From: Gammaproteobacteria bacterium
GTDB taxonomy: Bacteria > Pseudomonadota > Gammaproteobacteria > UBA4575
Direction: 5' to 3'
Length of the DNA: 64,000 nt
NCBI GenBank assembly: GCA_965243395.1
Contig: CBDEUS010000001.1
Coordinates: forward strand, 640,001 to 704,000
A model generated the notes under the pieces. That model was not told the DNA's origin, did no database searches, and saw only the letters and a program-made list of their open reading frames with translations. Both the position numbers and the translations under genes were made by a program. Shown here in pieces: positions 1-64,000 of this stretch; positions within the stretch are counted from its first letter, which is position 1, and each line of letters begins with the position of its first letter.

Positions 1-177
1 TTATTTGAATAAGTTGCAAACTCTCGCGTGTTTTGGAACTTATTATCGGGATGAAGTATTAAAAAATCCTGAAGGGGATAATCATCAAAATATTCGAAAC
101 TTTATGCAAACAGGGTGGCATAGTATTGAATTTGAAGGGACTGCGCTAAGACTAAAATAAAATATTTTAAAAATAAC

Positions 178-780
178 ATGCTATCTAAGCGCAAATTTTC
201 AGAGGCCTCAGAACAAAATAAAATTCCCATATTAGAAGTGCTGAATGAAGCATTTAGTGATTGCTATTCAGTTCTAGAGATTGGCAGTGGGTCAGGCCAA
301 CATGCAGTATATTTTGCCAAACATCTTAAACATTTAAGTTGGCAGCCTAGCGATTTGGCAGAGAATCTCAGTAGTATTCAAGCATGGATGGATGAAGAAT
401 TACTGGATAATATTTTCCCACCTATTGAATTAGATGTGAGATTACATCCTTGGCCTGTGAATAAGGTTGATGCTATTTATACAGCGAATACCTTTCATAT
501 TATGTCCTGGAAGACGATTGAAGACTTTTTCCGGGGTGTAGGCGTATTATTAAAATCTCAAGGAAAGTTATTAGTATATGGACCATTTAGTTATCATGGG
601 GAGCACACCAGCCCAAGTAATCAGCAATTTGATAGTCACCTGAAGCAAAGAGACCCATTAAGTGGAGTTCGGGATTTTGTTGAGCTGGATAAGCTAGCCC
701 AGGCGCAAGGGCTAAAGTGTATTGAAGATTTTGCTATGCCAGCAAACAATCGATGCTTGTTATGGCAAAACATCGAATAA
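178..780 (+). CDS. DUF938 family class I SAM-dependent methyltransferase
   Basis: VLEIGSGSGQHA SAM motif, WQPSD, YGPF and MPANN motifs typical of DUF938. Confidence 0.9.
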   Translation: MLSKRKFSEASEQNKIPILEVLNEAFSDCYSVLEIGSGSGQHAVYFAKHLKHLSWQPSDLAENLSSIQAWMDEELLDNIFPPIELDVRLHPWPVNKVDAIYTANTFHIMSWKTIEDFFRGVGVLLKSQGKLLVYGPFSYHGEHTSPSNQQFDSHLKQRDPLSGVRDFVELDKLAQAQGLKCIEDFAMPANNRCLLWQNIE

Positions 781-911
781 TCAAGTTTACCGCTTATCGT
801 GAAATTTTAACCTATTGTCTCGAATAGAGAAATGTGACCCAGTTCACATAGATAATAACCCTTCCCTAATTAATCTTATTGAGAGTATTTTAATCTTACC
901 TGGAGTTGGAA

Positions 912-1034
912 ATGGAAGCATTAATAATCATAGCAATACAGTTTGTAGTAGTAGGAGTTACATTAGTTGGTATGTGGCGCTTACTAAAAGAGCGAGACTA
1001 TTATCACGATAGTGAACTTAGACGTCATCACTAA
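912..1034 (+). CDS. Unannotated 40-aa single-pass membrane protein (MEALIIIAIQFVVVGVTLVGMWRLLKERDYYHDSELRRHH)
   Basis: GGAG RBS at 902-905, ATG 912, TAA 1032-1034, hydrophobic N-terminus with charged tail, followed by an intrinsic terminator. Confidence 0.7.
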   Translation: MEALIIIAIQFVVVGVTLVGMWRLLKERDYYHDSELRRHH

Positions 1035-1060
1035 AATTAGAACTACTTATTCCAAACTGC

Positions 1061-1088
1061 AAAGCCCGGCAATAGCCGGGCTTTTTTA
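1061..1088 (+). terminator. Rho-independent terminator
   Basis: aaagcccggc-aata-gccgggctttttt. Confidence 0.85.
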
Positions 1089-1344
1089 TATGTGTTTAAA
1101 ATAATGATTCTGTATATTTTGCTTGTTCATTGATAAATACTTCTTTGTGCCATCTAGCTAATGTGGTTCATCAATAACGAGACTAATTTTTATTATTAAG
1201 TGGTTGTTGCAATGTATAAGCTCTAATCATTCTATGAAGTTAGCTCTCATTTATATTCTAAATTATTAAAAATTTTCTACTAAAAAGTTTGCTGCACTTC
1301 GCATGCTAAAATAAGAATGAAGATTTAGTGATACTGGAGGGTTT

Positions 1345-2190
1345 ATGGCTAATAATATTGCAGTTTTAACTATCCACGGTATGGGCGATACCAAAAAAGG
1401 CTATTCGGATAATTTAAGAAAAATTTTAAGTCGGTCACTTGGTGGTAAATGGGGGCATGTACATTTTGGTGAAATATATTACCAAGATGTATTTCAAGAT
1501 CATCAAGTTAAGTTATTAGATCGATTCAAGAAAAATGACGATATTGATTTGATAAAGTTGCGAAGATTTCTATTATATGGTTTTTCTGATGCTGCTGGAT
1601 TAGAGCGTAAAGCTAATTTGCCTAATAGTGCTTATGAGCAAGTGCAAAATAATGTTCTAGATGAAATTGATGCTGCCTATGATGAGATAGGTGGTAAAGG
1701 CAAGGTAGTAATAGTCGCTCATTCGCTAGGGTGCCATGTAATTTCTAATTATATATGGGATGCACAATGTAAAATTGCATCACATGGTGCATGGTGTGAT
1801 GGTGGATTTGAAGATTCTCCAGCAGGTTCAGATTTGGATAAATTTCGACGCTTGAAAACTTTAAAATACTTATATTTTTCTGGTTGTAATATTCCAGTAT
1901 TTATAGCTGGGATTCCACAAGCAAAAATTCGATCCATTACTTCATCGAGTAAGGGCTATTCCTTTAAGTGGAAAAACTTTTATGATCCTGACGATGTCTT
2001 AGGCTGGCCGTTGAAAAATTTAAACACAAGAATGGGTAAACAAAGCTACAAAACCGAAGTAGATGAAGATAATGCGATTAACGTTGGAAATTTGATCACC
2101 ATGTGGAATCCACTAAGCCATACTGCTTATTGGAAAGATAAAGACTTCACAAACCCTTTGGCAAATGATATTGAGCGGTTAATTGGCTGA
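1345..2190 (+). CDS. Alpha/beta hydrolase-fold protein
   Basis: IHGMG oxyanion motif, AHSLG nucleophile elbow, DPDDVLG, SHTAYW; GGAGG RBS. Confidence 0.7.
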   Translation: MANNIAVLTIHGMGDTKKGYSDNLRKILSRSLGGKWGHVHFGEIYYQDVFQDHQVKLLDRFKKNDDIDLIKLRRFLLYGFSDAAGLERKANLPNSAYEQVQNNVLDEIDAAYDEIGGKGKVVIVAHSLGCHVISNYIWDAQCKIASHGAWCDGGFEDSPAGSDLDKFRRLKTLKYLYFSGCNIPVFIAGIPQAKIRSITSSSKGYSFKWKNFYDPDDVLGWPLKNLNTRMGKQSYKTEVDEDNAINVGNLITMWNPLSHTAYWKDKDFTNPLANDIERLIG

Positions 2191-2316
2191 TCCATAGGCC
2201 ACAATATTATTATGAAATATTAGAACACATTTTAAAGTGGCAATTACAATTTAAAAATACTGATTTTTAAACAAATTTTGATAAGCAATTAATTTGGTTC
2301 TTTTAAATTTCGCGAT

Positions 2317-3486
2317 TTAATTAACGAGATCCTTGGCTACTTCTTCCCGAAAATGAAAATTAACCGCTTGATTAATCATTATTGCGAAAGGAGACCATTG
2401 ATTATCTCGATTAATATAGCCTGCATAAGTGCTTACATTTTCTAAAGTTCCTGATTTGGCGAATATATTAGGTGTTTGGTTTGGCATAAGATATCTATAA
2501 GGCTCAAATTTTTGTAATACATCGATAAGTTGTTTTGCGCTCAAACGATTTTTTCTAGATAAACCGGCACCTTCAACCATAATATAGTTTGACCAATTAA
2601 AGTTATTATCAATATATTGATTAATGGCTTTTTGAGATTTTTCAAGATTTGCAGGTGCACCAAATTGTTTAGCGCCTAAATTTAAAAATAGTTGATTGGC
2701 TATAAAATTGTTTGAGTATTCAAGCATGGAAGCAATAATTTGTTCCAGGGTCTTACTATTTTGGTGTGTAAATAATAATTTTGCAGACTTAGGCACATCA
2801 CCACTTAAAAATAATGCATCCGTTGGAATTTCAGATCGGTTTAGTTTAGCTTTTAGTAGCTCATAAAAATATTGTGGACCATGTTCAGCTTTTCCAAGAT
2901 TAATACGATGAGTGCCAATGGTAAGTCCTTGAGCTAATTCACTAGCAAGCGGTGTTAGCGGCGTTTGTGTTTCACTACTACTAATACTGTCGTCGTATAC
3001 ACGTACATTGATGGTATTAAAGTTTGCAGCTATAGCCCCAACCGTTGCATCGTAAGGATTTAGAGAGCTACCTTGTCCATCTATAGAAATAGTTTTACTG
3101 AAATAACTAGTATCTAATCCAATCGTATCTAACTCGGTAATTTTCTGAGATGAAAATTTTTTAACGATAAGATCTAGTTCTTCCGAAGTGAGATAAGGGT
3201 CGCCGTATCCTTTGATCCACAAACTCTTTGCGTTAGGATCATAGAAAAAATCGGTTTTAAAATGATATTTGGGTCCCCAATAATCAAGTGCTATGAGCGA
3301 GGTTAAAACTTTTACAGTAGAAGCAGGTATATAAAGCTCATTTGGGTTTTTGGTTTGTAATACATTTTTATCTTTATCAATTAACAATAATGAAGAGGAT
3401 GGCAGATTTTTTAGAGTGTCAACCGGGCTTGCTGCAATACAATTTGTACAAAGCAAGAGGAATAGTATTAAGAGTGGAATGCGCAT
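2317..3486 (-). CDS. dacB: D-alanyl-D-alanine carboxypeptidase/endopeptidase (peptidase S13, PBP4)
   Basis: PASTVK (SxxK), SNN, KSG motifs; GYGDP; signal peptide. Confidence 0.85.
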   Translation of the reverse strand: MRIPLLILFLLLCTNCIAASPVDTLKNLPSSSLLLIDKDKNVLQTKNPNELYIPASTVKVLTSLIALDYWGPKYHFKTDFFYDPNAKSLWIKGYGDPYLTSEELDLIVKKFSSQKITELDTIGLDTSYFSKTISIDGQGSSLNPYDATVGAIAANFNTINVRVYDDSISSSETQTPLTPLASELAQGLTIGTHRINLGKAEHGPQYFYELLKAKLNRSEIPTDALFLSGDVPKSAKLLFTHQNSKTLEQIIASMLEYSNNFIANQLFLNLGAKQFGAPANLEKSQKAINQYIDNNFNWSNYIMVEGAGLSRKNRLSAKQLIDVLQKFEPYRYLMPNQTPNIFAKSGTLENVSTYAGYINRDNQWSPFAIMINQAVNFHFREEVAKDLVN

Positions 3487-3497
3487 AAGCTTGCGTG

Positions 3498-3800
3498 TTA
3501 TAGCTCGACTTCAAATCCTTCAAATTCGGGCTTACCGAGATATACCGGTTTAGCATCTCCAGCATTAGCATGTGCTTTTCTAAAAGCTTCAGATTTTGTC
3601 CAATCTTCAAACGCTTGTTTAGATTCCCAAATAGAGTGAGAAGCAAATAAACTATATTCATCAGTTTTGGGCCCACGTAATAAATTGAATTGTTTAAATC
3701 CGGGAACTTCGTCCAAGAATGTTTCTCGATTCCTCCAAATATCTAAGAAATCTTCTTCATTACCCGGAATAATTTTGAATCGGTTCATAGCTATAAACAT
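3498..3800 (-). CDS. ABM-family monooxygenase, IsdG/HmoA-like heme-degrading type
   Basis: MFIAMNRF, VPGF, W..SEAFRKAH. Confidence 0.8.
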   Translation of the reverse strand: MFIAMNRFKIIPGNEEDFLDIWRNRETFLDEVPGFKQFNLLRGPKTDEYSLFASHSIWESKQAFEDWTKSEAFRKAHANAGDAKPVYLGKPEFEGFEVEL

Positions 3801-3854
3801 ATTTCACCTAAGTTAGGTAGATAAAAAAATTAGATAAATTATTTCTCGAATAGT

Positions 3855-4385
3855 TCAGGCTGAGATGAGCACCTCATCATCACAATTAAAGTTTTCATCT
3901 GTGAATGCTTTTATTAAATAATATATTGTCGATACAAGCCCCCAAACTAGTCCAAGTACTACCCCAAAATCTAATAAGCCTTTCCAGGGTTGAGGAATAA
4001 GTCGAAAAGCAAATATAAAAGCTATAATCATGACAGTAAGTGCAAAGGTTGCAAACACACGTTTTTTGGGCGCATGAAAATAAGCCATGCAAAATAGTGG
4101 AGCTAATAATGTTTGTAACCACGTTGCATTGGACAACAAGTATTTACATCTTGCAGCAAATCGTGGAGAAAATTTTAATTGAAACCCTTTGTAACCTTCG
4201 CCATGCGCCATGAAGATTGCCCAACCTATGAACACTAACCAGTGCAACCAGTTGAGTGGCATAGTAAAGGATTCAATCGTATATAGTGACAAACGCCAGC
4301 TAGCAAAAACAAGTAATACAACTAAGCCAAAGATTGCCCATATAACAGCAAATATCCTTTTAATAGTGATATGTTCAAACTCCAT
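3855..4385 (-). CDS. Hypothetical multi-pass membrane protein
   Basis: 4-5 hydrophobic segments, EGYKGFQ..FSPR motif. Confidence 0.7.
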   Translation of the reverse strand: MEFEHITIKRIFAVIWAIFGLVVLLVFASWRLSLYTIESFTMPLNWLHWLVFIGWAIFMAHGEGYKGFQLKFSPRFAARCKYLLSNATWLQTLLAPLFCMAYFHAPKKRVFATFALTVMIIAFIFAFRLIPQPWKGLLDFGVVLGLVWGLVSTIYYLIKAFTDENFNCDDEVLISA

Positions 4386-4535
4386 TTTATATATAAGTCA
4401 ATTAAATTGGTTGAGGAAGTTGATTGTAGTCTAAATCAAATTATTCATTTCAGGTTATAATGTTTTCTTCAAACTGAACTACAATCCTGATTAAAAGCAT
4501 ATTTACTATATTAGTTAAAAATAAGGAGATAAATC

Positions 4536-4937
4536 ATGAAACTAATATTAACCTTTTTCTTGGTGTCATTGACCTCTTTGTCTTATGCAAACCAAGAAAT
4601 GAGTGAAGAACAAATGCAACAAATGATGCAGCAGGCTCAAGCTGCTCAAGAATGTTTTGCAAAGATAGATCCGGCTAAATTTGAAGCGCTTGAAGCTAGG
4701 GGTAGGGAAATGGAAAGCGAAATTCAAGGCTTGTGTGCAGCGGGCAAGCGCGATGAAGCTATGAAAACAGCTATGAAATATGGTAAAGAATTTAGCACCT
4801 CAGAAGATATGAAAGAAATACGTAAATGCAGTGAATTAATGCAAGGCATGATGGCAAATATGCCTATGCCAACGCCTTATATGCCACCAGAAGTGGATGA
4901 GGATAGCGAAAGCGAACATATCTGTGATGGCATGTAA
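4536..4937 (+). CDS. Secreted Met-rich hypothetical protein
   Basis: AGGAG RBS, Sec signal peptide, 16 Met and 4 Cys in 133 aa. Confidence 0.75.
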   Translation: MKLILTFFLVSLTSLSYANQEMSEEQMQQMMQQAQAAQECFAKIDPAKFEALEARGREMESEIQGLCAAGKRDEAMKTAMKYGKEFSTSEDMKEIRKCSELMQGMMANMPMPTPYMPPEVDEDSESEHICDGM

Positions 4938-4988
4938 AAAAATATTCGTTCAGAAGTAAAATCAGAACATTTTTTACAAGAGATATTA

Positions 4989-7076
4989 CTATTTCTTTGC
5001 TTCTGCGCGTTCTTTTGCTTCTTTAATTACTTCGTCTGCTACATTTTTAGGGCAAGGAAGGTAGTGTGAGAATTCCATTGAGAATTGTCCACGTCCAGAA
5101 GTCATGGTACGTAAATCACCGATATAGCCAAACATTTCGGATAACGGTACATCTGCTTTAACACGTGTGCCAGTAGCTCCGGCATCTTGTGATTTGATCA
5201 TGCCGCGGCGGCGATTAAGATCACCAATGACATCACCCACGTGATCTTCTGGGGTAAACACATCGACTTTCATAATCGGTTCTAGTAATTGTGGTCCTGC
5301 TTTAGGCATGCTTTGTCTATATGCTGCTTTAGAAGCGAGTTCGAAAGCTACTGCAGAAGAGTCGACAGCATGGAATGCACCATCAGTTAAGGTTACCTTT
5401 ACATCTAGGCACGGATATCCAGCAAGAACACCTTCGTCCATCATATCACCAAAGGCTTTTTGAATAGCTGGCCAGTATTCACGTGGGACATTACCTCCCG
5501 TTACAGAAGATTCAAATTCATAACCACTGTTTTGTTCACCTGGTTCAATAATGTAATCAATTTTACCAAACTGTCCTGCACCACCAGATTGTTTCTTATG
5601 TGTATAGGTATCTTCAACACGTTGTGTAATCGTTTCTCGATATGCAACTTGCGGTGCACCCGCTATTACTTCTACACCATGTGTACGTTTTAAAATATCG
5701 ATCTTAATGTCAAGGTGTAACTCACCCATACCTTTTAAGATCGTTTCGCCACTATCTTCATCGGTTGAAACCCTGAATGATGGGTCTTCTGCAACCATTT
5801 TACTTAACGCAACACCCATCTTTTCAGAAGCGCCTTTATCTTTTGGCGATATGGCCATTGAGATAACAGGATCAGGGAATACCATGGGTTCTAAAGTGGC
5901 AGGGTTATTTGGATCACAGAGTGTGTGACCTGTTTGCACATTCTTCATACCCAGAACCGCCACAATGTCGCCTGCTTGTGCAGAATCTAATTCTTCACGA
6001 GAGTCGGCATGCATTTCAACAATACGACCAATGCGTTCTGTTTTGCCGGTAAAGCTATTTAGTACAGTTGTTCCCTTATCTAATTTGCCCGAATAAATTC
6101 GAATGAAGGTGAGCGCTCCGTAACGGTCATCCATGATTTTAAACGCTAGTGCTCGCAATGGCTTGCCAGGATCAACTTCAGCAAACTCACCTGTTTCATT
6201 ACCTTCTAAGTCTACTTCGGGTTGTGGGGGCACTTCCGTAGGGGCAGGTAAGTAATCTACTACTGCATCTAAAACAAGTTGGATACCTTTATTTTTAAAT
6301 GCCGAACCGCAGTATGTTGGGAAAAAATCTAGTGCAATGGTTCCAGTGCGAATACATTGTTTTAAAGTATCAATGTCAGGTTCTTCACCATCTAAATATT
6401 TTTCCATTGCATCGTCATCATGTTCGAGAGCCGTTTCAACAAGCTCTTCACGATATTGTTCCACTTTGTCTTTAAACTCTTCAGGAACGTCTTGTTCTTT
6501 ATAGTTCATGGGATCGTCAGAACCTTCCCATATCCATGCTTTGCGTGTAAGTAAATCGATTACACCTGTGAAGTTATCTTCAGTTCCAATTGGTAAGGTC
6601 ATCACTAATGGTTTTGCACCCAATACTTTTTTAATTTGATCAACAACACTGTAAAAATCAGCGCCTAATCGATCTAATTTATTTACAAATATAATGCGTG
6701 CAACTTTAGACTCATTTGCGTAACGCCAGTTGGTCTCTGACTGAGGTTCAACACCACCAGACCCGCAAAATACACCAACACCGCCATCCAGAACCTTAAG
6801 CGAACGGTATACCTCAATAGTGAAATCGACGTGCCCGGGCGTGTCGATAATATTCAAACGATGGTCTTTCCAGAAAGTACTGGTGGCAGCTGATTGGATC
6901 GTAATGCCGCGCTCTCGCTCTTGATCCATAAAGTCTGTCGTGGCCTCGCCATCGTGCACTTCGCCAATTTTATGAATTTTTCCGGTTAGGCTGAGGATAC
7001 GCTCAGATGTAGTGGTTTTACCTGCGTCCACATGTGCGAAGATGCCAATGTTTCTATAATTTGATAGATCGCTCAT
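4989..7076 (-). CDS. fusA: Elongation factor G (stand-alone paralogue)
   Basis: [30 protein letters not shown]; not flanked by rpsL/rpsG/tuf. Confidence 0.95.
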
Positions 7077-7320
7077 TACCGTAACCTTTGTGTAATATAT
7101 TCAATAAGTTCTATGCTAAATTTGAAGTGTATTAATAGGGGCGCAAGTCTACTTGATTACGCGTGTAGGGGAAGCCCAAAGTGCTTCCATTCGTCCATTA
7201 AATCCTTCGAAAATTGAGAAAGCGGCGGATTCTGGCCTATATAAGAGAATGCTTCAATAGGGCGTAGGGGGTAAACCGCCAAACATCAGTGAATTTGAGA
7301 CACTTAAAAAATTAATGTGT

Positions 7321-10077
7321 TCAAGCGGCTTCTAATTTTAGTGCGCAGAATTTAAATTCTGGTATTTTCCCAAACGGGTCCAAAGCTTCATTTGTGAGAA
7401 GATTAGCTGCCGCTTCACGGTAGCAAAATGGCATGTAGACTTGGCCTGGGTTTACACCATGTTCTTCTCGAGCAAAACATTCCACTTCACCGCGCCTTGA
7501 GGAAAGTTTAATTTTATCGCCTACTTTCAGGCCAAGCTTTGCTAAATCACTTGGATTGATACTTGCAACGGGCACAGGTTCTATTGCATCTAACATACTT
7601 GCGCGACGCGTCATCGCACCAGTATGCCAATGTTCTAACTGACGCCCTGTAACTAATACGAAAGGAAACTCTTCATCTGGTAACTCATCAGCATTAGTGA
7701 ATTCCGCAGGGACAAATTTTCCGCGACCATTCTCGGTAGGGAAATCTTCCGTAAAAATGACGCTTTGGCCTGGATCATTTTCCTCTTCACAAGGATAGGT
7801 GATGGAGTGTTGCTGCTCTAAGCGGTCCCAAGTCATGCCTTTTATGCTGTCCATTCCCTGGCGCATTTCATCAAACACTTCTGATGGATAGTGATATTTC
7901 CAATCCGTTAATCCCATTCGAAGCGCAATTTCCTGAATAATCCACAAGTCTTGCTTGGCTTCTCCAGGTGGCATCAGCGCTTGCCTGCCTAATTGCACGC
8001 GTCGATCTGTATTGGTGAAGGTTCCGGTTTTTTCTGGAAATGCCGAGGCGGGTAATATGACATCAGCAAACCAGGCGGTTTCGGTCATAAAAATTTCTTG
8101 AACGACTAAGTGTTTGAGTGAAGCTAACGCTTTGCGTGCATGATTCAAATTGGGATCAGACATAGCCGGGTTTTCACCCATAACATACATACCGTGTAAT
8201 TTATCATCTGAAATAGCGTGCATGATTTCAACTACTGTTAAACCTGGCTTATCATCTAGTTCAGTATCCCAAAGCTTTTCGAAGCGAGCATGTGCTTCAG
8301 GACTATCTACGCGCTGATAGTCAGGAAATACCATAGGAATAAGTCCAACGTCTGAAGCACCTTGAACATTATTTTGGCCACGCAAAGGGTGTAATCCAGT
8401 TCCAGGTTTGCCAATTTGCCCTGTCATCATTGATAGCGCGATTAAACATCGTGCATTGTCGGTACCGTGAATATGTTGAGAAACGCCCATACCCCAAAAT
8501 ATTATCGATGCTTTAGAGCTTGCATATATTTTTGCTACTTCATGCAGTGTTGCCGCAGGGATACCGCAAATGTTTTCTACTTTTTCTGGTGAATATTTAA
8601 GAATGTGTTTTGCAAATGGCGCAAATTCCTCGGTACGATTTTTTATGAAGTCTTTATCAAGCAAGTCTTGTTTGATGATGGAATGCATAATGCCATTTAG
8701 CATGGCAACATCGGTATCCGGTTTAAACTGTAAGAAATAATCGGCATGTCGCGCTAAATCGGTACGGCGTGGATCCATGACAATGAGTTTTGCACCATTA
8801 TGTTTTGCATTTTTCATGAAGGTGGCTGCAACAGGATGATTTTCTGTTGCATTGGACCCAATTACGACGATTACTTCTGCTTGGGCTACATCTTCAACCG
8901 GGTTAGATACGGCACCTGAACCAATGCCTTCTAATAAAGCAACAACAGATGATGCGTGACATAATCGTGTGCAGTGATCAACGTTATTTGTTTTGAATCC
9001 TGTACGAACGAGCTTTTGGAATAAATAAGCTTCTTCATTAGAACCTTTTGCCGAACCAAAACCAGCAAGTGCGTTGGGCCCATGTTCATCGCGTATATTA
9101 GATAAACCTTTTGCAGCAAAATCTAATGCTTTCTCCCATGTGACTTTATGAAAATATTTATCGATGTCTTTGTAAGTAAGTTTGTCTAAATTATCTAAAT
9201 ATTTTGGTGTACCTTCCTTGCGAATTAATGGTGTTGTTAATCGTCCCGCATGATGAACATAATCAAAACCATATCGACCTTTTACACATAAGCGACTTTT
9301 ATTTGCGGGACCGTCACGACCGTCCACATAAATAATTTTTTCATCCTTGATGTTGTAGGTAAGCAAACAACCTACGCCACAGTATGGACATGTTGATTCA
9401 ACTTGACGGTCCGGTTGTAACATCCCTAGCTGGTTTGATGGCATTAGTGCGCCAGTAGGGCAGGCTTGAACGCATTCGCCACAGGCTACGCAAGTGCTAT
9501 CGCCCATTGGGTCTTGTATATCAAATACAATTTCTGAATGAGAACCGCGATTCGCGTAACCGATGACATCGTTATTTTGCACTTCTCTGCAAGCGCGCAC
9601 ACAACGTGTACATTGAATACATGCATCTAGATTGACTGCAATAGCTGGGTGAGATAAATCTTGCTCAGGGTTTTCGCGAGATTCAAATCTCGGCAATCCG
9701 ATTTCAAGTTTTTTTGACCAAAGATCTAATTCACTATTTAGCGTGTACTCACTCTCGGCCATATCTGACTGCAGTAGTTCTAACACCATCTTTTGTGAGT
9801 GTGTTACACGATCATTTTCAGTATGAACTACCATGCCTTCTGTTGGCGTGCGAACGCACGAAGGTTGTAAAACACGTTCACCTTCAATTTCAACCATGCA
9901 TGCACGACAATTGCCATCAGCACGCATACCAGGTTTATAGCACAAGTGAGGAATATCAATACCGTGCTGTTTGGCAGCTTCTAGAATACTTTCATTTTCA
10001 TATGCAGTAATTTCTTCACCATTAAGTGAAAATTTTACAGTTTTGAATTCTTGTAATTGTTCTGGATTTGCAGCCAT
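7321..10077 (-). CDS. fdhF: Mo/W-bisPGD formate dehydrogenase alpha subunit (Fdh1A/FdhF type)
   Basis: N-terminal 2Fe-2S and 4Fe-4S Cys motifs, CPYCGVGC, DHCTRLCHAS active site, LRGQNNVQG, PEFK C-terminus. Confidence 0.92.
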   Translation of the reverse strand: MAANPEQLQEFKTVKFSLNGEEITAYENESILEAAKQHGIDIPHLCYKPGMRADGNCRACMVEIEGERVLQPSCVRTPTEGMVVHTENDRVTHSQKMVLELLQSDMAESEYTLNSELDLWSKKLEIGLPRFESRENPEQDLSHPAIAVNLDACIQCTRCVRACREVQNNDVIGYANRGSHSEIVFDIQDPMGDSTCVACGECVQACPTGALMPSNQLGMLQPDRQVESTCPYCGVGCLLTYNIKDEKIIYVDGRDGPANKSRLCVKGRYGFDYVHHAGRLTTPLIRKEGTPKYLDNLDKLTYKDIDKYFHKVTWEKALDFAAKGLSNIRDEHGPNALAGFGSAKGSNEEAYLFQKLVRTGFKTNNVDHCTRLCHASSVVALLEGIGSGAVSNPVEDVAQAEVIVVIGSNATENHPVAATFMKNAKHNGAKLIVMDPRRTDLARHADYFLQFKPDTDVAMLNGIMHSIIKQDLLDKDFIKNRTEEFAPFAKHILKYSPEKVENICGIPAATLHEVAKIYASSKASIIFWGMGVSQHIHGTDNARCLIALSMMTGQIGKPGTGLHPLRGQNNVQGASDVGLIPMVFPDYQRVDSPEAHARFEKLWDTELDDKPGLTVVEIMHAISDDKLHGMYVMGENPAMSDPNLNHARKALASLKHLVVQEIFMTETAWFADVILPASAFPEKTGTFTNTDRRVQLGRQALMPPGEAKQDLWIIQEIALRMGLTDWKYHYPSEVFDEMRQGMDSIKGMTWDRLEQQHSITYPCEEENDPGQSVIFTEDFPTENGRGKFVPAEFTNADELPDEEFPFVLVTGRQLEHWHTGAMTRRASMLDAIEPVPVASINPSDLAKLGLKVGDKIKLSSRRGEVECFAREEHGVNPGQVYMPFCYREAAANLLTNEALDPFGKIPEFKFCALKLEAA

Positions 10078-10127
10078 CTATATGTACTCCAACATTCCTT
10101 ATTTGTTTAGCCTATATTTAAATACTT

Positions 10128-11804
10128 CTAATTTAATTCTTCTGGAAAATATTTCATAACACATGTCATAGGATTTGAGGCTGCTTGGCCAAGACCGCAA
10201 ATAGATGCATCAGACATTGTTTGTGAAAGTTCTTGCATTAGCGGTTGGTCCCAACTGGATTTTTTCATCAACATGGCCGCTTTCGAAGTGCCTACTCGAC
10301 ACGGAGTACACTTTCCACATGATTCGTGCGCAAAAAATTCCATTGCATTGCGTGCAAGGCCTCTTGCATTATCTTTGTCAGAAAAAATAATAATCGCTGC
10401 AGAGCCTATAAAACATCCATATTCATTTAAGGTATCAAAATCTAAGGGAATGTCTCCCATAGATGCAGGCAAAATACCTCCAGAAGCGCCGCCAGGAAAA
10501 TAGCCATAAAACTCATGGCCGTCTAACATTCCTCCGCAATGCTCATCAATTAACTCTTTTATTGTAATACCAGCATCTGTTACATAAACACCAGGTTTTT
10601 TCACGCGCCCACTTACTGAAAATGAACGCAGTCCTTTTCTTTCGTTACGTCCGTGAGAAGTAAACCAGTCTGCACCTTTTTCAATAATGTCACGCACCCA
10701 AAATAATGTCTCAAGGTTATGTTCGAGAGTGGGGCGTCCAAAAACGCCTACTTCAGCCACAAATGGTGGGCGTAAACGTGGCATGCCTCGTTTGCCTTCA
10801 ATGGATTCAATCATTGCCGACTCTTCACCACATATATAGGCGCCCGCTCCACGTCGTAATTCTATATGCGGTAATCGTAGTGGAGGATCTTTTTTCAATT
10901 CGTCTAATTCATGCAACAGCATTGTGTAACAGCCTTGATATTCATCTCGAAGATAAATATATATTTCATCAATACCGACAACTTGAGCTGCAATTAATGC
11001 GCCTTCTATAAAACGATGCGGGTCTTTTTCTAAAAAATATCGGTCTTTAAATGTACCTGGTTCACCTTCATCGATATTCACGGCAAGTACACGAGGTCCG
11101 GGATAGCTTTTAACAATTTCCCATTTTTGTCCTGCGGGAAAACCGGCTCCTCCTAATCCACGAAGACCCGAGTCCTTCATTATCGAAATAATTTTTTCAG
11201 CAGAATCGGAACTATCAAAAGATCGTTTAAGTAATTCATACCCACCACTGTTTACATATTTGTTATAAGTAATGTAATCAGATACTGGGGCTTCAATTTC
11301 GCCTTTATCTACAGCTTCACAAACAGTTTCTAAGGTTGCATTTGAAATTGGGTTTTTACCAACAACTGCGATCGGTGCTTCCGCGCATCTCCCTACACAT
11401 GGCACACGTTGTATACGTACATCTTTTTTATAAAAATTTTGTAACTCGCGCACTAAGGTTTCTGCATTATTCATTTCGCAACTAATCGAGTCACAAACAC
11501 GAACAGTCAGGTTTTCGGGAGGAGATTGATTTTCTTTTATGACATCAAAATGGTGATAGAACGTAGCGACCTCAAATATTTCTGTTGTGGATAACTTCAT
11601 TTCACTCGCAAGTGCAGTGATATGTTCGGCAGAAATATGACCATATTTATCTTGTATTAAATGCAAGTACTCAATTAACAAGTCTCGTCTCAGAGGCAAT
11701 GGTGCAATTAATTCACGAATTTGGTTCAAAGCTTCCAGGTCAACACGCCGACCACGCTTTTCACCTCGCATCTTATTGCGTTTACGTGAAACTGTTTTTT
11801 CCAT
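10128..11804 (-). CDS. NAD-linked formate dehydrogenase beta subunit (NuoE-NuoF fusion, Fdh1B type)
   Basis: CDSISC..CVGRC 2Fe-2S, GLRGLGGAGF, DEGEPGTFKD, YICGEESA, ESCGKCTPCR 4Fe-4S. Confidence 0.9.
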   Translation of the reverse strand: MEKTVSRKRNKMRGEKRGRRVDLEALNQIRELIAPLPLRRDLLIEYLHLIQDKYGHISAEHITALASEMKLSTTEIFEVATFYHHFDVIKENQSPPENLTVRVCDSISCEMNNAETLVRELQNFYKKDVRIQRVPCVGRCAEAPIAVVGKNPISNATLETVCEAVDKGEIEAPVSDYITYNKYVNSGGYELLKRSFDSSDSAEKIISIMKDSGLRGLGGAGFPAGQKWEIVKSYPGPRVLAVNIDEGEPGTFKDRYFLEKDPHRFIEGALIAAQVVGIDEIYIYLRDEYQGCYTMLLHELDELKKDPPLRLPHIELRRGAGAYICGEESAMIESIEGKRGMPRLRPPFVAEVGVFGRPTLEHNLETLFWVRDIIEKGADWFTSHGRNERKGLRSFSVSGRVKKPGVYVTDAGITIKELIDEHCGGMLDGHEFYGYFPGGASGGILPASMGDIPLDFDTLNEYGCFIGSAAIIIFSDKDNARGLARNAMEFFAHESCGKCTPCRVGTSKAAMLMKKSSWDQPLMQELSQTMSDASICGLGQAASNPMTCVMKYFPEELN

Positions 11805-11897
11805 TTTTTCAAAAAATCCTAAATATTTATGCTGAATATAGTTTAAGGGCTGAGCTAAAAAAAGCGTATATACCTAAATATTAATGATTATTCTTAT

Positions 11898-12734
11898 TTA
11901 CCCAATCCAAATTAGCATTTCCCCTTGTCCACCTACCGCTGTATCCCCTAAGTATCGTTGCACTCTACGTCGCATTGGGTGTAAGGATTGAAAAGTACTT
12001 TCGAAACTCCTCAATTCATGGAGTAAAAGAGTCAAATAACCTAAATTATGACGCCCACAATCTCTGAACCCTGAAATTACATCTTTTGGCTTATGAGGTA
12101 GCAAAATAGTACCTCTGCGCATACCTACACCTACTTGTTTGCCAATGGTGCCTAAATTGGCAATCGTGCCCGCAATCATCCTGCTCGCACAGTAATCGCC
12201 AATATTTCCCACTACCATTATGATTCCGCGTCGTAACAAGTCGCCAGTAAAATTGTTGCTATTACCATGAACAAGGATTGTTCCTCCTGACATGCCTTTT
12301 TTATTGCCAGCTTTAGCTCCTCCTAAGTAATCACCCGCATTTTTACTTATCTCAATTGTCCCACTCGACATTTCACAACCTGCAAAATCTTTAACATTAC
12401 CTTGGATATTTAATTTTCCACCTTTCAATTCCGAACCAGCATAGTGTCCAACATCACCCTCAACAATAAGTTGAACGTTTTTAGGTAAGGCAGTACCCAT
12501 GTAATCCATTTTAGAATTTGAATTTTCAAATTTAATGACCTGGTTAGAAAATTTTCCCTCGATAGTAAACAATTCACCGACTGTTGATACTTCGCTACCA
12601 ATATTCAGAGGTAAGTTTTTAGTTTCTTCGTCACTGCTCGCATCGAATATTGCTTTGCTGAGCCAACGCATATCTAAACGTTGAGACAAATTTGTATTCG
12701 AAGTGTCTTTAAATGTAACGGTTGTATGATTCAT
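11898..12734 (-). CDS. fhcC: Formyltransferase/hydrolase complex subunit C
   Basis: GxGxG beta-helix repeats, GMRRGT, position in fhcBADC. Confidence 0.9.
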   Translation of the reverse strand: MNHTTVTFKDTSNTNLSQRLDMRWLSKAIFDASSDEETKNLPLNIGSEVSTVGELFTIEGKFSNQVIKFENSNSKMDYMGTALPKNVQLIVEGDVGHYAGSELKGGKLNIQGNVKDFAGCEMSSGTIEISKNAGDYLGGAKAGNKKGMSGGTILVHGNSNNFTGDLLRRGIIMVVGNIGDYCASRMIAGTIANLGTIGKQVGVGMRRGTILLPHKPKDVISGFRDCGRHNLGYLTLLLHELRSFESTFQSLHPMRRRVQRYLGDTAVGGQGEMLIWIG

Positions 12735-13626
12735 TCATTATTTCTCTTAAATGAAAATGATGTGGTCCTAACTTGCCTCCATAATTACCACCGGTAATTT
12801 TCTCGATACCCTGAGATTTGCCGAGGTCGCAAATTGCTTCAATGCCGCGATACATAGCTAACGTGACATCTTCTTTTGTTAAACCATCTATAACTATTTC
12901 CATTGCTGCTTCTATATTTTTACCTAAGACATTGTCAGGGCGGCCTTTTAGTGTGGGGCAGTAAGGATGATTTGTAGATGCATTCAAAAATTTGTATTTA
13001 GATCCCACTTTAGATCCCGAACGAACACCGCCTCCAGGGAAAGGCATAATAATATTGGGCAACATGCTGATCGCATCAATTGCAGCTTCGCATGCGAGCA
13101 AAGCATGAGATATCCCGCGCGCAAAAACTAAAATGTTTCCCCCGCCGATTGCTTTTTGATATCCAGTGCTTTCTGCACATAAAAATTCGCCATCCATTAC
13201 AGGGATGCGCCAAAATCTTTTATCACCAATTTTCTTAGAAGTTTGAAAACCGTCACCGAAATAGCGGATATTGGTTCCTAATGCAATTTGATCATCACCT
13301 TCCATGCCAGAAAAAACTGCAGTGGTGGGGCAGGTAAGCACACATTGACCTATGCGCGTTTGTAATTGTTTTTCGAGTGTTTTTTTATCCGTTGAAAAAA
13401 GTAACACTGAAACACCAGGTCTGCCATCAGGTGTTTCATGATTACCAATGACTTTTTCGATTCCCGCTTCTACGCCACACCCGATTACAGAAGTCGCAAA
13501 CCCGGTCATGGTTTCGGCAGCATGTCGTGCCCATTTGTAGTTAATGGCCGTGATAATCACGCGTGTTGCACGCATAGAAAATGCTTCAGCAAAGGTATCT
13601 TCTATTTCTACACCATTAATTATCAT
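12709..13626 (-). CDS. fhcD: Formylmethanofuran:H4MPT formyltransferase (FhcD)
   Basis: DTFAEAF, GFATSVIGC, TPDGRPG, RSGSKVGS, GNYGGKLG. Confidence 0.93.
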   Translation of the reverse strand: MIINGVEIEDTFAEAFSMRATRVIITAINYKWARHAAETMTGFATSVIGCGVEAGIEKVIGNHETPDGRPGVSVLLFSTDKKTLEKQLQTRIGQCVLTCPTTAVFSGMEGDDQIALGTNIRYFGDGFQTSKKIGDKRFWRIPVMDGEFLCAESTGYQKAIGGGNILVFARGISHALLACEAAIDAISMLPNIIMPFPGGGVRSGSKVGSKYKFLNASTNHPYCPTLKGRPDNVLGKNIEAAMEIVIDGLTKEDVTLAMYRGIEAICDLGKSQGIEKITGGNYGGKLGPHHFHLREIMNESYNRYI

Positions 13627-13643
13627 TTTTATTATTAGGCTTT

Positions 13644-15287
13644 TTAGTCTATTTCTATTTCACTACCGATGCATTCTACCATTTCATCATTTGAGATCTT
13701 AAAGTTATCTAAAGAAATTGTCTGATAATCATCAAAATATTTTTTTAAGGGTTTTTCGATAGCCTGGTCATATTCCGGTTTAGCTACATGTGTTACGCCT
13801 TGTACGGTTTTGACAATTTCTCCATCTTTTACAATTAATGTTCCGTTTTTAAACACATATGCAGGCTTGGCAAACATTTGTTCTATGTCGTCTTGTTTGC
13901 GATAAACTGTGATATTGGCATTTGCTCCTTCACCCAGATGCCCATGATTCTTAAGCCCTAGTATTTTGGCGGGCGCAGCGCGTGTCATGATGGCAATTTC
14001 GTAAAGCGAATACTCGCGATCCATTGATTTTAAATTTGAAACTTGTTGTGCATCGGAATGGACGATATTGAAAACATCATTTCGAAAAGAGCGATTCATT
14101 AAAAGTTTGATTAAATGCGGGTAACTCGAAAAAGGCGCCCCGTTAGGATGGTCAGTGGTTAAGAATACTCGCCATGGATCATCGACTTGTAGAAATATCT
14201 CTAACCCAATTGCCCATTGCAATGCATTTACAAAACTTTTATCGCGATACTTAAATGGGGTCACTCCACAACCGGCTTCACATTCGATATCCATCACTGT
14301 CCATTTTTTAGGGGATGCATGATCATGCCCAAAATACTGCATCATGGTATCGCCAGAGGTGGTAATAGTTTGTCCAAACATAATTTGACCAACATCCGCC
14401 GTTACATTTTTATTTTTATTTATGGCGTCAGCAATTTCACAAGCTGCAGATGAAAATTTGTGATCACCTTCGGTTCCATAACTATGAAACTGTATATGTG
14501 TAATATGTACGGGTAGTCCATCTGCTGCCGAAATGGTTGCTAAGGTAGATTCAAAGTTGCCGGGAACGCCTAAATTACTAGCATGCACATGGAGTGGATG
14601 TGCAATACCGAGATCATGCACTGCTTTACTTAATTTCGTAATAATATCTCGTGGTTTGATACCAGTTGGACCTGTTTCATCAACATCGAGGCGACGTTGA
14701 TTATATTTAAATGCATGAATCCCTCCTGCATTCACGACTTTTATGCCAATACATTGAGTAGCATCTAGTATCCATGCAACGTAATCATTAATTGCGCTCT
14801 GAGTAGCACCTTCATGAATCATATTTAATAAAAAATCATCGTTACCTAGAAGTACGTAACCTCCTTTGTCCACCATGGGAGTATCGGCCATTTCCATATG
14901 TGCTTGCCTTGCATTAACAGCAAGCACGGCAGGTTCAAAACAAGCGGTGTAACCCATTTCTGCGTAACGATAACCTGTAGTGAAAGATGAAGGTACGATA
15001 TGGCCATTGCCCGTGCGACATATTTCAGAGCCACCATCTGGGTGCAGATGTGCATCTTCCAACATCATAGTTCGGGCAATATTAACTTTGCCGCCACCAA
15101 TATGTGTATGTATATCAATTGCACCAGCCATAACGATGCAGTCATCAAGCTTATAGGTTTGTTCTAACTTATCGTTATCCGATAAATTATTTTTAATTTT
15201 TTCATCGACAATATATAGATCTTTTCTTTCACCATTTATTTGATGAGCCGGATCATAAATTTCAGCGCCAGAAAGTTTAATAGCCAT
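13644..15287 (-). CDS. fhcA: Formyltransferase/hydrolase complex subunit A (amidohydrolase)
   Basis: DIHTH, IKVVN, HVHASNLG, HIQFHSY, TTDHPNG. Confidence 0.93.
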   Translation of the reverse strand: MAIKLSGAEIYDPAHQINGERKDLYIVDEKIKNNLSDNDKLEQTYKLDDCIVMAGAIDIHTHIGGGKVNIARTMMLEDAHLHPDGGSEICRTGNGHIVPSSFTTGYRYAEMGYTACFEPAVLAVNARQAHMEMADTPMVDKGGYVLLGNDDFLLNMIHEGATQSAINDYVAWILDATQCIGIKVVNAGGIHAFKYNQRRLDVDETGPTGIKPRDIITKLSKAVHDLGIAHPLHVHASNLGVPGNFESTLATISAADGLPVHITHIQFHSYGTEGDHKFSSAACEIADAINKNKNVTADVGQIMFGQTITTSGDTMMQYFGHDHASPKKWTVMDIECEAGCGVTPFKYRDKSFVNALQWAIGLEIFLQVDDPWRVFLTTDHPNGAPFSSYPHLIKLLMNRSFRNDVFNIVHSDAQQVSNLKSMDREYSLYEIAIMTRAAPAKILGLKNHGHLGEGANANITVYRKQDDIEQMFAKPAYVFKNGTLIVKDGEIVKTVQGVTHVAKPEYDQAIEKPLKKYFDDYQTISLDNFKISNDEMVECIGSEIEID

Positions 15288-15291
15288 TTGA

Positions 15292-16542
15292 TCAAATAAG
15301 TTTGTATAGTTTTTTTACGAGCACGCTAGCAGAGGATAGTTTGCTATCTCGTAATTTTTTTAATGGTAAGGTGGCTACGCTGTCTGTCCGACAAGCTAAA
15401 CCTCGATGATCAATTCCTGGCACACCCACTGGAATGTAAACATCAGCCTGTTCAAAATTCATTTTTGGATGACCTAAGACTATGGTTGGAATATCAGTAT
15501 CAGGAGGTGCATTATTTGGATTATATGTAGCGATCCACAACAGACAGTCAGTCTCTTGCTTAAGTATCATTTTATTACCATCATAGATAACGGGATCATG
15601 TATAGGTACGCCTTGTGTAAATGAAACAGGCAAAGGTACTCCTGTTTGCCAGGTTGCGACATGATTTGCGGTTACTTCAGCTTTTGAACCACTTAGCGGC
15701 AAACCGATACAACGAACTTGTTTCATTAATAATTTAATTATTTCAGTAAGTGCTTGTACAGTGTGTTCAGCAGATTCCAGTTTAAATTCACTGGTTGTCC
15801 AAATAAGGGTTGTATATTGACTGGAAGAAATTACTTTAAATAATTTTAATAGTTCTTCACTTTCTTTATCGTGATTGGAAATATTTTCTTTTGTAATGAT
15901 CTCTTGGAAGTGATAGATAATTGATTCAAGTAATGGATAATTAAAAAACATATACGTGATGTTTTCTTTTTGTTCACATCTTGTTTTTCCGTCTTCAGAA
16001 ATATCAATTATAAAAATCTTTTTTGACTTAGTGTTTTCATTGCCTAATGTTTTTTCAGGACTTAACACACGCTGTAGTAAACGAGGAAATTTAGTCGTTA
16101 CATTTTTCCCAAAAATAACTACGCAATCGGCTCGGTTCCTAACTTCAGCTAGTGTAGTTCGTACTTCACCAATGCGTTGCATGACTGATGAACTTTTTCG
16201 CATTAATGAGCCACTAGCATGATCAATCACACCGCCCAACTTTTCTGTTAAGGCAAGGGCTTCTCTACAAGTTTGAATGTCAGCAATCAGTCCATTAACC
16301 AATGGTAATTGAGCAGTTTTCAATAGCTCAGCTGCCTTTTCGAGAGCTTGTTCTTCAGAAGCTGGCCTCCCGGCAATCATGGGCTTAGGCAGGTACTCAT
16401 CGTCTAGTGAAGCCTCGGAATAGGCTTGTTTACAAATAGGATCTGCAGGGGTTTTAAGCTGAACAGATAGCCCTGTAACTTCAACAGATAGGTCATCACA
16501 CATCAAACCACAGTGTGGGCAGGTTACCGTTTGAAATTGCAT
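15292..16542 (-). CDS. fhcB: Formyltransferase/hydrolase complex subunit B (catalytically degenerate FwdB homologue)
   Basis: TTLAEVRNRAD, WQTG, PGIDH; lacks the Cys-His and RG motifs of FwdB. Confidence 0.88.
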   Translation of the reverse strand: MQFQTVTCPHCGLMCDDLSVEVTGLSVQLKTPADPICKQAYSEASLDDEYLPKPMIAGRPASEEQALEKAAELLKTAQLPLVNGLIADIQTCREALALTEKLGGVIDHASGSLMRKSSSVMQRIGEVRTTLAEVRNRADCVVIFGKNVTTKFPRLLQRVLSPEKTLGNENTKSKKIFIIDISEDGKTRCEQKENITYMFFNYPLLESIIYHFQEIITKENISNHDKESEELLKLFKVISSSQYTTLIWTTSEFKLESAEHTVQALTEIIKLLMKQVRCIGLPLSGSKAEVTANHVATWQTGVPLPVSFTQGVPIHDPVIYDGNKMILKQETDCLLWIATYNPNNAPPDTDIPTIVLGHPKMNFEQADVYIPVGVPGIDHRGLACRTDSVATLPLKKLRDSKLSSASVLVKKLYKLI

Positions 16543-16799
16543 ATCAAATTACATACCTAGCTTAAATCAGGGCAAATGAAAGTGTAGAACAGAATGGATG
16601 GTTTCAGTGTCTAAAATCGCATGATATGCCTTCAGCATACAACCCACACATGCTATATAAATCTGTTATCAAATATACTGTACTAAGAGATGTATCGTCT
16701 GTATCTCAAATTTGACAGATAAAATGATAATTATGAGAAAAATCAATCAAATAGGATGCACTACAAAATGATTAATTACTTATCTAGGAGTCGTTCAGT

Positions 16800-17183
16800 A
16801 TGGCTAAATGGCGAGAAATAAAACCAGAACAAACTTATACGGAAGAACAAATTGAGCAACGCTTAGCCGAAGAGTTACCCAACTGGTATTACGAAAACGG
16901 GTGGATTCGGCGCAAATATAAGACACATAGTTGGAAAGGCACGTTAATCGTGGTGAATACCATCGGTCATTTGGCGGAAGCAGCGTGGCATCATCCAGAT
17001 TTGACTGTTTCCTATGCTTTTGTGATTTGCAAATTGATGAACCACGCAGCAAAAGGTGTGACTAACAAAGATTTCGAATTAGCTCAGAAAATAGAAGAAG
17101 TGGTGATGTGGCAGCCCGGTAAACAAGAGAATGATTTGGAAGGTACGCCAAAAGACCCACGTTTTGCATACATTCAATACTAA
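16800..17183 (+). CDS. Pterin-4a-carbinolamine dehydratase family protein
   Basis: AEAAWHHPDL, H..KGVT.KDFELA; this family is commonly found beside fhc in H4MPT clusters. Confidence 0.85.
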   Translation: MAKWREIKPEQTYTEEQIEQRLAEELPNWYYENGWIRRKYKTHSWKGTLIVVNTIGHLAEAAWHHPDLTVSYAFVICKLMNHAAKGVTNKDFELAQKIEEVVMWQPGKQENDLEGTPKDPRFAYIQY

Positions 17184-17228
17184 GTTACAGTATTGCTAAT
17201 GTTTACATAACCTTTTAAATAAAAATTG

Positions 17229-17798
17229 TTAAGTTTTTATTTCAACTAACTGTTTTTGAACTGCTTCAGTAATCACCTTAGGCGGTAAGCCATAGGGAAT
17301 GATATTGGTTACTTCACCTGAAGTGCCGATAACATATAAATTTGAAGTATGGTCCACTGAATAGTGGCCTTCTGAAACATTTCCTTCATAAGAATAAAAT
17401 CCATTAAATTGCTTAACTACTTCATCTATTTCTTTAGATGTTCCTGTTAAGCCAATAAAATTATTACCGAAATATTTCAAGTAGTTGCGTAATATCTCAG
17501 GAGTGTCACGTTCTGGATCTACAGAAATAAAAATGGGTTGTACATGCTTGGCATCTTCATTTAGTTGGGCTAATGCAGTTTGTACGGCGCTTAGAGTATT
17601 TGGGCAAATATCGGGACAATGTGTGAAACCAAAAAATAGCAATATGACTTTGCCGCGCGCATCAACGGATGAATAGGGCTCATTTAATTGAGACGTGAGC
17701 TTAAAATCACCGCCAATTTTGCTTTCCTCTGAAGAAGACAATGCAGGAAGCAAGCCTATTAATAGCAGTAAAACGAGTTGGCGAATTGAATTAATCAT
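17229..17798 (-). CDS. SCO1/SenC copper chaperone
   Basis: FGFTHCPDICP, SVDPERDT, DHT. Confidence 0.9.
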   Translation of the reverse strand: MINSIRQLVLLLLIGLLPALSSSEESKIGGDFKLTSQLNEPYSSVDARGKVILLFFGFTHCPDICPNTLSAVQTALAQLNEDAKHVQPIFISVDPERDTPEILRNYLKYFGNNFIGLTGTSKEIDEVVKQFNGFYSYEGNVSEGHYSVDHTSNLYVIGTSGEVTNIIPYGLPPKVITEAVQKQLVEIKT

Positions 17799-18182
17799 AT
17801 CGAGATTGTTATGTGATCCTTATTTAGTTTGAGCTTCAACCATACTGGCAGTTCCCTTATATATGGTGGCTTTATGCCAATTTTCAATAACAAATACAGT
17901 AACTTATCTAATATTTTACTGAACAAGATAATATGCACCATATTGGGGAGTATTTTCGTCTAGTTTATGTCTAATTAAGTGAGTAGTGCATTGATTTTTA
18001 TGCAAATTAATGTGCAATGATAATTCTTTGATTGGATAACTAGATGCGGCATAATGTCACAATCTATTTTTAACTGATTTGGGTCATTACAAATAATGAG
18101 TCATGAGGCTAGTATGCTTCAAGTTTGAGGATTTTCACGCTAACTATTCAAATCAAATCTATAAATACGGAGTTATAAGATA

Positions 18183-19562
18183 ATGAAGAAAATGGCAGTA
18201 ATAAAAGCCAAGTGGATGAAAAGCATTGCTACATTAACGTGTGTATTGTTTGCTTCCGTAATTGGTTTCCAATCTACCGCAATGGCAGATGAGACATGTA
18301 TGTCGCCATACATGGCTAAAATTGTTGGTCAAGAAGATTATGTCTATGTTTGGACCCTAGGTGTTGAAGGCATGGGTGACGAGCAAGACAAACTCGTTAC
18401 CATTTCTGTAAATCCTGAAGCGGATACATACGGCAAAGTTGTAAATGTATTATCTGTAGGTGGGCGCAATGAAGCTCATCATTCAGGTTTAACGGATGAC
18501 CGCAAATATCTTTTTGCTGGTGGTTTAGATAGCAATAAGATTTTTATCTTTGATGTATACAGCAATCCAGCAAAACCTAAATTACACAAAGTTATTACTG
18601 ACTTTGTAGAACAAACAGGCGGAATGGTTGGACCTCACACTATGTATGCATTACCAGGTCGCATCATGGTAAGCGCACTTTCTAATAACGTTGATCATGG
18701 TGGTCGCACCGGACTAGCAGAATATACGAATGAAGGTGATTTTGTAGCTGCACACTGGATGCCTACTGACGAAGACCTTCGTGGTGCTGAAAAAGTGGGT
18801 AACGTAGCTGATGGCTATGGATATGATATACGTGCATTACCTCGACGAAATGTGATGGTGACTTCATCATTTACCGGATGGTCAAATTACATGATGGACT
18901 TTGGTCAAATGCTAGCGGACCCTGAAGCCATGAAGCGCTTTGGAAATACCGTTGTTGTTTGGGATTTGCACACACGCAAACCTAAAAAAGTATTTGAAGT
19001 TCCTGGTGCACCTTTAGAGATTCGTTGTGCATGGGGATCACAAAATAACTATTGCTTCACCACAACAGCACTTACTTCAAAAATCTGGTTGATTTATGAA
19101 GATGATGCCGGCGAATGGCAAGCTGCGGACGTGGGCGAAATAGGTGATCCTTCTAAAGTACCACTACCTGTAGACATTTCTATCACAGCAGATGATCAAG
19201 GCCTTTGGGTGCAAACTTTCATGGATGGTAAGACACGTTACTTTGATATCTCTGATCCACACGCTCCTAAGCAAACTTATGAGCACGTTATTGGATCTCA
19301 AGTGAATATGATTTCACAAAGCTGGGATGGAAAGCGTACTTACTTTACATCTTCTTTGCTTGGTAATTGGGATAAGACAGGTGAAGCTGATGAGCAGTAC
19401 TTCAAGCTATTTACTTGGAATGGTAAGAAGCTGTCACATGAGTTCACAGTAGATTTCTATGAGCTTAAGTTAGGTCGTGCGCATCAAATGCGTTTTGGCG
19501 CTTACTCATTGTACGGCCAAGCACCGAACTCTAAGGACAAAATGCTGTCTCAAGTTAAGTAA
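18183..19562 (+). CDS. mtoX: Methanethiol oxidase (SBP56 family, periplasmic)
   Basis: Signal peptide, DETCMSPY..GQEDYVYVWTLG, NEAHH, GPHT, SSFTGW and SSLLGNWDK carrying the two putative TTQ Trp; followed by sco and mauG. Confidence 0.92.
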   Translation: MKKMAVIKAKWMKSIATLTCVLFASVIGFQSTAMADETCMSPYMAKIVGQEDYVYVWTLGVEGMGDEQDKLVTISVNPEADTYGKVVNVLSVGGRNEAHHSGLTDDRKYLFAGGLDSNKIFIFDVYSNPAKPKLHKVITDFVEQTGGMVGPHTMYALPGRIMVSALSNNVDHGGRTGLAEYTNEGDFVAAHWMPTDEDLRGAEKVGNVADGYGYDIRALPRRNVMVTSSFTGWSNYMMDFGQMLADPEAMKRFGNTVVVWDLHTRKPKKVFEVPGAPLEIRCAWGSQNNYCFTTTALTSKIWLIYEDDAGEWQAADVGEIGDPSKVPLPVDISITADDQGLWVQTFMDGKTRYFDISDPHAPKQTYEHVIGSQVNMISQSWDGKRTYFTSSLLGNWDKTGEADEQYFKLFTWNGKKLSHEFTVDFYELKLGRAHQMRFGAYSLYGQAPNSKDKMLSQVK

Positions 19563-19604
19563 GATAGGTGCGGTTACTAATGTAACGGCAAATTTAGTTA
19601 CTTA

Positions 19605-19640
19605 AACAAGGCCGCCCACTGAGGCGGCCTTGTTATTTTT
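19605..19640 (+). terminator. Intrinsic terminator/stabilising hairpin after mtoX
   Basis: aacaaggccgcc-cactga-ggcggccttgtt-attttt. Confidence 0.8.
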
Positions 19641-19668
19641 GGAGACAGTAATACTTGTAATTTCATAG

Positions 19669-20427
19669 ATGAAAATTAAAAACATTAAAAACTTAATATA
19701 CATACTGATCATTTGCATGCTTATGTCATGTGATCGCACAATGGATGAAGATGCGCCATTGCCTGGCTCTCATGCAGCTGTTGCTGCTTCTGAGGTTCAA
19801 GTTGTCGCAGACGGCTGGGTGGCCGAACTTCCGTTTGAAGTACCACAACCTGGCACCTACACCCTCTCGAAAATTAACAAAGCAGCAGGTGGTATTGTAT
19901 TAGATGTCGATGGTCAGGAGTTTGACCTAGATAATTTATACGGGGACAAAATTGTACTACTTACTTTTATTTATAGTAGTTGCAAAGATCTAAACGGTTG
20001 TCCACTAGCAACTGCGGTTTTTTATAAAGTAAAAGAAAAGTTCAAAGATGATCCTAAGCTTGCAGACAAGATTCGATTAATTAGTGTAAGTTTTGACCCT
20101 GAGCATGATACACCGGAAGTTATGAAATTATATGGTGCTGGTTTTGAAGGAGGTCAACCAGAATGGCATTTCCTAACCACAACTTCTGAAGAAGCTCTAT
20201 TGCCGATTACAAGCAAGTTTGGTCAGATGGTGATAAAGCAATATGACGAATCAGGAAACTATACTGGCACTATGTCACATGTCTTGCGTGCATTTTTAAT
20301 TGATAAGAACAAAAATATCAGACAAGAGTACAGTGTTTCGTTTTTACATGATCAACTTGTTACTGCAGATATAAAAACTCTTTTAATCGAAGATGGGTTA
20401 TTAACCGCTGATGCAATAATTGAATGA
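19669..20427 (+). CDS. SCO family copper chaperone (Mto-associated, likely lipoprotein)
   Basis: CKDLNGCP (Cx5C), SFDPEHDTP, SHVL; lipobox-like LMSC. Confidence 0.85.
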   Translation: MKIKNIKNLIYILIICMLMSCDRTMDEDAPLPGSHAAVAASEVQVVADGWVAELPFEVPQPGTYTLSKINKAAGGIVLDVDGQEFDLDNLYGDKIVLLTFIYSSCKDLNGCPLATAVFYKVKEKFKDDPKLADKIRLISVSFDPEHDTPEVMKLYGAGFEGGQPEWHFLTTTSEEALLPITSKFGQMVIKQYDESGNYTGTMSHVLRAFLIDKNKNIRQEYSVSFLHDQLVTADIKTLLIEDGLLTADAIIE

Positions 20428-21782
20428 ACGATAAACGGAGAAAAATTTTATATTCTGTGAACGCCGGTCTGTTATTTGGTGTTCTAGTTTTGTTACTTGC
20501 TTCTAATTATCTTTACAGTTCTACCGAAAAAGAACCTGTTTCAGATGCGAATAGCAATAAACATATATTTGGGCCCGGAGATAACAAGGAGGGTTATGAC
20601 TCTATAGATTACACAACGAATACATTAGATTTGCAGAGGCGTATTGGCAAAGAAGCCGATCTTATGGAATTCGTTGATAATCCGCCATTAGGCTTGCCTG
20701 TTGTTCCAGTCCCTGACGATAACCCTATAACGAAAGAGAAGATTTTATTAGGTAGAAAGTTATTTTTTGATCGTCGACTTTCCATTAATGACACTTTTTC
20801 TTGTGCAATTTGCCATATACCTGAACAAGGTTTTACTAATAATGAAATTCAAACAGCCGTAGGGGTTGAAGGCCGATCTGGTAAACGCAATTCTCCGACC
20901 GTATATAACACTGCATATTTAGAAAAGATTTTTCACGATGGTAGGGAATCAACATTAGAACAGCAGGTTTGGGCGCCTCTATTAGCACATAATGAGATGG
21001 CGAATCCTTCAATTGGTTATGTGATAAATAAAATTAAAGCCATTCCAGACTATGATGGTTTATTTGAAAGTGCATTTAATGGTCGAGGCCCCACGATGGA
21101 AACAGTTGGAATGGCATTGGCTGATTATCAACGAGCCTTAAACTCTGCGGACTCTCCATTTGATCGGTGGTATTTCGGTAAACAAGAAGATGCGGTAAGT
21201 GAACAAGTAAAACGTGGATTTGAAATTTTCAGCGGAAAAGGGCAGTGCACAACTTGTCATTTGGTGCATGAGGATTATGCACTCTTTACAGATCATGAGT
21301 TGCATAACACGGGCTTAGGATATTTAGCATCTATGGGCACAACTTCTGAAACTACACGTGTGCAGTTAGCGCCCGGTATTTTTGCAGATGTAGATAATGA
21401 AATTATCGAGAGAGTATCAAGACCTAAAGAAAATGATTTAGGTCGGTATGAAGTTACAGAGAATCCTCATGACCGTTGGAAATTTCGTACACCACAGCTC
21501 AGGAATGTGGCTTTAACTTCTCCTTACATGCATGATGGGTCGATGCAAACGTTGCGTGAAGTTATGGAATTTTATAATCAAGGTGGCATACCAAATGAAA
21601 TATTAAGTCCATTGATTAAACCACTTGGTTTGACGAATGAAGAGATGGATGACGTAGTCGCATTTATGGAATCTCTTACAGGCAGTAATGTAGCAATTTT
21701 GGTTGCGGATGCTTTTGCAGCACCAATCGGTGATATCAGCGCGGATGATCCAAATTGGGCACATGAAAACAAAATAAAGTAG
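20424..21782 (+). CDS. mauG: MauG-like diheme cytochrome c peroxidase (TTQ maturation)
   Basis: CAICH and CTTCH hemes, RNSPT, FRTP.LRNV..TSPYMHDG; 4-nt overlap with sco. Confidence 0.85.
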   Translation: MNDKRRKILYSVNAGLLFGVLVLLLASNYLYSSTEKEPVSDANSNKHIFGPGDNKEGYDSIDYTTNTLDLQRRIGKEADLMEFVDNPPLGLPVVPVPDDNPITKEKILLGRKLFFDRRLSINDTFSCAICHIPEQGFTNNEIQTAVGVEGRSGKRNSPTVYNTAYLEKIFHDGRESTLEQQVWAPLLAHNEMANPSIGYVINKIKAIPDYDGLFESAFNGRGPTMETVGMALADYQRALNSADSPFDRWYFGKQEDAVSEQVKRGFEIFSGKGQCTTCHLVHEDYALFTDHELHNTGLGYLASMGTTSETTRVQLAPGIFADVDNEIIERVSRPKENDLGRYEVTENPHDRWKFRTPQLRNVALTSPYMHDGSMQTLREVMEFYNQGGIPNEILSPLIKPLGLTNEEMDDVVAFMESLTGSNVAILVADAFAAPIGDISADDPNWAHENKIK

Positions 21783-21842
21783 CATGCTTGACTCTCCAAG
21801 AATCCCAGGGTACATGATAATAAAATCAAGTGATGTAAAAAC

Positions 21843-22418
21843 ATGAAAAATTATCCACATAATTTAATTTTCTGTTTCGTAATTAATTTAGTGTTTATGC
21901 TCCCATTGAGTGCAGACGATGGACGTTTAATGGATTCTTATCCACCAAATGTGAGTGCAGAGAATTTTGAATTACCAGATTTAAATGGTGATCAGCATCA
22001 ATTAGAAGAATTTCGCGGAAAATATGTTTTAGTCAATTTTTGGGCCATGTCCTGCAATGTGTGTAAAAGCGAAATGACGACATTACAAAGCGCTTATGAG
22101 TTACTGGGAAGCGATAATATTGCAATCATCTCTATCCACGCAGGCACAAATTACGATGGGGTTGATGAGGTATTGAAAATTAACAATGTCACTTATACTG
22201 TGCTGCTTGATATAGATTTAGAATTAGGAGCGTGGGGTATACCTATACTACCCACCACTTTTATAGTAAGTCCTGAAGGCGATATTCGATACAGAGCGGT
22301 TGGCACACGCGTATGGAATTCACCATTCATGATTGATTTTATCCAAAACTTACTTGATAGTGATGAATCACAATATTCTTCGCCGCAAGCTTCATGGAAT
22401 GACCGAACTTATCTTTAG
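21843..22418 (+). CDS. TlpA-like thioredoxin
   Basis: NFWAMSCNVCKSEM, LPTTF; signal peptide. Confidence 0.85.
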   Translation: MKNYPHNLIFCFVINLVFMLPLSADDGRLMDSYPPNVSAENFELPDLNGDQHQLEEFRGKYVLVNFWAMSCNVCKSEMTTLQSAYELLGSDNIAIISIHAGTNYDGVDEVLKINNVTYTVLLDIDLELGAWGIPILPTTFIVSPEGDIRYRAVGTRVWNSPFMIDFIQNLLDSDESQYSSPQASWNDRTYL

Positions 22419-22470
22419 GGAGCTTATCTAAGCCTTGTTCAATCTTGTAAATGTGGAAAATAGAAGCTTA

Positions 22471-23109
22471 ATGTACAGATCGTTATTTGTTGTTATATAT
22501 TTTTTAGCGGTAGGCAGCCATGTATGGGCTGGTGGTTTAATGGACCCAATTAGTGGCAAACCTAAATCAGCTGGTTTTAACCTGGAAGATACGAAGGGAA
22601 GCAAAGTCAGCTTAGACGACTATCGTGGGAAATTTGTTCTACTCAATTTCTGGGCAACTTGGTGTGCGCCATGTCGTAAAGAAATGCCAGCAATGAGCAA
22701 TCTGCACGATGAATTTAATGGCGAGAGTTTAGAAGTCGTAGGAGTTCATGTAGGGCCCAGTTTGGCGGGCGTAAAAAAATTCTTAGAGGCTGTGCCTGTC
22801 TCATTTACTATTTTAATTGATAAAGATATGAGTTTAGCTAATTGGGGTGTGCAAGGCCTGCCTACTACTTTCTTAATTAATCCTGAAGGCAAACTAGTAT
22901 ATAAAGCAGTTGGAGAGCGTGAATGGGATTCTCCCGAAATGGTTTCTTTTTTAAAAAATATGGTAGCTAAGTACGAGCGTATGGCCGATAGTGATCAACC
23001 CGTTGAAGAATATATTCCTAAAAAGAAATCATTCTTCGCAAACTTTATGGAAAAAACATTTGGTTGGTCTAATGATCAGTGTGATACGACGAATTTAGTT
23101 CCTAATTAA
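22471..23109 (+). CDS. TlpA-like thioredoxin
   Basis: NFWATWCAPCRKEMP, GLPTTF, GEREWD; ATG 22471 preferred over TTG 22435. Confidence 0.87.
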   Translation: MYRSLFVVIYFLAVGSHVWAGGLMDPISGKPKSAGFNLEDTKGSKVSLDDYRGKFVLLNFWATWCAPCRKEMPAMSNLHDEFNGESLEVVGVHVGPSLAGVKKFLEAVPVSFTILIDKDMSLANWGVQGLPTTFLINPEGKLVYKAVGEREWDSPEMVSFLKNMVAKYERMADSDQPVEEYIPKKKSFFANFMEKTFGWSNDQCDTTNLVPN

Positions 23110-23112
23110 AAA

Positions 23113-23403
23113 ATGTTTAATCGCTCAGCTTTTGCTGAATATGTTATTGAATATATTTCTGAATACTTCCCAGATGCAAATATTGAAGAATGGGAACATG
23201 AAAAAAATGAGTCTTTAAACTTTAATGTTGTCGAAAATGAAACAACATACATTTTACGAGTAATGGATGAATGTTTGCTTGATATTGAAGTAAATGAAGT
23301 TAAGGAATTATTAACGAGTTACAATGTAGCGCAGGTAATGCGTGATATTAGAGATTTTCCTATTGTAGTAACGAATTCCGGATGTATATTCGGCTCTCCT
23401 TAA
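23113..23403 (+). CDS. Hypothetical acidic protein closing the mto cluster
   Basis: 96-aa ORF 3 nt after tlpA. Confidence 0.6.
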   Translation: MFNRSAFAEYVIEYISEYFPDANIEEWEHEKNESLNFNVVENETTYILRVMDECLLDIEVNEVKELLTSYNVAQVMRDIRDFPIVVTNSGCIFGSP

Positions 23404-23434
23404 ATTGCGAGATTATTTACCCCAATTCTTTGTT

Positions 23435-23481
23435 GGCTGAAAGGTATTCCTTTAGCCTTACATTTCCGCCATCCTTGGCGG
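23435..23481. terminator. Tandem hairpins between convergent genes (bidirectional terminator or REP-like)
   Basis: ggctgaaagg-tatt-cctttagcc and ccgcca-tcct-tggcgg. Confidence 0.55.
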
Positions 23482-23500
23482 TCATAATAAAAAATTAAAC

Positions 23501-23773
23501 CTATTCGGAAGTTGTGGGATCTATCATTCCTCTAACTTGTGAAATTTTATTTGCAGGGAAACCACCTTCTTCTGCGTGTTTGCGAATTTCATCTTCATTT
23601 GGGGCAATATATGTGCAATACACTTTGTCATCCGTTACAACACTCTCTACCCATTGAATCTGTGGGCCCATATTATTCAGAATGCTACAAGATTTTTGTG
23701 AAATTCCTTGTAGCTCTGCAGCGGTCAAATTACCGGCGCCTGGTATTTCACGTTCAATAATATATTTTGGCAT
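23501..23773 (-). CDS. DUF4242 (SCO4226-like nickel-binding) protein
   Basis: MPKYIIEREIPGAG, KVYC.YIAPNE..IRKHAEEGGFPANKIS. Confidence 0.85.
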   Translation of the reverse strand: MPKYIIEREIPGAGNLTAAELQGISQKSCSILNNMGPQIQWVESVVTDDKVYCTYIAPNEDEIRKHAEEGGFPANKISQVRGMIDPTTSE

Positions 23774-23930
23774 GTCGGGGTCTCCTGGACGTTAATCGTT
23801 ATTATGTAATTTTTAAAAATTAGTGTATCGAATTTTGGCCTATACACGCTAGCCATTAACTTGTTGATAGTGCTTATTTATTGCTCAGCTAACTGACTAT
23901 TATGGCAGCTTACTAAGCCTAAAGCGGGTG

Positions 23931-23936
23931 TATAAT
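23931..23936 (+). promoter_or_regulatory. Putative sigma70 -10 element of the fwd operon
   Basis: Perfect TATAAT about 180 nt upstream of fwdD; -35 element weak. Confidence 0.4.
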
Positions 23937-24117
23937 TTGCAAAATATGCTAACATTCTATCCCTGCAGAGTTAGCACACACTACCTCATCACATTAAATA
24001 TGGGGTAGATACTGGCAGGTTCCACCAATAATCATGTCTGATAGGTGGTATCGGTTCGAATCTATTTTCTCTCGCTTTAATAAATTTGATTACTTTATGA
24101 ATTTAAAGGAATTTTAA

Positions 24118-24462
24118 ATGGCGGAGACCATGATACTAGTTCCCGGTAGATCCCAAAGCCAAGGAACCTCACTGAATGAAGGCAAACTCAAAGATGAGTA
24201 TAAGAAGGTCACTTCTACGGCTGAGTTGAATGAAAAAGACATGAAGCGACTCAAATTAAAGGATGGCGATAAGATTCGTTTGAAGTCCGATGTTGGGCAG
24301 ACAGTGGTGACTTGCAAAAGCAAAAAAGATGAGGACCTACCGACGGGAATGATATTTATTCCATATGGACCACCATCCAGTGAGCTAATGGCCGCTGATA
24401 CAGCGGGTAGTGGAATGCCTCTGTCAAAACATATGGAAGTTACTGTCACAAAGGCAAGGTAA
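24118..24462 (+). CDS. fwdD: Formylmethanofuran dehydrogenase subunit D (molybdopterin dinucleotide-binding)
   Basis: GRS..QG, G.IFIPYGP, T.GSGMP..K motifs; directly before fwdB. Confidence 0.88.
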   Translation: MAETMILVPGRSQSQGTSLNEGKLKDEYKKVTSTAELNEKDMKRLKLKDGDKIRLKSDVGQTVVTCKSKKDEDLPTGMIFIPYGPPSSELMAADTAGSGMPLSKHMEVTVTKAR

Positions 24463-24494
24463 ATTTTTCAAAGCAACTATTTGGAATTCTTGAT

Positions 24495-25868
24495 ATGAGT
24501 GAAACAGCACCAGCGAAAGCACCCGTAAAATCTAAAGAAGAAAATAAAAATATAAAAATTGTTAAAGATGCAACGTGCACTTTTTGTGGTTGTGTTTGTG
24601 ATGATATGGAACTTACGGTAGATCTTGATCAGCATAAAATAACCAAAGCAAAAAAAGCATGTGTGCTAGGTCGAGCATGGTTTTATGAACATACACTAGA
24701 TACTCGACCAGAAGTTTTAATCGATGGCAAAAAAGCTAGTTTTGAGGATGGCGTTGAGGCTGCGGCAAAAATATTAGTTGATGCCAAGTTCCCAATTACT
24801 TATGGCATGAGTGACTCAACGTGTGAAGCACAACGTGTCACTGTAGATATTATGGATACGATTAATGGCAATGTTGATACCACTACTTCAGTTTGTCATG
24901 GCCCATCAGGTATGGCGTTTCAGGGAGTAGGAGAGAGTACTGCTACACTTGGTGAAATTAAAAATCGTGCAGACCTCGTGATCTACTGGGGCGGAAACCC
25001 TGCTGAATCACATCCGCGCCACTTCACTCGCTATGCGGTAACACCTAAAGGGATGTACATTCCAAATGGAAAGAAAGATCGTACTGTAGTGTTATTCGAT
25101 GTGCGTAAAACACCAAGCACACCTGTTGCAGATATTTTCGTGCAAGTTAAACCCGGGAAAGATTTTGAAGTTTTGTGGGCACTGCGCGCGCTTGTTAAAG
25201 GTAAAAAAATCAGTGCAGATATTGAAGAACAAACAGGCGTATCACGTGAAGTGCTGGACGATTTAGTTGATCGCATGAAGAATTGTCAGTTTGGCGTATT
25301 GTTCTTTGGTATGGGTCTTACTATGACAAGAGGCCGTCATTTTAATTCTGGTGCATTATTGTCGCTTGCAGCAGATCTTAATGAATATACTCATTTTGTT
25401 GCCAAGCCAGTACGTGGTCACGGTAATGTAACCGGTGCAGATAATGTTGTTTCATGGCAAACAGGCTATCCGTTTGGTGTGAACTTTAATCGTGGTTATC
25501 CACGTTTTAATCCCGGAGAGTTTACTACTACAGACTTGTTATCAAGAGGTGAGGCTGATGCGGCGATGATAATTGCATCAGACCCTGCATCAAACTTTCC
25601 TAAAGCAGCTATTGAGCATCTGAAAAAAATTCCAATTATTTCATTAGATACTAAAGATACTGTCACCAGCAGTATTGCTAAAGTGCGGTTTGCGGTTTCG
25701 ACTTACGGAATTAACACCGGTGGAACAGTGTACAGAATGGATGATGTCCCTATTTCATTACGACCTGCATTTGAATCGACGTATCCGTCTGACCAGGAAG
25801 TATTGGAAGCAATACGTAAGCGGGTTAAACAAATGCTTAAGGGGGATAAGGCGCGCGTTGCAGCTTAG
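24495..25868 (+). CDS. fwdB: Formylmethanofuran dehydrogenase subunit B (intact Mo/W site)
   Basis: CTFCGCVCDD...C [4Fe-4S] ligands, SVCHGP metal ligand, HPRH, GMGLT, VRGHGNV, YRMD. Confidence 0.92.
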   Translation: MSETAPAKAPVKSKEENKNIKIVKDATCTFCGCVCDDMELTVDLDQHKITKAKKACVLGRAWFYEHTLDTRPEVLIDGKKASFEDGVEAAAKILVDAKFPITYGMSDSTCEAQRVTVDIMDTINGNVDTTTSVCHGPSGMAFQGVGESTATLGEIKNRADLVIYWGGNPAESHPRHFTRYAVTPKGMYIPNGKKDRTVVLFDVRKTPSTPVADIFVQVKPGKDFEVLWALRALVKGKKISADIEEQTGVSREVLDDLVDRMKNCQFGVLFFGMGLTMTRGRHFNSGALLSLAADLNEYTHFVAKPVRGHGNVTGADNVVSWQTGYPFGVNFNRGYPRFNPGEFTTTDLLSRGEADAAMIIASDPASNFPKAAIEHLKKIPIISLDTKDTVTSSIAKVRFAVSTYGINTGGTVYRMDDVPISLRPAFESTYPSDQEVLEAIRKRVKQMLKGDKARVAA

Positions 25869-25947
25869 TATACAAGTCAAATTAATTATAAATATAGTCT
25901 TAAAAATGGTGTGATGATGCTGTGTTTTGAGACTTAAGAATAAAAAT

Positions 25948-27594
25948 ATGTCTTCAGAATTAAAAATAGTGAATGGTCGAGTCTACGACCCCGCAAATAA
26001 TATTGATGGAAAAGTTCAAGACGTCTATGTAAAGGACGGCAAGATCGTAGACTCTGTTTCAGGCTCGGCTAGCAAAATAGATGCTCACGGTATGGTGGTG
26101 ATGCCGGGTGCGGTAGATATTCATTGTCATATTGCGGGCGCAAAAGTAAATTTAGCTCGAAAGCTACAGCCCGAAGATCATCGTTTAGATGCACATCCAA
26201 AAACAGCAATCACTCGTTCAGGTACCGGGGGGATTGTGCCTTCAACATTTGCGACAGGTTATCGCTATGCAACCATGGGTTATACAACTGCGATGGAAGC
26301 AGCCGTCCCACCTATTTCTGCTAGACACACATTAGAAGAGTTAGATGACACACCTGTTATTGATAAAGGGTTTTACGTTTTACTTGGAAACAATGCATTT
26401 TTATATAAGCTGCTAAAAGAAGAACGAAAAAATGAGTTTAAAGAAGCGATAGCATGGTGGATTAATTCAGTACATGCGCACACTCTTAAACTAGTGAATG
26501 TTGGTAGTGACGAATTATGGAAAGGCCGCAAGAATGCCAATATCACTAATGTTAATGAGAAAATTGATCACTACGAAATCACACCTAATCATGTGATTGA
26601 AAGTTTTATTGAAGCAGCTCACGAACTGGGTTTGCCGCATCCTCCCCATGTGCATTGCAACAACTTAGGGCACAGTGGGAATATCAGTACTACATTGGAT
26701 ACCATGAAAGCCGCACAAGGTCGCCGTGTACATATGGCGCATATTCAATTTCACAGTTTAGGTGGCGAGCTTAATAAAAACCCTATATCAGGCGTTAAAG
26801 AAATCATTGATTATGTGAACGATAACGAAAACATTACATGTGATGTGGGCCAAGTCATGTTTGGTAAAGCAACTGCTATGACAGCCGATGCACCGTTGGC
26901 GTGGATGCTTCGAAACGTAAAGCCTGCAAAATGGGTCAATGCAGATACGGAATGTGAAAGCGGCTGTGGAATTATTCCTTTTTCATATCAAGAAAGCGTT
27001 TACACACATGCTTTGCAGTGGGCAATGGGTTTAGAATTATTTTTGCAATCAAAAGATCCTTGGCGTGTGTTGCTATCAACGGATCATCCGAACGGCGGCT
27101 CTTTTATGAGTTATCCTAAACTCATCAAATTGTTAATGGATAGTGGTTATCGAAAAGAAGCATTGCAACGTGTCAATCAAAAAGCAATTAATGCAACATG
27201 TTTAAAAGACCTTGAGCGCGAATACACATTATATGAAATTGCAATCATTACTCGAGCTGGCCCTGCACGAGCACTGGGGTTAACAAGTAAGGGGCATTTA
27301 GGTAATGGCGCAGATGCTGACATAACAATTTATACTGAAGAAGATGACAAAGAGGCGATGTTTAATGCGCCGCGTTATGTAATTAAAGATGGCGTCACGG
27401 TAATTAAAGATCATGAATTCGCGACAGATCACAAGGGAAAACTATTGCATTCAAAGCCCGGGTATAACGAAGATATAGCGGGAGAAATTGAACCATTCTT
27501 TGAAGATTATTATTCGGTTAAGTTTAGTAACTATGCTATTGGGGAAGAATATCTACATAAACACGAAGTCGTTCCAGTGATCCCGAAAGCATAA
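25948..27594 (+). CDS. fwdA: Formylmethanofuran dehydrogenase subunit A
   Basis: DIHCH, LKLVN, HVHCNNLG, HIQFHS, STDHPNGG; ATG 25948 preferred over TTG 25927. Confidence 0.9.
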   Translation: MSSELKIVNGRVYDPANNIDGKVQDVYVKDGKIVDSVSGSASKIDAHGMVVMPGAVDIHCHIAGAKVNLARKLQPEDHRLDAHPKTAITRSGTGGIVPSTFATGYRYATMGYTTAMEAAVPPISARHTLEELDDTPVIDKGFYVLLGNNAFLYKLLKEERKNEFKEAIAWWINSVHAHTLKLVNVGSDELWKGRKNANITNVNEKIDHYEITPNHVIESFIEAAHELGLPHPPHVHCNNLGHSGNISTTLDTMKAAQGRRVHMAHIQFHSLGGELNKNPISGVKEIIDYVNDNENITCDVGQVMFGKATAMTADAPLAWMLRNVKPAKWVNADTECESGCGIIPFSYQESVYTHALQWAMGLELFLQSKDPWRVLLSTDHPNGGSFMSYPKLIKLLMDSGYRKEALQRVNQKAINATCLKDLEREYTLYEIAIITRAGPARALGLTSKGHLGNGADADITIYTEEDDKEAMFNAPRYVIKDGVTVIKDHEFATDHKGKLLHSKPGYNEDIAGEIEPFFEDYYSVKFSNYAIGEEYLHKHEVVPVIPKA

Positions 27595-27605
27595 GTTGTA
27601 ATTAG

Positions 27606-28490
27606 ATGAAAATTGGTAAAACTGAAATCGTAGACACCTTTGCTGAAGCATTCGAAATGTGTGGCTCACGTGTAATTATTACTGCTGATACAAAGCAGTG
27701 GGCACGTGCTGCGGCAGCATCCATGACCGGTTTTGCAACTTCGGTTATTCGCTGCAAACTAGAAGCAGCTGTTGAAAATGAAATACCAGAATCTGATACA
27801 CCGGATGGACGACCTGGAATAAGTGTTTTGCTATTTACCATGAGCTCTAAAACTATTGCCGGTCAATTGATAGATCGTATTGGCCAATGTGTGATGACCT
27901 GTCCCACTTCTGCTTGTTTTAACGGGTTGGAGTCTGATCGCTCTGTTTCAGTTGGTGGTAAGTTACGGTTTTTTGGAGATGGATATCAAATTAGCAAACT
28001 CGTTGATGGAATACGTATGTGGCGCATTCCCGTAATGTCCGGTGAATTTTTAATTGATGATCAATTCGGCATTCAACCTGCAGTAGGTGGCGGTAATTTA
28101 ATAATCTTTGGTTCAACAAGGGGCATTGCATTGCGTGCCTCTATCGCCGCAACACATGCTATGCGTGAAGTAGGTGGTGTATTTTTACCATTTCCACAAG
28201 GAGTAGTGCGCTCAGGAAGTAAAGTGGGCGCAAAGTATAAAGGCATGATTGCATCAACAAATGATGCCTATTGTCCAACGCTTCGATCTATTAGTGATCA
28301 TTCAGTTGTGCCTGAAAATGTAGAAGCGATTTACGAAATTGTCATAGATGGTCTCTCTGAAGAGGCAGTTAAAGAAGCCATGCGGCGAGGTCTACACGCA
28401 GCTGCTGAAAAGGGAGCTACGATGATTTCGGCTGGTAACTATGGGGGAGAATTAGGTAAGTATAAATTTCACCTCAACGAGTTAATTTGA
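27606..28490 (+). CDS. ftr: Formylmethanofuran:H4MPT formyltransferase, second copy
   Basis: DTFAEAF, TPDGRPG, RIGQCVMTCPT, RSGSKVG, AGNYGG. Confidence 0.92.
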   Translation: MKIGKTEIVDTFAEAFEMCGSRVIITADTKQWARAAAASMTGFATSVIRCKLEAAVENEIPESDTPDGRPGISVLLFTMSSKTIAGQLIDRIGQCVMTCPTSACFNGLESDRSVSVGGKLRFFGDGYQISKLVDGIRMWRIPVMSGEFLIDDQFGIQPAVGGGNLIIFGSTRGIALRASIAATHAMREVGGVFLPFPQGVVRSGSKVGAKYKGMIASTNDAYCPTLRSISDHSVVPENVEAIYEIVIDGLSEEAVKEAMRRGLHAAAEKGATMISAGNYGGELGKYKFHLNELI

Positions 28491-28546
28491 AATTGAATAA
28501 TTCATAAAATACAGATACATATAGAATAAATATAAAGTAACTTTCC

Positions 28547-29365
28547 ATGTCAACTGCACATTTAAAATTGCATACACAACCTGAGGTGCCGTTAGAAGCA
28601 GAGGTGCTTAGTACTGCCAAGTTATCGGGCTTATCGCAGTCTGGAATTGAGCACCTGCCTGTATTGCATGGCAATGTAAAAGCAAGTGTTGGCGATTTCT
28701 TCAAAGTTACCGGTAAAGGTAATTCAGAAATTTTGCTCGAGGGGGATTTATCGAACATAAAAATGATTGGTGCCGGCATGTCAGACGGCAAAATAATCAT
28801 TGATGGTGATGTGGGCATGCACCTTGGAATCGGCATGTCGGGCGGAGAAATAGTCGTAGAAGGTAATGCTGGAGATTGGGTGGGTCCTGAAATGTCAGGT
28901 GGTCGTATCACAGTTAAAAAAAATGCTGGCCACATGGTGGGTGCAGCCTATCGCGGCCATACAACTGGAATAACAGGTGGCGAAATATTTGTACATGGTG
29001 ATGCTAAAAATGAAATTGGCAGTGCAATGCGCCGAGGTTTTATTGCAATAGGCGGCAATGCAGGAGATTTTACAGGGGTAAATATGTTAGCGGGTACTAT
29101 TGTCGTATTGGGAGAGTTAGGCATTCGCACGGGTGCAGGTATGCGACGAGGCACTATCGCCTCCTTAGAAGATGCACCAATGTTGCCTAGTTTTGAATAT
29201 GCCTGTACATATCGCCCACTATTTTTAAGATTTTATCTCAGGAAGTTGCAAGAAAATGGCTTCAAGAGGAAAATTCAGGAAAAACACCTAAATGGTATTT
29301 ACAAACGTTATAGCGGAGACGGGATTGAACTCAATCGTGGCGAGGTTTTATTGTTTTCAAAATAA
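28547..29365 (+). CDS. fwdC: Formylmethanofuran dehydrogenase subunit C
   Basis: P.VPLEAE, GxGMxGG repeats, GAAYRG, GMRRGT. Confidence 0.9.
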   Translation: MSTAHLKLHTQPEVPLEAEVLSTAKLSGLSQSGIEHLPVLHGNVKASVGDFFKVTGKGNSEILLEGDLSNIKMIGAGMSDGKIIIDGDVGMHLGIGMSGGEIVVEGNAGDWVGPEMSGGRITVKKNAGHMVGAAYRGHTTGITGGEIFVHGDAKNEIGSAMRRGFIAIGGNAGDFTGVNMLAGTIVVLGELGIRTGAGMRRGTIASLEDAPMLPSFEYACTYRPLFLRFYLRKLQENGFKRKIQEKHLNGIYKRYSGDGIELNRGEVLLFSK

Positions 29366-29452
29366 TTCTTGATAACTTAACTTGCTTCGGAACACTCATC
29401 GCGTTTTCTATATTTGTAGTTAAATAATGTTAACAATATAGGAGACAAACTC

Positions 29453-29758
29453 ATGACTACAGTTGTAACTGAGAATTGCAAAGGCTGTCGATTTACTGAC
29501 TGCGTGTCTGTATGTCCAGTCGCATGTTTTCACTATGATGATGAAATGCTTTATATCGACCCAGATGTCTGTATTGATTGCAGCGCATGCATACCAGAAT
29601 GTCCAGTTGAAGCCATCTATGAAGAAGATGACATCCCTGAGGGTCAAGAGGGATGGGTGGAGATCAATGCAGAAAAAGCTCCTGATTTACCTTTAATCGA
29701 AGAGCCCATGGATCCATTGCCCGGTGCCGAGGATCGTAAATCAGAATTAGGATTCTAA
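29453..29758 (+). CDS. fdxA: 7Fe-type ferredoxin (Azotobacter FdI/FdxA family)
   Basis: VVTENCKGCRFTDCVSVCPV.CF...CIDCSACIPECPVEAIY; AGGAG RBS. Confidence 0.88.
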   Translation: MTTVVTENCKGCRFTDCVSVCPVACFHYDDEMLYIDPDVCIDCSACIPECPVEAIYEEDDIPEGQEGWVEINAEKAPDLPLIEEPMDPLPGAEDRKSELGF

Positions 29759-29782
29759 ACTTACTAAATTTAAAAAATGAGA

Positions 29783-29810
29783 GCGCACAGTCAAAAGGCT
29801 GTGCGTTTTA
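29783..29810 (+). terminator. Hairpin between ferredoxin and reductase genes
   Basis: gcgcacagtc-aaaa-ggctgtgcgt-ttta. Confidence 0.6.
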
Positions 29811-29845
29811 CGTTTTGAATAGAATAATAAAAATAGGTATCGCTC

Positions 29846-31222
29846 ATGAGTATTGGAACTGAATCGAATCCCTTAAAAGTAGCTATTGTGGGTAGTGGCC
29901 CAAGTGGTTTCTATGCAACCGAAGCATTAATCAAATCGGATCTTAATGTTGAAATTGATTTAATTGAAAGATTGCCTGCACCTTTTGGTTTAGTTCGTAA
30001 TGGTGTAGCCCCTGACCACCCTAAACTTAAACAAGCTATTGAAGTTTACAAAAAGATTGCACAAAGCCCTGAATTTAATTTTATTGGTAATGTAACGGTG
30101 GGCCAAGATGTTACAGCTGAAGATTTACAAAATACGCATCATGCCGTCATCTATACATGTGGTGCAGAGACTGATCGTAAACTGGGTATCCCAGGAGAAG
30201 ACCTGCAAGGTAGCTACACGGCAACAGAATTTGTAGGTTGGTACAACGGTCATCCGGATTATCGAGATCGTACATTTGACCTCTCTCATGAAACCGCCAT
30301 TGTAATTGGGCAAGGTAATGTGGCAGCAGATGTATCACGGATACTGGCAAAGTCTGTTGACGAATTAAAGCATACAGATATTTCTCAACATGCCTTGGAC
30401 GCTTTAGCAGACAGTAAAATTAAAACAATCTATGTAGTAGGACGTCGTGGCCCCGCGCAGGCAAAGTTTGCTTCAAAAGAACTAAAAGAGTTTTTAGAAA
30501 TAGAAAATTGTCGACCTTACATAGATCCTAAAGAACTAGAGCTTAATGAAACCAGTCAGCAAGAACTGGAAATGAAAGAAGGTCGTGGTAATAAAAAGAA
30601 TGTTGAAATCTTTCAAAAGTTTGCTGAATCCGAAGATGCTGGTAAACCGCGTACATGTATTTCTACATTTCTAAAAAGCCCTGTTCGTTTAGAAGGAGAA
30701 GGGCGTTTACAAAAAGCCGTGTTTGAAATTAACGAACTCTCAGGTGAGCCCTTCAAGCAATCTGCAAAAGGTACGGGTGAAACTATGGAAATTGAATGTG
30801 GAATATTATTTCGTAGTATTGGTTACAACGGTGTTCCCATACCAGGTGTACCTTTTTATGATCGATGGGGCACCATCCCAAATGAGAATGGACGCATAAC
30901 AACAGAACAAGGTGGCGATGTAGTGCTGGGATTGTATACAGCAGGTTGGATTAAACGTGGTCCATCTGGAATTATCGGAACCAATCGTGCTTGTGCTGTG
31001 GAGTCCGTAGATATGTTATTGGAAGACGTATCTAAATTATCTACAGACAAACCAGGCCGTGAAGCGTTGTATAAAATTCTAGATGCAAATAATGTTCAAT
31101 TCATCAATTATGATCAATGGATGAAAATTGATGCAGCGGAAGTGGCGGCAGGCGAATCTAAAGGTAAGCCACGCGAAAAATTCACTCGTCGTGAAGAAAT
31201 GTTAGCGATAGCAAATGGATAA
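29846..31222 (+). CDS. fprA: Ferredoxin-NADP+ reductase, adrenodoxin-reductase/FprA type
   Basis: VGSGPSGFY, GVAPDH, FVGWYNGHP, GQGNVAAD, GRRGP, GWIKRGPSG.IGTN, KPREK. Confidence 0.9.
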   Translation: MSIGTESNPLKVAIVGSGPSGFYATEALIKSDLNVEIDLIERLPAPFGLVRNGVAPDHPKLKQAIEVYKKIAQSPEFNFIGNVTVGQDVTAEDLQNTHHAVIYTCGAETDRKLGIPGEDLQGSYTATEFVGWYNGHPDYRDRTFDLSHETAIVIGQGNVAADVSRILAKSVDELKHTDISQHALDALADSKIKTIYVVGRRGPAQAKFASKELKEFLEIENCRPYIDPKELELNETSQQELEMKEGRGNKKNVEIFQKFAESEDAGKPRTCISTFLKSPVRLEGEGRLQKAVFEINELSGEPFKQSAKGTGETMEIECGILFRSIGYNGVPIPGVPFYDRWGTIPNENGRITTEQGGDVVLGLYTAGWIKRGPSGIIGTNRACAVESVDMLLEDVSKLSTDKPGREALYKILDANNVQFINYDQWMKIDAAEVAAGESKGKPREKFTRREEMLAIANG

Positions 31223-31350
31223 AAAACTATTCCACTTTATCCGTTTTTATGCTACTTGCATCAGATAGATAATTTGTAAAGTTTTATAAATATAATATTG
31301 TTTTACTTAATTAAAGTGAAATTTTATTAATTTATAAAAAGGGGACAAAT

Positions 31351-31848
31351 ATGCTCTCTATGCGAAATATTACTGGGATATCTATCATTTTGTCTGCAAT
31401 CATCCTTACTGGTTGCGGTACTGCTAAAACTGTTGTACTTGAAGCACCTGATGTATCAACAAAATTCAATGAAGTTGAACTCGTAGCAAACAATCCTACT
31501 GTTAATGTTCCTGAGGAAGTAGATGTATTACTTCGGACTACAATAGAAAAAGGTCTCATTGAAGAAGGAAGTTTTGTTAAAGGTAATGATTTACAAATTC
31601 AATATACATTTGTAAATCATGATGAAGGCAGTCGTGCAGCGAGATGGTTCTGGGGTGGCTTAGGTAATGCAGGTGAAGGTACTGTTACAGTCATGGTGGT
31701 GTATCTTGATAAAGATCAAAAAGAACTGGCCAAGACTCAAGTAGAAGGTAAAATTGGTAGTGGTTTTTTTGGAGGTTCAATGAATGAAGCAATAGTAAAA
31801 GCTGGAGAAGATATTGTAGAATTTACCAAACAAAACTTTTCTGAGTAA
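31351..31848 (+). CDS. DUF4410-like lipoprotein
   Basis: LTGC lipobox, GSRAARWF.GGLG.AG. Confidence 0.75.
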   Translation: MLSMRNITGISIILSAIILTGCGTAKTVVLEAPDVSTKFNEVELVANNPTVNVPEEVDVLLRTTIEKGLIEEGSFVKGNDLQIQYTFVNHDEGSRAARWFWGGLGNAGEGTVTVMVVYLDKDQKELAKTQVEGKIGSGFFGGSMNEAIVKAGEDIVEFTKQNFSE

Positions 31849-31870
31849 ATATATTAACTATTATCATTTA

Positions 31871-31899
31871 AAAAGGCAGCCTAGTGGCTGCCTTTTTTT
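31871..31899 (+). terminator. Rho-independent terminator
   Basis: aaaaggcagcc-tagt-ggctgccttttttt. Confidence 0.85.
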
Positions 31900-32198
31900 A
31901 TGCCTAAAACATCATTAAAAAATTAAAAAATCACGGTATAGACGTTAGTGAATTTAAGAAAAACTTTTGAGTAATTCACGAGTCGAGGCGAATGCAAGCT
32001 AATCCGGGTAATTTATTTACTATAATATAATTAAAGTAATCTCTCTAGTTTAACATTTAAGCTATTGGTTAATAGTAATTATTGAATTAAATGGGAAGGA
32101 ACTATTGCTCGTATAGTCTTTAGGTTGTATTTTTGTTTAATCATGTATTTCTAGGCGATAACAGAATAAATAACTGGCAATTACAGAATTAAAAAACT

Positions 32199-33014
32199 AT
32201 GGAGTTACCAATTATGTTAAGACTAAAGTCTTTTTTATTTGGCGGAATTTTTCTTTCAATACTAACTATATTTAGCATGCCTTTGCATGCAGACGGTGTA
32301 TCAGGCTCTGCGGCTGGAGGTAGCACATCGGGTGCAGATAGTGAGTTGGAATCTTGTCCTGAACCTTTAGGCACGTTAGCAGTACATGAAGATCAGACTG
32401 CATCTTGGTGGCATCATTACTATCGTCGATATCCTACTTTAGGAAGTACTACACCCTTGTTGCGTTTAATGGTGCAACAATCAAATTGCTTTGTAGTAGT
32501 AGAAAGAGGCAAGGCAATGGAAAATGTAATGGGTGAACGAGAATTAGAACAAGCAGGTGAAACACGCGAAGGCAGTAATTTTGGCAAAGGCCAAATGGTT
32601 GCAGCGGACTACACGATGAGTCCTGAAATTCAGATATCGGAAGAAACGGGTGGTGCGAAAGGAAAATTATTTGGGAAATTAGGGGGAGCAGGGGATTTGT
32701 TAGATAGTGTTGCAGGAAAATTAAAAAGAGATGAAGCGTCAACTACGCTCTTGTTAATTGATAACCGTTCCAGTGTGCAGGTAGCAGCTGCACAAGGTTC
32801 ATCCAAAAAATTTAGTTTTGGTGGCGGCGTTGGAATTTTTGGCAGCCAAGGAGGTGGTACTGCATCAGCATTCACTAAAACCCCTGAAGGGAAAGTAATC
32901 GCAGCTGCCTTTGCAAATTCTTATAATAATATGGTTAAAGCATTGCGAAGTTACAAAGCACAAAATGTTGAAGGTGGGCTTGGTAAAGGCGGTAAACTTA
33001 AAGTAGGCGAGTAA
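32199..33014 (+). CDS. CsgG/HfaB family exported protein
   Basis: LRLMVQQSNCFVVVERG, GQMVAADY, signal peptide. Confidence 0.75.
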   Translation: MELPIMLRLKSFLFGGIFLSILTIFSMPLHADGVSGSAAGGSTSGADSELESCPEPLGTLAVHEDQTASWWHHYYRRYPTLGSTTPLLRLMVQQSNCFVVVERGKAMENVMGERELEQAGETREGSNFGKGQMVAADYTMSPEIQISEETGGAKGKLFGKLGGAGDLLDSVAGKLKRDEASTTLLLIDNRSSVQVAAAQGSSKKFSFGGGVGIFGSQGGGTASAFTKTPEGKVIAAAFANSYNNMVKALRSYKAQNVEGGLGKGGKLKVGE

Positions 33015-33035
33015 CGATTCATATTATCAATTATG

Positions 33036-33064
33036 AAAAGGCAGCCTTTTGGCTGCCTTTTTTA
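33036..33064 (+). terminator. Rho-independent terminator
   Basis: aaaaggcagcc-tttt-ggctgccttttttt. Confidence 0.85.
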
Positions 33065-33083
33065 TTGCTTATCAAAAATAAAT

Positions 33084-34418
33084 ATGTCATCTAATTCCAA
33101 GATTGAGCACATTAGCTTATATGAAGCTATGAAATATTGGCTCAAGTTAGGTTTTATTAGTTTTGGTGGGCCTGCAGGTCAAATTAGTATGATGCACCAA
33201 GAATTAGTGGAGCGTAGACGTTGGATTTCTGAACACCGATTCTTACATGCGCTTAATTACACCATGGTACTGCCAGGGCCCGAAGCGCAACAATTAGCGA
33301 CCTATATGGGTTGGCTAATGCATGGTGTTAAAGGTGGGCTGATTGCAGGTGGTTTATTTGTATTACCATCACTATTCATTCTTATCTCATTAACTTGGAT
33401 TTATTTGGAGTATGGAAATACGCAAATTGTTGCTGGTGTGTTGTATGGTGTGAAACCTGCAGTCACGGCTATTGTTTTATTTGCAGCATATAGAATTGGG
33501 TTGCGTGCATTAAAAAATAATGTGCTACGTGCTCTGGCATTACTTGCTTTCATTGCCATTTTTTATTTCCAAGTACCATTTCCATTTATTGTGATGGGTG
33601 CGGGAATATTAGGATTTATTGGTTCTAAAGCAGCTCCTGATTATTTCAATGCAGAGTTACATAAAGCTGAAGCGCATGAGTCATATGGGCCTGCCGTGAT
33701 TGACAATGAAACGCCGATACCAAGTTACGCAAAATTTAGTTGGAGTAGAGTAATCACTTTTATTTTAATAGGCGTAGGTATTGGAATTGCTGTATTAGTA
33801 TTCTTATATTTTAAATTTGGTTGGAGTAATGCACTTACACAAATGGCAATATTTTTTACCAAGGCTGCGTTGGTGACCTTTGGTGGTGCATATGCTGTAT
33901 TACCGTATGTGTATCAAGGAGGTGTTGATCAATTTGGCTGGTTAACTGCCACACAAATGATAGACGGCTTAGCATTGGGTGAGACGACTCCTGGACCATT
34001 AATCATGGTAGTAACATTTGTAGGTTTTGTGGGCGGATGGACTAAAGAAATTTTTGGTCCTGAGCTTTTACCTCTCGCAGGAATTGTTGCGGCATGCATT
34101 GCAACGTTTTTTACTTTTTTACCCTCTTTTCTTTTTATATTTATTGGTGGACCTGCTATAGAAGCAACACGGGGTGAATTACATTTTACTGCACCATTAT
34201 TAGGCATTACAGCTGCGGTTGTGGGTGTTATTGTAAATCTTGCAGTATTTTTTGCTTATCATGTATTTTGGCCGTCAGGTTTTGAAGGTAATTTTGATTG
34301 GCTTTCATTATTTATCGGTATTGGTGCATTTGTTGCTTTGTATAAGTTTAAACTTGATATTGTAAAAGTAATTATAGTTAGCGCGATTTTTGGTTACTTA
34401 ATTTCAATAGTGACTTAA
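33084..34418 (+). CDS. chrA: Chromate efflux transporter (long-chain ChrA)
   Basis: GFISFGGP, LPGPEAQQ, FGGAYAV, ETTPGP; start moved to ATG 33084 because 33033 lies in the terminator. Confidence 0.92.
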   Translation: MSSNSKIEHISLYEAMKYWLKLGFISFGGPAGQISMMHQELVERRRWISEHRFLHALNYTMVLPGPEAQQLATYMGWLMHGVKGGLIAGGLFVLPSLFILISLTWIYLEYGNTQIVAGVLYGVKPAVTAIVLFAAYRIGLRALKNNVLRALALLAFIAIFYFQVPFPFIVMGAGILGFIGSKAAPDYFNAELHKAEAHESYGPAVIDNETPIPSYAKFSWSRVITFILIGVGIGIAVLVFLYFKFGWSNALTQMAIFFTKAALVTFGGAYAVLPYVYQGGVDQFGWLTATQMIDGLALGETTPGPLIMVVTFVGFVGGWTKEIFGPELLPLAGIVAACIATFFTFLPSFLFIFIGGPAIEATRGELHFTAPLLGITAAVVGVIVNLAVFFAYHVFWPSGFEGNFDWLSLFIGIGAFVALYKFKLDIVKVIIVSAIFGYLISIVT

Positions 34419-34425
34419 TTACGAA

Positions 34426-35709
34426 TTGTCTATTAAGCAAAAAATATTTCTAATTATAGGCTTGATATTGGCAGGCGAAGTGATCTTTGCTTTGCCTTTT
34501 CATTTAGGTCGTTTCTTTAGGCCTACTATGCTTGAGATGTTTGATCTTACTGCAACTCAATTAGGGGCTGCTCAGGGTGTATATGGCATTGTTGCGATGC
34601 TCGCTTATTTTCCTGGAGGATTATTAGCAGATCGATTTCCTATATATAAACTCATGTCATTTTCTTTGTGGATGACCGCATTAGGTGGTTTTTATATGTC
34701 CACGTTCCCTGGCTACATGGAATCTATATTGCTGTTTGGGTTTTTTGGATTTTCTACAATAATGTTATTTTGGGGCGCACTAATTCGTGCCACGAGAGAA
34801 TGGGGCGGACAAAAGGGACAGGGTTTAGCATTCGGTATTTTGGAAGGAGGCAGAGGTTTATTAGCTGTAGTGCTAGCTTCATTTGGGGTCTTATTGTTTC
34901 AATTTACCTTTCCATTAGGTTATGAATCAGCAACATTTACTGAAAAGCAAAATGTTTTTAGAACAGTGATTCTAGGTTATTCACTGGTTACCGCGTTAGT
35001 CGGTGTATATATATGGATAGTATTTAGAAAATTTTCAATTGCACGTAAACACTTTGACAAAATACCATTTTGGTTGCAGATATCTAGCAATGCTAAGCAT
35101 ATACTTTCGATACGAAGTGTATGGCTTCAATCGTTAATTGTGGTATGTGCTTACGTTGGCTATAAAGGATTTGATAATTATTCACTATATGTAGTAGATG
35201 TATATGGTTTTGATGAAATTGAAGCAGCAAAAATAATAACGCTCGGTTCTTGGGCGCGCCCAATTATCGCCATAGCTATAGGATTAATCGCAGATCGTTT
35301 TAATGCACTTACAATGCTTTGCCTTAGTTTTCTATTACTGCTTTGTGTGGATAGTTATTTAGCATTTACAACTCCAGACATAAATTTCACCTGGATATTG
35401 CTTACAAACATCTTATTAACTTGTATAGCAATATTTGCATTACGTACACTTTATTTCGCTATTTTTGAAGAAATTAAATTGTCATTGATGTTTACAGGAA
35501 GTGCAGTAGGTCTAATTTCTATTATCGGTTTTACACCTGATGTCTTTGTGCTCTATGTTGCTGGATTGTTAATTGATCGTTCCCCTGGAATTGAAGGACA
35601 CCAACACTTTTTTATGTTTCTTGCAGCATTTTCTGCGATCGGTTTATTGGCAAGTATTACACTCTGTAAAGTTGTTGTGAAAAAAAACTTTTCTACTTTT
35701 GAAACATAA
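34426..35709 (+). CDS. MFS transporter
   Basis: About 12 TM segments, GGLLADRF motif A twice. Confidence 0.85.
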   Translation: MSIKQKIFLIIGLILAGEVIFALPFHLGRFFRPTMLEMFDLTATQLGAAQGVYGIVAMLAYFPGGLLADRFPIYKLMSFSLWMTALGGFYMSTFPGYMESILLFGFFGFSTIMLFWGALIRATREWGGQKGQGLAFGILEGGRGLLAVVLASFGVLLFQFTFPLGYESATFTEKQNVFRTVILGYSLVTALVGVYIWIVFRKFSIARKHFDKIPFWLQISSNAKHILSIRSVWLQSLIVVCAYVGYKGFDNYSLYVVDVYGFDEIEAAKIITLGSWARPIIAIAIGLIADRFNALTMLCLSFLLLLCVDSYLAFTTPDINFTWILLTNILLTCIAIFALRTLYFAIFEEIKLSLMFTGSAVGLISIIGFTPDVFVLYVAGLLIDRSPGIEGHQHFFMFLAAFSAIGLLASITLCKVVVKKNFSTFET

Positions 35710-35975
35710 ATGTCCTTGAGCTAGTTACCTTGGAAAAGGTGTTTGAATTAGCGCACTGGTTAAAAAAATTGAGACTCATATTTTGATAACTTGCTAATTT
35801 ATTTGGTTATTCATTAATATACGTGCGGAATTTATTTGACCCAGATAGAAATATTAGTAATCATTGAGAACCACAATTAGCTATTTTGCACATTTCTCAA
35901 GATTTTATTATTGCGATACTTTATATATTTATAGTTTGCAAACGATGCCTCTTCTGAAGCATATTCGGGATTAGT

Positions 35976-36518
35976 ATGTTATTTCCTCCAGTACCTGAAA
36001 ATGAACAACAACGATTACAAGCGTTGCATAAGCTTGAGGTCTTGGATACTCCAGAAGATGAGAGGTTCGACTGGGTTACGCGTTTTGCTGCCGAAAAACT
36101 TAATGTTCCGATTTGTTTAATCACTTTGATTGACCAAGATCGTCAGTGGTTTAAATCTACATGGGGTGTTGATACCAAAGAAGTACCACGAAATCTTTCT
36201 ATCTGTGCCCATGCAATTTGTGCAGCAAAGGAACACTATCCTAGAGGACGTATCTTTGAAATAAGTGATACGCATAGAGACAGTAGATTTTTTGACCACC
36301 CTCTTATCGTAGACGAGCCAAAGGTACGTTCTTATATAAGCTTTGTTTTACAGGCGGGGGAGGGAATAAATATTGGAACACTGTGTTTGGTGGATAAGCG
36401 CCCAAGAAAATTTAATGAATATGAAATAGACCTCATCATCGAACTGGGAAAGATGGCTGAGGAATTATTCGTTTATGGCGGTCACAATTCGCCTGAATTC
36501 AAAAATAAGTTGAATTAG
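35976..36518 (+). CDS. Stand-alone GAF domain protein
   Basis: NE..RL.AL..L.VLDT, DRQWFKS, SICAHAI, GTLCLVD..PR. Confidence 0.85.
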   Translation: MLFPPVPENEQQRLQALHKLEVLDTPEDERFDWVTRFAAEKLNVPICLITLIDQDRQWFKSTWGVDTKEVPRNLSICAHAICAAKEHYPRGRIFEISDTHRDSRFFDHPLIVDEPKVRSYISFVLQAGEGINIGTLCLVDKRPRKFNEYEIDLIIELGKMAEELFVYGGHNSPEFKNKLN

Positions 36519-36672
36519 CTTAATTCTCTTGTCTATTACCGTTTAAATCGCACAAAAATTGCGCAACATTTTCTGAAAGCCAGGGAATTGGCATATAAAA
36601 TCAATAGTTTGTGTAAGAAAAGTATAGAATTTCGTGTCTATTCTCTAAGCTTAAATAAAATTAGGAGAAGTC

Positions 36673-37104
36673 ATGCGTAAGCTCATCTTTTTACTCATTC
36701 CTTTGATTTTTCTAGTCCTACCATTTACCTCTCAAAGTGGTGAAGAAGGTTCATCAGATGTTAAACCCGCCGTATATGGCGTTATGATGTATGCGGACTG
36801 GTGTGGCAGTTGCAAAGCATTAGATCCAAAGATCGCTCAAGCCAGAAAAGAAGCTAACCTAGATCAAGAAGATATCTTATTTGTGCGTTGGGATTTAACA
36901 GATGAAGTAACTAGTCATCAAGCGAAAATGATGGCTGCTGTACTTGGTTTAAGTGACTTATATAAAACGAATGCAGGCAAAACTGGTTTCATGCTTTTAG
37001 TTGATGCGGATTCAGGCGAGAAACTTGCACAGCTTACTATGAAACATGAAGCGACTGAGATCGCTACAAAAATTCAAGCAAGTATTAAGTCTGCAAAGTC
37101 TTAA
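36673..37104 (+). CDS. Exported thioredoxin-like protein
   Basis: Signal peptide, YADWCGSCK. Confidence 0.75.
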   Translation: MRKLIFLLIPLIFLVLPFTSQSGEEGSSDVKPAVYGVMMYADWCGSCKALDPKIAQARKEANLDQEDILFVRWDLTDEVTSHQAKMMAAVLGLSDLYKTNAGKTGFMLLVDADSGEKLAQLTMKHEATEIATKIQASIKSAKS

Positions 37105-37121
37105 TTATTTAAATTTAGAAA

Positions 37122-37158
37122 CCAACAGTATTTATTATGATAAATACTGTTGGCTTTA
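37122..37158. terminator. Perfect 14-bp inverted repeat, probable terminator
   Basis: ccaacagtatttat-tatg-ataaatactgttgg. Confidence 0.6.
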
Positions 37159-37175
37159 TTTTGTAATGATAAATA

Positions 37176-37880
37176 ATGTCAGCAAAAGAAGTATCCCGTA
37201 CACTCAGAAGAATTGCTAATCCTGAATATGCTAAACACTCACTGCGTTTTTTTAAAACAGGTAAAGGTGAATATGGTGAAGGAGACAAATTTTTAGGAAT
37301 ACGTGTTCCGATTCTTCGACAACATGCAAAAAAATACAAAGATATTGAATTAAGTGAAATTCACAAGCTGCTCAAATCTAAGTTTCATGAAGAACGTTTA
37401 TGTGCGCTTTTTTTATTAACTTTCTATTATCAACAGGGCAATAAGCAGGAAAAGATTGCTTCATACAAGCTTTATCTGACAAATACTCAATACATTAACA
37501 ATTGGGATTTAGTTGATGTAAGCGCACACAAGATTGTAGGGCCGCACCTCTTTGACAGGAATCGTGCACCTCTTTACAAGCTATGTAATTCGAGGCTTTT
37601 ATGGGATCGGCGGATAGCAATAATTTCAACCTATCACTTCATAAAAAATCAACAATTCGATGACACACTAACCTTGTCTGAGAAACTGCTTGATGACGAG
37701 GAAGATTTGATGCACAAAGCTGTGGGCTGGATGTTGAGAGAAGTGGGTAAGCATAAAATTGAAGTTGAAAGAAAGTTTCTGAATAAACACTATAAAAATA
37801 TGCCACGTACCATGTTGCGCTATGCAATTGAAAAATTTCCAGAGCATGAGAGAAAGAAGTACTTGCGAGGTGAAGTCTAA
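37176..37880 (+). CDS. DNA alkylation repair protein (AlkD-like)
   Basis: FFKTGKGEYGEGD, NNWDLVD, KAVGWMLRE, RT.LRYAIE. Confidence 0.9.
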   Translation: MSAKEVSRTLRRIANPEYAKHSLRFFKTGKGEYGEGDKFLGIRVPILRQHAKKYKDIELSEIHKLLKSKFHEERLCALFLLTFYYQQGNKQEKIASYKLYLTNTQYINNWDLVDVSAHKIVGPHLFDRNRAPLYKLCNSRLLWDRRIAIISTYHFIKNQQFDDTLTLSEKLLDDEEDLMHKAVGWMLREVGKHKIEVERKFLNKHYKNMPRTMLRYAIEKFPEHERKKYLRGEV

Positions 37881-37971
37881 GTTCTAATTTGGTATGCAAT
37901 AATAGTTGTTATTGAAAAGATAACATATATGATAGTTTGTGCGCGATAGAGGAAAACGCGTATTACAAACT

Positions 37972-38898
37972 ATGAATTCAGTCATCTCAGTATCTAATTT
38001 ATCTAAAGTTTATGGAAGTGGGCATCGTGCACTCAACGATGTCAGTTTGGATATACGGTCGGGTGAAATTCTTGCACTACTTGGACCCAACGGTGCAGGC
38101 AAAACTACCTTGATATCAATTATTTGTGGGATTGTGAACCCTACAGAGGGTTCCGTGGTTGTAGATGGTCATGACATTATTGATGAATATCGAATCACAC
38201 GAAGCAAGATTGGCTTAGTTCCCCAAGAACTTACTTTGAGTATGTTTGTGAGTGTTTGGGATACGATTTGTTTCAGTCGAGGCCTGTTTGGCAAAAAACC
38301 AGATCCTGCTTATCTCGAACAATTGCTTAAAGACTTATCACTATGGGATAAAAAAGATAGTGATATTTTAACTTTATCTGGAGGCATGAAACGCCGTGTC
38401 TTGATTGCTAAAGCATTGTCGCATGAACCCGAAATTCTATTTTTAGATGAACCCACTGCCGGTGTAGATGTTGAATTACGAAAAGACATGTGGGATTTAG
38501 TTGAAAAACTTCGTCAGTCTGGGGTCACAATAATCTTAACTACACACTATATTGAGGAAGCAGAAGAAATTGCTGATCGAGTGGGTGTCATAAACAAAGG
38601 CGAGCTTATTGTCATTGATGAAAAAGAGGCATTGAAGCATAAACTAGGCAAACGTCAGATGAGTGTTGAATTGGAACAGTCAATTAGTTCTATTCCTCAG
38701 TCTTTAACGTTATGGTCGTTAGAACTATCCGCTGAAGGCAACCAACTTACATATACGTATGACAGTCATAGTGAACATACTGGTGTTGCTGAATTATTGC
38801 GCGCAATAGATCAGGCTGGATTGATGCTAAAAGATGTAAATACAAGCCAAAGTTCTTTAGAAGATATTTTTATAAATCTGGTAAATACCCCTTCGTAG
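37972..38898 (+). CDS. ABC transporter ATP-binding protein (YadG-like)
   Basis: [34 protein letters not shown]. Confidence 0.92.
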
Positions 38899-38905
38899 GT
38901 TTTTA

Positions 38906-39667
38906 ATGAATGTTCAAGCAGTAAAAGTAATTTATAAATACGAAATGTTGCGTGCATGGGATACGTTACTACAAAGTTTTGCTTCGCCTGTGATATCTAC
39001 TGTTTTATATTTTGTGGTATTTGGCTCCGCTATTGGGGGCCGTATTGAAAGCATAGAAGGTGTTTCATATGGCGCATTCATTGTGCCTGGACTGATAATG
39101 TTAGCATTGCTTACACAGAGTGTTTCGAATGCGTCATTCGGTATTTATTTTCCACGCTTCACTGGGACGATCTATGAAACATTGTCTGCACCTATTTCAT
39201 ACATAGAAATTATTTTGGGTTATGTAGGAGCTGCTGCAACCAAGTCATTTATTATTGGATTAATAATCCTTGCCACTGCAGGTTTTTTTGTCGAATTAAA
39301 TGTTGTGCATCCAATTTGGATGATGGGCTTCTTGGTTCTTACTTGTATTTCATTCAGTTTACTTGGATTCATAATTGGTTTATGGGCAGAGAGTTTCGAA
39401 CAACTTCAGCTAATTCCATTGTTGGTAATTACACCATTAGTATTTTTAGGCGGGAGCTTTTACACGATTGATATGCTTCCCCCTGCATGGCAGACCGTGA
39501 GCTTATTCAATCCTGTGGTGTATCTGGTGAGCGGGTTTCGTTGGAGCTTTTACGAAGTTTCTGATGTAAGTGTTCACATAAGCCTGTTAATGGTACTGCT
39601 ATTTGCATCCATTTGCTTAACGATTGTTTGGTGGATGTTTAAGACTGGGTACCGTTTAAAACACTAA
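38906..39667 (+). CDS. ABC-2 permease (YadH-like)
   Basis: [25 protein letters not shown]. Confidence 0.9.
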
Positions 39668-39730
39668 ACTAATAGCAAATTATTATTGTTTCCTCTGGTG
39701 ATCCAGGGAGATGACCTAGGGTTGAAAATC

Positions 39731-39829
39731 TCAGGGGAAAACAAAAGCCATAATTAATGCATATAAAACAATCACCACCCCTACAATCAGGGCGATCATG
39801 TCATATTTTTTATACTCTTTTTGGTCCAC
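39731..39829 (-). CDS. Unannotated 32-aa membrane micro-protein (MDQKEYKKYDMIALIVGVVIVLYALIMAFVFP)
   Basis: AGGTG RBS, GTG 39829, TGA 39733-39731, single 21-aa hydrophobic helix. Confidence 0.55.
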   Translation of the reverse strand: MDQKEYKKYDMIALIVGVVIVLYALIMAFVFP

Positions 39830-40061
39830 AAGTAACACCTATTAAATTGTTATTTGTAAACATCAACTTACTACTGTTTTTAGCATTAAAGTATTAGAAA
39901 TTACTAATGATTATTATGATAATTTCTTATAAAAACAGAACGAATTATTTTCTTTATCAATCTTTTTCATAAGTAAATTAAATTGTAATTACACTATTTT
40001 AAAACTAACCAGAAGCGTATACTTTTTATTATTAACTTAACGCAAAATCAGGAGGCAAATC

Positions 40062-40379
40062 ATGCAAACTGATAGCATTAAACATATCTGTTCTGGTTTA
40101 ATGTATAAGGCTAAGACAGAACATTTTCTAGATAACCCCATTCACGAAATTGAAAAAGAGGCAAATAATTTTGTCGAAAAATTTGCGGAAGAGCATGGGC
40201 TTACTGCACATACCCTTTCCGCTTATCGATGGTATTTTCAAAGTGATGATCGGTTGCTTGAGGATGGATTTGTAGAATTACGTTGCAATCTTAATTTTTT
40301 AAGAAATCATGGAACATGTACGTTTGCTGTTGTGGATGTTGAAGAAATTGATAACGCGAAACATTTGCAAGAGGTATAA
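40062..40379 (+). CDS. Hypothetical protein
   Basis: Strong AGGAGG RBS, 105-aa ORF. Confidence 0.7.
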   Translation: MQTDSIKHICSGLMYKAKTEHFLDNPIHEIEKEANNFVEKFAEEHGLTAHTLSAYRWYFQSDDRLLEDGFVELRCNLNFLRNHGTCTFAVVDVEEIDNAKHLQEV

Positions 40380-40401
40380 AATTGACATACTTATATAGCG
40401 A

Positions 40402-40881
40402 ATGGAGGTTATGATGGCAGTAACTAGGCTCACTAATTTACTATCTGATCAACACATTTCTTATGTAATTATTCCGCATGCTCCTACCTATACAGCTCAA
40501 GAAACCGCAGCATCGGCACATATCCCTGGTCTTGAGTTTGCTAAAACAGTAATTGTCAAAATTGATGGCAAGCTAGCTATGGCTGTTTTACCGGCTCAAT
40601 ACAAAATTCATTTAAGTCTCTTAAAACAGGAAGTAGGTGCAAGTCGAGTTGAGCTTGCCGATGAAGACGATTTCAGAGGCATGTTCCCAGGATGTGATAC
40701 TGGTGCGATGCCACCATTTGGCAATTTGTATGGGATGGACGTTTATGTTGAGGATAGTTTATTAGAAGATGAAGAAATTGTATTTAATGCAGGTTCACAT
40801 ACGGAACTGATTAAAATTTCATATAAGGATTTTATGGATCTGGTACACCCTAAAGTAGCTAGATTTTCTACTCTGCATTAA
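40402..40881 (+). CDS. YbaK/EbsC family aminoacyl-tRNA deacylase-like protein
   Basis: AKTVIV, FPGC..GAMPPFG, FNAGSH. Confidence 0.88.
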   Translation: MEVMMAVTRLTNLLSDQHISYVIIPHAPTYTAQETAASAHIPGLEFAKTVIVKIDGKLAMAVLPAQYKIHLSLLKQEVGASRVELADEDDFRGMFPGCDTGAMPPFGNLYGMDVYVEDSLLEDEEIVFNAGSHTELIKISYKDFMDLVHPKVARFSTLH

Positions 40882-40905
40882 TTTATAGATCAATAGCAAC
40901 AAAAT

Positions 40906-41433
40906 TTACTTTCTTACAAAAGTAAATTTTGCAGCATTTTGCATTTCTCCATTTTCATAGTACGCCCATTTTTGTTCAAATGTATTTTCATCTAGAATGG
41001 TCATTTCCATTGCACCCATATGTCCTGTAGTTTCTCTATCAATGCCCACTCCATCTAAATATATAAATTTAAATATATTTTCATGAGTGTTTTCGAGTTG
41101 TAACCGGGGTTGATTTCCGAGCATACAGTAATGTGTCATGAATAGATTGTCTTGATCACCATGATACATAGTTACCATTTCTTTAGGTGAATTAGCGAAT
41201 ATTCTCTCTTCTACCGCGGTACCACCTGAGATTGTTCGATATATCAGTGCGACTTTTTCTTCTTTTCCTTCATGATTAATATGTGTACCTATCCATTCAC
41301 CTTCTAAAGCAATGAAGTGTTTAAGAGCCATAGGCGCTGGTTGTGGCTGATGCTTGGGCTCTTCTGAAACAGCTACATTCGCACTCAGAGTTAATAAGAG
41401 AATACAGAAGAAGATAAAGAGTAGTTTATGCAC
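40906..41433 (-). CDS. Exported hypothetical beta-barrel-like protein
   Basis: Signal peptide, L.GEW.G, EMVTMYH, THYC.LGNQPRL. Confidence 0.75.
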   Translation of the reverse strand: MHKLLFIFFCILLLTLSANVAVSEEPKHQPQPAPMALKHFIALEGEWIGTHINHEGKEEKVALIYRTISGGTAVEERIFANSPKEMVTMYHGDQDNLFMTHYCMLGNQPRLQLENTHENIFKFIYLDGVGIDRETTGHMGAMEMTILDENTFEQKWAYYENGEMQNAAKFTFVRK

Positions 41434-41733
41434 TGTTAACTCCTTGGTGTTGTGTGATGTTTCAAAACGCTAAGATAATGAGTTAAAAAAATAACTATAA
41501 GAGCATATACTTATTTCAATTACGCATGCGAGTAAATTCATAAAATTTAATGTTTCGCATAAGCCAATTATTGTGAATGGGCTATTTACCCTTTATTGGT
41601 TCTTGTAGCTATTAATTTGTTAGGCTGGTGTAGTCTGATTGAAATGATGAGATAGCAAACTTAAGGTATTTGCTGAAAAGCCATAAATAAGGGTACAATT
41701 AGTAAGGTATTTATTATCTCTGTAGGTGGTCAA

Positions 41734-42516
41734 ATGAACAAGCTATACGTCTTTCTTGGATTTTGCTTATTTGTGGTTTCTTCATGGACAGTAGCTGAGG
41801 AAGCAGAGCTGCTAGATTCTTATCTTGAAAGTTTGCCTAGCACAACCTCATCTCAAAACTTGCGTGCTGAAACTCTCGTTGTAGATGAGTCAGCAGAAGT
41901 AATTATAGAAGAGAGTAACCAAACGCAAGGTTCTGTTCAGCCTCAGACAATCGAATATCGCAGAATTAGTACAGCTGATGGAAGTGAGGTATATAAAGAA
42001 GTACCGGATAAGGTCGCAACACCTGCTACTGAAATTGTTAATGAGACCGATGCCGAAGTGAGCTTGGATAGTTCAAATAAAGCGGTGAGTCCGATAGGTG
42101 TAGCTAATAATCAGGCACCTGCACAGGATACTGATAATTTTGAACTCATTGAGCTTGAACCTGATGATGGTGATTACAAAGCTATTGAAGCGCACGAGAA
42201 TCAGACAACACGTGTGGTCACAACAAGTAATGCTGTTTCATCTGGAGCCACTTTTTGCCAGCAAAACCCCTATGCACGTGAATGTTTGTTATCAAAATAC
42301 TTAAGTTTGTGTAAAAAAGACCCTCAGTCTGAAGCTTGCAAAAGTGAGCTACAAAAGTTCGATCGTTTTTGTGGAATTTTCCCTCGTGCATATAAGTGCA
42401 AAAAAGCTAAGATTGCAGCCAGCTGCAAGCAGGACCCAAGTGCTGATGAGTGCAAGACCTTCACACAAAAGTACTGTCAATCATTCCCTAAAGCGATTTT
42501 TTGTAAATATAATTAG
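41734..42516 (+). CDS. Secreted protein with acidic linker and five C-x3-P-x4-C repeats
   Basis: Signal peptide, acidic low-complexity middle, 10 regularly spaced Cys at the C-terminus. Confidence 0.75.
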   Translation: MNKLYVFLGFCLFVVSSWTVAEEAELLDSYLESLPSTTSSQNLRAETLVVDESAEVIIEESNQTQGSVQPQTIEYRRISTADGSEVYKEVPDKVATPATEIVNETDAEVSLDSSNKAVSPIGVANNQAPAQDTDNFELIELEPDDGDYKAIEAHENQTTRVVTTSNAVSSGATFCQQNPYARECLLSKYLSLCKKDPQSEACKSELQKFDRFCGIFPRAYKCKKAKIAASCKQDPSADECKTFTQKYCQSFPKAIFCKYN

Positions 42517-42679
42517 GCGCCTGTAAAGCTTATATAAGCCCAGATATATATTCGGGGCTAGTATGTTTTAGCCGCTTTTTTGTCGGCAAATAGTGTCATT
42601 TAGCCCTGAGAGGGGCTTCAGTCTTGGTCTAACTATAGGTAATTTATAGGCTTCAATACACTCAAATGGAGTTTGAGTA

Positions 42680-42844
42680 ATGCCTAGCGCCATACCTCTA
42701 CAAGCAGAAGATCGATCAGTATTAATGAGAAATTTTCTAAAAAGAATTGTTAATAATGATCTACGTTCTAAGCAAATCTTCAGAATGTATTTCGACCGTA
42801 AAGAAATTTCTGAAGAGCAATTTTACCAAGCGATATCAAACTGA
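42680..42844 (+). CDS. Unannotated 54-aa protein (MPSAIPLQAEDRSVLMRNFLKRIVNNDLRSKQIFRMYFDRKEISEEQFYQAISN)
   Basis: GGAG RBS at 42668-42671, ATG 42680, TGA 42842-42844. Confidence 0.5.
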   Translation: MPSAIPLQAEDRSVLMRNFLKRIVNNDLRSKQIFRMYFDRKEISEEQFYQAISN

Positions 42845-43026
42845 TTGTTACGAGTAAATCTAACCTCCTAGTTGTTTATTAAAAATTATTTTCTTATAGC
42901 TATTACTCGATAGTAATACATTCTTCTCTTTTCAAACCTGTTTAAATTATATTAGATTACTGGTTGAGATATGCTCTCGACCTGGCTGGCAACTTTTATC
43001 TTTTAGCTAATACTATTTATATATAA

Positions 43027-45915
43027 ATGGACATTCAGTTCGTACCTGGACAGCGATGGGTGAGCAATACAGAACCTGAGCTAGGTTTAGGAATTGTAAT
43101 GGACATTGCAAATCGCCGTGTGACTGTCAGTTTTCCAGCCGTAGGGGAAAGAAGAACATATGCCGTTGGTAACGCGCCTTTGAGTCGTGTTCATTACGAA
43201 GTGGGTGAGAATGTCAGTAACGCGGATGGCGTTAGTTTCACGGTATCTGCAATTGATGAGCAAGGTGGTTACTTGACTTATCAAGGTATAGATGAGGAGG
43301 GTAATCAATATAGCCTGGAAGAAATTGACTTGGAAAGTTTCGTGCAGTTTAGTCGACCTCAAGACCGACTATTTGCGGGTCAGATAGATAAGAACAAAAG
43401 CTTTTCGTTACGTGTAGAAACACTGTTACATCTACATCGTTTGCAAATATCTCCCAGTTACGGATTTTTAGGTCCACGTGTGCAGTTATTACCACATCAA
43501 CTTTATATTGCTTCACAAGTTGCTAAGCGCTATGCCCCTAGAGTGTTATTAGCAGATGAAGTCGGTTTGGGTAAAACCATTGAAGCGGGTTTGATTTTAC
43601 ATCAACAAATCATTACAGGTGCCGCAACCAGAGTATTAATAGTGGTACCGGATAGCCTAGTACATCAATGGTTAGTCGAAATGTCACGCCGCTTTAATTT
43701 ACAGTTCACAATTTTGGATGAAGAGCGTTGTCTGGCGCTTGAAGAAGCAGAGCATGGAAATCCTTTTGAGACTGCTCAGTGTGTGTTATGTGCACTATCA
43801 TTATTAACAAATAACACGCAACGTTTTGAGCAATCGCTCGCGGTAGACTGGGATTTGTTAATTGTTGACGAGGCTCATCATCTAACCTGGTCAAAAGAAA
43901 ATGTTAGCAAGGCTTATCAGTGTGTTGAAACATTGGCTAACAACGTATCTGGTTTATTGTTACTCACTGCAACACCAGAACAATTAGGTGTTGATGGACA
44001 TTTTGCGCGTTTACGATTATTAGATCCAGATCGATATTACGATTTAGAAAAATACCGATTGGAAGAAAAGAGCTACAAACCTATAAACGAGTTAGTGCAA
44101 AAACTACTGACAGAAAATATACATGATTTGATCAAGCAAGATACAGATTTATTTAAGGAAATTACTTCTTATTTAGGCGAGGATGTTGCAAACAAATTTC
44201 AAGTTTCATTAGAAGAAAATAATTCTAAACAAGTATCGAATGATTTGATACAAGCTATTTTAGATCGTCATGGAACGGGTCGAGTGCTCTTTCGAAATAC
44301 ACGTGATGTTGTAGAAGGGTTTCCACAACGTGAGTTACACAAATATGAATTAGATCCACCTCAGGAAATGATAGAGATCATCACAAATGAGAACACTCAA
44401 GAGACAAACAATGAGTTAGTGGTTTCATGTTTACAGACAGAAACTCAGTTTGGGGCAGAGTGGTTAAAACTAGATTCACGTGTGAAATGGCTTGCTGACT
44501 GGTTACTTGAAAATAGAAATGAAAAAGTATTAATTATTTGCGCACATGCAAAAACTGCTAGTGAGCTCGAAAGTCACCTACAGCAGCAATTTGCCATACG
44601 TTCAGCAGTATTTCATGAAAACTTGGATTTAATTGCAAGAGATCGTGCTGCCGCTTATTTTGCAGATGAAGAAGAGGGCGCACAAGTGCTCATTTGTTCA
44701 GAAATTGGTAGTGAAGGGCGAAATTTTCAGTTTGCACATCATTTAATATTATTTGACTTGCCAATGAATGCAGACTTGCTTGAGCAAAGAATTGGACGAT
44801 TAGACCGTATTGGGCAACTGCAAACTGTGCAAATTCACGTACCTTATTTCAAAAATAGTGCGCAGGAAAAATTATTACGCTGGTACGATGAGGGTTTGAA
44901 TGCATTTAGACAGGTGTGCTCAATTGGTAATGCAATCTATCAAATATTTTCAGAGCGACTAGAAGAATGCTTGCTTAACCAAACCGATAGCCCAACATTT
45001 GAAAATCTTATTGAAGAAACTAAGAATAAAGCTGATGAAATGCAACTAGTGCTACAACAAGGGCGTGATCGCTTGCTAGAACTTAATTCTTGTAATCCGG
45101 AACAAGCTGCACAGATAGTTGAGGAAATTTTAAATTCGACAAATCAGTTAGAGTTGGCAGACTATATGGAGCGCGTATGTGATCAATTCGGTGTTGAGCA
45201 GCAGTATCATAGTTTACATAGTGTCGTGTTGCAGCCGGGTGACCATATGCATGGACATACTTTCCCTGGACTTCCAGAAGATGGATTAACTGCAACATAT
45301 GATCGTGCCAAAGCGCTAGTGCGTGAGGATATGCAATTCCATACATGGGAACATCCTATGGTAACAGGCAGTATGGATATGATTCTATCAGGGGAGTTTG
45401 GTAATGCCACATTATGTACACTTAAACTGCAAGCCTTCAAGCCAAGTACAGTTTTGCTTGAATGCATATTCACAATACAATGTGCGGCGCCTAAAGTATT
45501 TCGATTAGATCATTATTTTTCACAAGCAATTATTCGTGTATTGATAGATCAAAAACATAACGATTTAGGTAAGGTATTAACTTCAGAACATATGGATCGA
45601 ATGGCTGAGCGTGTTAAGAAAAATGTAGCGCAAAATATAATTCGTCATGCTAGAAAACAAATAAATCAGTTAATTGATCATGCGAGTAGCATAGCTGAAG
45701 TGGAAATGCAGAACATTGTTAGACATGCTTCCGAGGCGATGGAAAAAGAGCAGGAAGCAGAATTGCAACGTTTGGTTTCATTGTCTAAAGTGAACCCGAA
45801 TATACGACAAGAAGAAATTGATTACTTAAGAAATACTACAGTGCACATGCATGAATTGATGCAACATGCCAGCTTAAAACTAGATGCCATTCGGGTGGCT
45901 ATTACTCGTCACTGA
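43027..45915 (+). CDS. rapA: RNA polymerase-associated protein RapA (HepA)
   Basis: GQRWVS.TE.ELGLG, LADEVGLGKT, DEAHH, CSEIGSEGRNFQ, NPNIR.EEI. Confidence 0.96.
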   Translation: MDIQFVPGQRWVSNTEPELGLGIVMDIANRRVTVSFPAVGERRTYAVGNAPLSRVHYEVGENVSNADGVSFTVSAIDEQGGYLTYQGIDEEGNQYSLEEIDLESFVQFSRPQDRLFAGQIDKNKSFSLRVETLLHLHRLQISPSYGFLGPRVQLLPHQLYIASQVAKRYAPRVLLADEVGLGKTIEAGLILHQQIITGAATRVLIVVPDSLVHQWLVEMSRRFNLQFTILDEERCLALEEAEHGNPFETAQCVLCALSLLTNNTQRFEQSLAVDWDLLIVDEAHHLTWSKENVSKAYQCVETLANNVSGLLLLTATPEQLGVDGHFARLRLLDPDRYYDLEKYRLEEKSYKPINELVQKLLTENIHDLIKQDTDLFKEITSYLGEDVANKFQVSLEENNSKQVSNDLIQAILDRHGTGRVLFRNTRDVVEGFPQRELHKYELDPPQEMIEIITNENTQETNNELVVSCLQTETQFGAEWLKLDSRVKWLADWLLENRNEKVLIICAHAKTASELESHLQQQFAIRSAVFHENLDLIARDRAAAYFADEEEGAQVLICSEIGSEGRNFQFAHHLILFDLPMNADLLEQRIGRLDRIGQLQTVQIHVPYFKNSAQEKLLRWYDEGLNAFRQVCSIGNAIYQIFSERLEECLLNQTDSPTFENLIEETKNKADEMQLVLQQGRDRLLELNSCNPEQAAQIVEEILNSTNQLELADYMERVCDQFGVEQQYHSLHSVVLQPGDHMHGHTFPGLPEDGLTATYDRAKALVREDMQFHTWEHPMVTGSMDMILSGEFGNATLCTLKLQAFKPSTVLLECIFTIQCAAPKVFRLDHYFSQAIIRVLIDQKHNDLGKVLTSEHMDRMAERVKKNVAQNIIRHARKQINQLIDHASSIAEVEMQNIVRHASEAMEKEQEAELQRLVSLSKVNPNIRQEEIDYLRNTTVHMHELMQHASLKLDAIRVAITRH

Positions 45916-45922
45916 TACCACT

Positions 45923-46297
45923 ATGGCAGAAATTCATGAATTAGAACAATTTTGCAGCCAAACACATGAAATTTTATTGGCCGCAACAAAAGACTTGCCT
46001 ATTCCAGATAAAGATAAAGTGCGAGATGTTCGAAAAATAATTTCGGTATTTACATATAGTGTAGTAAAGGAGCTATCTGCTGGCCATGATGTACACGCTG
46101 ACGATATCTATTTGCGTTATTTAATGGGCGGTGGTCTTAATGCTGAACAAGCGCGTGTTATCGTAGATCGTACTCGTGATGAATTTACACAAAGAGAATT
46201 TGGTCAGGACTGTATGTTGCTTGCTAAAGATGTAATCCATAAATGGCAAAGTGGGGATAAAGATATAAAAGATGGTCTACATAAACTACTAATGTAA
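45923..46297 (+). CDS. Hypothetical protein
   Basis: ORF between rapA and srkA; ATG 45923 avoids overlap with rapA. Confidence 0.65.
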   Translation: MAEIHELEQFCSQTHEILLAATKDLPIPDKDKVRDVRKIISVFTYSVVKELSAGHDVHADDIYLRYLMGGGLNAEQARVIVDRTRDEFTQREFGQDCMLLAKDVIHKWQSGDKDIKDGLHKLLM

Positions 46298-46301
46298 TAC
46301 C

Positions 46302-47315
46302 ATGGACAATACTCAAGAGACAGAAACTAGTCTTAATGCCCATCCATTCGATCGTTTAACACCTGATTTTATTTTAAATGCTGTTGATCACTATGGTTAT
46401 GTTAGTGATGGAAGAATATTAGCGCTAAATAGTTATGAAAACCGTGTGTATCAAATCGGTATTGAAAACAATGAACCGATTATTGCTAAATTTTATCGTC
46501 CTGAACGTTGGAGCGATGAACAAATACTTGAAGAACATAAACTTTGCGCTGAGCTAATAGACCAAGAACTTCCGGTTGTTCCACCATTAGAAATAAATAA
46601 TGAGACTTTATTTCAATATGGCGATTTTCGTTTAGCAATGTATCCCAGAAAAGGCGGACATGCACCAGAATTAGATAACTTAGAAAATTTATATACTATG
46701 GGACGTTTTTTAGGGCGAATGCATACAGTTGGCGCAAGAACGGCGTTTCAATGTCGACCAACCATTACATGTAAACATTATGGTCATGAAAGTGCTGCTT
46801 TAATTGAAGAGAAATTTATCCCTGATCACATAAGATTGTCTTATCAAGCTGTAGTAGCAGAGATTTTAAAGTTAATAGATGAAATTTATTGTGATGAAAA
46901 TATTTCTGAACATATCAGAGTACATGGTGATTGCCATGTCGGAAATATACTATGGCGCGACGATGCCCCGCATTTTATAGATTTTGACGATTCCAGAATG
47001 GCGCCAGCGATACAAGATGTATGGATGCTGTTATCTGGTGACCGTGTTCGACAAACAGCACAATTAAATGAAATTGCAGATGGTTATAATGAATTTTCTG
47101 AATTTCCACTTCAGCAAATTAAATATATTGAATCACTTAGAACATTGCGAATCATGTATTTTAGCGCTTGGATTGCAAAACGCTGGGACGATCCCGCATT
47201 TCCACGCGCGTTTCCATGGTTCAATACTACTCAATATTGGGAGCAGCATATATTGGACTTGCGCGAACAATTAGGCGAATTAAATGAACCTGCATTGACT
47301 ATATTTGGACATTAA
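46302..47315 (+). CDS. srkA: Stress response kinase A (YihE/RdoA)
   Basis: LNSYENRVY, KFYRP.RWS, HGDCHVGN, DFDD, RWDDPAFP. Confidence 0.95.
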   Translation: MDNTQETETSLNAHPFDRLTPDFILNAVDHYGYVSDGRILALNSYENRVYQIGIENNEPIIAKFYRPERWSDEQILEEHKLCAELIDQELPVVPPLEINNETLFQYGDFRLAMYPRKGGHAPELDNLENLYTMGRFLGRMHTVGARTAFQCRPTITCKHYGHESAALIEEKFIPDHIRLSYQAVVAEILKLIDEIYCDENISEHIRVHGDCHVGNILWRDDAPHFIDFDDSRMAPAIQDVWMLLSGDRVRQTAQLNEIADGYNEFSEFPLQQIKYIESLRTLRIMYFSAWIAKRWDDPAFPRAFPWFNTTQYWEQHILDLREQLGELNEPALTIFGH

Positions 47316-47317
47316 AC

Positions 47318-47530
47318 ATGAGTGTTAATGAACAACAAATTATCGAATTAGAAACGAAAGTATCTTATCAAGAAGATTTAATTCAAGAGCTTAATAATCA
47401 CGTAATTGAGCAACAGCGACAGATTGATACATTAACAAGCTTATGTGAACGACTAAAAGAGCAACTAAAAGAAATAATGTTAAATATGCCCGATCTTGCA
47501 CCCGGTGATGAAAAGCCGCCTCATTACTAA
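47318..47530 (+). CDS. slyX: SlyX protein
   Basis: LE.K..YQE..I.ELN, C-terminal EKPPHY. Confidence 0.93.
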   Translation: MSVNEQQIIELETKVSYQEDLIQELNNHVIEQQRQIDTLTSLCERLKEQLKEIMLNMPDLAPGDEKPPHY

Positions 47531-47551
47531 ATAATTTTTACAAGTAAGAAA

Positions 47552-48292
47552 TTAATAATAACTTTCAGGCAGCCACCCGCCAGTGGTTTGTAATGGTTTT
47601 AAATTAGTACTATTACTTACCCATATGGCTAAGGCGTATTTCTCTGCAGCAGGCATAACTTCTTCAGGTAAAGTTAATTCCCAATTTTGATCTGTGCTGA
47701 CATATTTGGTATGTGAAAGGAGTACGAAATCTTCATGCAGCACACGATTAGAGTTTTCTCCTGCTTTTATGTGAGTTTGATAACCAAAACCTAAAATACC
47801 AACGTTAAGAGTAGCATCACTGATTGGTGTTGATGTTTGATAAGATACACTAAGAGTATTTTCTTTGAGTAATGCATTTAATGAGCCTGCTTCATTGCCA
47901 ACGGAAGGCACTTTGCGACCAAACCGACCTCTCCATTCTTTACCGTTAAGAAAAAATCCTGGAGTGTAAACAACTTTTACGTTGCCTTGCGCTCGATGTA
48001 ATCGCTGGCGATCAGAATATTCAGCTTTAGAAAAACTATCTTTCCAGCCAAGGTAATCCCAATAATCCACATGAAATGCAATAGGTACAAATTCACTCCA
48101 TAAACCAGGCTCGTTTTTAAGATTGTTCAAATATTTGTCTGCGGGTGGACAACTGCTACAACCCTGTGATGTGTAAAGTTCAATTAAGGCTACTTGCTTA
48201 TTTCCGCTTTTAAATTCGATTTCCTGACTATAGGAAATTTGCATGAGGCAAGAAATGATAAGGAAAAGTGTAATCAGAGCGTGTTTAAACAT
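47552..48292 (-). CDS. DUF1223 thioredoxin-fold secreted protein
   Basis: ELYTSQGCSSCPPAD, HVDYWDYLGW.D, YTP. Confidence 0.9.
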   Translation of the reverse strand: MFKHALITLFLIISCLMQISYSQEIEFKSGNKQVALIELYTSQGCSSCPPADKYLNNLKNEPGLWSEFVPIAFHVDYWDYLGWKDSFSKAEYSDRQRLHRAQGNVKVVYTPGFFLNGKEWRGRFGRKVPSVGNEAGSLNALLKENTLSVSYQTSTPISDATLNVGILGFGYQTHIKAGENSNRVLHEDFVLLSHTKYVSTDQNWELTLPEEVMPAAEKYALAIWVSNSTNLKPLQTTGGWLPESYY

Positions 48293-48520
48293 GAAGTGAT
48301 CCTTTAAGTAGGTTTGGATAAATGATGAATTAGTTGAGTTTTATTAAATGAATATTTAACACAAGGTTAGCAAAGAGGGTTCATTCGTACTGACGCGTCA
48401 GGAGCACTTTGATTGTTTGTGTTTTTACATTATTCTTAATATGGAAATTATTTATAAAATAGTAACTATTTCATAAATAGCAACTACTTATCACAATAAG
48501 ACCGACTAAGGGAGCCAAAT

Positions 48521-49309
48521 ATGACAGATCAAAATCCATATCAAGCGCCTGATGCAAATCTCACAGAGGGTACGAGGGGGCCTGATGTCGAGTTAGCCGT
48601 AACAGGGATCAAATCTTTACCAGTAGGGTCGGGGGTACAGTGGGTTAAAGATTCATTTGGATTATTTATGCAAAGTCCATTAATTTGGATAATACTCATC
48701 ATTTTATGGTTTGTATTAAATTTTGTTGGCCAAATAATTCCAATCATAGGGCCTCTTGCGATGTCACTATTATATGCCGTATTTGTGGCAGGATTTATGT
48801 TGGGTTGTGCTGCATTAGAGCGCGGAGATGAATTGGAAGTTGGCCATTTATTTGCGGGTTTTAAAAAAAATACAGGTTCACTAATTGGTTTAGGCGCAAT
48901 TTATCTAGGGGTTGTAATAGGTTTTGCAATTATTTTCGGTATCATCGTTTTAGGTGGCATAGGCGGAATAGGTGCTTTAACCAATCCTGATTCGACAGCA
49001 GCCGCGCAACTACTAAGTTCTGGTCTCTTGATGACAATACTCATTGCAAGTTTGTTTTTTATACCCATTATCATGATGTTTTGGTTCGCGCCTCCACTCA
49101 TTGCGCTTGGTGGTGTGCCATTAATAGAATCACTGAAAATGAGTTTTATGGGATGTTTGAAAAATATATTACCGATGTTCATTTTCGGTTTGATAATGGT
49201 GATTCTAACCATTATTGCGGTTATTCCGTTTGGTCTTGGGCTACTAGTGGTAGTCCCAATGTGGACGGCAGCTTTTTACATCGCATACCGAGCAATTTAT
49301 ACAGGCTAG
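48521..49309 (+). CDS. BPSS1780-like membrane protein
   Basis: NPYQAP N-terminus, multiple TM, IP.GLGL..V.P. Confidence 0.75.
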   Translation: MTDQNPYQAPDANLTEGTRGPDVELAVTGIKSLPVGSGVQWVKDSFGLFMQSPLIWIILIILWFVLNFVGQIIPIIGPLAMSLLYAVFVAGFMLGCAALERGDELEVGHLFAGFKKNTGSLIGLGAIYLGVVIGFAIIFGIIVLGGIGGIGALTNPDSTAAAQLLSSGLLMTILIASLFFIPIIMMFWFAPPLIALGGVPLIESLKMSFMGCLKNILPMFIFGLIMVILTIIAVIPFGLGLLVVVPMWTAAFYIAYRAIYTG

Positions 49310-49324
49310 CAAATGCTAGAAAGC

Positions 49325-50629
49325 TTAAAGTTTACTTGAGCGTTTTATATTTAAATACTCATTAACCAGATAAGTAGGTAATTGTTCAGCAGAGACATCT
49401 AGGCAAATTACGCCTAGGTGTCTTAGTTTACGGTGATTTTCTTCACGTTGATGTAGAAATTGTTCGGTTGCATGAAAATTTAGTGCACTATCCAAGTCAG
49501 TTACATTTTGTTTTTGCATATCATTTAAAGATTCTTCACGCAAATCTGCAAGTATTACTAAATGTCTAACGCTAAGTAGTTGAATTGCTGCTAAAAGATT
49601 TTCATAATCATCGTCGCGAGTATTGGTGATGAAAACGATCAATGAGCGTCTTCTTTGGTATCGCAACACGTCTTGTGCGACAGCTAAATAATCAGCAGAA
49701 TGCAAAGTTGAGGGTAAGTCGTAAGTTTTATGTAACAAATTGTTAACGACTTGAGGACCTTTTTTGGGAGGCACCCAGCGTTCTTCGCCAGCAAATGATT
49801 TAAATCCAACCGCATCACCTTGTTGCACTGCTACATAGGCTAATAAAAGCATAGAATTAATTGCTTGATCAAGATGAGTATAGTCTTCGTCTGCATGACG
49901 CATTCTTCGGCCACAATCCAATAAGAATACGATTTGTTGATCGCGTTCGTCCTGGTACTCTTTAGAAATTAGTTTGTTTAATCTTGAGCTTGCTTTCCAA
50001 TCAATTTGTTTAAGACTGTCGCCTACGTGATACTCACGTAGTTGATGAAAATCATTACCTTCGCCTCGGCGTTGTCTTTTTTTAATACCTAGTTGACTTA
50101 ATCGATTATCTGTTGCTAATAAAATATATTTACTAATAGAAGCAAAGTTTGGAAAAACTCTGACCGTTTTTTCATTTTGATAAAAAAATTTACGTAGCCA
50201 TAAACGTAAAGGTGAGTGCTGGAGTATATCTGTGCCTTTAAAGCTGTAATCACCGCGAGAAAGAGGTTTTACTCGGTATTGCAATTCAGCACGTTCATTT
50301 GGTTTTAGACTAAATTTTTCAGGCAAGCTTCCAATTTTAAATTCTGCAGGATAATGGTCATGTGCCAGTAAGTCCAAATGACTTGAAGATTGATTACGAA
50401 TAGTTTGTTTTACTTTACTCCATGTGTAAATTGGCAAATTGTGGTTAATTTCATGTTTGATTTTTATATTAGGTTTATTAAATACTGCAGCAGCATCGAT
50501 CAATAAAATGCATATAAACCCTATACCTATAATTTTCCAAAATATAACCAAGCCGGGGTAAAAAGCAGCAATTAAGCCTATGAGCAACCACAGCATTGCT
50601 ATCCACAAAGTTATTTTTGCCGGTCTCAC
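49325..50629 (-). CDS. DUF58 (VWA-like) protein
   Basis: F.QLREY..GD, IDWKA, LDCGRRM. Confidence 0.9.
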   Translation of the reverse strand: MRPAKITLWIAMLWLLIGLIAAFYPGLVIFWKIIGIGFICILLIDAAAVFNKPNIKIKHEINHNLPIYTWSKVKQTIRNQSSSHLDLLAHDHYPAEFKIGSLPEKFSLKPNERAELQYRVKPLSRGDYSFKGTDILQHSPLRLWLRKFFYQNEKTVRVFPNFASISKYILLATDNRLSQLGIKKRQRRGEGNDFHQLREYHVGDSLKQIDWKASSRLNKLISKEYQDERDQQIVFLLDCGRRMRHADEDYTHLDQAINSMLLLAYVAVQQGDAVGFKSFAGEERWVPPKKGPQVVNNLLHKTYDLPSTLHSADYLAVAQDVLRYQRRRSLIVFITNTRDDDYENLLAAIQLLSVRHLVILADLREESLNDMQKQNVTDLDSALNFHATEQFLHQREENHRKLRHLGVICLDVSAEQLPTYLVNEYLNIKRSSKL

Positions 50630-50661
50630 AATAATCTCGTGACTAGGTAAATTTATTGAGT

Positions 50662-51666
50662 TTAAACTCTAGGTGCTTCAACTTCTTGAAGGATGTCGTC
50701 GATCACTCTGTCTATCGGATAACCTTCAATTTCAAGATCTGCACTAAGTACAATTCGATGGCGCAGCACATTAGGAGCAACGTTTTTTACATCATCTGGG
50801 GTAACAAAGTTGTTGCCATTAATGAGTGCATTGGCACGTGCAGCACGTAATAACGCAATACTGCCACGGGGTCCTGAACCAATATCAATACCGTTACGGT
50901 TTCGTGTTGCCGCAGCAATACGCACCGTATATTGGATGATTTGTTCATCAATATGTAATTTCGCAGCCGCATTTTGTAGTACAACTACTTGTTCTGGTGT
51001 TAATTGTTGTTGAACAGCAGATACATCAAGTTTGTCCCCAATACTCTGAGAAGTGACTTGTTTCACTATGTTTACTTCATCTTCATGTTTTGGATAATCA
51101 ATTTTAATTTTAAGTAAAAATCGATCCAATTGTGCTTCCGGTAAAGGATACGTGCCTTCTTGTTCAACGGGGTTTTGGGTAGCCAATACTAAGAATGGTT
51201 CTTTAAGTTGAAATGATTGGCCTTCAATCGTTACTTGTTGTTCTTGCATAACCTCCAATAAAGAGGATTGTGTTTTTGCTGGTGCGCGGTTGATCTCATC
51301 AGCTAATAAAAAATTACAAAATACTGGTCCACGTCTGACTTTAAATTCTGTAGTTTTCATGTCATACATAACATGTCCAGTAACATCGCTTGGCATGAGG
51401 TCGGGTGTAAATTGAACACGACTGAATTTTCCACCAACTGCTGTAGCTAAAGAACGCACCAAAAGTGTTTTACCAGTGCCTGGTACACCTTCGATCAATG
51501 CATGGCCTGCAGCAATAAGAGTTACCAAAACCTGTTGAACTACATTATCTTGCCCGACTACGGCAGATGATATTGCATTTTCCAGTTTTTTGATTTGTTC
51601 TGTAATAGTTTGTAAATCAAAATTTTCAGAGTTGCTACTCATGTTTTCGTTCATTGGAGTATCCAT
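50662..51666 (-). CDS. MoxR family AAA+ ATPase
   Basis: EGVPGTGKT, QFTPDLMPSD, DEINRAPAKTQS, GTYPLPEAQLDRF. Confidence 0.95.
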   Translation of the reverse strand: MDTPMNENMSSNSENFDLQTITEQIKKLENAISSAVVGQDNVVQQVLVTLIAAGHALIEGVPGTGKTLLVRSLATAVGGKFSRVQFTPDLMPSDVTGHVMYDMKTTEFKVRRGPVFCNFLLADEINRAPAKTQSSLLEVMQEQQVTIEGQSFQLKEPFLVLATQNPVEQEGTYPLPEAQLDRFLLKIKIDYPKHEDEVNIVKQVTSQSIGDKLDVSAVQQQLTPEQVVVLQNAAAKLHIDEQIIQYTVRIAAATRNRNGIDIGSGPRGSIALLRAARANALINGNNFVTPDDVKNVAPNVLRHRIVLSADLEIEGYPIDRVIDDILQEVEAPRV

Positions 51667-52853
51667 AGTTTTTGTAAATGATGGGATGATTTTATATATT
51701 CGTTTGTCGATTTCGGTTGGAAATAAAGAGCTTGATGAATTTCTTCAGGCGTAATATCTAAAATTTTTGATATATGTTGCATGCGTTCTTCAGTAGACAT
51801 GCCTTTAAGTGCCGGATATCTTCTTAACAGAGCATTTTCACAGGTAAATCGACTTTGGTTTAATAAATGCACACCGCGATCCTGTCGCCAACTGAAACGT
51901 GCTATTGCGCGTAAATGTTCTATGATATTTCGCTTAGAGTAATCTGCATTTAATAATATTGGGCCTATTCTATTTTGCATTGACCATAACCATAGAATTA
52001 GCAATGCAATAAAAGCAAGACTCGCATGTTTTGCATATCTCCATATCAATGTAAATATCGAGTCAGACTGAGTGTTGTAAAGTAAAAGTATTTTATTCTT
52101 TAAGTGTTCTTCTCCAGAATTGAGCAACCACAGAAGATAAGCATGATCATTTTCGCCGATATTTGTATTGCTTAAAAAGTTATTATCACTTAATACGGTA
52201 AGTTTGCCTTTGCCAATATTATGTTGAAGCAAATGATAGCCATACGCATCTTTTAATGATAAAGAAGAGTTATTATTAACATCGATAAGTTGCGTATCTG
52301 GGTAAAAATCAATGCTAATTTTTTTACCATTTTTTAGAATATATTCTTGTACACTTTCGTCATAAGGGTAGGGGTTATCATCATCAAAATTGGTATATTG
52401 TGCCTTTATTCCATACTCATCTAATAATTGATTTTCTTCATTGTTTTCATACAAATCATCCCCAAAATAATCATATTTTTCCTCATTATTTACATACTTG
52501 AAGTTGGTGGCAGTGAAAATAAGATGTCCACCATTTTTTATCCAATTTTTTAAATTTTTAAAGTTTGTAGGAGAGAGTTTTGGGCCATAATCGTTTATCA
52601 GTATGGTTTGATTGGTATCATGAGCTTCAAGCAGTCGTGCTCGATTATTGTCACTTTCCACATCAAATCCTAATTCACGCAGAAAATATTCTGCGGCTAA
52701 GAATTTATTTCGCCTGGCTTTTGCAGAATAATCTGTTGTTTTTTCGACTTCTTTATACTCGAAATTTTCGTAAAACCACTTTGTGCCAGCAGCCGTAAGT
52801 ATGGTTACCAGGCCTATAAAAATAATCATCAATAAACGCTTGTCAGTGCTCAT
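51651..52853 (-). CDS. DUF4350 membrane protein
   Basis: N- and C-terminal TM, WI..GG.L, G.G.LTV.SD, N..IGE.DHA; MoxR cluster context. Confidence 0.8.
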   Translation of the reverse strand: MSTDKRLLMIIFIGLVTILTAAGTKWFYENFEYKEVEKTTDYSAKARRNKFLAAEYFLRELGFDVESDNNRARLLEAHDTNQTILINDYGPKLSPTNFKNLKNWIKNGGHLIFTATNFKYVNNEEKYDYFGDDLYENNEENQLLDEYGIKAQYTNFDDDNPYPYDESVQEYILKNGKKISIDFYPDTQLIDVNNNSSLSLKDAYGYHLLQHNIGKGKLTVLSDNNFLSNTNIGENDHAYLLWLLNSGEEHLKNKILLLYNTQSDSIFTLIWRYAKHASLAFIALLILWLWSMQNRIGPILLNADYSKRNIIEHLRAIARFSWRQDRGVHLLNQSRFTCENALLRRYPALKGMSTEERMQHISKILDITPEEIHQALYFQPKSTNEYIKSSHHLQKLWILQ

Positions 52854-54430
52854 GAAATATCCTGGTTATAGAGGAGTGCGTAGTGTTTAGACCAACCTTC
52901 ACGCAAATCAGCTAATGTTTCTTTGGAAGGTTCGCGATCTGCATAGGCAAGCATTATCCATGCATGAGTGAGAGACTTAAAAAATTTGGATTCATTTACA
53001 TCACGCTTTCTAGATACGATACTGGCGCATTCTTGCTCGGTTGCGCTGGCAGGAATTTCAATATCGCCATGATGAACAATTGCAGATAGTGTTGCTCTAT
53101 ACAATAAGCTTAAGGCTTCTCGATATTGTTTATTATTAATTAGAACTGAGAATGCCGCTAAAATATCTGCTGGTAAAGTATTTTTAGACATTTCCATACC
53201 CAAAATTTTATTAGGTATAGCTGCAGTTTGATTATTTGTTCTCTGCGTGGGTAAGTTGATCCAATTTAACCAATGTGAATATTTACTAATTAACCAAACT
53301 ATAAATCCTGCAATTGCGATCCAAATAATAATTTCTATTATTTTAAAACCTGCACTTACATCATCATCAAGCAAATTTCTAAACAACCATTCTAAAAAAT
53401 CTTTTAACCATTGCGGAGGCTCACTATTTTCGTCTTCAGAATCACTTCCAATGAATGTTAATTCTTTTTTAGTGATGGTCTTTCCGAAATCTTCATGTTT
53501 TAAGACTTCTTCTATAGTAGTTTTAGCATCATTTTTATCAATGTTTAGTGCATCGTCTGCATAGCTGTTATTTGGAAAAAGTGAAAAAGTCAGTAAACAT
53601 GATAGTAACGGCAAGCAAGCTAATATAACTCCTGATGATTTTTCATTATTTTGTTTAATAGTTGAAGTGTTACTTTCAAGGCGGTTTTTCATGCGCTTGA
53701 AGCCTAATTCAATATCCCAACCTTCAAGCTTTATTCTTCGGGTAATGTATAGAGCGAAGCCGGACGCCACATAGATAGGCGCCATGATGGAAATGCAAAT
53801 AAAATACGCTATGTTATTAATAGCCAATAAGATGGAACCTTCACCACCTAGCCATTCTAATAATGATAAATCATCATTTAATTCTGATGGAATTAATGCA
53901 AATAGAAAAATTAGTAATGATGTATAAAGTAAATATTCTATATGCACACATATTATTGTTAACCACTGGGCGGCACTACTTTGTTGCGCATGAAGAACAT
54001 TCAATCTAGATCTACGCTCTTTGCCTTTGAGACCTTCTAACATTGCAACAGGATTGTTGAATGATCGGCTTAAGCTAAGTCTGCGCCATAATAGCAATGC
54101 AGCTAATTGCGGTTTAATAATTTTAAAATAATCTTTTAATACATCACGTAATGTGACAGGTTCAGAAAATAATTGCCGGCTTAATATGAATAGTAATGGT
54201 TGTTCATATAACGGCTTGCCCCACCAAAAAAGTATAAATAAGAAGATGCTCAATGTTTCATCTTCAACACTATACATAAGTATCATTGCGATAATAAAAA
54301 CAGGTAAAGCACCTATGAGCCATGCACCCCATAAGCGTAAAAACCACTGTCTTGCGAGCGTACAACCTAAATCTATCGCTTCCCAGTTAGAGCGTTTGCG
54401 TAAAGCAATTGAAAGATTTTCAACTTGCAC
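52850..54430 (-). CDS. DUF4129-containing membrane protein
   Basis: R.R..WEAIDLG, R..LEGWDIEL, ALSLLYRA; GTG 54430 is the likely start. Confidence 0.8.
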   Translation of the reverse strand: MQVENLSIALRKRSNWEAIDLGCTLARQWFLRLWGAWLIGALPVFIIAMILMYSVEDETLSIFLFILFWWGKPLYEQPLLFILSRQLFSEPVTLRDVLKDYFKIIKPQLAALLLWRRLSLSRSFNNPVAMLEGLKGKERRSRLNVLHAQQSSAAQWLTIICVHIEYLLYTSLLIFLFALIPSELNDDLSLLEWLGGEGSILLAINNIAYFICISIMAPIYVASGFALYITRRIKLEGWDIELGFKRMKNRLESNTSTIKQNNEKSSGVILACLPLLSCLLTFSLFPNNSYADDALNIDKNDAKTTIEEVLKHEDFGKTITKKELTFIGSDSEDENSEPPQWLKDFLEWLFRNLLDDDVSAGFKIIEIIIWIAIAGFIVWLISKYSHWLNWINLPTQRTNNQTAAIPNKILGMEMSKNTLPADILAAFSVLINNKQYREALSLLYRATLSAIVHHGDIEIPASATEQECASIVSRKRDVNESKFFKSLTHAWIMLAYADREPSKETLADLREGWSKHYALLYNQDIS

Positions 54431-55409
54431 GTGGGCCTCGTCCTGCAAACAATAAATAGAAAATAACAATCGCCCACAAAATGGCGGCAATGAAATACTT
54501 TGAATTTGCGCTAACAAATGAAGAAGGTGACCAGAATGCCTCAATAAATGCAGCAACGACTAGCATTAATGCTGCTCCCATGACTAATTGAATAGAATCT
54601 TTGCCGATAAGCTTTAGAGCATCTAATCTGTGTAAATTGCCAGGTGAAAAAATAGGTTTAGCTATAAGCAAACCTGCCATACCACAAATTACGATAGCGG
54701 TTAACTCAAATGAACCGTGGCCCGATACGAAGGACCAAAAGGTTTCTATAAAACCAAGCTGAGTTAGATATCCGGATACACCACCAATTATTAAACCGTT
54801 ATAAATTAAAAAAAATAATGAACCAATTCCTAAAATAATTCCGCTTGCAAAAGTACGAAAGCCAACGGAAATGTTATTAAAAATATAATAACCAAACATC
54901 ATAATATCTGTGTCTGCTTGTCTGTCTTCTTCGCGTCCTAAATTTCGATTTTCAGGATCATACATATACTCCATACTGGCAACTGAAATTGGATCCATGA
55001 CACTGTATATGATTTCACTATTTTTAAAGCAGACAATGCCCATTGTGATTGCAGGCACATAAAATAAAGCCGCTGCAAGCCAAAATGCTTTATAGTGTCT
55101 TCGGACTAAATTTGGAAAGCTACTACTAATAAATTCAAATACTCTCCACAACCAAACCGTTTTGTTTCGGTATATTATCTCGTGTCCTTTTAATACTAAG
55201 TTATGCAATCGCTGTGTGAGTACTGGGCTATAATGTCTTTGTTTTGCAATTGCAAAATGGTTGCATATTTTTCGATATTGTTTTGGTAATTTATAGCGTT
55301 CCTGAAGACTTGAGGCCTGCTTCTTTTTATTCTTATCAAGATCATTAACCAAATATTCAAATTCTTGCCAGAATGACTGATATTTCTTTTCGAATTGAAT
55401 CTGTTTCAT
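54420..55409 (-). CDS. Stage II sporulation protein M (DUF95) family membrane protein
   Basis: YI.NNI.V.F..FA.G, GHGSFELTAI, AAFIEAFWS. Confidence 0.88.
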   Translation of the reverse strand: MKQIQFEKKYQSFWQEFEYLVNDLDKNKKKQASSLQERYKLPKQYRKICNHFAIAKQRHYSPVLTQRLHNLVLKGHEIIYRNKTVWLWRVFEFISSSFPNLVRRHYKAFWLAAALFYVPAITMGIVCFKNSEIIYSVMDPISVASMEYMYDPENRNLGREEDRQADTDIMMFGYYIFNNISVGFRTFASGIILGIGSLFFLIYNGLIIGGVSGYLTQLGFIETFWSFVSGHGSFELTAIVICGMAGLLIAKPIFSPGNLHRLDALKLIGKDSIQLVMGAALMLVVAAFIEAFWSPSSFVSANSKYFIAAILWAIVIFYLLFAGRGPRAS

Positions 55410-55421
55410 GATTTAATAATT

Positions 55422-56099
55422 TTATTGGCCCTTTAATAACCAATTTGCATATTTGTGAAGTTCTTTTACAGATGCATCATTTTGTTTACCCGTTAACTGA
55501 GTGAGAATGTTGCTAAGTTCTTGTTGACGAGGAATAGACAAGAATTCATGTCGTTCTGCAAAATCTAAAATAGAACGCTGTTCAGTAATCGTTAATGGTA
55601 AAGGTAAGGGAATGGGTTCAGCAGAGGGAGCATTAATTTTTGAATTTTTATTATCTCGATAAACAACAACTGTACCAGCGGCAAGATCACCAAGCCTTTT
55701 AAAGTCACGATTAATAAACATGGTAAGTAGCCCTAATGCATATGCAAAAGGTAAAAAGTCAGCTACACGTAGTAAATTTCTTAGCATCGAGCTTTGCCAA
55801 TTTACAGGTGTTCCATCATCATGACATACATATAAATTGAGAATTTTTTTGCCGGGTGTGGCGCCTTGGTAAAGTTCGAAAAGGACTGGATAAAACCATT
55901 CGACAATAAAAATGATTAATAAAATTAATCCCCAACCTACAGCGCCCAACCAGATCAATACAAAATATGCAGCAGTCTGAATCGTTGAACGAATAATAAA
56001 ATCGATCAACCAAGCATTGATACGAATAATCGGCCCTGCTAGGCGTAATTCCAGATCTACCCCTTCCGGTACTTCAAATTTACGAATCGTGTCTAACAT
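55422..56099 (-). CDS. RDD family membrane protein
   Basis: PEGV.L, R..AW.ID, TPGK, RLGDLAAGTVV. Confidence 0.9.
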   Translation of the reverse strand: MLDTIRKFEVPEGVDLELRLAGPIIRINAWLIDFIIRSTIQTAAYFVLIWLGAVGWGLILLIIFIVEWFYPVLFELYQGATPGKKILNLYVCHDDGTPVNWQSSMLRNLLRVADFLPFAYALGLLTMFINRDFKRLGDLAAGTVVVYRDNKNSKINAPSAEPIPLPLPLTITEQRSILDFAERHEFLSIPRQQELSNILTQLTGKQNDASVKELHKYANWLLKGQ

Positions 56100-56509
56100 C
56101 AGGATAAAAGATTAAATTTTTATTAGATAACATCCAGAAGTCATTGATAAATATGTCAATAATTCCTGTGAGATTTTACTTATCAAGGCTGTTTCTTCAG
56201 CCATAAATACCATGGAGTTACTCATTAATGAGTCAGACGGCATAAATGTATATCGGAGATTGGCGAATGGCTAGTAATAGATTTTTCCCCTTGAGCGCAG
56301 TATATGGTTTTGCTGAATTTGGGAGCATGTCTAAACTTAGGATGAGGAATGCAAGCCAAGTCAAATTGTCTAAAAGTATCTTGAAAAATCTAAATTAAAT
56401 TATATCTCTATATGATTATCAGGTTTGCAAAATTAGCAAATAATGGATACTGAAAATTGCCGCAATTAAACTTATATATAGTAGTCATTATGTAAATTAG
56501 GAGAATGTA

Positions 56510-56896
56510 ATGTTTAACCCACTCAGTATTCCGTTTGGATGCGTAATGTTATACAACGTTGTAAAGTTAAAAGAAAATGTTTCTGAAGAAGATGTTCAGT
56601 TAGCATTAGGTGAAATGTGTAATGTTGTAAAAAATAAATATGGAGATGATAAAGGCGGCTTTATAGGCGGTCAGGTGTATAAGTTTTCTGGATTTATATC
56701 TGATGAGGGTTCTATTGCTTCTCAAAAACAAACAGAAGACCATATTGCAATCGTTACATATTGGCAGTCATTTGAGCAGCATGAAAAGTCCCATGCAGAT
56801 AGTGTTTTCAAAGAAAAGTTTGAAGCATTAGGAAATTATGCCAGTGAAACCTATGAAATAGGTTATGAAATGCTATGGCAGGGCGAGCCAGAATAG
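56510..56896 (+). CDS. Dimeric alpha/beta barrel protein resembling the catalytic domain of sulfur oxygenase reductase
   Basis: AGGAG RBS; EMCNVV, GFIGGQ, YW.SFEQHEKSH, YEIGYE. Confidence 0.55.
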   Translation: MFNPLSIPFGCVMLYNVVKLKENVSEEDVQLALGEMCNVVKNKYGDDKGGFIGGQVYKFSGFISDEGSIASQKQTEDHIAIVTYWQSFEQHEKSHADSVFKEKFEALGNYASETYEIGYEMLWQGEPE

Positions 56897-56919
56897 AGCA
56901 ATTGTTTGAAATTAGTGCT

Positions 56920-57465
56920 TTAGGATGATTTAGAAGCAGTTTTCTTCTTTTTTGGTGGCTTACGTTTATTGCGTTTAGGCCCTAATGTAAACCAATATTC
57001 TTTTGTGAGAGCATGAAAATAATCCGCCTCATCTGTTAACAATTTAGAAGTAGTACTTTGAACAGCGGCTATTTCAACTCGCACTCCTTCGCCTTTAAGA
57101 TGTCTTACAAGTTCTATATAGTCAGAGTCGCCAGACATGATAATAATAGTGTCGACTTTACTGGCCACTTGGGTAGCCTTGATTGAAAGTGGAATATCAG
57201 CACTTTTATGACAGGGTCGAACAGAGCCATGGTAAAACTCATGTAATCGTTCTTGGAGTTTTTGGGATATTTGTTTACCTTCACGAAAATATATTAATCG
57301 GCTAAGACCTCTGTTATCCAATAGTTTTGGAATGAGAGTGTCGAAATTGAGCATGGAGTTTTCATCGCCTGTCTCAGTGTGAATGCTGCGCTCGATGTTG
57401 TTGCCGTCAATTAATATCGCAACGGATTGACTAATCAGCACGCCTTCTTTTTGTGTAGATGCCAT
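56920..57465 (-). CDS. NYN domain (LabA/DUF88) protein
   Basis: IDGNN, K.AD, SGDSDY, G.RVE, L..EADYF. Confidence 0.88.
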   Translation of the reverse strand: MASTQKEGVLISQSVAILIDGNNIERSIHTETGDENSMLNFDTLIPKLLDNRGLSRLIYFREGKQISQKLQERLHEFYHGSVRPCHKSADIPLSIKATQVASKVDTIIIMSGDSDYIELVRHLKGEGVRVEIAAVQSTTSKLLTDEADYFHALTKEYWFTLGPKRNKRKPPKKKKTASKSS

Positions 57466-57563
57466 AAATGTATTCTAGCGCTTAATATGAGAAGGTTACA
57501 AACCGAATGGTTAAAATGATAAGCAAATAATTTTGCATATACCTATGATAGTTCAATGAAGAT

Positions 57564-59312
57564 ATGGATGTTTTACGTTTAACAAACCAGGAATTTTATA
57601 ATCGGCTACATTCGCATATTAGAAAAATCTATAGCGAAAACTCTGCTATACAAGTTGTTGAAAATATTTTGGAAATATTTTCTGATTTGCAGCCTTTAAA
57701 AGAACAAGATGCAAATAGTTTAGAACCTTGGAGTCAAAGTGATATTTATCTAATTACATATGGCAATTCAATTCTCTCAGGTTCAAATAAGCCTTTAGAG
57801 GTTTTACATCAATTCCTTACAAAGTACTTGAAAGGTGTAGTTAGCACGGTTCATATATTGCCATTTTTCCCGTATAGCTCTGATGATGGATTCGCAGTGA
57901 TTGACTATAAGCAAGTCAATACAGAGCTGGGTGATTGGCAGGATATTAAAAAAATCTCTCAACAATTTAACTTGATGGTTGATTTAGTCATAAACCATAT
58001 CTCTTCTGAAAGTGAATGGTTTATACAGTTTTTAAATAACGAGGAACCAGGTTGTAATTATTTTATTACAGCTGATGAAAAAGATGATCTGTCCAAAGTG
58101 GTACGTCCTCGTGCAAGTAATCTATTGCAATCAGTAGAAACAAAAAACGGCATCGAAAATGTTTGGTGTACTTTTAGTCATGATCAAATCGATTTGAATT
58201 TTTCAAACCCTGATGTATTGATAGAATTTATAAAAATACTTAGTTTTTATATGCGGCAAGGTGTGCGAGTTATACGTTTAGATGCAATTGCATTTTTATG
58301 GAAAAAAATTGGTACAAACTGCATAAACCTTTCACAAACTCATGAGATTGTAAAAGTATTTCGATTAATTGTTGAACGTTATTTCCCAACCGCTTTATTT
58401 GTTACTGAAACGAATATTCCTAATATAGAAAATTTAAAATATTTTGGTAACTCTAACGAAGCCCATATCATTTATAATTTCAGTTTACCTCCTTTGTTGT
58501 TGCATGCAATGTGGTCAAGTACTTCAGAGCATTTAGTTCGCTGGTCTATGAGTTTGCCTCCTGCGCCTACAAACTGTACTTATTTAAACTTCACAGCATC
58601 TCATGATGGGATTGGTTTGCGTCCTGTAGAGGGAATTCTATCTGATGAGGTGACAGATGCATTAGTTGAAGGTATGCAAACATTTGGGGGGCAGGTAACA
58701 ACCAGAGCTATTACAGATGCTGGCGAGCGACCTTATGAGATTAATATTACTTGGATGGATGCCATGAAAGGCACCATTGAAGGTGAAGACAAATATCAAC
58801 TAGAAAGATTTTTATGTTCTCAGACAATTATGCTGGGTTTGGAAGGCATTCCAGCGTTTTATATTCATAGTTTACTTGCAGGTGAAAATGATTATGAGAA
58901 TTATGCTGCCACCAATCATAAGCGTGCGATCAATAGAGGTCAGTGGGATTATGATGAAGTGAATCAAATGTTAAGTGATTATACCTCTAAGTCTTGTAAA
59001 ATTTTTCATGATTTAAAACGACTAATTTCAATTCGATCCAAACAAGCAGCATTTCATCCTAATGCTACCCAATTTACATTGCATCTTGGAGCATCTTTAT
59101 TTGGGTATTGGCGCCAAAGTATGGATCGTGAACAAAGTATATTTGCAATTCATAATGTCACAAATAAAGAGCAGCCACTTTCCTTGTCTAACATAAATCT
59201 TATTTGTACTGATGCATGGGTTGATTTAATTGCATGGGATACAGTTGATTTGTCAACTGAAGTAATTACTTTGCAGCCTTACCAATGTTTATGGATTACC
59301 AATAAAAGTTAG
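57564..59312 (+). CDS. GH13_18 sugar phosphorylase, probably glucosylglycerate phosphorylase
   Basis: HILPFFPYSSDDGF, DLVINH, RLDAIAFLWK, TETN, ASHDGIG, PYE.N. Confidence 0.88.
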   Translation: MDVLRLTNQEFYNRLHSHIRKIYSENSAIQVVENILEIFSDLQPLKEQDANSLEPWSQSDIYLITYGNSILSGSNKPLEVLHQFLTKYLKGVVSTVHILPFFPYSSDDGFAVIDYKQVNTELGDWQDIKKISQQFNLMVDLVINHISSESEWFIQFLNNEEPGCNYFITADEKDDLSKVVRPRASNLLQSVETKNGIENVWCTFSHDQIDLNFSNPDVLIEFIKILSFYMRQGVRVIRLDAIAFLWKKIGTNCINLSQTHEIVKVFRLIVERYFPTALFVTETNIPNIENLKYFGNSNEAHIIYNFSLPPLLLHAMWSSTSEHLVRWSMSLPPAPTNCTYLNFTASHDGIGLRPVEGILSDEVTDALVEGMQTFGGQVTTRAITDAGERPYEINITWMDAMKGTIEGEDKYQLERFLCSQTIMLGLEGIPAFYIHSLLAGENDYENYAATNHKRAINRGQWDYDEVNQMLSDYTSKSCKIFHDLKRLISIRSKQAAFHPNATQFTLHLGASLFGYWRQSMDREQSIFAIHNVTNKEQPLSLSNINLICTDAWVDLIAWDTVDLSTEVITLQPYQCLWITNKS

Positions 59313-60520
59313 GCGTTATCTTCAGATACTGCTTTGTATAAGTTTGTAAAAATATCTGGGATTGCACTTGCAACGCGCGACCATGTTGGCATGAAAGGTG
59401 TTTCCATAGGATTAGATAAAAACTTGTCACCTGCATCCATAATATTCTGTGCGAATAGCTCTACAGTGCTTTCTTCTTTATGCCGATCTACTGTTAATTC
59501 GTTCATAGCTGCATCGTTCGAATAATTATCTATTAGATCTAATGCGCGTCGATAATATGCGGCTTTAATTGTACGAAACTGTTCAGGTGTTAATGTAATA
59601 CCATGAGTAGCTAGCTTACGATAAATGATTTTGGAAATGTCTATACTCATTTTCGAAAGTCCTGCATTTGGATTATTTTCTGAAAGACTCTGATGTTTAT
59701 GATCGTAACAATCAGCTATATCGACTTGGCAAATGCGTTGGTTTGAATATCTACGGTACATTTCAGACAGAATACCGATCTCTAACCCCCAGTCACTCGG
59801 TATACGCAAAGAATTAACTACACCTGCGCGCATAGAAAACTCACCGGCCAATACATAACGGAAACTACCTAAAAAGTCTAAATAATCATGCGGTCCAACA
59901 GATTGTTTTAGAGCCGTGAGAAGCGGTAACACTAATAATCGTGATACTCGGCCCGAAAAATTATTTTCATGTGCACGATAGTAATACCCCTTACAAAATA
60001 CATAATCAAAAGTGGGGTGATTGACCGGATATAATAGTTTTGCAGGAATGCTTCGGTCATATGTCAATACGTCACAGTCATGCAGTGCAACTGCCTTAGA
60101 TTTTCCAGATGCAAGGAAATAGCCGAGGCAATACCAAACGTTACGGCCTTTTCCAGATTGCTCAGGCGCTAAACTATGTTCATTAATATCTTGATCAATT
60201 TTTCTAAGCTTTGGTCCATCGTTCCATAGGATGACGTGATGTTGTGGAAGTTTATTGAAAAATTCCCGTGCGTGGTCAAATTCTTCCTTGTTGGCTGCAT
60301 CTAGGCCAATAATAATTTCAGATATATACGAAGCTTTAGTAAGTTCTTCAATAATATTACTAAGTGCTGGACCGTGAAGTTCTGAATACAAACAAGGCAA
60401 GATTAGTGACATAGGGCGTGACTTGCTCCATTGGTTTAATTCTTTTTCTATCGACTCAGTGCTACGGTCTGTTAAATTATGTAACGTCGCAATCACACCG
60501 TTTTGAAAAAAATCTGTCAC
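59309..60520 (-). CDS. gpgS: Glucosyl-3-phosphoglycerate synthase
   Basis: DFFQNG.I.TLH, GKGRNVW, HDCD, GRV.RL, LAGEF, DWGLEIG, YDHKHQ. Confidence 0.85.
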   Translation of the reverse strand: MTDFFQNGVIATLHNLTDRSTESIEKELNQWSKSRPMSLILPCLYSELHGPALSNIIEELTKASYISEIIIGLDAANKEEFDHAREFFNKLPQHHVILWNDGPKLRKIDQDINEHSLAPEQSGKGRNVWYCLGYFLASGKSKAVALHDCDVLTYDRSIPAKLLYPVNHPTFDYVFCKGYYYRAHENNFSGRVSRLLVLPLLTALKQSVGPHDYLDFLGSFRYVLAGEFSMRAGVVNSLRIPSDWGLEIGILSEMYRRYSNQRICQVDIADCYDHKHQSLSENNPNAGLSKMSIDISKIIYRKLATHGITLTPEQFRTIKAAYYRRALDLIDNYSNDAAMNELTVDRHKEESTVELFAQNIMDAGDKFLSNPMETPFMPTWSRVASAIPDIFTNLYKAVSEDNA

Positions 60521-61326
60521 TCTAATAACTCCTGAAGTAATTCAAGTAATGCATCATTCCAACCTTGTGGGCCAGAATGTTTGGCAATCTTAAGGGTAAC
60601 ATGATTATCAATGCACATTTTTGGTGCGTGTGGATTGGGAATAACGATGCCATAGGTTGCATTTTCCAGCATTTTTAAATCATTAGGACTGTCACCTAAA
60701 GCAATTGATGTAATTTGATTGTTGTAGTAGCTGGAAAATTGTTCAATTAATAATGACATTGTTGTAGCTTTATCGTGTTTACCCATTACATGATGAAAAC
60801 GTCCACCGCTAACTAAAGTTAGATTATATTGAGCAAGTTGCTCGCTAAATGTCTGAAGCTTGGGATCTTCATCCAACCATAAGAGTGGTTCAGTACTATC
60901 GCGCTGATTTGCGTATATAGCCTGTTGTTTTGATAGACCTGTATATTTAATCAGTTCTTCGAGACTCATTTGCTTAAAACTTTTAAACTTGTATGTATCT
61001 TCAAATTTTTTCAATATTTGGTTAATTTCATCACGAGGTATACCTATGATCGCTTTACAATATTGCTTATTGTTTTGTTTGTTTTTTGAAAAAAAATCAT
61101 TTGGTGTTGAAATAAGACCACCGTTTTCAGCAATAAACGGGTAAAAAAATTCAGTTTGATTACAAAGTTCTTCGATTTCTATTGCAGTTTTACTACTGGT
61201 AAATACTAAAGGTATTTGATTTTTTTGCAGATACTGTAAGCAAGGTTCTGCTGCAGCATAACTATAATTTTCGTGATCAAGCAGTGTGCCATCTAGATCT
61301 GTAAAAATAACAATATTTGTATACAT
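60517..61326 (-). CDS. gpgP: Glucosyl/mannosyl-3-phosphoglycerate phosphatase (HAD IIB)
   Basis: TDLDGTLLD, SSKT..E, ENGG, GGRF.H, LGDSPND, GP.GW. Confidence 0.87.
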   Translation of the reverse strand: MYTNIVIFTDLDGTLLDHENYSYAAAEPCLQYLQKNQIPLVFTSSKTAIEIEELCNQTEFFYPFIAENGGLISTPNDFFSKNKQNNKQYCKAIIGIPRDEINQILKKFEDTYKFKSFKQMSLEELIKYTGLSKQQAIYANQRDSTEPLLWLDEDPKLQTFSEQLAQYNLTLVSGGRFHHVMGKHDKATTMSLLIEQFSSYYNNQITSIALGDSPNDLKMLENATYGIVIPNPHAPKMCIDNHVTLKIAKHSGPQGWNDALLELLQELLE

Positions 61327-61336
61327 AAGAATCGAG

Positions 61337-62158
61337 CTAAGTGCTTATGATGCTGCTGCTATCTAAGTATTTTTTTGCAAAGCCAAGCAGTTCTAGGCTG
61401 TTATTGACGATACAATCGGGTTGATGTGGGTGTTTAGTCGTCCCGGGAAAAATTTTATCTATCCATGCCTGATCCCAACCCGCACCATTATAAAAAATAG
61501 CCGTTACACCTGCTTCTCTGGCAGAGATAATATCCGTTGTACTGTCACCTACGTACCAAGCATGACTGCCGGGTTCAATATTTTGTTCTTCCAATACTTT
61601 AAGAATTAAATCTGGGTGTGGCTTACGATGTTCAACATCGTCGCCACAAACAATTGAATCAAAAAAGTGTGTCCAATCATGGCCATCAACGCATGTGATT
61701 TCATGATCCATAAATTCACGTTTTCGATTTGTTAGAACCGCTAAGTTGATACCCATAGTTTTTAGATCATGAAGAACATGTTCAAAACGCGGCTCAAAGG
61801 CAGTAACTTTACCAAAATGGTTACGATATGCTTTGTCAAATGCTTTGTGTGCAGCTTTTTTAGCTTCTTTATTGTTTCCAAATAAAACTTCAAAAATATC
61901 TGTTCTTGATATCTTTCTTGCTTGTTTTACTTTTGGATGAAGCCTCCGATTTTCTTTAATATATTTTACAAGCTTGGCATCATCAATTGTTTTACTATCT
62001 TCTACATCAATGAGTTGATCAACAAGTCCTAGCTCTTCAAGTCTAGGTAATACATCGTCTATGGCATAATACATGGCGTCGTGCGTATCGACTAAAGTAG
62101 CGTGCCAATCAAAAATAATTATTTTAGGCGCTGCATAGGGTACATCTAGAATACTCAT
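61337..62158 (-). CDS. HAD superfamily hydrolase
   Basis: FDWHATLVD, LTN, KPHPD, YVGDS..DI. Confidence 0.85.
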   Translation of the reverse strand: MSILDVPYAAPKIIIFDWHATLVDTHDAMYYAIDDVLPRLEELGLVDQLIDVEDSKTIDDAKLVKYIKENRRLHPKVKQARKISRTDIFEVLFGNNKEAKKAAHKAFDKAYRNHFGKVTAFEPRFEHVLHDLKTMGINLAVLTNRKREFMDHEITCVDGHDWTHFFDSIVCGDDVEHRKPHPDLILKVLEEQNIEPGSHAWYVGDSTTDIISAREAGVTAIFYNGAGWDQAWIDKIFPGTTKHPHQPDCIVNNSLELLGFAKKYLDSSSIIST

Positions 62159-62544
62159 TTGCTTTTATTTTTATGTACATAAATCTGAAGTATCAAAGTA
62201 ACAATGCAGTAACCTAGTGTAATGAAAAGTCCAAGGAATTCCCGAGCTTCTTCAATATAGAGTTTATCGTCATCCATAGCGGAAAAGATTTCAGTATAGT
62301 TATCGTTTGTTAGCAAATTATTTAAGCCTGGTATTACACCAATGAGTAAATAAATGTTCAATATAATCACTATAGTAGCCCAAGCCACACAACAAGGAAT
62401 GCAAAATTCTTTATAAGCAATAAAAGCTAGTATAGCTGTAGCAAGGTAAATGACTAACCATATGGGCGCATCAACGTCATTCCATTGCAACGCTGCAAAA
62501 ATTAACATCACATAAAAAAATAACAGATGAATTTTCTTCATCAT
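62155..62544 (-). CDS. Transmembrane 220 family protein
   Basis: AALQWNDVD..IW..IY, EEAREFLGL. Confidence 0.8.
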   Translation of the reverse strand: MMKKIHLLFFYVMLIFAALQWNDVDAPIWLVIYLATAILAFIAYKEFCIPCCVAWATIVIILNIYLLIGVIPGLNNLLTNDNYTEIFSAMDDDKLYIEEAREFLGLFITLGYCIVTLILQIYVHKNKSK

Positions 62545-62601
62545 TGGGTTGTTAGAAAATAATCGATAAGTATTCTCGGCTGAGAATACTAGGTATGCAA
62601 G

Positions 62602-63177
62602 CTACCAGCTGCGAGGTCTTCCTATATCTATGTGGATAAAGTTACTCTGAGCATAGTAACCGACTCCACCGGCTTGTAGTGATTTTGCTGCATCACGTAG
62701 ATGTTTTAAATCTATATCTGGTACCCGTATATCAATGGCTTTTCCTTGCATATGTAGACTACGCTTGGCTACGCCATTGCCTTGTTTGCGTAATTTTTCA
62801 TTGGTTTTTGGGGATCGGTAAGCGGAAATAATATGAAACGGGCTATTAGAGTTACTCTTTTGATGCAGCACATATAATAAATCTAAAAGATCGATATGCA
62901 TTTTATATTGTTCGTCAGCACGATGATCTCTAAGTACATAATTAATGTCGTTTAACGCACTGGAATCATATTTGCCATTTACCCAATAGCAGCTTTGTAA
63001 CGATTCGCCTGTATGTAAGTTAAGAAATTCTAAAGTTCTTTCTGTAGAAAAATTAGTGTTCGCATGAACAAAATGAGAAAAGCTGCTCGTAAGCGCTAAT
63101 GCAGCAGCAGAAGAGCGTTTTAAAAATTTACGGCGCGAAATGCGATTTGAATGTATAGATTCGTGTGCGTGACCCAC
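62602..63177 (-). CDS. mepK: YcbK/MepK family peptidase M15 (DUF882), Tat-exported
   Basis: SRRKFL Tat motif, HTGE, ISAYRSP.TN, S.HM.GKAID, F.H.D.G..RSW. Confidence 0.9.
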   Translation of the reverse strand: MGHAHESIHSNRISRRKFLKRSSAAALALTSSFSHFVHANTNFSTERTLEFLNLHTGESLQSCYWVNGKYDSSALNDINYVLRDHRADEQYKMHIDLLDLLYVLHQKSNSNSPFHIISAYRSPKTNEKLRKQGNGVAKRSLHMQGKAIDIRVPDIDLKHLRDAAKSLQAGGVGYYAQSNFIHIDIGRPRSW

Positions 63178-63204
63178 GAAAAACCCTTGTAATTATGCAA
63201 AAAA

Positions 63205-64000
63205 TTATTCAGAGGCATTATACAAGTTGCTGGCAAAATGGCTATCTTGTTTGTAGATGTCTGGTCGAAAATTAAGGATACCCTGATTGTCTACCCATGC
63301 AGTTAAATAGGTGATATGAATAGGAATAGCTTTGTCTAGCTTAAAGACTTTAGTTTTTTTACGGTTTGCAAAGTAATAAAGGTCATCTTTTGTCCAAGTC
63401 TCGCTATTGGATAATAAAACTTCCGCAAATTCTATTGGGTTTTCTACGCGTACACACCCATGACTAAAAGCTCGTGAGGTGCGAGAAAACAATCTACGTG
63501 AAGGCGTGTCATGCAAATAAACTTTATAGTTATTAGGAAATACAAACTTAACACGACCCAAAGCATTTTTTTCGCCAGGATTTTGTCGGATACGTAAAGG
63601 GGCTTTACTAACATCAACGTTATTCCAATCAATCGTTTCAGGGTCAAGAAAATAATTTTTGCTATTAACACGAGAAATAACTCGCATGTTATTTTTTTCT
63701 AGATATTCAGGGTCTTTTAGTTGTTTTGGAATAATTTCATCTCTAGTGATTGATTTGGGAATATTCCAATAAGGATTTAGTACAAATTCAGAAATTTCAG
63801 ATGATAATACAGGGGTCTTATTCTTTTTCTTGCCAACGATTACACGCGTTTCATAGACTGTTTTACCTTTCTCTATTACATATAATTTATATTCAGGAAC
63901 GTTAACTAAAATATAACGTTCATCTTGTAGTTCAGATAATTTCCTGGCTCTATCAAGATTGAGTTCAATTTGAGTGGCACGACTTTGCGACGACTTGTTA
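63205..64000 (-). CDS. ldtD: L,D-transpeptidase YcbB/LdtD, 5'-truncated by the window end
   Basis: Frame open to the window edge (YILVNVPEY, VIVGK..KTP, NPYWNIP), NALG.VKF.FPN, YLHDTP, SHGCVRV, FRPDIY. Confidence 0.9.
   Translation of the reverse strand, partial: NKSSQSRATQIELNLDRARKLSELQDERYILVNVPEYKLYVIEKGKTVYETRVIVGKKKNKTPVLSSEISEFVLNPYWNIPKSITRDEIIPKQLKDPEYLEKNNMRVISRVNSKNYFLDPETIDWNNVDVSKAPLRIRQNPGEKNALGRVKFVFPNNYKVYLHDTPSRRLFSRTSRAFSHGCVRVENPIEFAEVLLSNSETWTKDDLYYFANRKKTKVFKLDKAIPIHITYLTAWVDNQGILNFRPDIYKQDSHFASNLYNASE

Follow-up and report, generated by a model that had tools for sequence, protein, structure and literature searches.

Gene content of the locus

A block of seven genes, in the order fwdD-fwdB-fwdA-ftr-fwdC-fdxA-fprA and all on the + strand, occupies positions 24118-31222 of the window, meaning the whole 64,000 nucleotide stretch of DNA analysed here, from an uncultured marine gammaproteobacterium. 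The features of this block, and those of a second set of one-carbon (C1) genes in the same window, are as follows.

24118-24462, + strand: fwdD, 114 aa; separate molybdopterin-dinucleotide-binding 'fourth domain' subunit
24495-25868, + strand: fwdB, 457 aa; Mo/W-bisPGD and [4Fe-4S] subunit; TIGR03129 508 bits (cut-off 328)
25927-27594, + strand: fwdA, 555 aa; amidohydrolase subunit; TIGR03121 695 bits, over cut-off
27606-28490, + strand: ftr; formylmethanofuran:H4MPT formyltransferase, between fwdA and fwdC
28547-29365, + strand: fwdC; beta-helix GXGXG scaffold subunit; TIGR03122 252 bits, over cut-off; Pfam GXGXG
29453-29758, + strand: fdxA, 101 aa; dedicated 7Fe-type ferredoxin paralogue
29784-29815, + strand: terminator-like hairpin between fdxA and fprA; CGCACAG-N8-CTGTGCG, then TTTTACGTTTT
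29846-31222, + strand: fprA, 458 aa; adrenodoxin-reductase-type NADPH:ferredoxin oxidoreductase
16542-11898, - strand: fhcB-fhcA-fhcD-fhcC; canonical fhc operon, ~8 kb upstream of the fwd block; functional counterpart, outside the module
11804-7321, - strand: NAD-type formate dehydrogenase; alpha subunit of 918 aa (NuoG-like N-terminus) and NuoE/NuoF-like fusion of 558 aa

The fwdD product matches Pfam Molydop_binding (PF01568; 48.8 bits, E 8e-13, over cut-off), although it scores only 84 bits against the archaeal NCBIfam FwdD model (NF042908), for which the cut-off is 175. The gene is directly 5′ of fwdB in 16 of the 20 stretches fetched from relatives and in most of the named loci described below. 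The annotated start of fwdA is TTG, with an ATG found 7 codons further in; its product is inferred to be the site of formyl-methylofuran hydrolysis/condensation, there being no biochemical data on the activity. The ftr product is supported by Pfam FTR (E 1e-58), FTR_C (E 4e-57), and TIGR03119 (410 bits), and the gene occupies the slot that fhcD has in fhc operons. The polyferredoxins FwdF and FwdG are absent from the locus, where the 101-aa FdxA is the sole ferredoxin, and FwdE (Pfam FmdE) was not found in the genome. In the fetched stretches and named loci, no acceptor gene other than fdxA and fprA is conserved in the module.

FwdB and FwdA are of the archaeal type

Over its full length, FwdB matches the archaeal FwdB/FmdB chains 9sfi_Q, 8rja_B, 5t5i_B, 9sw6_J, and 7bkb_H (E 6e-117 to 2e-96), whereas the match to FhcB of M. 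extorquens (6s6y_B) reaches only 8e-14, against 6e-117 for the best archaeal chain. FwdB is thus archaeal-like and not Fhc-like. It carries C28-x2-C31-x3-C35...C56, SVCHGP (C134, H135), and VRGHGNV (R307); in a HMMER alignment C134, H135, and R307 fall on Cys118, His119, and Arg288 of 5t5i_B. No variation is seen at these three residues or at the cluster cysteines C28, C31, C35, and C56 across 32 aligned rows. In a wider set of 81 FwdB rows, 2 of which could not be read and were left out, all seven are kept in 79 out of 79, spanning several phyla, while the catalytic Cys, His, and Arg are missing in 14 out of 14 FhcB paralogues. FwdA, too, is closer to the archaeal chains (E 1e-140 to 4e-126 against archaeal FwdA, 1e-102 against FhcA of M. 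extorquens, 6s6y_A), and it aligns with 5t5i_A at the HxH stretch and at His/Asp stretches further on.

The paralogous fhc operon encodes one such degenerate enzyme. Its FhcB (15292-16542, - strand) has L, M, and S in place of FwdB C134, H135, and R307 and, at 234 bits, is below the TIGR03129 cut-off; the other subunits score 714 (TIGR03121), 430 (TIGR03119), and 211 bits (TIGR03122). The active site is degenerate at these residues, and a formate-releasing hydrolase function is inferred. The formate dehydrogenase is supported by TIGR01591 (773 bits, over cut-off) and TIGR01959 nuoF_fam (371 bits). Mo/W-pterin content, activity, oxygen tolerance, and the choice between Mo and W cannot be read from sequence, and for the Fwd complex cofactor loading and activity are inferred.

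A ferredoxin paralogue and an FprA-type reductase

FdxA matches Azotobacter vinelandii ferredoxin I chains over residues 4-95 (E 4e-29). Its cysteines, C9-x2-C12-x4-C17-x3-C21P...C40-x2-C43-x2-C46-x3-C50P, fit the 7Fe (FdI-type) pattern and do not vary across 32 rows; the assignment of each to its cluster is assumed. The score against NCBIfam FdxA_Protbact (114.8) is under the equivalog cut-off of 135, which fits a diverged paralogue. A second, housekeeping FdxA copy with 49% identity is present at G000:C1:1163169. Copies of the housekeeping type (~50% identity) occur in 40 of 41 relatives' genomes; the linked type (70-100% identity) is restricted to the 25 of the 41 with FprA.

FprA gives full-length matches to FprA of M. 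tuberculosis (1lqt_A; E 3e-108, residues 9-456) and to bovine adrenodoxin reductase (1cjc_A; E 7e-100), and its GSGPSG and GRRGP stretches align with the solved FprA/AdR structures. NADP(H) specificity is taken to follow from the FprA Arg pair. Enzymes of the FprA/adrenodoxin-reductase type are best known running from NADPH to ferredoxin, and therefore family membership leaves the direction unset.

Structure prediction of a FwdB-FdxA complex gave a median score of 0.36 (best control, 0.15), with runs sharing at least 84% of contacts and a partner pLDDT of at least 88. This is weak support only. As calibration, 58 out of 80 solved complexes and 2 out of 110 mismatched pairs get over the mark used. 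Passes at or below 0.60, however, come from merely 7 of those 80 solved complexes and from both passing mismatches; such a pass is therefore likelier to be wrong than right if the pairing was not already probable beforehand. It is possible that the predicted pairing mirrors likeness to the solved FwdB-FwdG.

An earlier note, made without database searches, had claimed a co-directional seven-gene block, an FwdB with CxxCxxxC...C, SVCHGP, and VRGHGNV that is archaeal-like rather than Fhc-like, a separate FwdD with a pterin-binding domain, and an FdI-type ferredoxin with an FprA-type FNR. All of these held: every gene was confirmed in its place on the + strand, the FwdB residues by alignment and E-values to solved chains, FwdD by the Pfam match despite the archaeal model, and the redox pair by the A. 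vinelandii FdI and 1lqt matches. It had overlooked the fhcBADC operon and the NAD-type formate dehydrogenase in the same window.

Conservation of the module

Fwd-type FwdB is present in 26 of the 41 relatives, and FprA in 25 of these 26 and in none of the remaining 15. The single exception (G034) is 75% complete, with a contig that stops inside the operon. In 20 of the 25, fprA is on the same contig and strand approximately 4 kb downstream; in the other five, all fragmented assemblies, it is on a separate contig. Sixteen of the 20 fetched stretches have the full seven-gene order; the remaining four are truncated by contig ends. The linkage of the ferredoxin/FNR pair to Fwd is not due to chance.

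Among the best 80 loci of a collection scan (the named loci), 57 could be assessed, and 31 of these have fwdB, fdxA, and fprA on one strand. All of the linked rows are within one 48-row clade (SH-aLRT 98). In L094 and L095 the fdxA-fprA pair has been rearranged to 5′ of fwdD rather than 3′ of fwdC, yet remains adjacent. Genes 3′ of the module vary (fhc, fdh, or DUF4410), leaving Fwd as the only constant partner of fdxA-fprA. The other 26 assessable loci have an intact FwdB without adjacent fdxA-fprA, and contain no ferredoxin-motif ORF within 9 kb; these are 17 from Planctomycetota, three from Methylococcales, L101, L104, two from Gemmatimonadota, and one each from Rokubacteria and Methylomirabilota. 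Evidently, the enzyme can use another partner.

When the class was sampled evenly, 15 of 301 genomes gave FwdB-type matches and 20 of 300 gave FprA-type matches; 14 gave both, including three unpublished genomes (G063, G165, and G319). Six genomes have an FprA-type match without FwdB, two at 58-59% identity (G143 and G227) and four at 40-47%. Kin are not independent, so these counts overstate the number of events. Within the class sample, gammaproteobacterial carriers of the module belong to no fewer than 11 family-level groups (GTDB 232), and the module is also present in some Gemmatimonadota.

The carriers include a close relative of an upland-soil-cluster gamma MAG, the MAG's own contig being too short to show the pair.

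These data bear on whether the Fwd complex could be an Fhc-like hydrolase that only releases formate, with the intact FwdB residues as relics and fdxA-fprA serving an unrelated process. The B-A-ftr-C order is that of fhc operons, and no activity data exist for the Fwd complex. Against this, the seven catalytic and cluster residues are kept in every readable FwdB row and the catalytic three lost in every FhcB, FwdD is kept, fdxA-fprA stays adjacent even when rearranged, and the variable downstream neighbours leave Fwd as its sole constant partner. This explanation is very unlikely.

The spacer between fdxA and fprA

The hairpin stem (CGCACAG/CUGUGCG or a near variant) is also present in 8 of 13 relatives' fdxA-fprA spacers that were folded, followed by a U-run in seven of the eight; L046 has no clear one. 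This conserved hairpin and U-run 3′ of fdxA means that in this genus fprA may not be co-transcribed. In 11 of the named loci the gap between fdxA and fprA is 25 bp or less.

Complementary distribution of two C1 modules

Within one family, three genomes that are 97-99% complete (G016, G017, and G023) have the Fwd module with no FhcB-type match and no metal-free formate dehydrogenase (FDH) over cut-off. In G016 and G023 there is likewise no FDH-alpha over cut-off; G017 has an FDH-alpha-like match of 550 bits, under cut-off and of ambiguous identity. Conversely, G018 and G020 have only FhcB and FDH-alpha, with no Fwd module. All five keep mch. The Fwd module and Fhc with FDH thus show a complementary distribution within the family.

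An alternative is that FdxA and FprA are a reductive maintenance or activation system, in which NADPH holds either the Mo/W centre or the [4Fe-4S] cluster in its reduced state in oxic conditions and the catalytic electrons exit elsewhere. FprA-type reductases mostly run from NADPH to ferredoxin; the 26 loci with intact FwdB and no pair mean that an alternative acceptor must exist; and the terminator-like hairpin parts fprA from fdxA in this genus. Against this, the module has no other conserved acceptor gene, the Fwd-only genomes G016 and G023, lacking a formate dehydrogenase over cut-off, need a stoichiometric outlet, and the short gaps in 11 loci suggest that fdxA and fprA are equimolar operon members. 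Maintenance is an unlikely explanation, though with more in its favour than the hydrolase.

Proposed function

The seven genes are proposed to be one module, in which a redox-active bacterial formylmethanofuran (methylofuran) dehydrogenase comes with a formyltransferase and an electron outlet of its own. The path proposed is modelled on the solved Fhc and Fwd complexes: Ftr would transfer the formyl group from formyl-H4MPT to methylofuran, FwdA would hydrolyse it to formate inside the complex, and the Mo- or W-bis-pterin site of FwdB/FwdD would oxidise the formate to CO2. Two electrons would then pass through the FwdB [4Fe-4S] cluster to the 7Fe FdxA, in place of the archaeal polyferredoxins FwdF/G, and on to NADP+ by FprA. 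The net reaction would be formyl-H4MPT + NADP+ + H2O -> CO2 + H4MPT + NADPH, with no free formate, and the module would be a self-sufficient alternative to Fhc and an NAD-formate dehydrogenase.

Without expression or biochemical data, the evidence tips modestly towards this redox-active Fwd complex, oxidising formyl-H4MPT/formyl-methylofuran to CO2 with electrons passed via FdxA and FprA to NADP+. Gene content, intact catalytic and cluster residues, the dedicated ferredoxin paralogue, conserved linkage, and complementary module distribution are shown; cofactor loading, activity, ferredoxin docking, the direction in which electrons move, and NADPH formation are inferred.

The potentials of CO2/formyl-MFR, the FdI [3Fe-4S] cluster, and NADP+ are approximately -530, -425, and -320 mV, respectively. 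From these values, oxidation towards NADP+ is downhill by ~40 kJ/mol. The opposite, archaeal direction, in which NADPH via FprA and FdxA would drive FwdB to convert CO2 to formyl-methylofuran for C1 assimilation, has in its favour that archaeal Fwd runs that way (PMC6926001), that FprA enzymes normally reduce ferredoxins, and that the genome gives no match to RuBisCO and none over cut-off to HPS. However, from NADPH it would be uphill by ~210 mV (~+40 kJ/mol) on these potentials, the module has no bifurcating partner, the genome has fae and mch of the oxidative pathway, and the module substitutes for Fhc and FDH in G016 and G023. The reductive direction is accordingly considered highly improbable.

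The oxidative reading had been put forward in the earlier note, and was supported wherever in silico tests could reach it, the cofactor, activity, direction, and NADPH remaining inferred. Its view that oxidation is likelier than CO2 fixation is supported by the potentials above and by fae and mch. It would have been refuted had fdxA-fprA not been conserved beside fwd in relatives; the linkage is conserved (16/20 stretches, 31/57 loci). Its statement that FwdD-containing clusters are known in other bacteria, with the novelty in the ferredoxin/FNR coupling, also held: a bacterial fwdDBA-ftr-fwdC cluster with the Cys118 equivalent is already published (PMC7325909), so the novelty rests on that coupling. 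Bacterial FwdB homologues have been noted before (PMC10100899, PMC7325909), without assignment of an electron partner or role in the sections bearing on them, and ferredoxin/FNR wiring of Fwd was not found in the literature searched.

Textbook bacterial C1 oxidation ends with formate release by Fhc and a separate formate dehydrogenase. A bolder reading, for and against which the case is evenly balanced, is that FwdDBA-Ftr-FwdC-FdxA-FprA is a complete, oxygen-compatible formyl-H4MPT:NADP+ oxidoreductase that never releases formate and can fully replace Fhc and FDH, as in G016 and G023, which would make it a last step of bacterial C1 oxidation that has gone unrecognised. The conserved, dedicated ferredoxin/FNR outlet provides a mechanism that is concrete and can be tested; it would explain the retention of an intact dehydrogenase site in aerobes, and predicts NADPH, not NADH, as the product. 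The module suggests a formate-free route for burning one-carbon units to CO2, and may offer a compact CO2/formyl-carrier redox unit on an oxygen-robust 7Fe ferredoxin. It would also alter the interpretation, in carbon-flux models, of metagenomic 'fwd' calls from Gammaproteobacteria, among them relatives of atmospheric-methane oxidisers.

Comparison with known systems

The archaeal FwdABCDFG/Fmd complexes (5T5I, 8RJA, 7BKB) share with this module the FwdA, B, C, and D subunits, a separate FwdD, the FwdB cluster cysteines, and the Cys118/His119/Arg288 equivalents. They differ in that this locus is without FwdF/G and the genome without FwdE, an Ftr gene is in the operon, the proposed partner is a soluble-type 7Fe ferredoxin with an FAD reductase, the host is of aerobic type, and the direction is likely oxidative.

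Methylotroph FhcABCD (6S6Y; PMC6926001) is similar in its B-A-formyltransferase-C layout and its role at the end of H4MPT-dependent formaldehyde oxidation, and in both, methylofuran probably moves back and forth from Ftr to the A subunit. Fhc, by contrast, releases formate and has neither FwdD nor the pterin ligands nor, in the case of M. extorquens, the cluster domain, all three of which the present module has; loss of the catalytic residues, FwdD, and the cluster domain is why Fhc is no dehydrogenase (PMC6926001).

In Hakuba actinobacteria, a fwdDBA-ftr-fwdC cluster has been described that lacks fwdE/F/G and encodes the Cys118 equivalent and an N-terminal [4Fe-4S] domain (PMC7325909). The five-gene order, cluster domain, and Cys118 equivalent are the same; however, the sections bearing on fwd mention no ferredoxin/FNR partner, and the carrier is an anaerobe with the Wood-Ljungdahl pathway that has no genes for methanopterin synthesis (PMC7325909).

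The redox partners themselves have a precedent in FprA-FdxA, a known mycobacterial redox pair (PMC6208970): the full-length FprA match and the 7Fe cysteine pattern are shared with M. tuberculosis FprA/7Fe FdxA and A. vinelandii FdI. In mycobacteria, NADPH electrons feed P450s through this pair, whereas here its place is fixed beside a C1 dehydrogenase, and electrons probably move through it towards NADP+.

Complementary distribution with Fhc and formate dehydrogenase

The most telling result is a complementary distribution of two gene sets among relatives of the window's genome. In three of them (G016, G017 and G023; 1.7–1.8 Mb, 97–99 % complete, two of them single contigs), family-HMM searches found Fwd-type FwdB with no FhcB-type match. 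Their Fwd operons (L049–L051) are complete through fprA. No formate dehydrogenase (FDH) alpha subunit was found over the cut-off in G016 or G023 by the same searches, G017 has an ambiguous 550-bit match, and a metal-free FDH over the cut-off was missing from all three. Conversely, G018 and G020 have FhcB and FDH-alpha (770 bits) and lack Fwd, the linked FdxA copy, and FprA. All five have mch. Based on this split, [Fhc + FDH] and [Fwd + FdxA + FprA] act as exchangeable endings to the H4MPT pathway, as would be expected if the Fwd module itself oxidises to CO2.

Gene content of the module

The window covers positions 640001–704000 of contig C1; its genome is 2.58 Mb in two contigs and 100 % complete; GC content across the window is approximately 0.35–0.43. 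All of its close relatives are labelled as uncultured Gammaproteobacteria MAGs. Seven co-directional genes, from fwdD to fprA, had been placed here by the earlier note, and this held exactly in the ORF listing and family scans.

Genes of the Fwd module
24118–24462, +, fwdD, passes Pfam Molydop_binding
24495–25868, +, fwdB, over the NCBIfam equivalog cut-off
25927–27594, +, fwdA, over the NCBIfam equivalog cut-off
27606–28490, +, ftr, over the NCBIfam equivalog cut-off
28547–29365, +, fwdC, over the NCBIfam equivalog cut-off
29453–29758, +, fdxA (7Fe-type ferredoxin), ORF listing and family scans
29846–31222, +, fprA (adrenodoxin-reductase-type reductase), ORF listing and family scans

The scan for promoters and terminators found fewer promoter-like sites (15) than shuffled sequence gives (29.1), therefore no promoter is claimed. 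A hairpin at 29784–29815 (CGCACAG/CUGUGCG) follows fdxA. It is conserved in the window's genus, usually followed by a U-run, and its loop varies between the fdxA–fprA spacers of relatives. The gaps in other lineages are only −4 to 25 bp. The hairpin may cause partial termination ahead of fprA, and could be an attenuator setting the FdxA:FprA ratio; there are no RNA data on either point. Among sequencing runs, the stretch 24000–31400 was represented only in four of DNA type, all from one study, and was almost absent from three presumed RNA runs.

Beyond fprA, a DUF4410 protein and a CsgG-like lipoprotein are encoded at 31351–33014 (+), followed by a chromate-transporter-family protein and an MFS transporter. 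None of these is conserved with the module.

The fhc operon and C1 context of the host

A canonical fhc operon and an NAD-type FDH in the same window had been missed by the earlier note.

Features upstream of the Fwd module
7321–10077, −, NAD-type FDH alpha subunit
10128–11804, −, FDH NuoE/F-like fusion
16542–11898, −, canonical fhcB-fhcA-fhcD-fhcC operon
18183–23403, +, methanethiol oxidase cluster, between fhc/FDH and fwd, directly upstream of the latter

The FhcB of this operon scores 234 bits, under the cut-off, with L, M, and S in place of the three catalytic residues. With this degenerate FhcB operon and FDH present alongside the Fwd module, the cell has both systems. Among the FhcB paralogues (fhcB of the window and those at relatives' loci L075–L102), all four [4Fe–4S] cysteines are kept in 11 of 14, though the active-site Cys, His, and Arg are absent; the window copy (15292–16542, −) keeps three of the four. 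Most of the paralogues examined here thus differ from FhcB of M. extorquens, which is without the cluster domain.

The methanethiol oxidase cluster contains mtoX (762 bits), a SCO1/SenC-like gene, a gene for a di-haem enzyme resembling MauG/MbnH, a pair of TlpA/ResA-like thioredoxin genes, and a 96-aa ORF. Of these neighbours of fwd, the thioredoxin and the 96-aa ORF are family-conserved. The cluster could plausibly supply formaldehyde. Just outside the window lie mch and fae; the latter has two copies, of which one belongs to this island. In the genome, neither a PQQ methanol dehydrogenase nor HPS was found over the cut-off, and RuBisCO had no match whatever. This points to a C1-dissimilating heterotroph, not a classical methylotroph.

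Divergent from fwdD is a gene (23501–23773, −) for a 90-aa SCO4226-like ('nickel-responsive') protein, 78–98 % identical among family members. With the tblastn threshold applied, no copy was found beside fwd in the named loci beyond the closest group. Neither this gene nor the mtoX cluster is accepted as part of the module, because their conservation is limited to the family.

FwdB and FwdA are archaeal-like

Compared with all PDB chains, FwdB aligned end to end with five archaeal FwdB/FmdB chains (E 6e-117 to 2e-96); its match to M. extorquens FhcB (6s6y_B) was confined to the C-terminal half (E 8e-14). FwdA, too, is closer to its archaeal counterpart (1e-140) than to FhcA (1e-102). In the alignment to 5t5i_B, C134, H135, and R307 of FwdB correspond to Cys118, His119, and Arg288. 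It is exactly these equivalents that Fhc has lost, together with FwdD and the [4Fe–4S] domain (PMC6926001). The module has the residues and subunits that CO2/formate redox chemistry requires, and they are under selection. In chain 9sfi_Q the residue aligned to C134 is printed as X, which is likely to be selenocysteine.

The FwdB tree has no named archaeal rows, therefore the description 'archaeal-like' stands on the matches to solved structures. The 50 %-cluster representatives of 40–52 % identity (P0121–P0270) carry no archaeal or bacterial label. Among the nearest (alignment of P0121, P0122, P0127, and P0128), some are 572–606 aa, with a FwdD-like domain fused to the FwdB N-terminus. The catalytic Cys is gone in P0122, P0124, and P0131, showing that Fwd–Fhc intermediates exist.

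Co-inheritance of the ferredoxin and reductase

Fwd-type FwdB (74–100 % identity) was found in 26 of 41 genomes in the relatives set, which includes the window's own: that genome itself, 22 of the 24 family members, and 3 of the 16 genomes from other families. FprA was found in 25, all within these 26. The sole exception is G034, a 75 %-complete genome in which the contig stops after ftr. The two family members without FwdB-type matches, G018 and G020, represent two genera, and also lack FprA. FprA is on the contig and strand of fwdB, approximately 4 kb past it, in 20 of 25 genomes; in the other five, from fragmented assemblies, the two are on different contigs. That fdxA–fprA should be conserved adjacent to fwd in relatives, a condition whose failure the earlier note had named as refuting its reading, held: 25 of the 26 genomes have FprA, and the seven-gene order is complete in 16 of 20 fetched stretches, the remaining four being cut by contig ends.

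A housekeeping FdxA copy (~50 % identity) is present in 40 of the 41 genomes. The linked copy (70–100 % identity) is restricted to the 25 genomes that have FprA, always adjoining it. The linked ferredoxin is a dedicated paralogue, and together with the FprA-type reductase it is co-inherited with Fwd.

Linkage across named loci and the class

When 185,579 species genomes were scanned with a degenerate pattern, at least 591 relatives were confirmed among at least 597 matched stretches, and the best 80, all MAGs, were analysed. In 31 loci fwdB, fdxA, and fprA are on one strand (labelled 28 Pseudomonadota, two Ca. Porisulfidus, and one Gemmatimonadales). In 26 the pair is absent despite sufficient flank (17 Planctomycetota, five Pseudomonadota, three of these Methylococcales, two Gemmatimonadota, one Rokubacteria, and one Methylomirabilota), and in 23 the flank is too short for assessment. 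Many intact bacterial FwdB are thus without fdxA–fprA nearby. A regex scan of the 49 loci without a complete pair found no polyferredoxin substitute, the sole ferredoxin-motif match being fdxA at the contig end of L072.

Two loci (L094 and L095) have the pair upstream of fwdD, so the linkage survives rearrangement. The fdxA–fprA spacer is −4 to 612 bp, and at most 25 bp in 11 loci. Downstream neighbours differ by locus (fhcBADC, fdh, or others), leaving Fwd as the only constant partner of fdxA–fprA. In one Ca. Porisulfidus MAG (L076), an insertion of approximately 2.3 kb separates fwdC from fdxA, and fdxA and fprA overlap by 4 bp.

In the FwdB tree (103 rows; quick maximum-likelihood, LG+G4, SH-aLRT only, several long branches flagged; L113 and L120 were left out of this and of the motif count), all linked rows are inside one 48-row clade (SH-aLRT 98). 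Planctomycetota (27 rows, 99) fall outside it, as does a trio from Actinomycetota, Rokubacteria, and Methylomirabilota. A separate clade (100) holds the 14 FhcB rows.

In G012 (L052/L064), from the window's genus, fwdB and fwdA are 77 % and 66 % identical to those of the window (24495–27594), and fwdD, ftr, fwdC, fdxA, and fprA are 94–99 % identical. Its FwdB is in a different subclade from that of the window. The fwdB–fwdA pair appears to have been swapped by recombination or transfer within an otherwise native operon.

When the class was sampled evenly, 15 of 301 genomes had a FwdB-type match and 20 of 300 an FprA-type match. Both occur in 14, from 10 family codes (11 if G034 is counted); G063, G165, and G319 among these 14 are unpublished. 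Six have an FprA-type match alone, two of these at 58–59 % identity.

Proposed mechanism

The analogy with 5T5I and 6S6Y suggests that Ftr and FwdA handle the formyl group on methylofuran and that formate is transferred internally to FwdB/D. Electrons would then pass from the FwdB cluster to FdxA, FprA, and NADP+, a direction that is inferred. Potentials along this chain are around −530, −425, and −320 mV; on these values oxidation is downhill and the reverse is not. FprA enzymes usually run from NADPH to ferredoxin. The sequence does not reveal whether Mo or W is used, nor how well oxygen is tolerated.

Complex prediction for FwdB with FdxA gave a median score of 0.36, against 0.15 for the best control, with no interface given, contact agreement between runs of at least 84 %, and partner pLDDT of at least 88. 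Of the solved complexes, 58 of 80 met the prediction mark, as did 2 of 110 mismatched pairs; at scores of 0.60 or under, those meeting it were only 7 of the 80 solved complexes and both passing mismatches. Support for the predicted contact is therefore weak, and it may echo solved FwdB–FwdG complexes.

Comparison with known systems

Bacterial FwdB homologues are already in print (PMC10100899). So is a fwdDBA-ftr-fwdC operon from bacteria that has the cluster domain and Cys118 equivalent and lacks fwdFG (PMC7325909). In the full text searched, no paper ties a fwd operon to a 7Fe ferredoxin and FprA-type reductase; supplements, such as PMC7325909 Fig. S4 and the PMC10100899 tables, were outside this scope and may list related FwdB. 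The 'FprA' of methanogen papers we take to be, most likely, a different protein, an F420H2 oxidase. The complementary distribution of Fhc + FDH and Fwd + Fd + FNR is likewise undescribed in the literature searched. Within that literature, the bacterial fwdDBA-ftr-fwdC operon is not itself new; what is new is its linkage to ferredoxin and reductase genes, and the complementary distribution.
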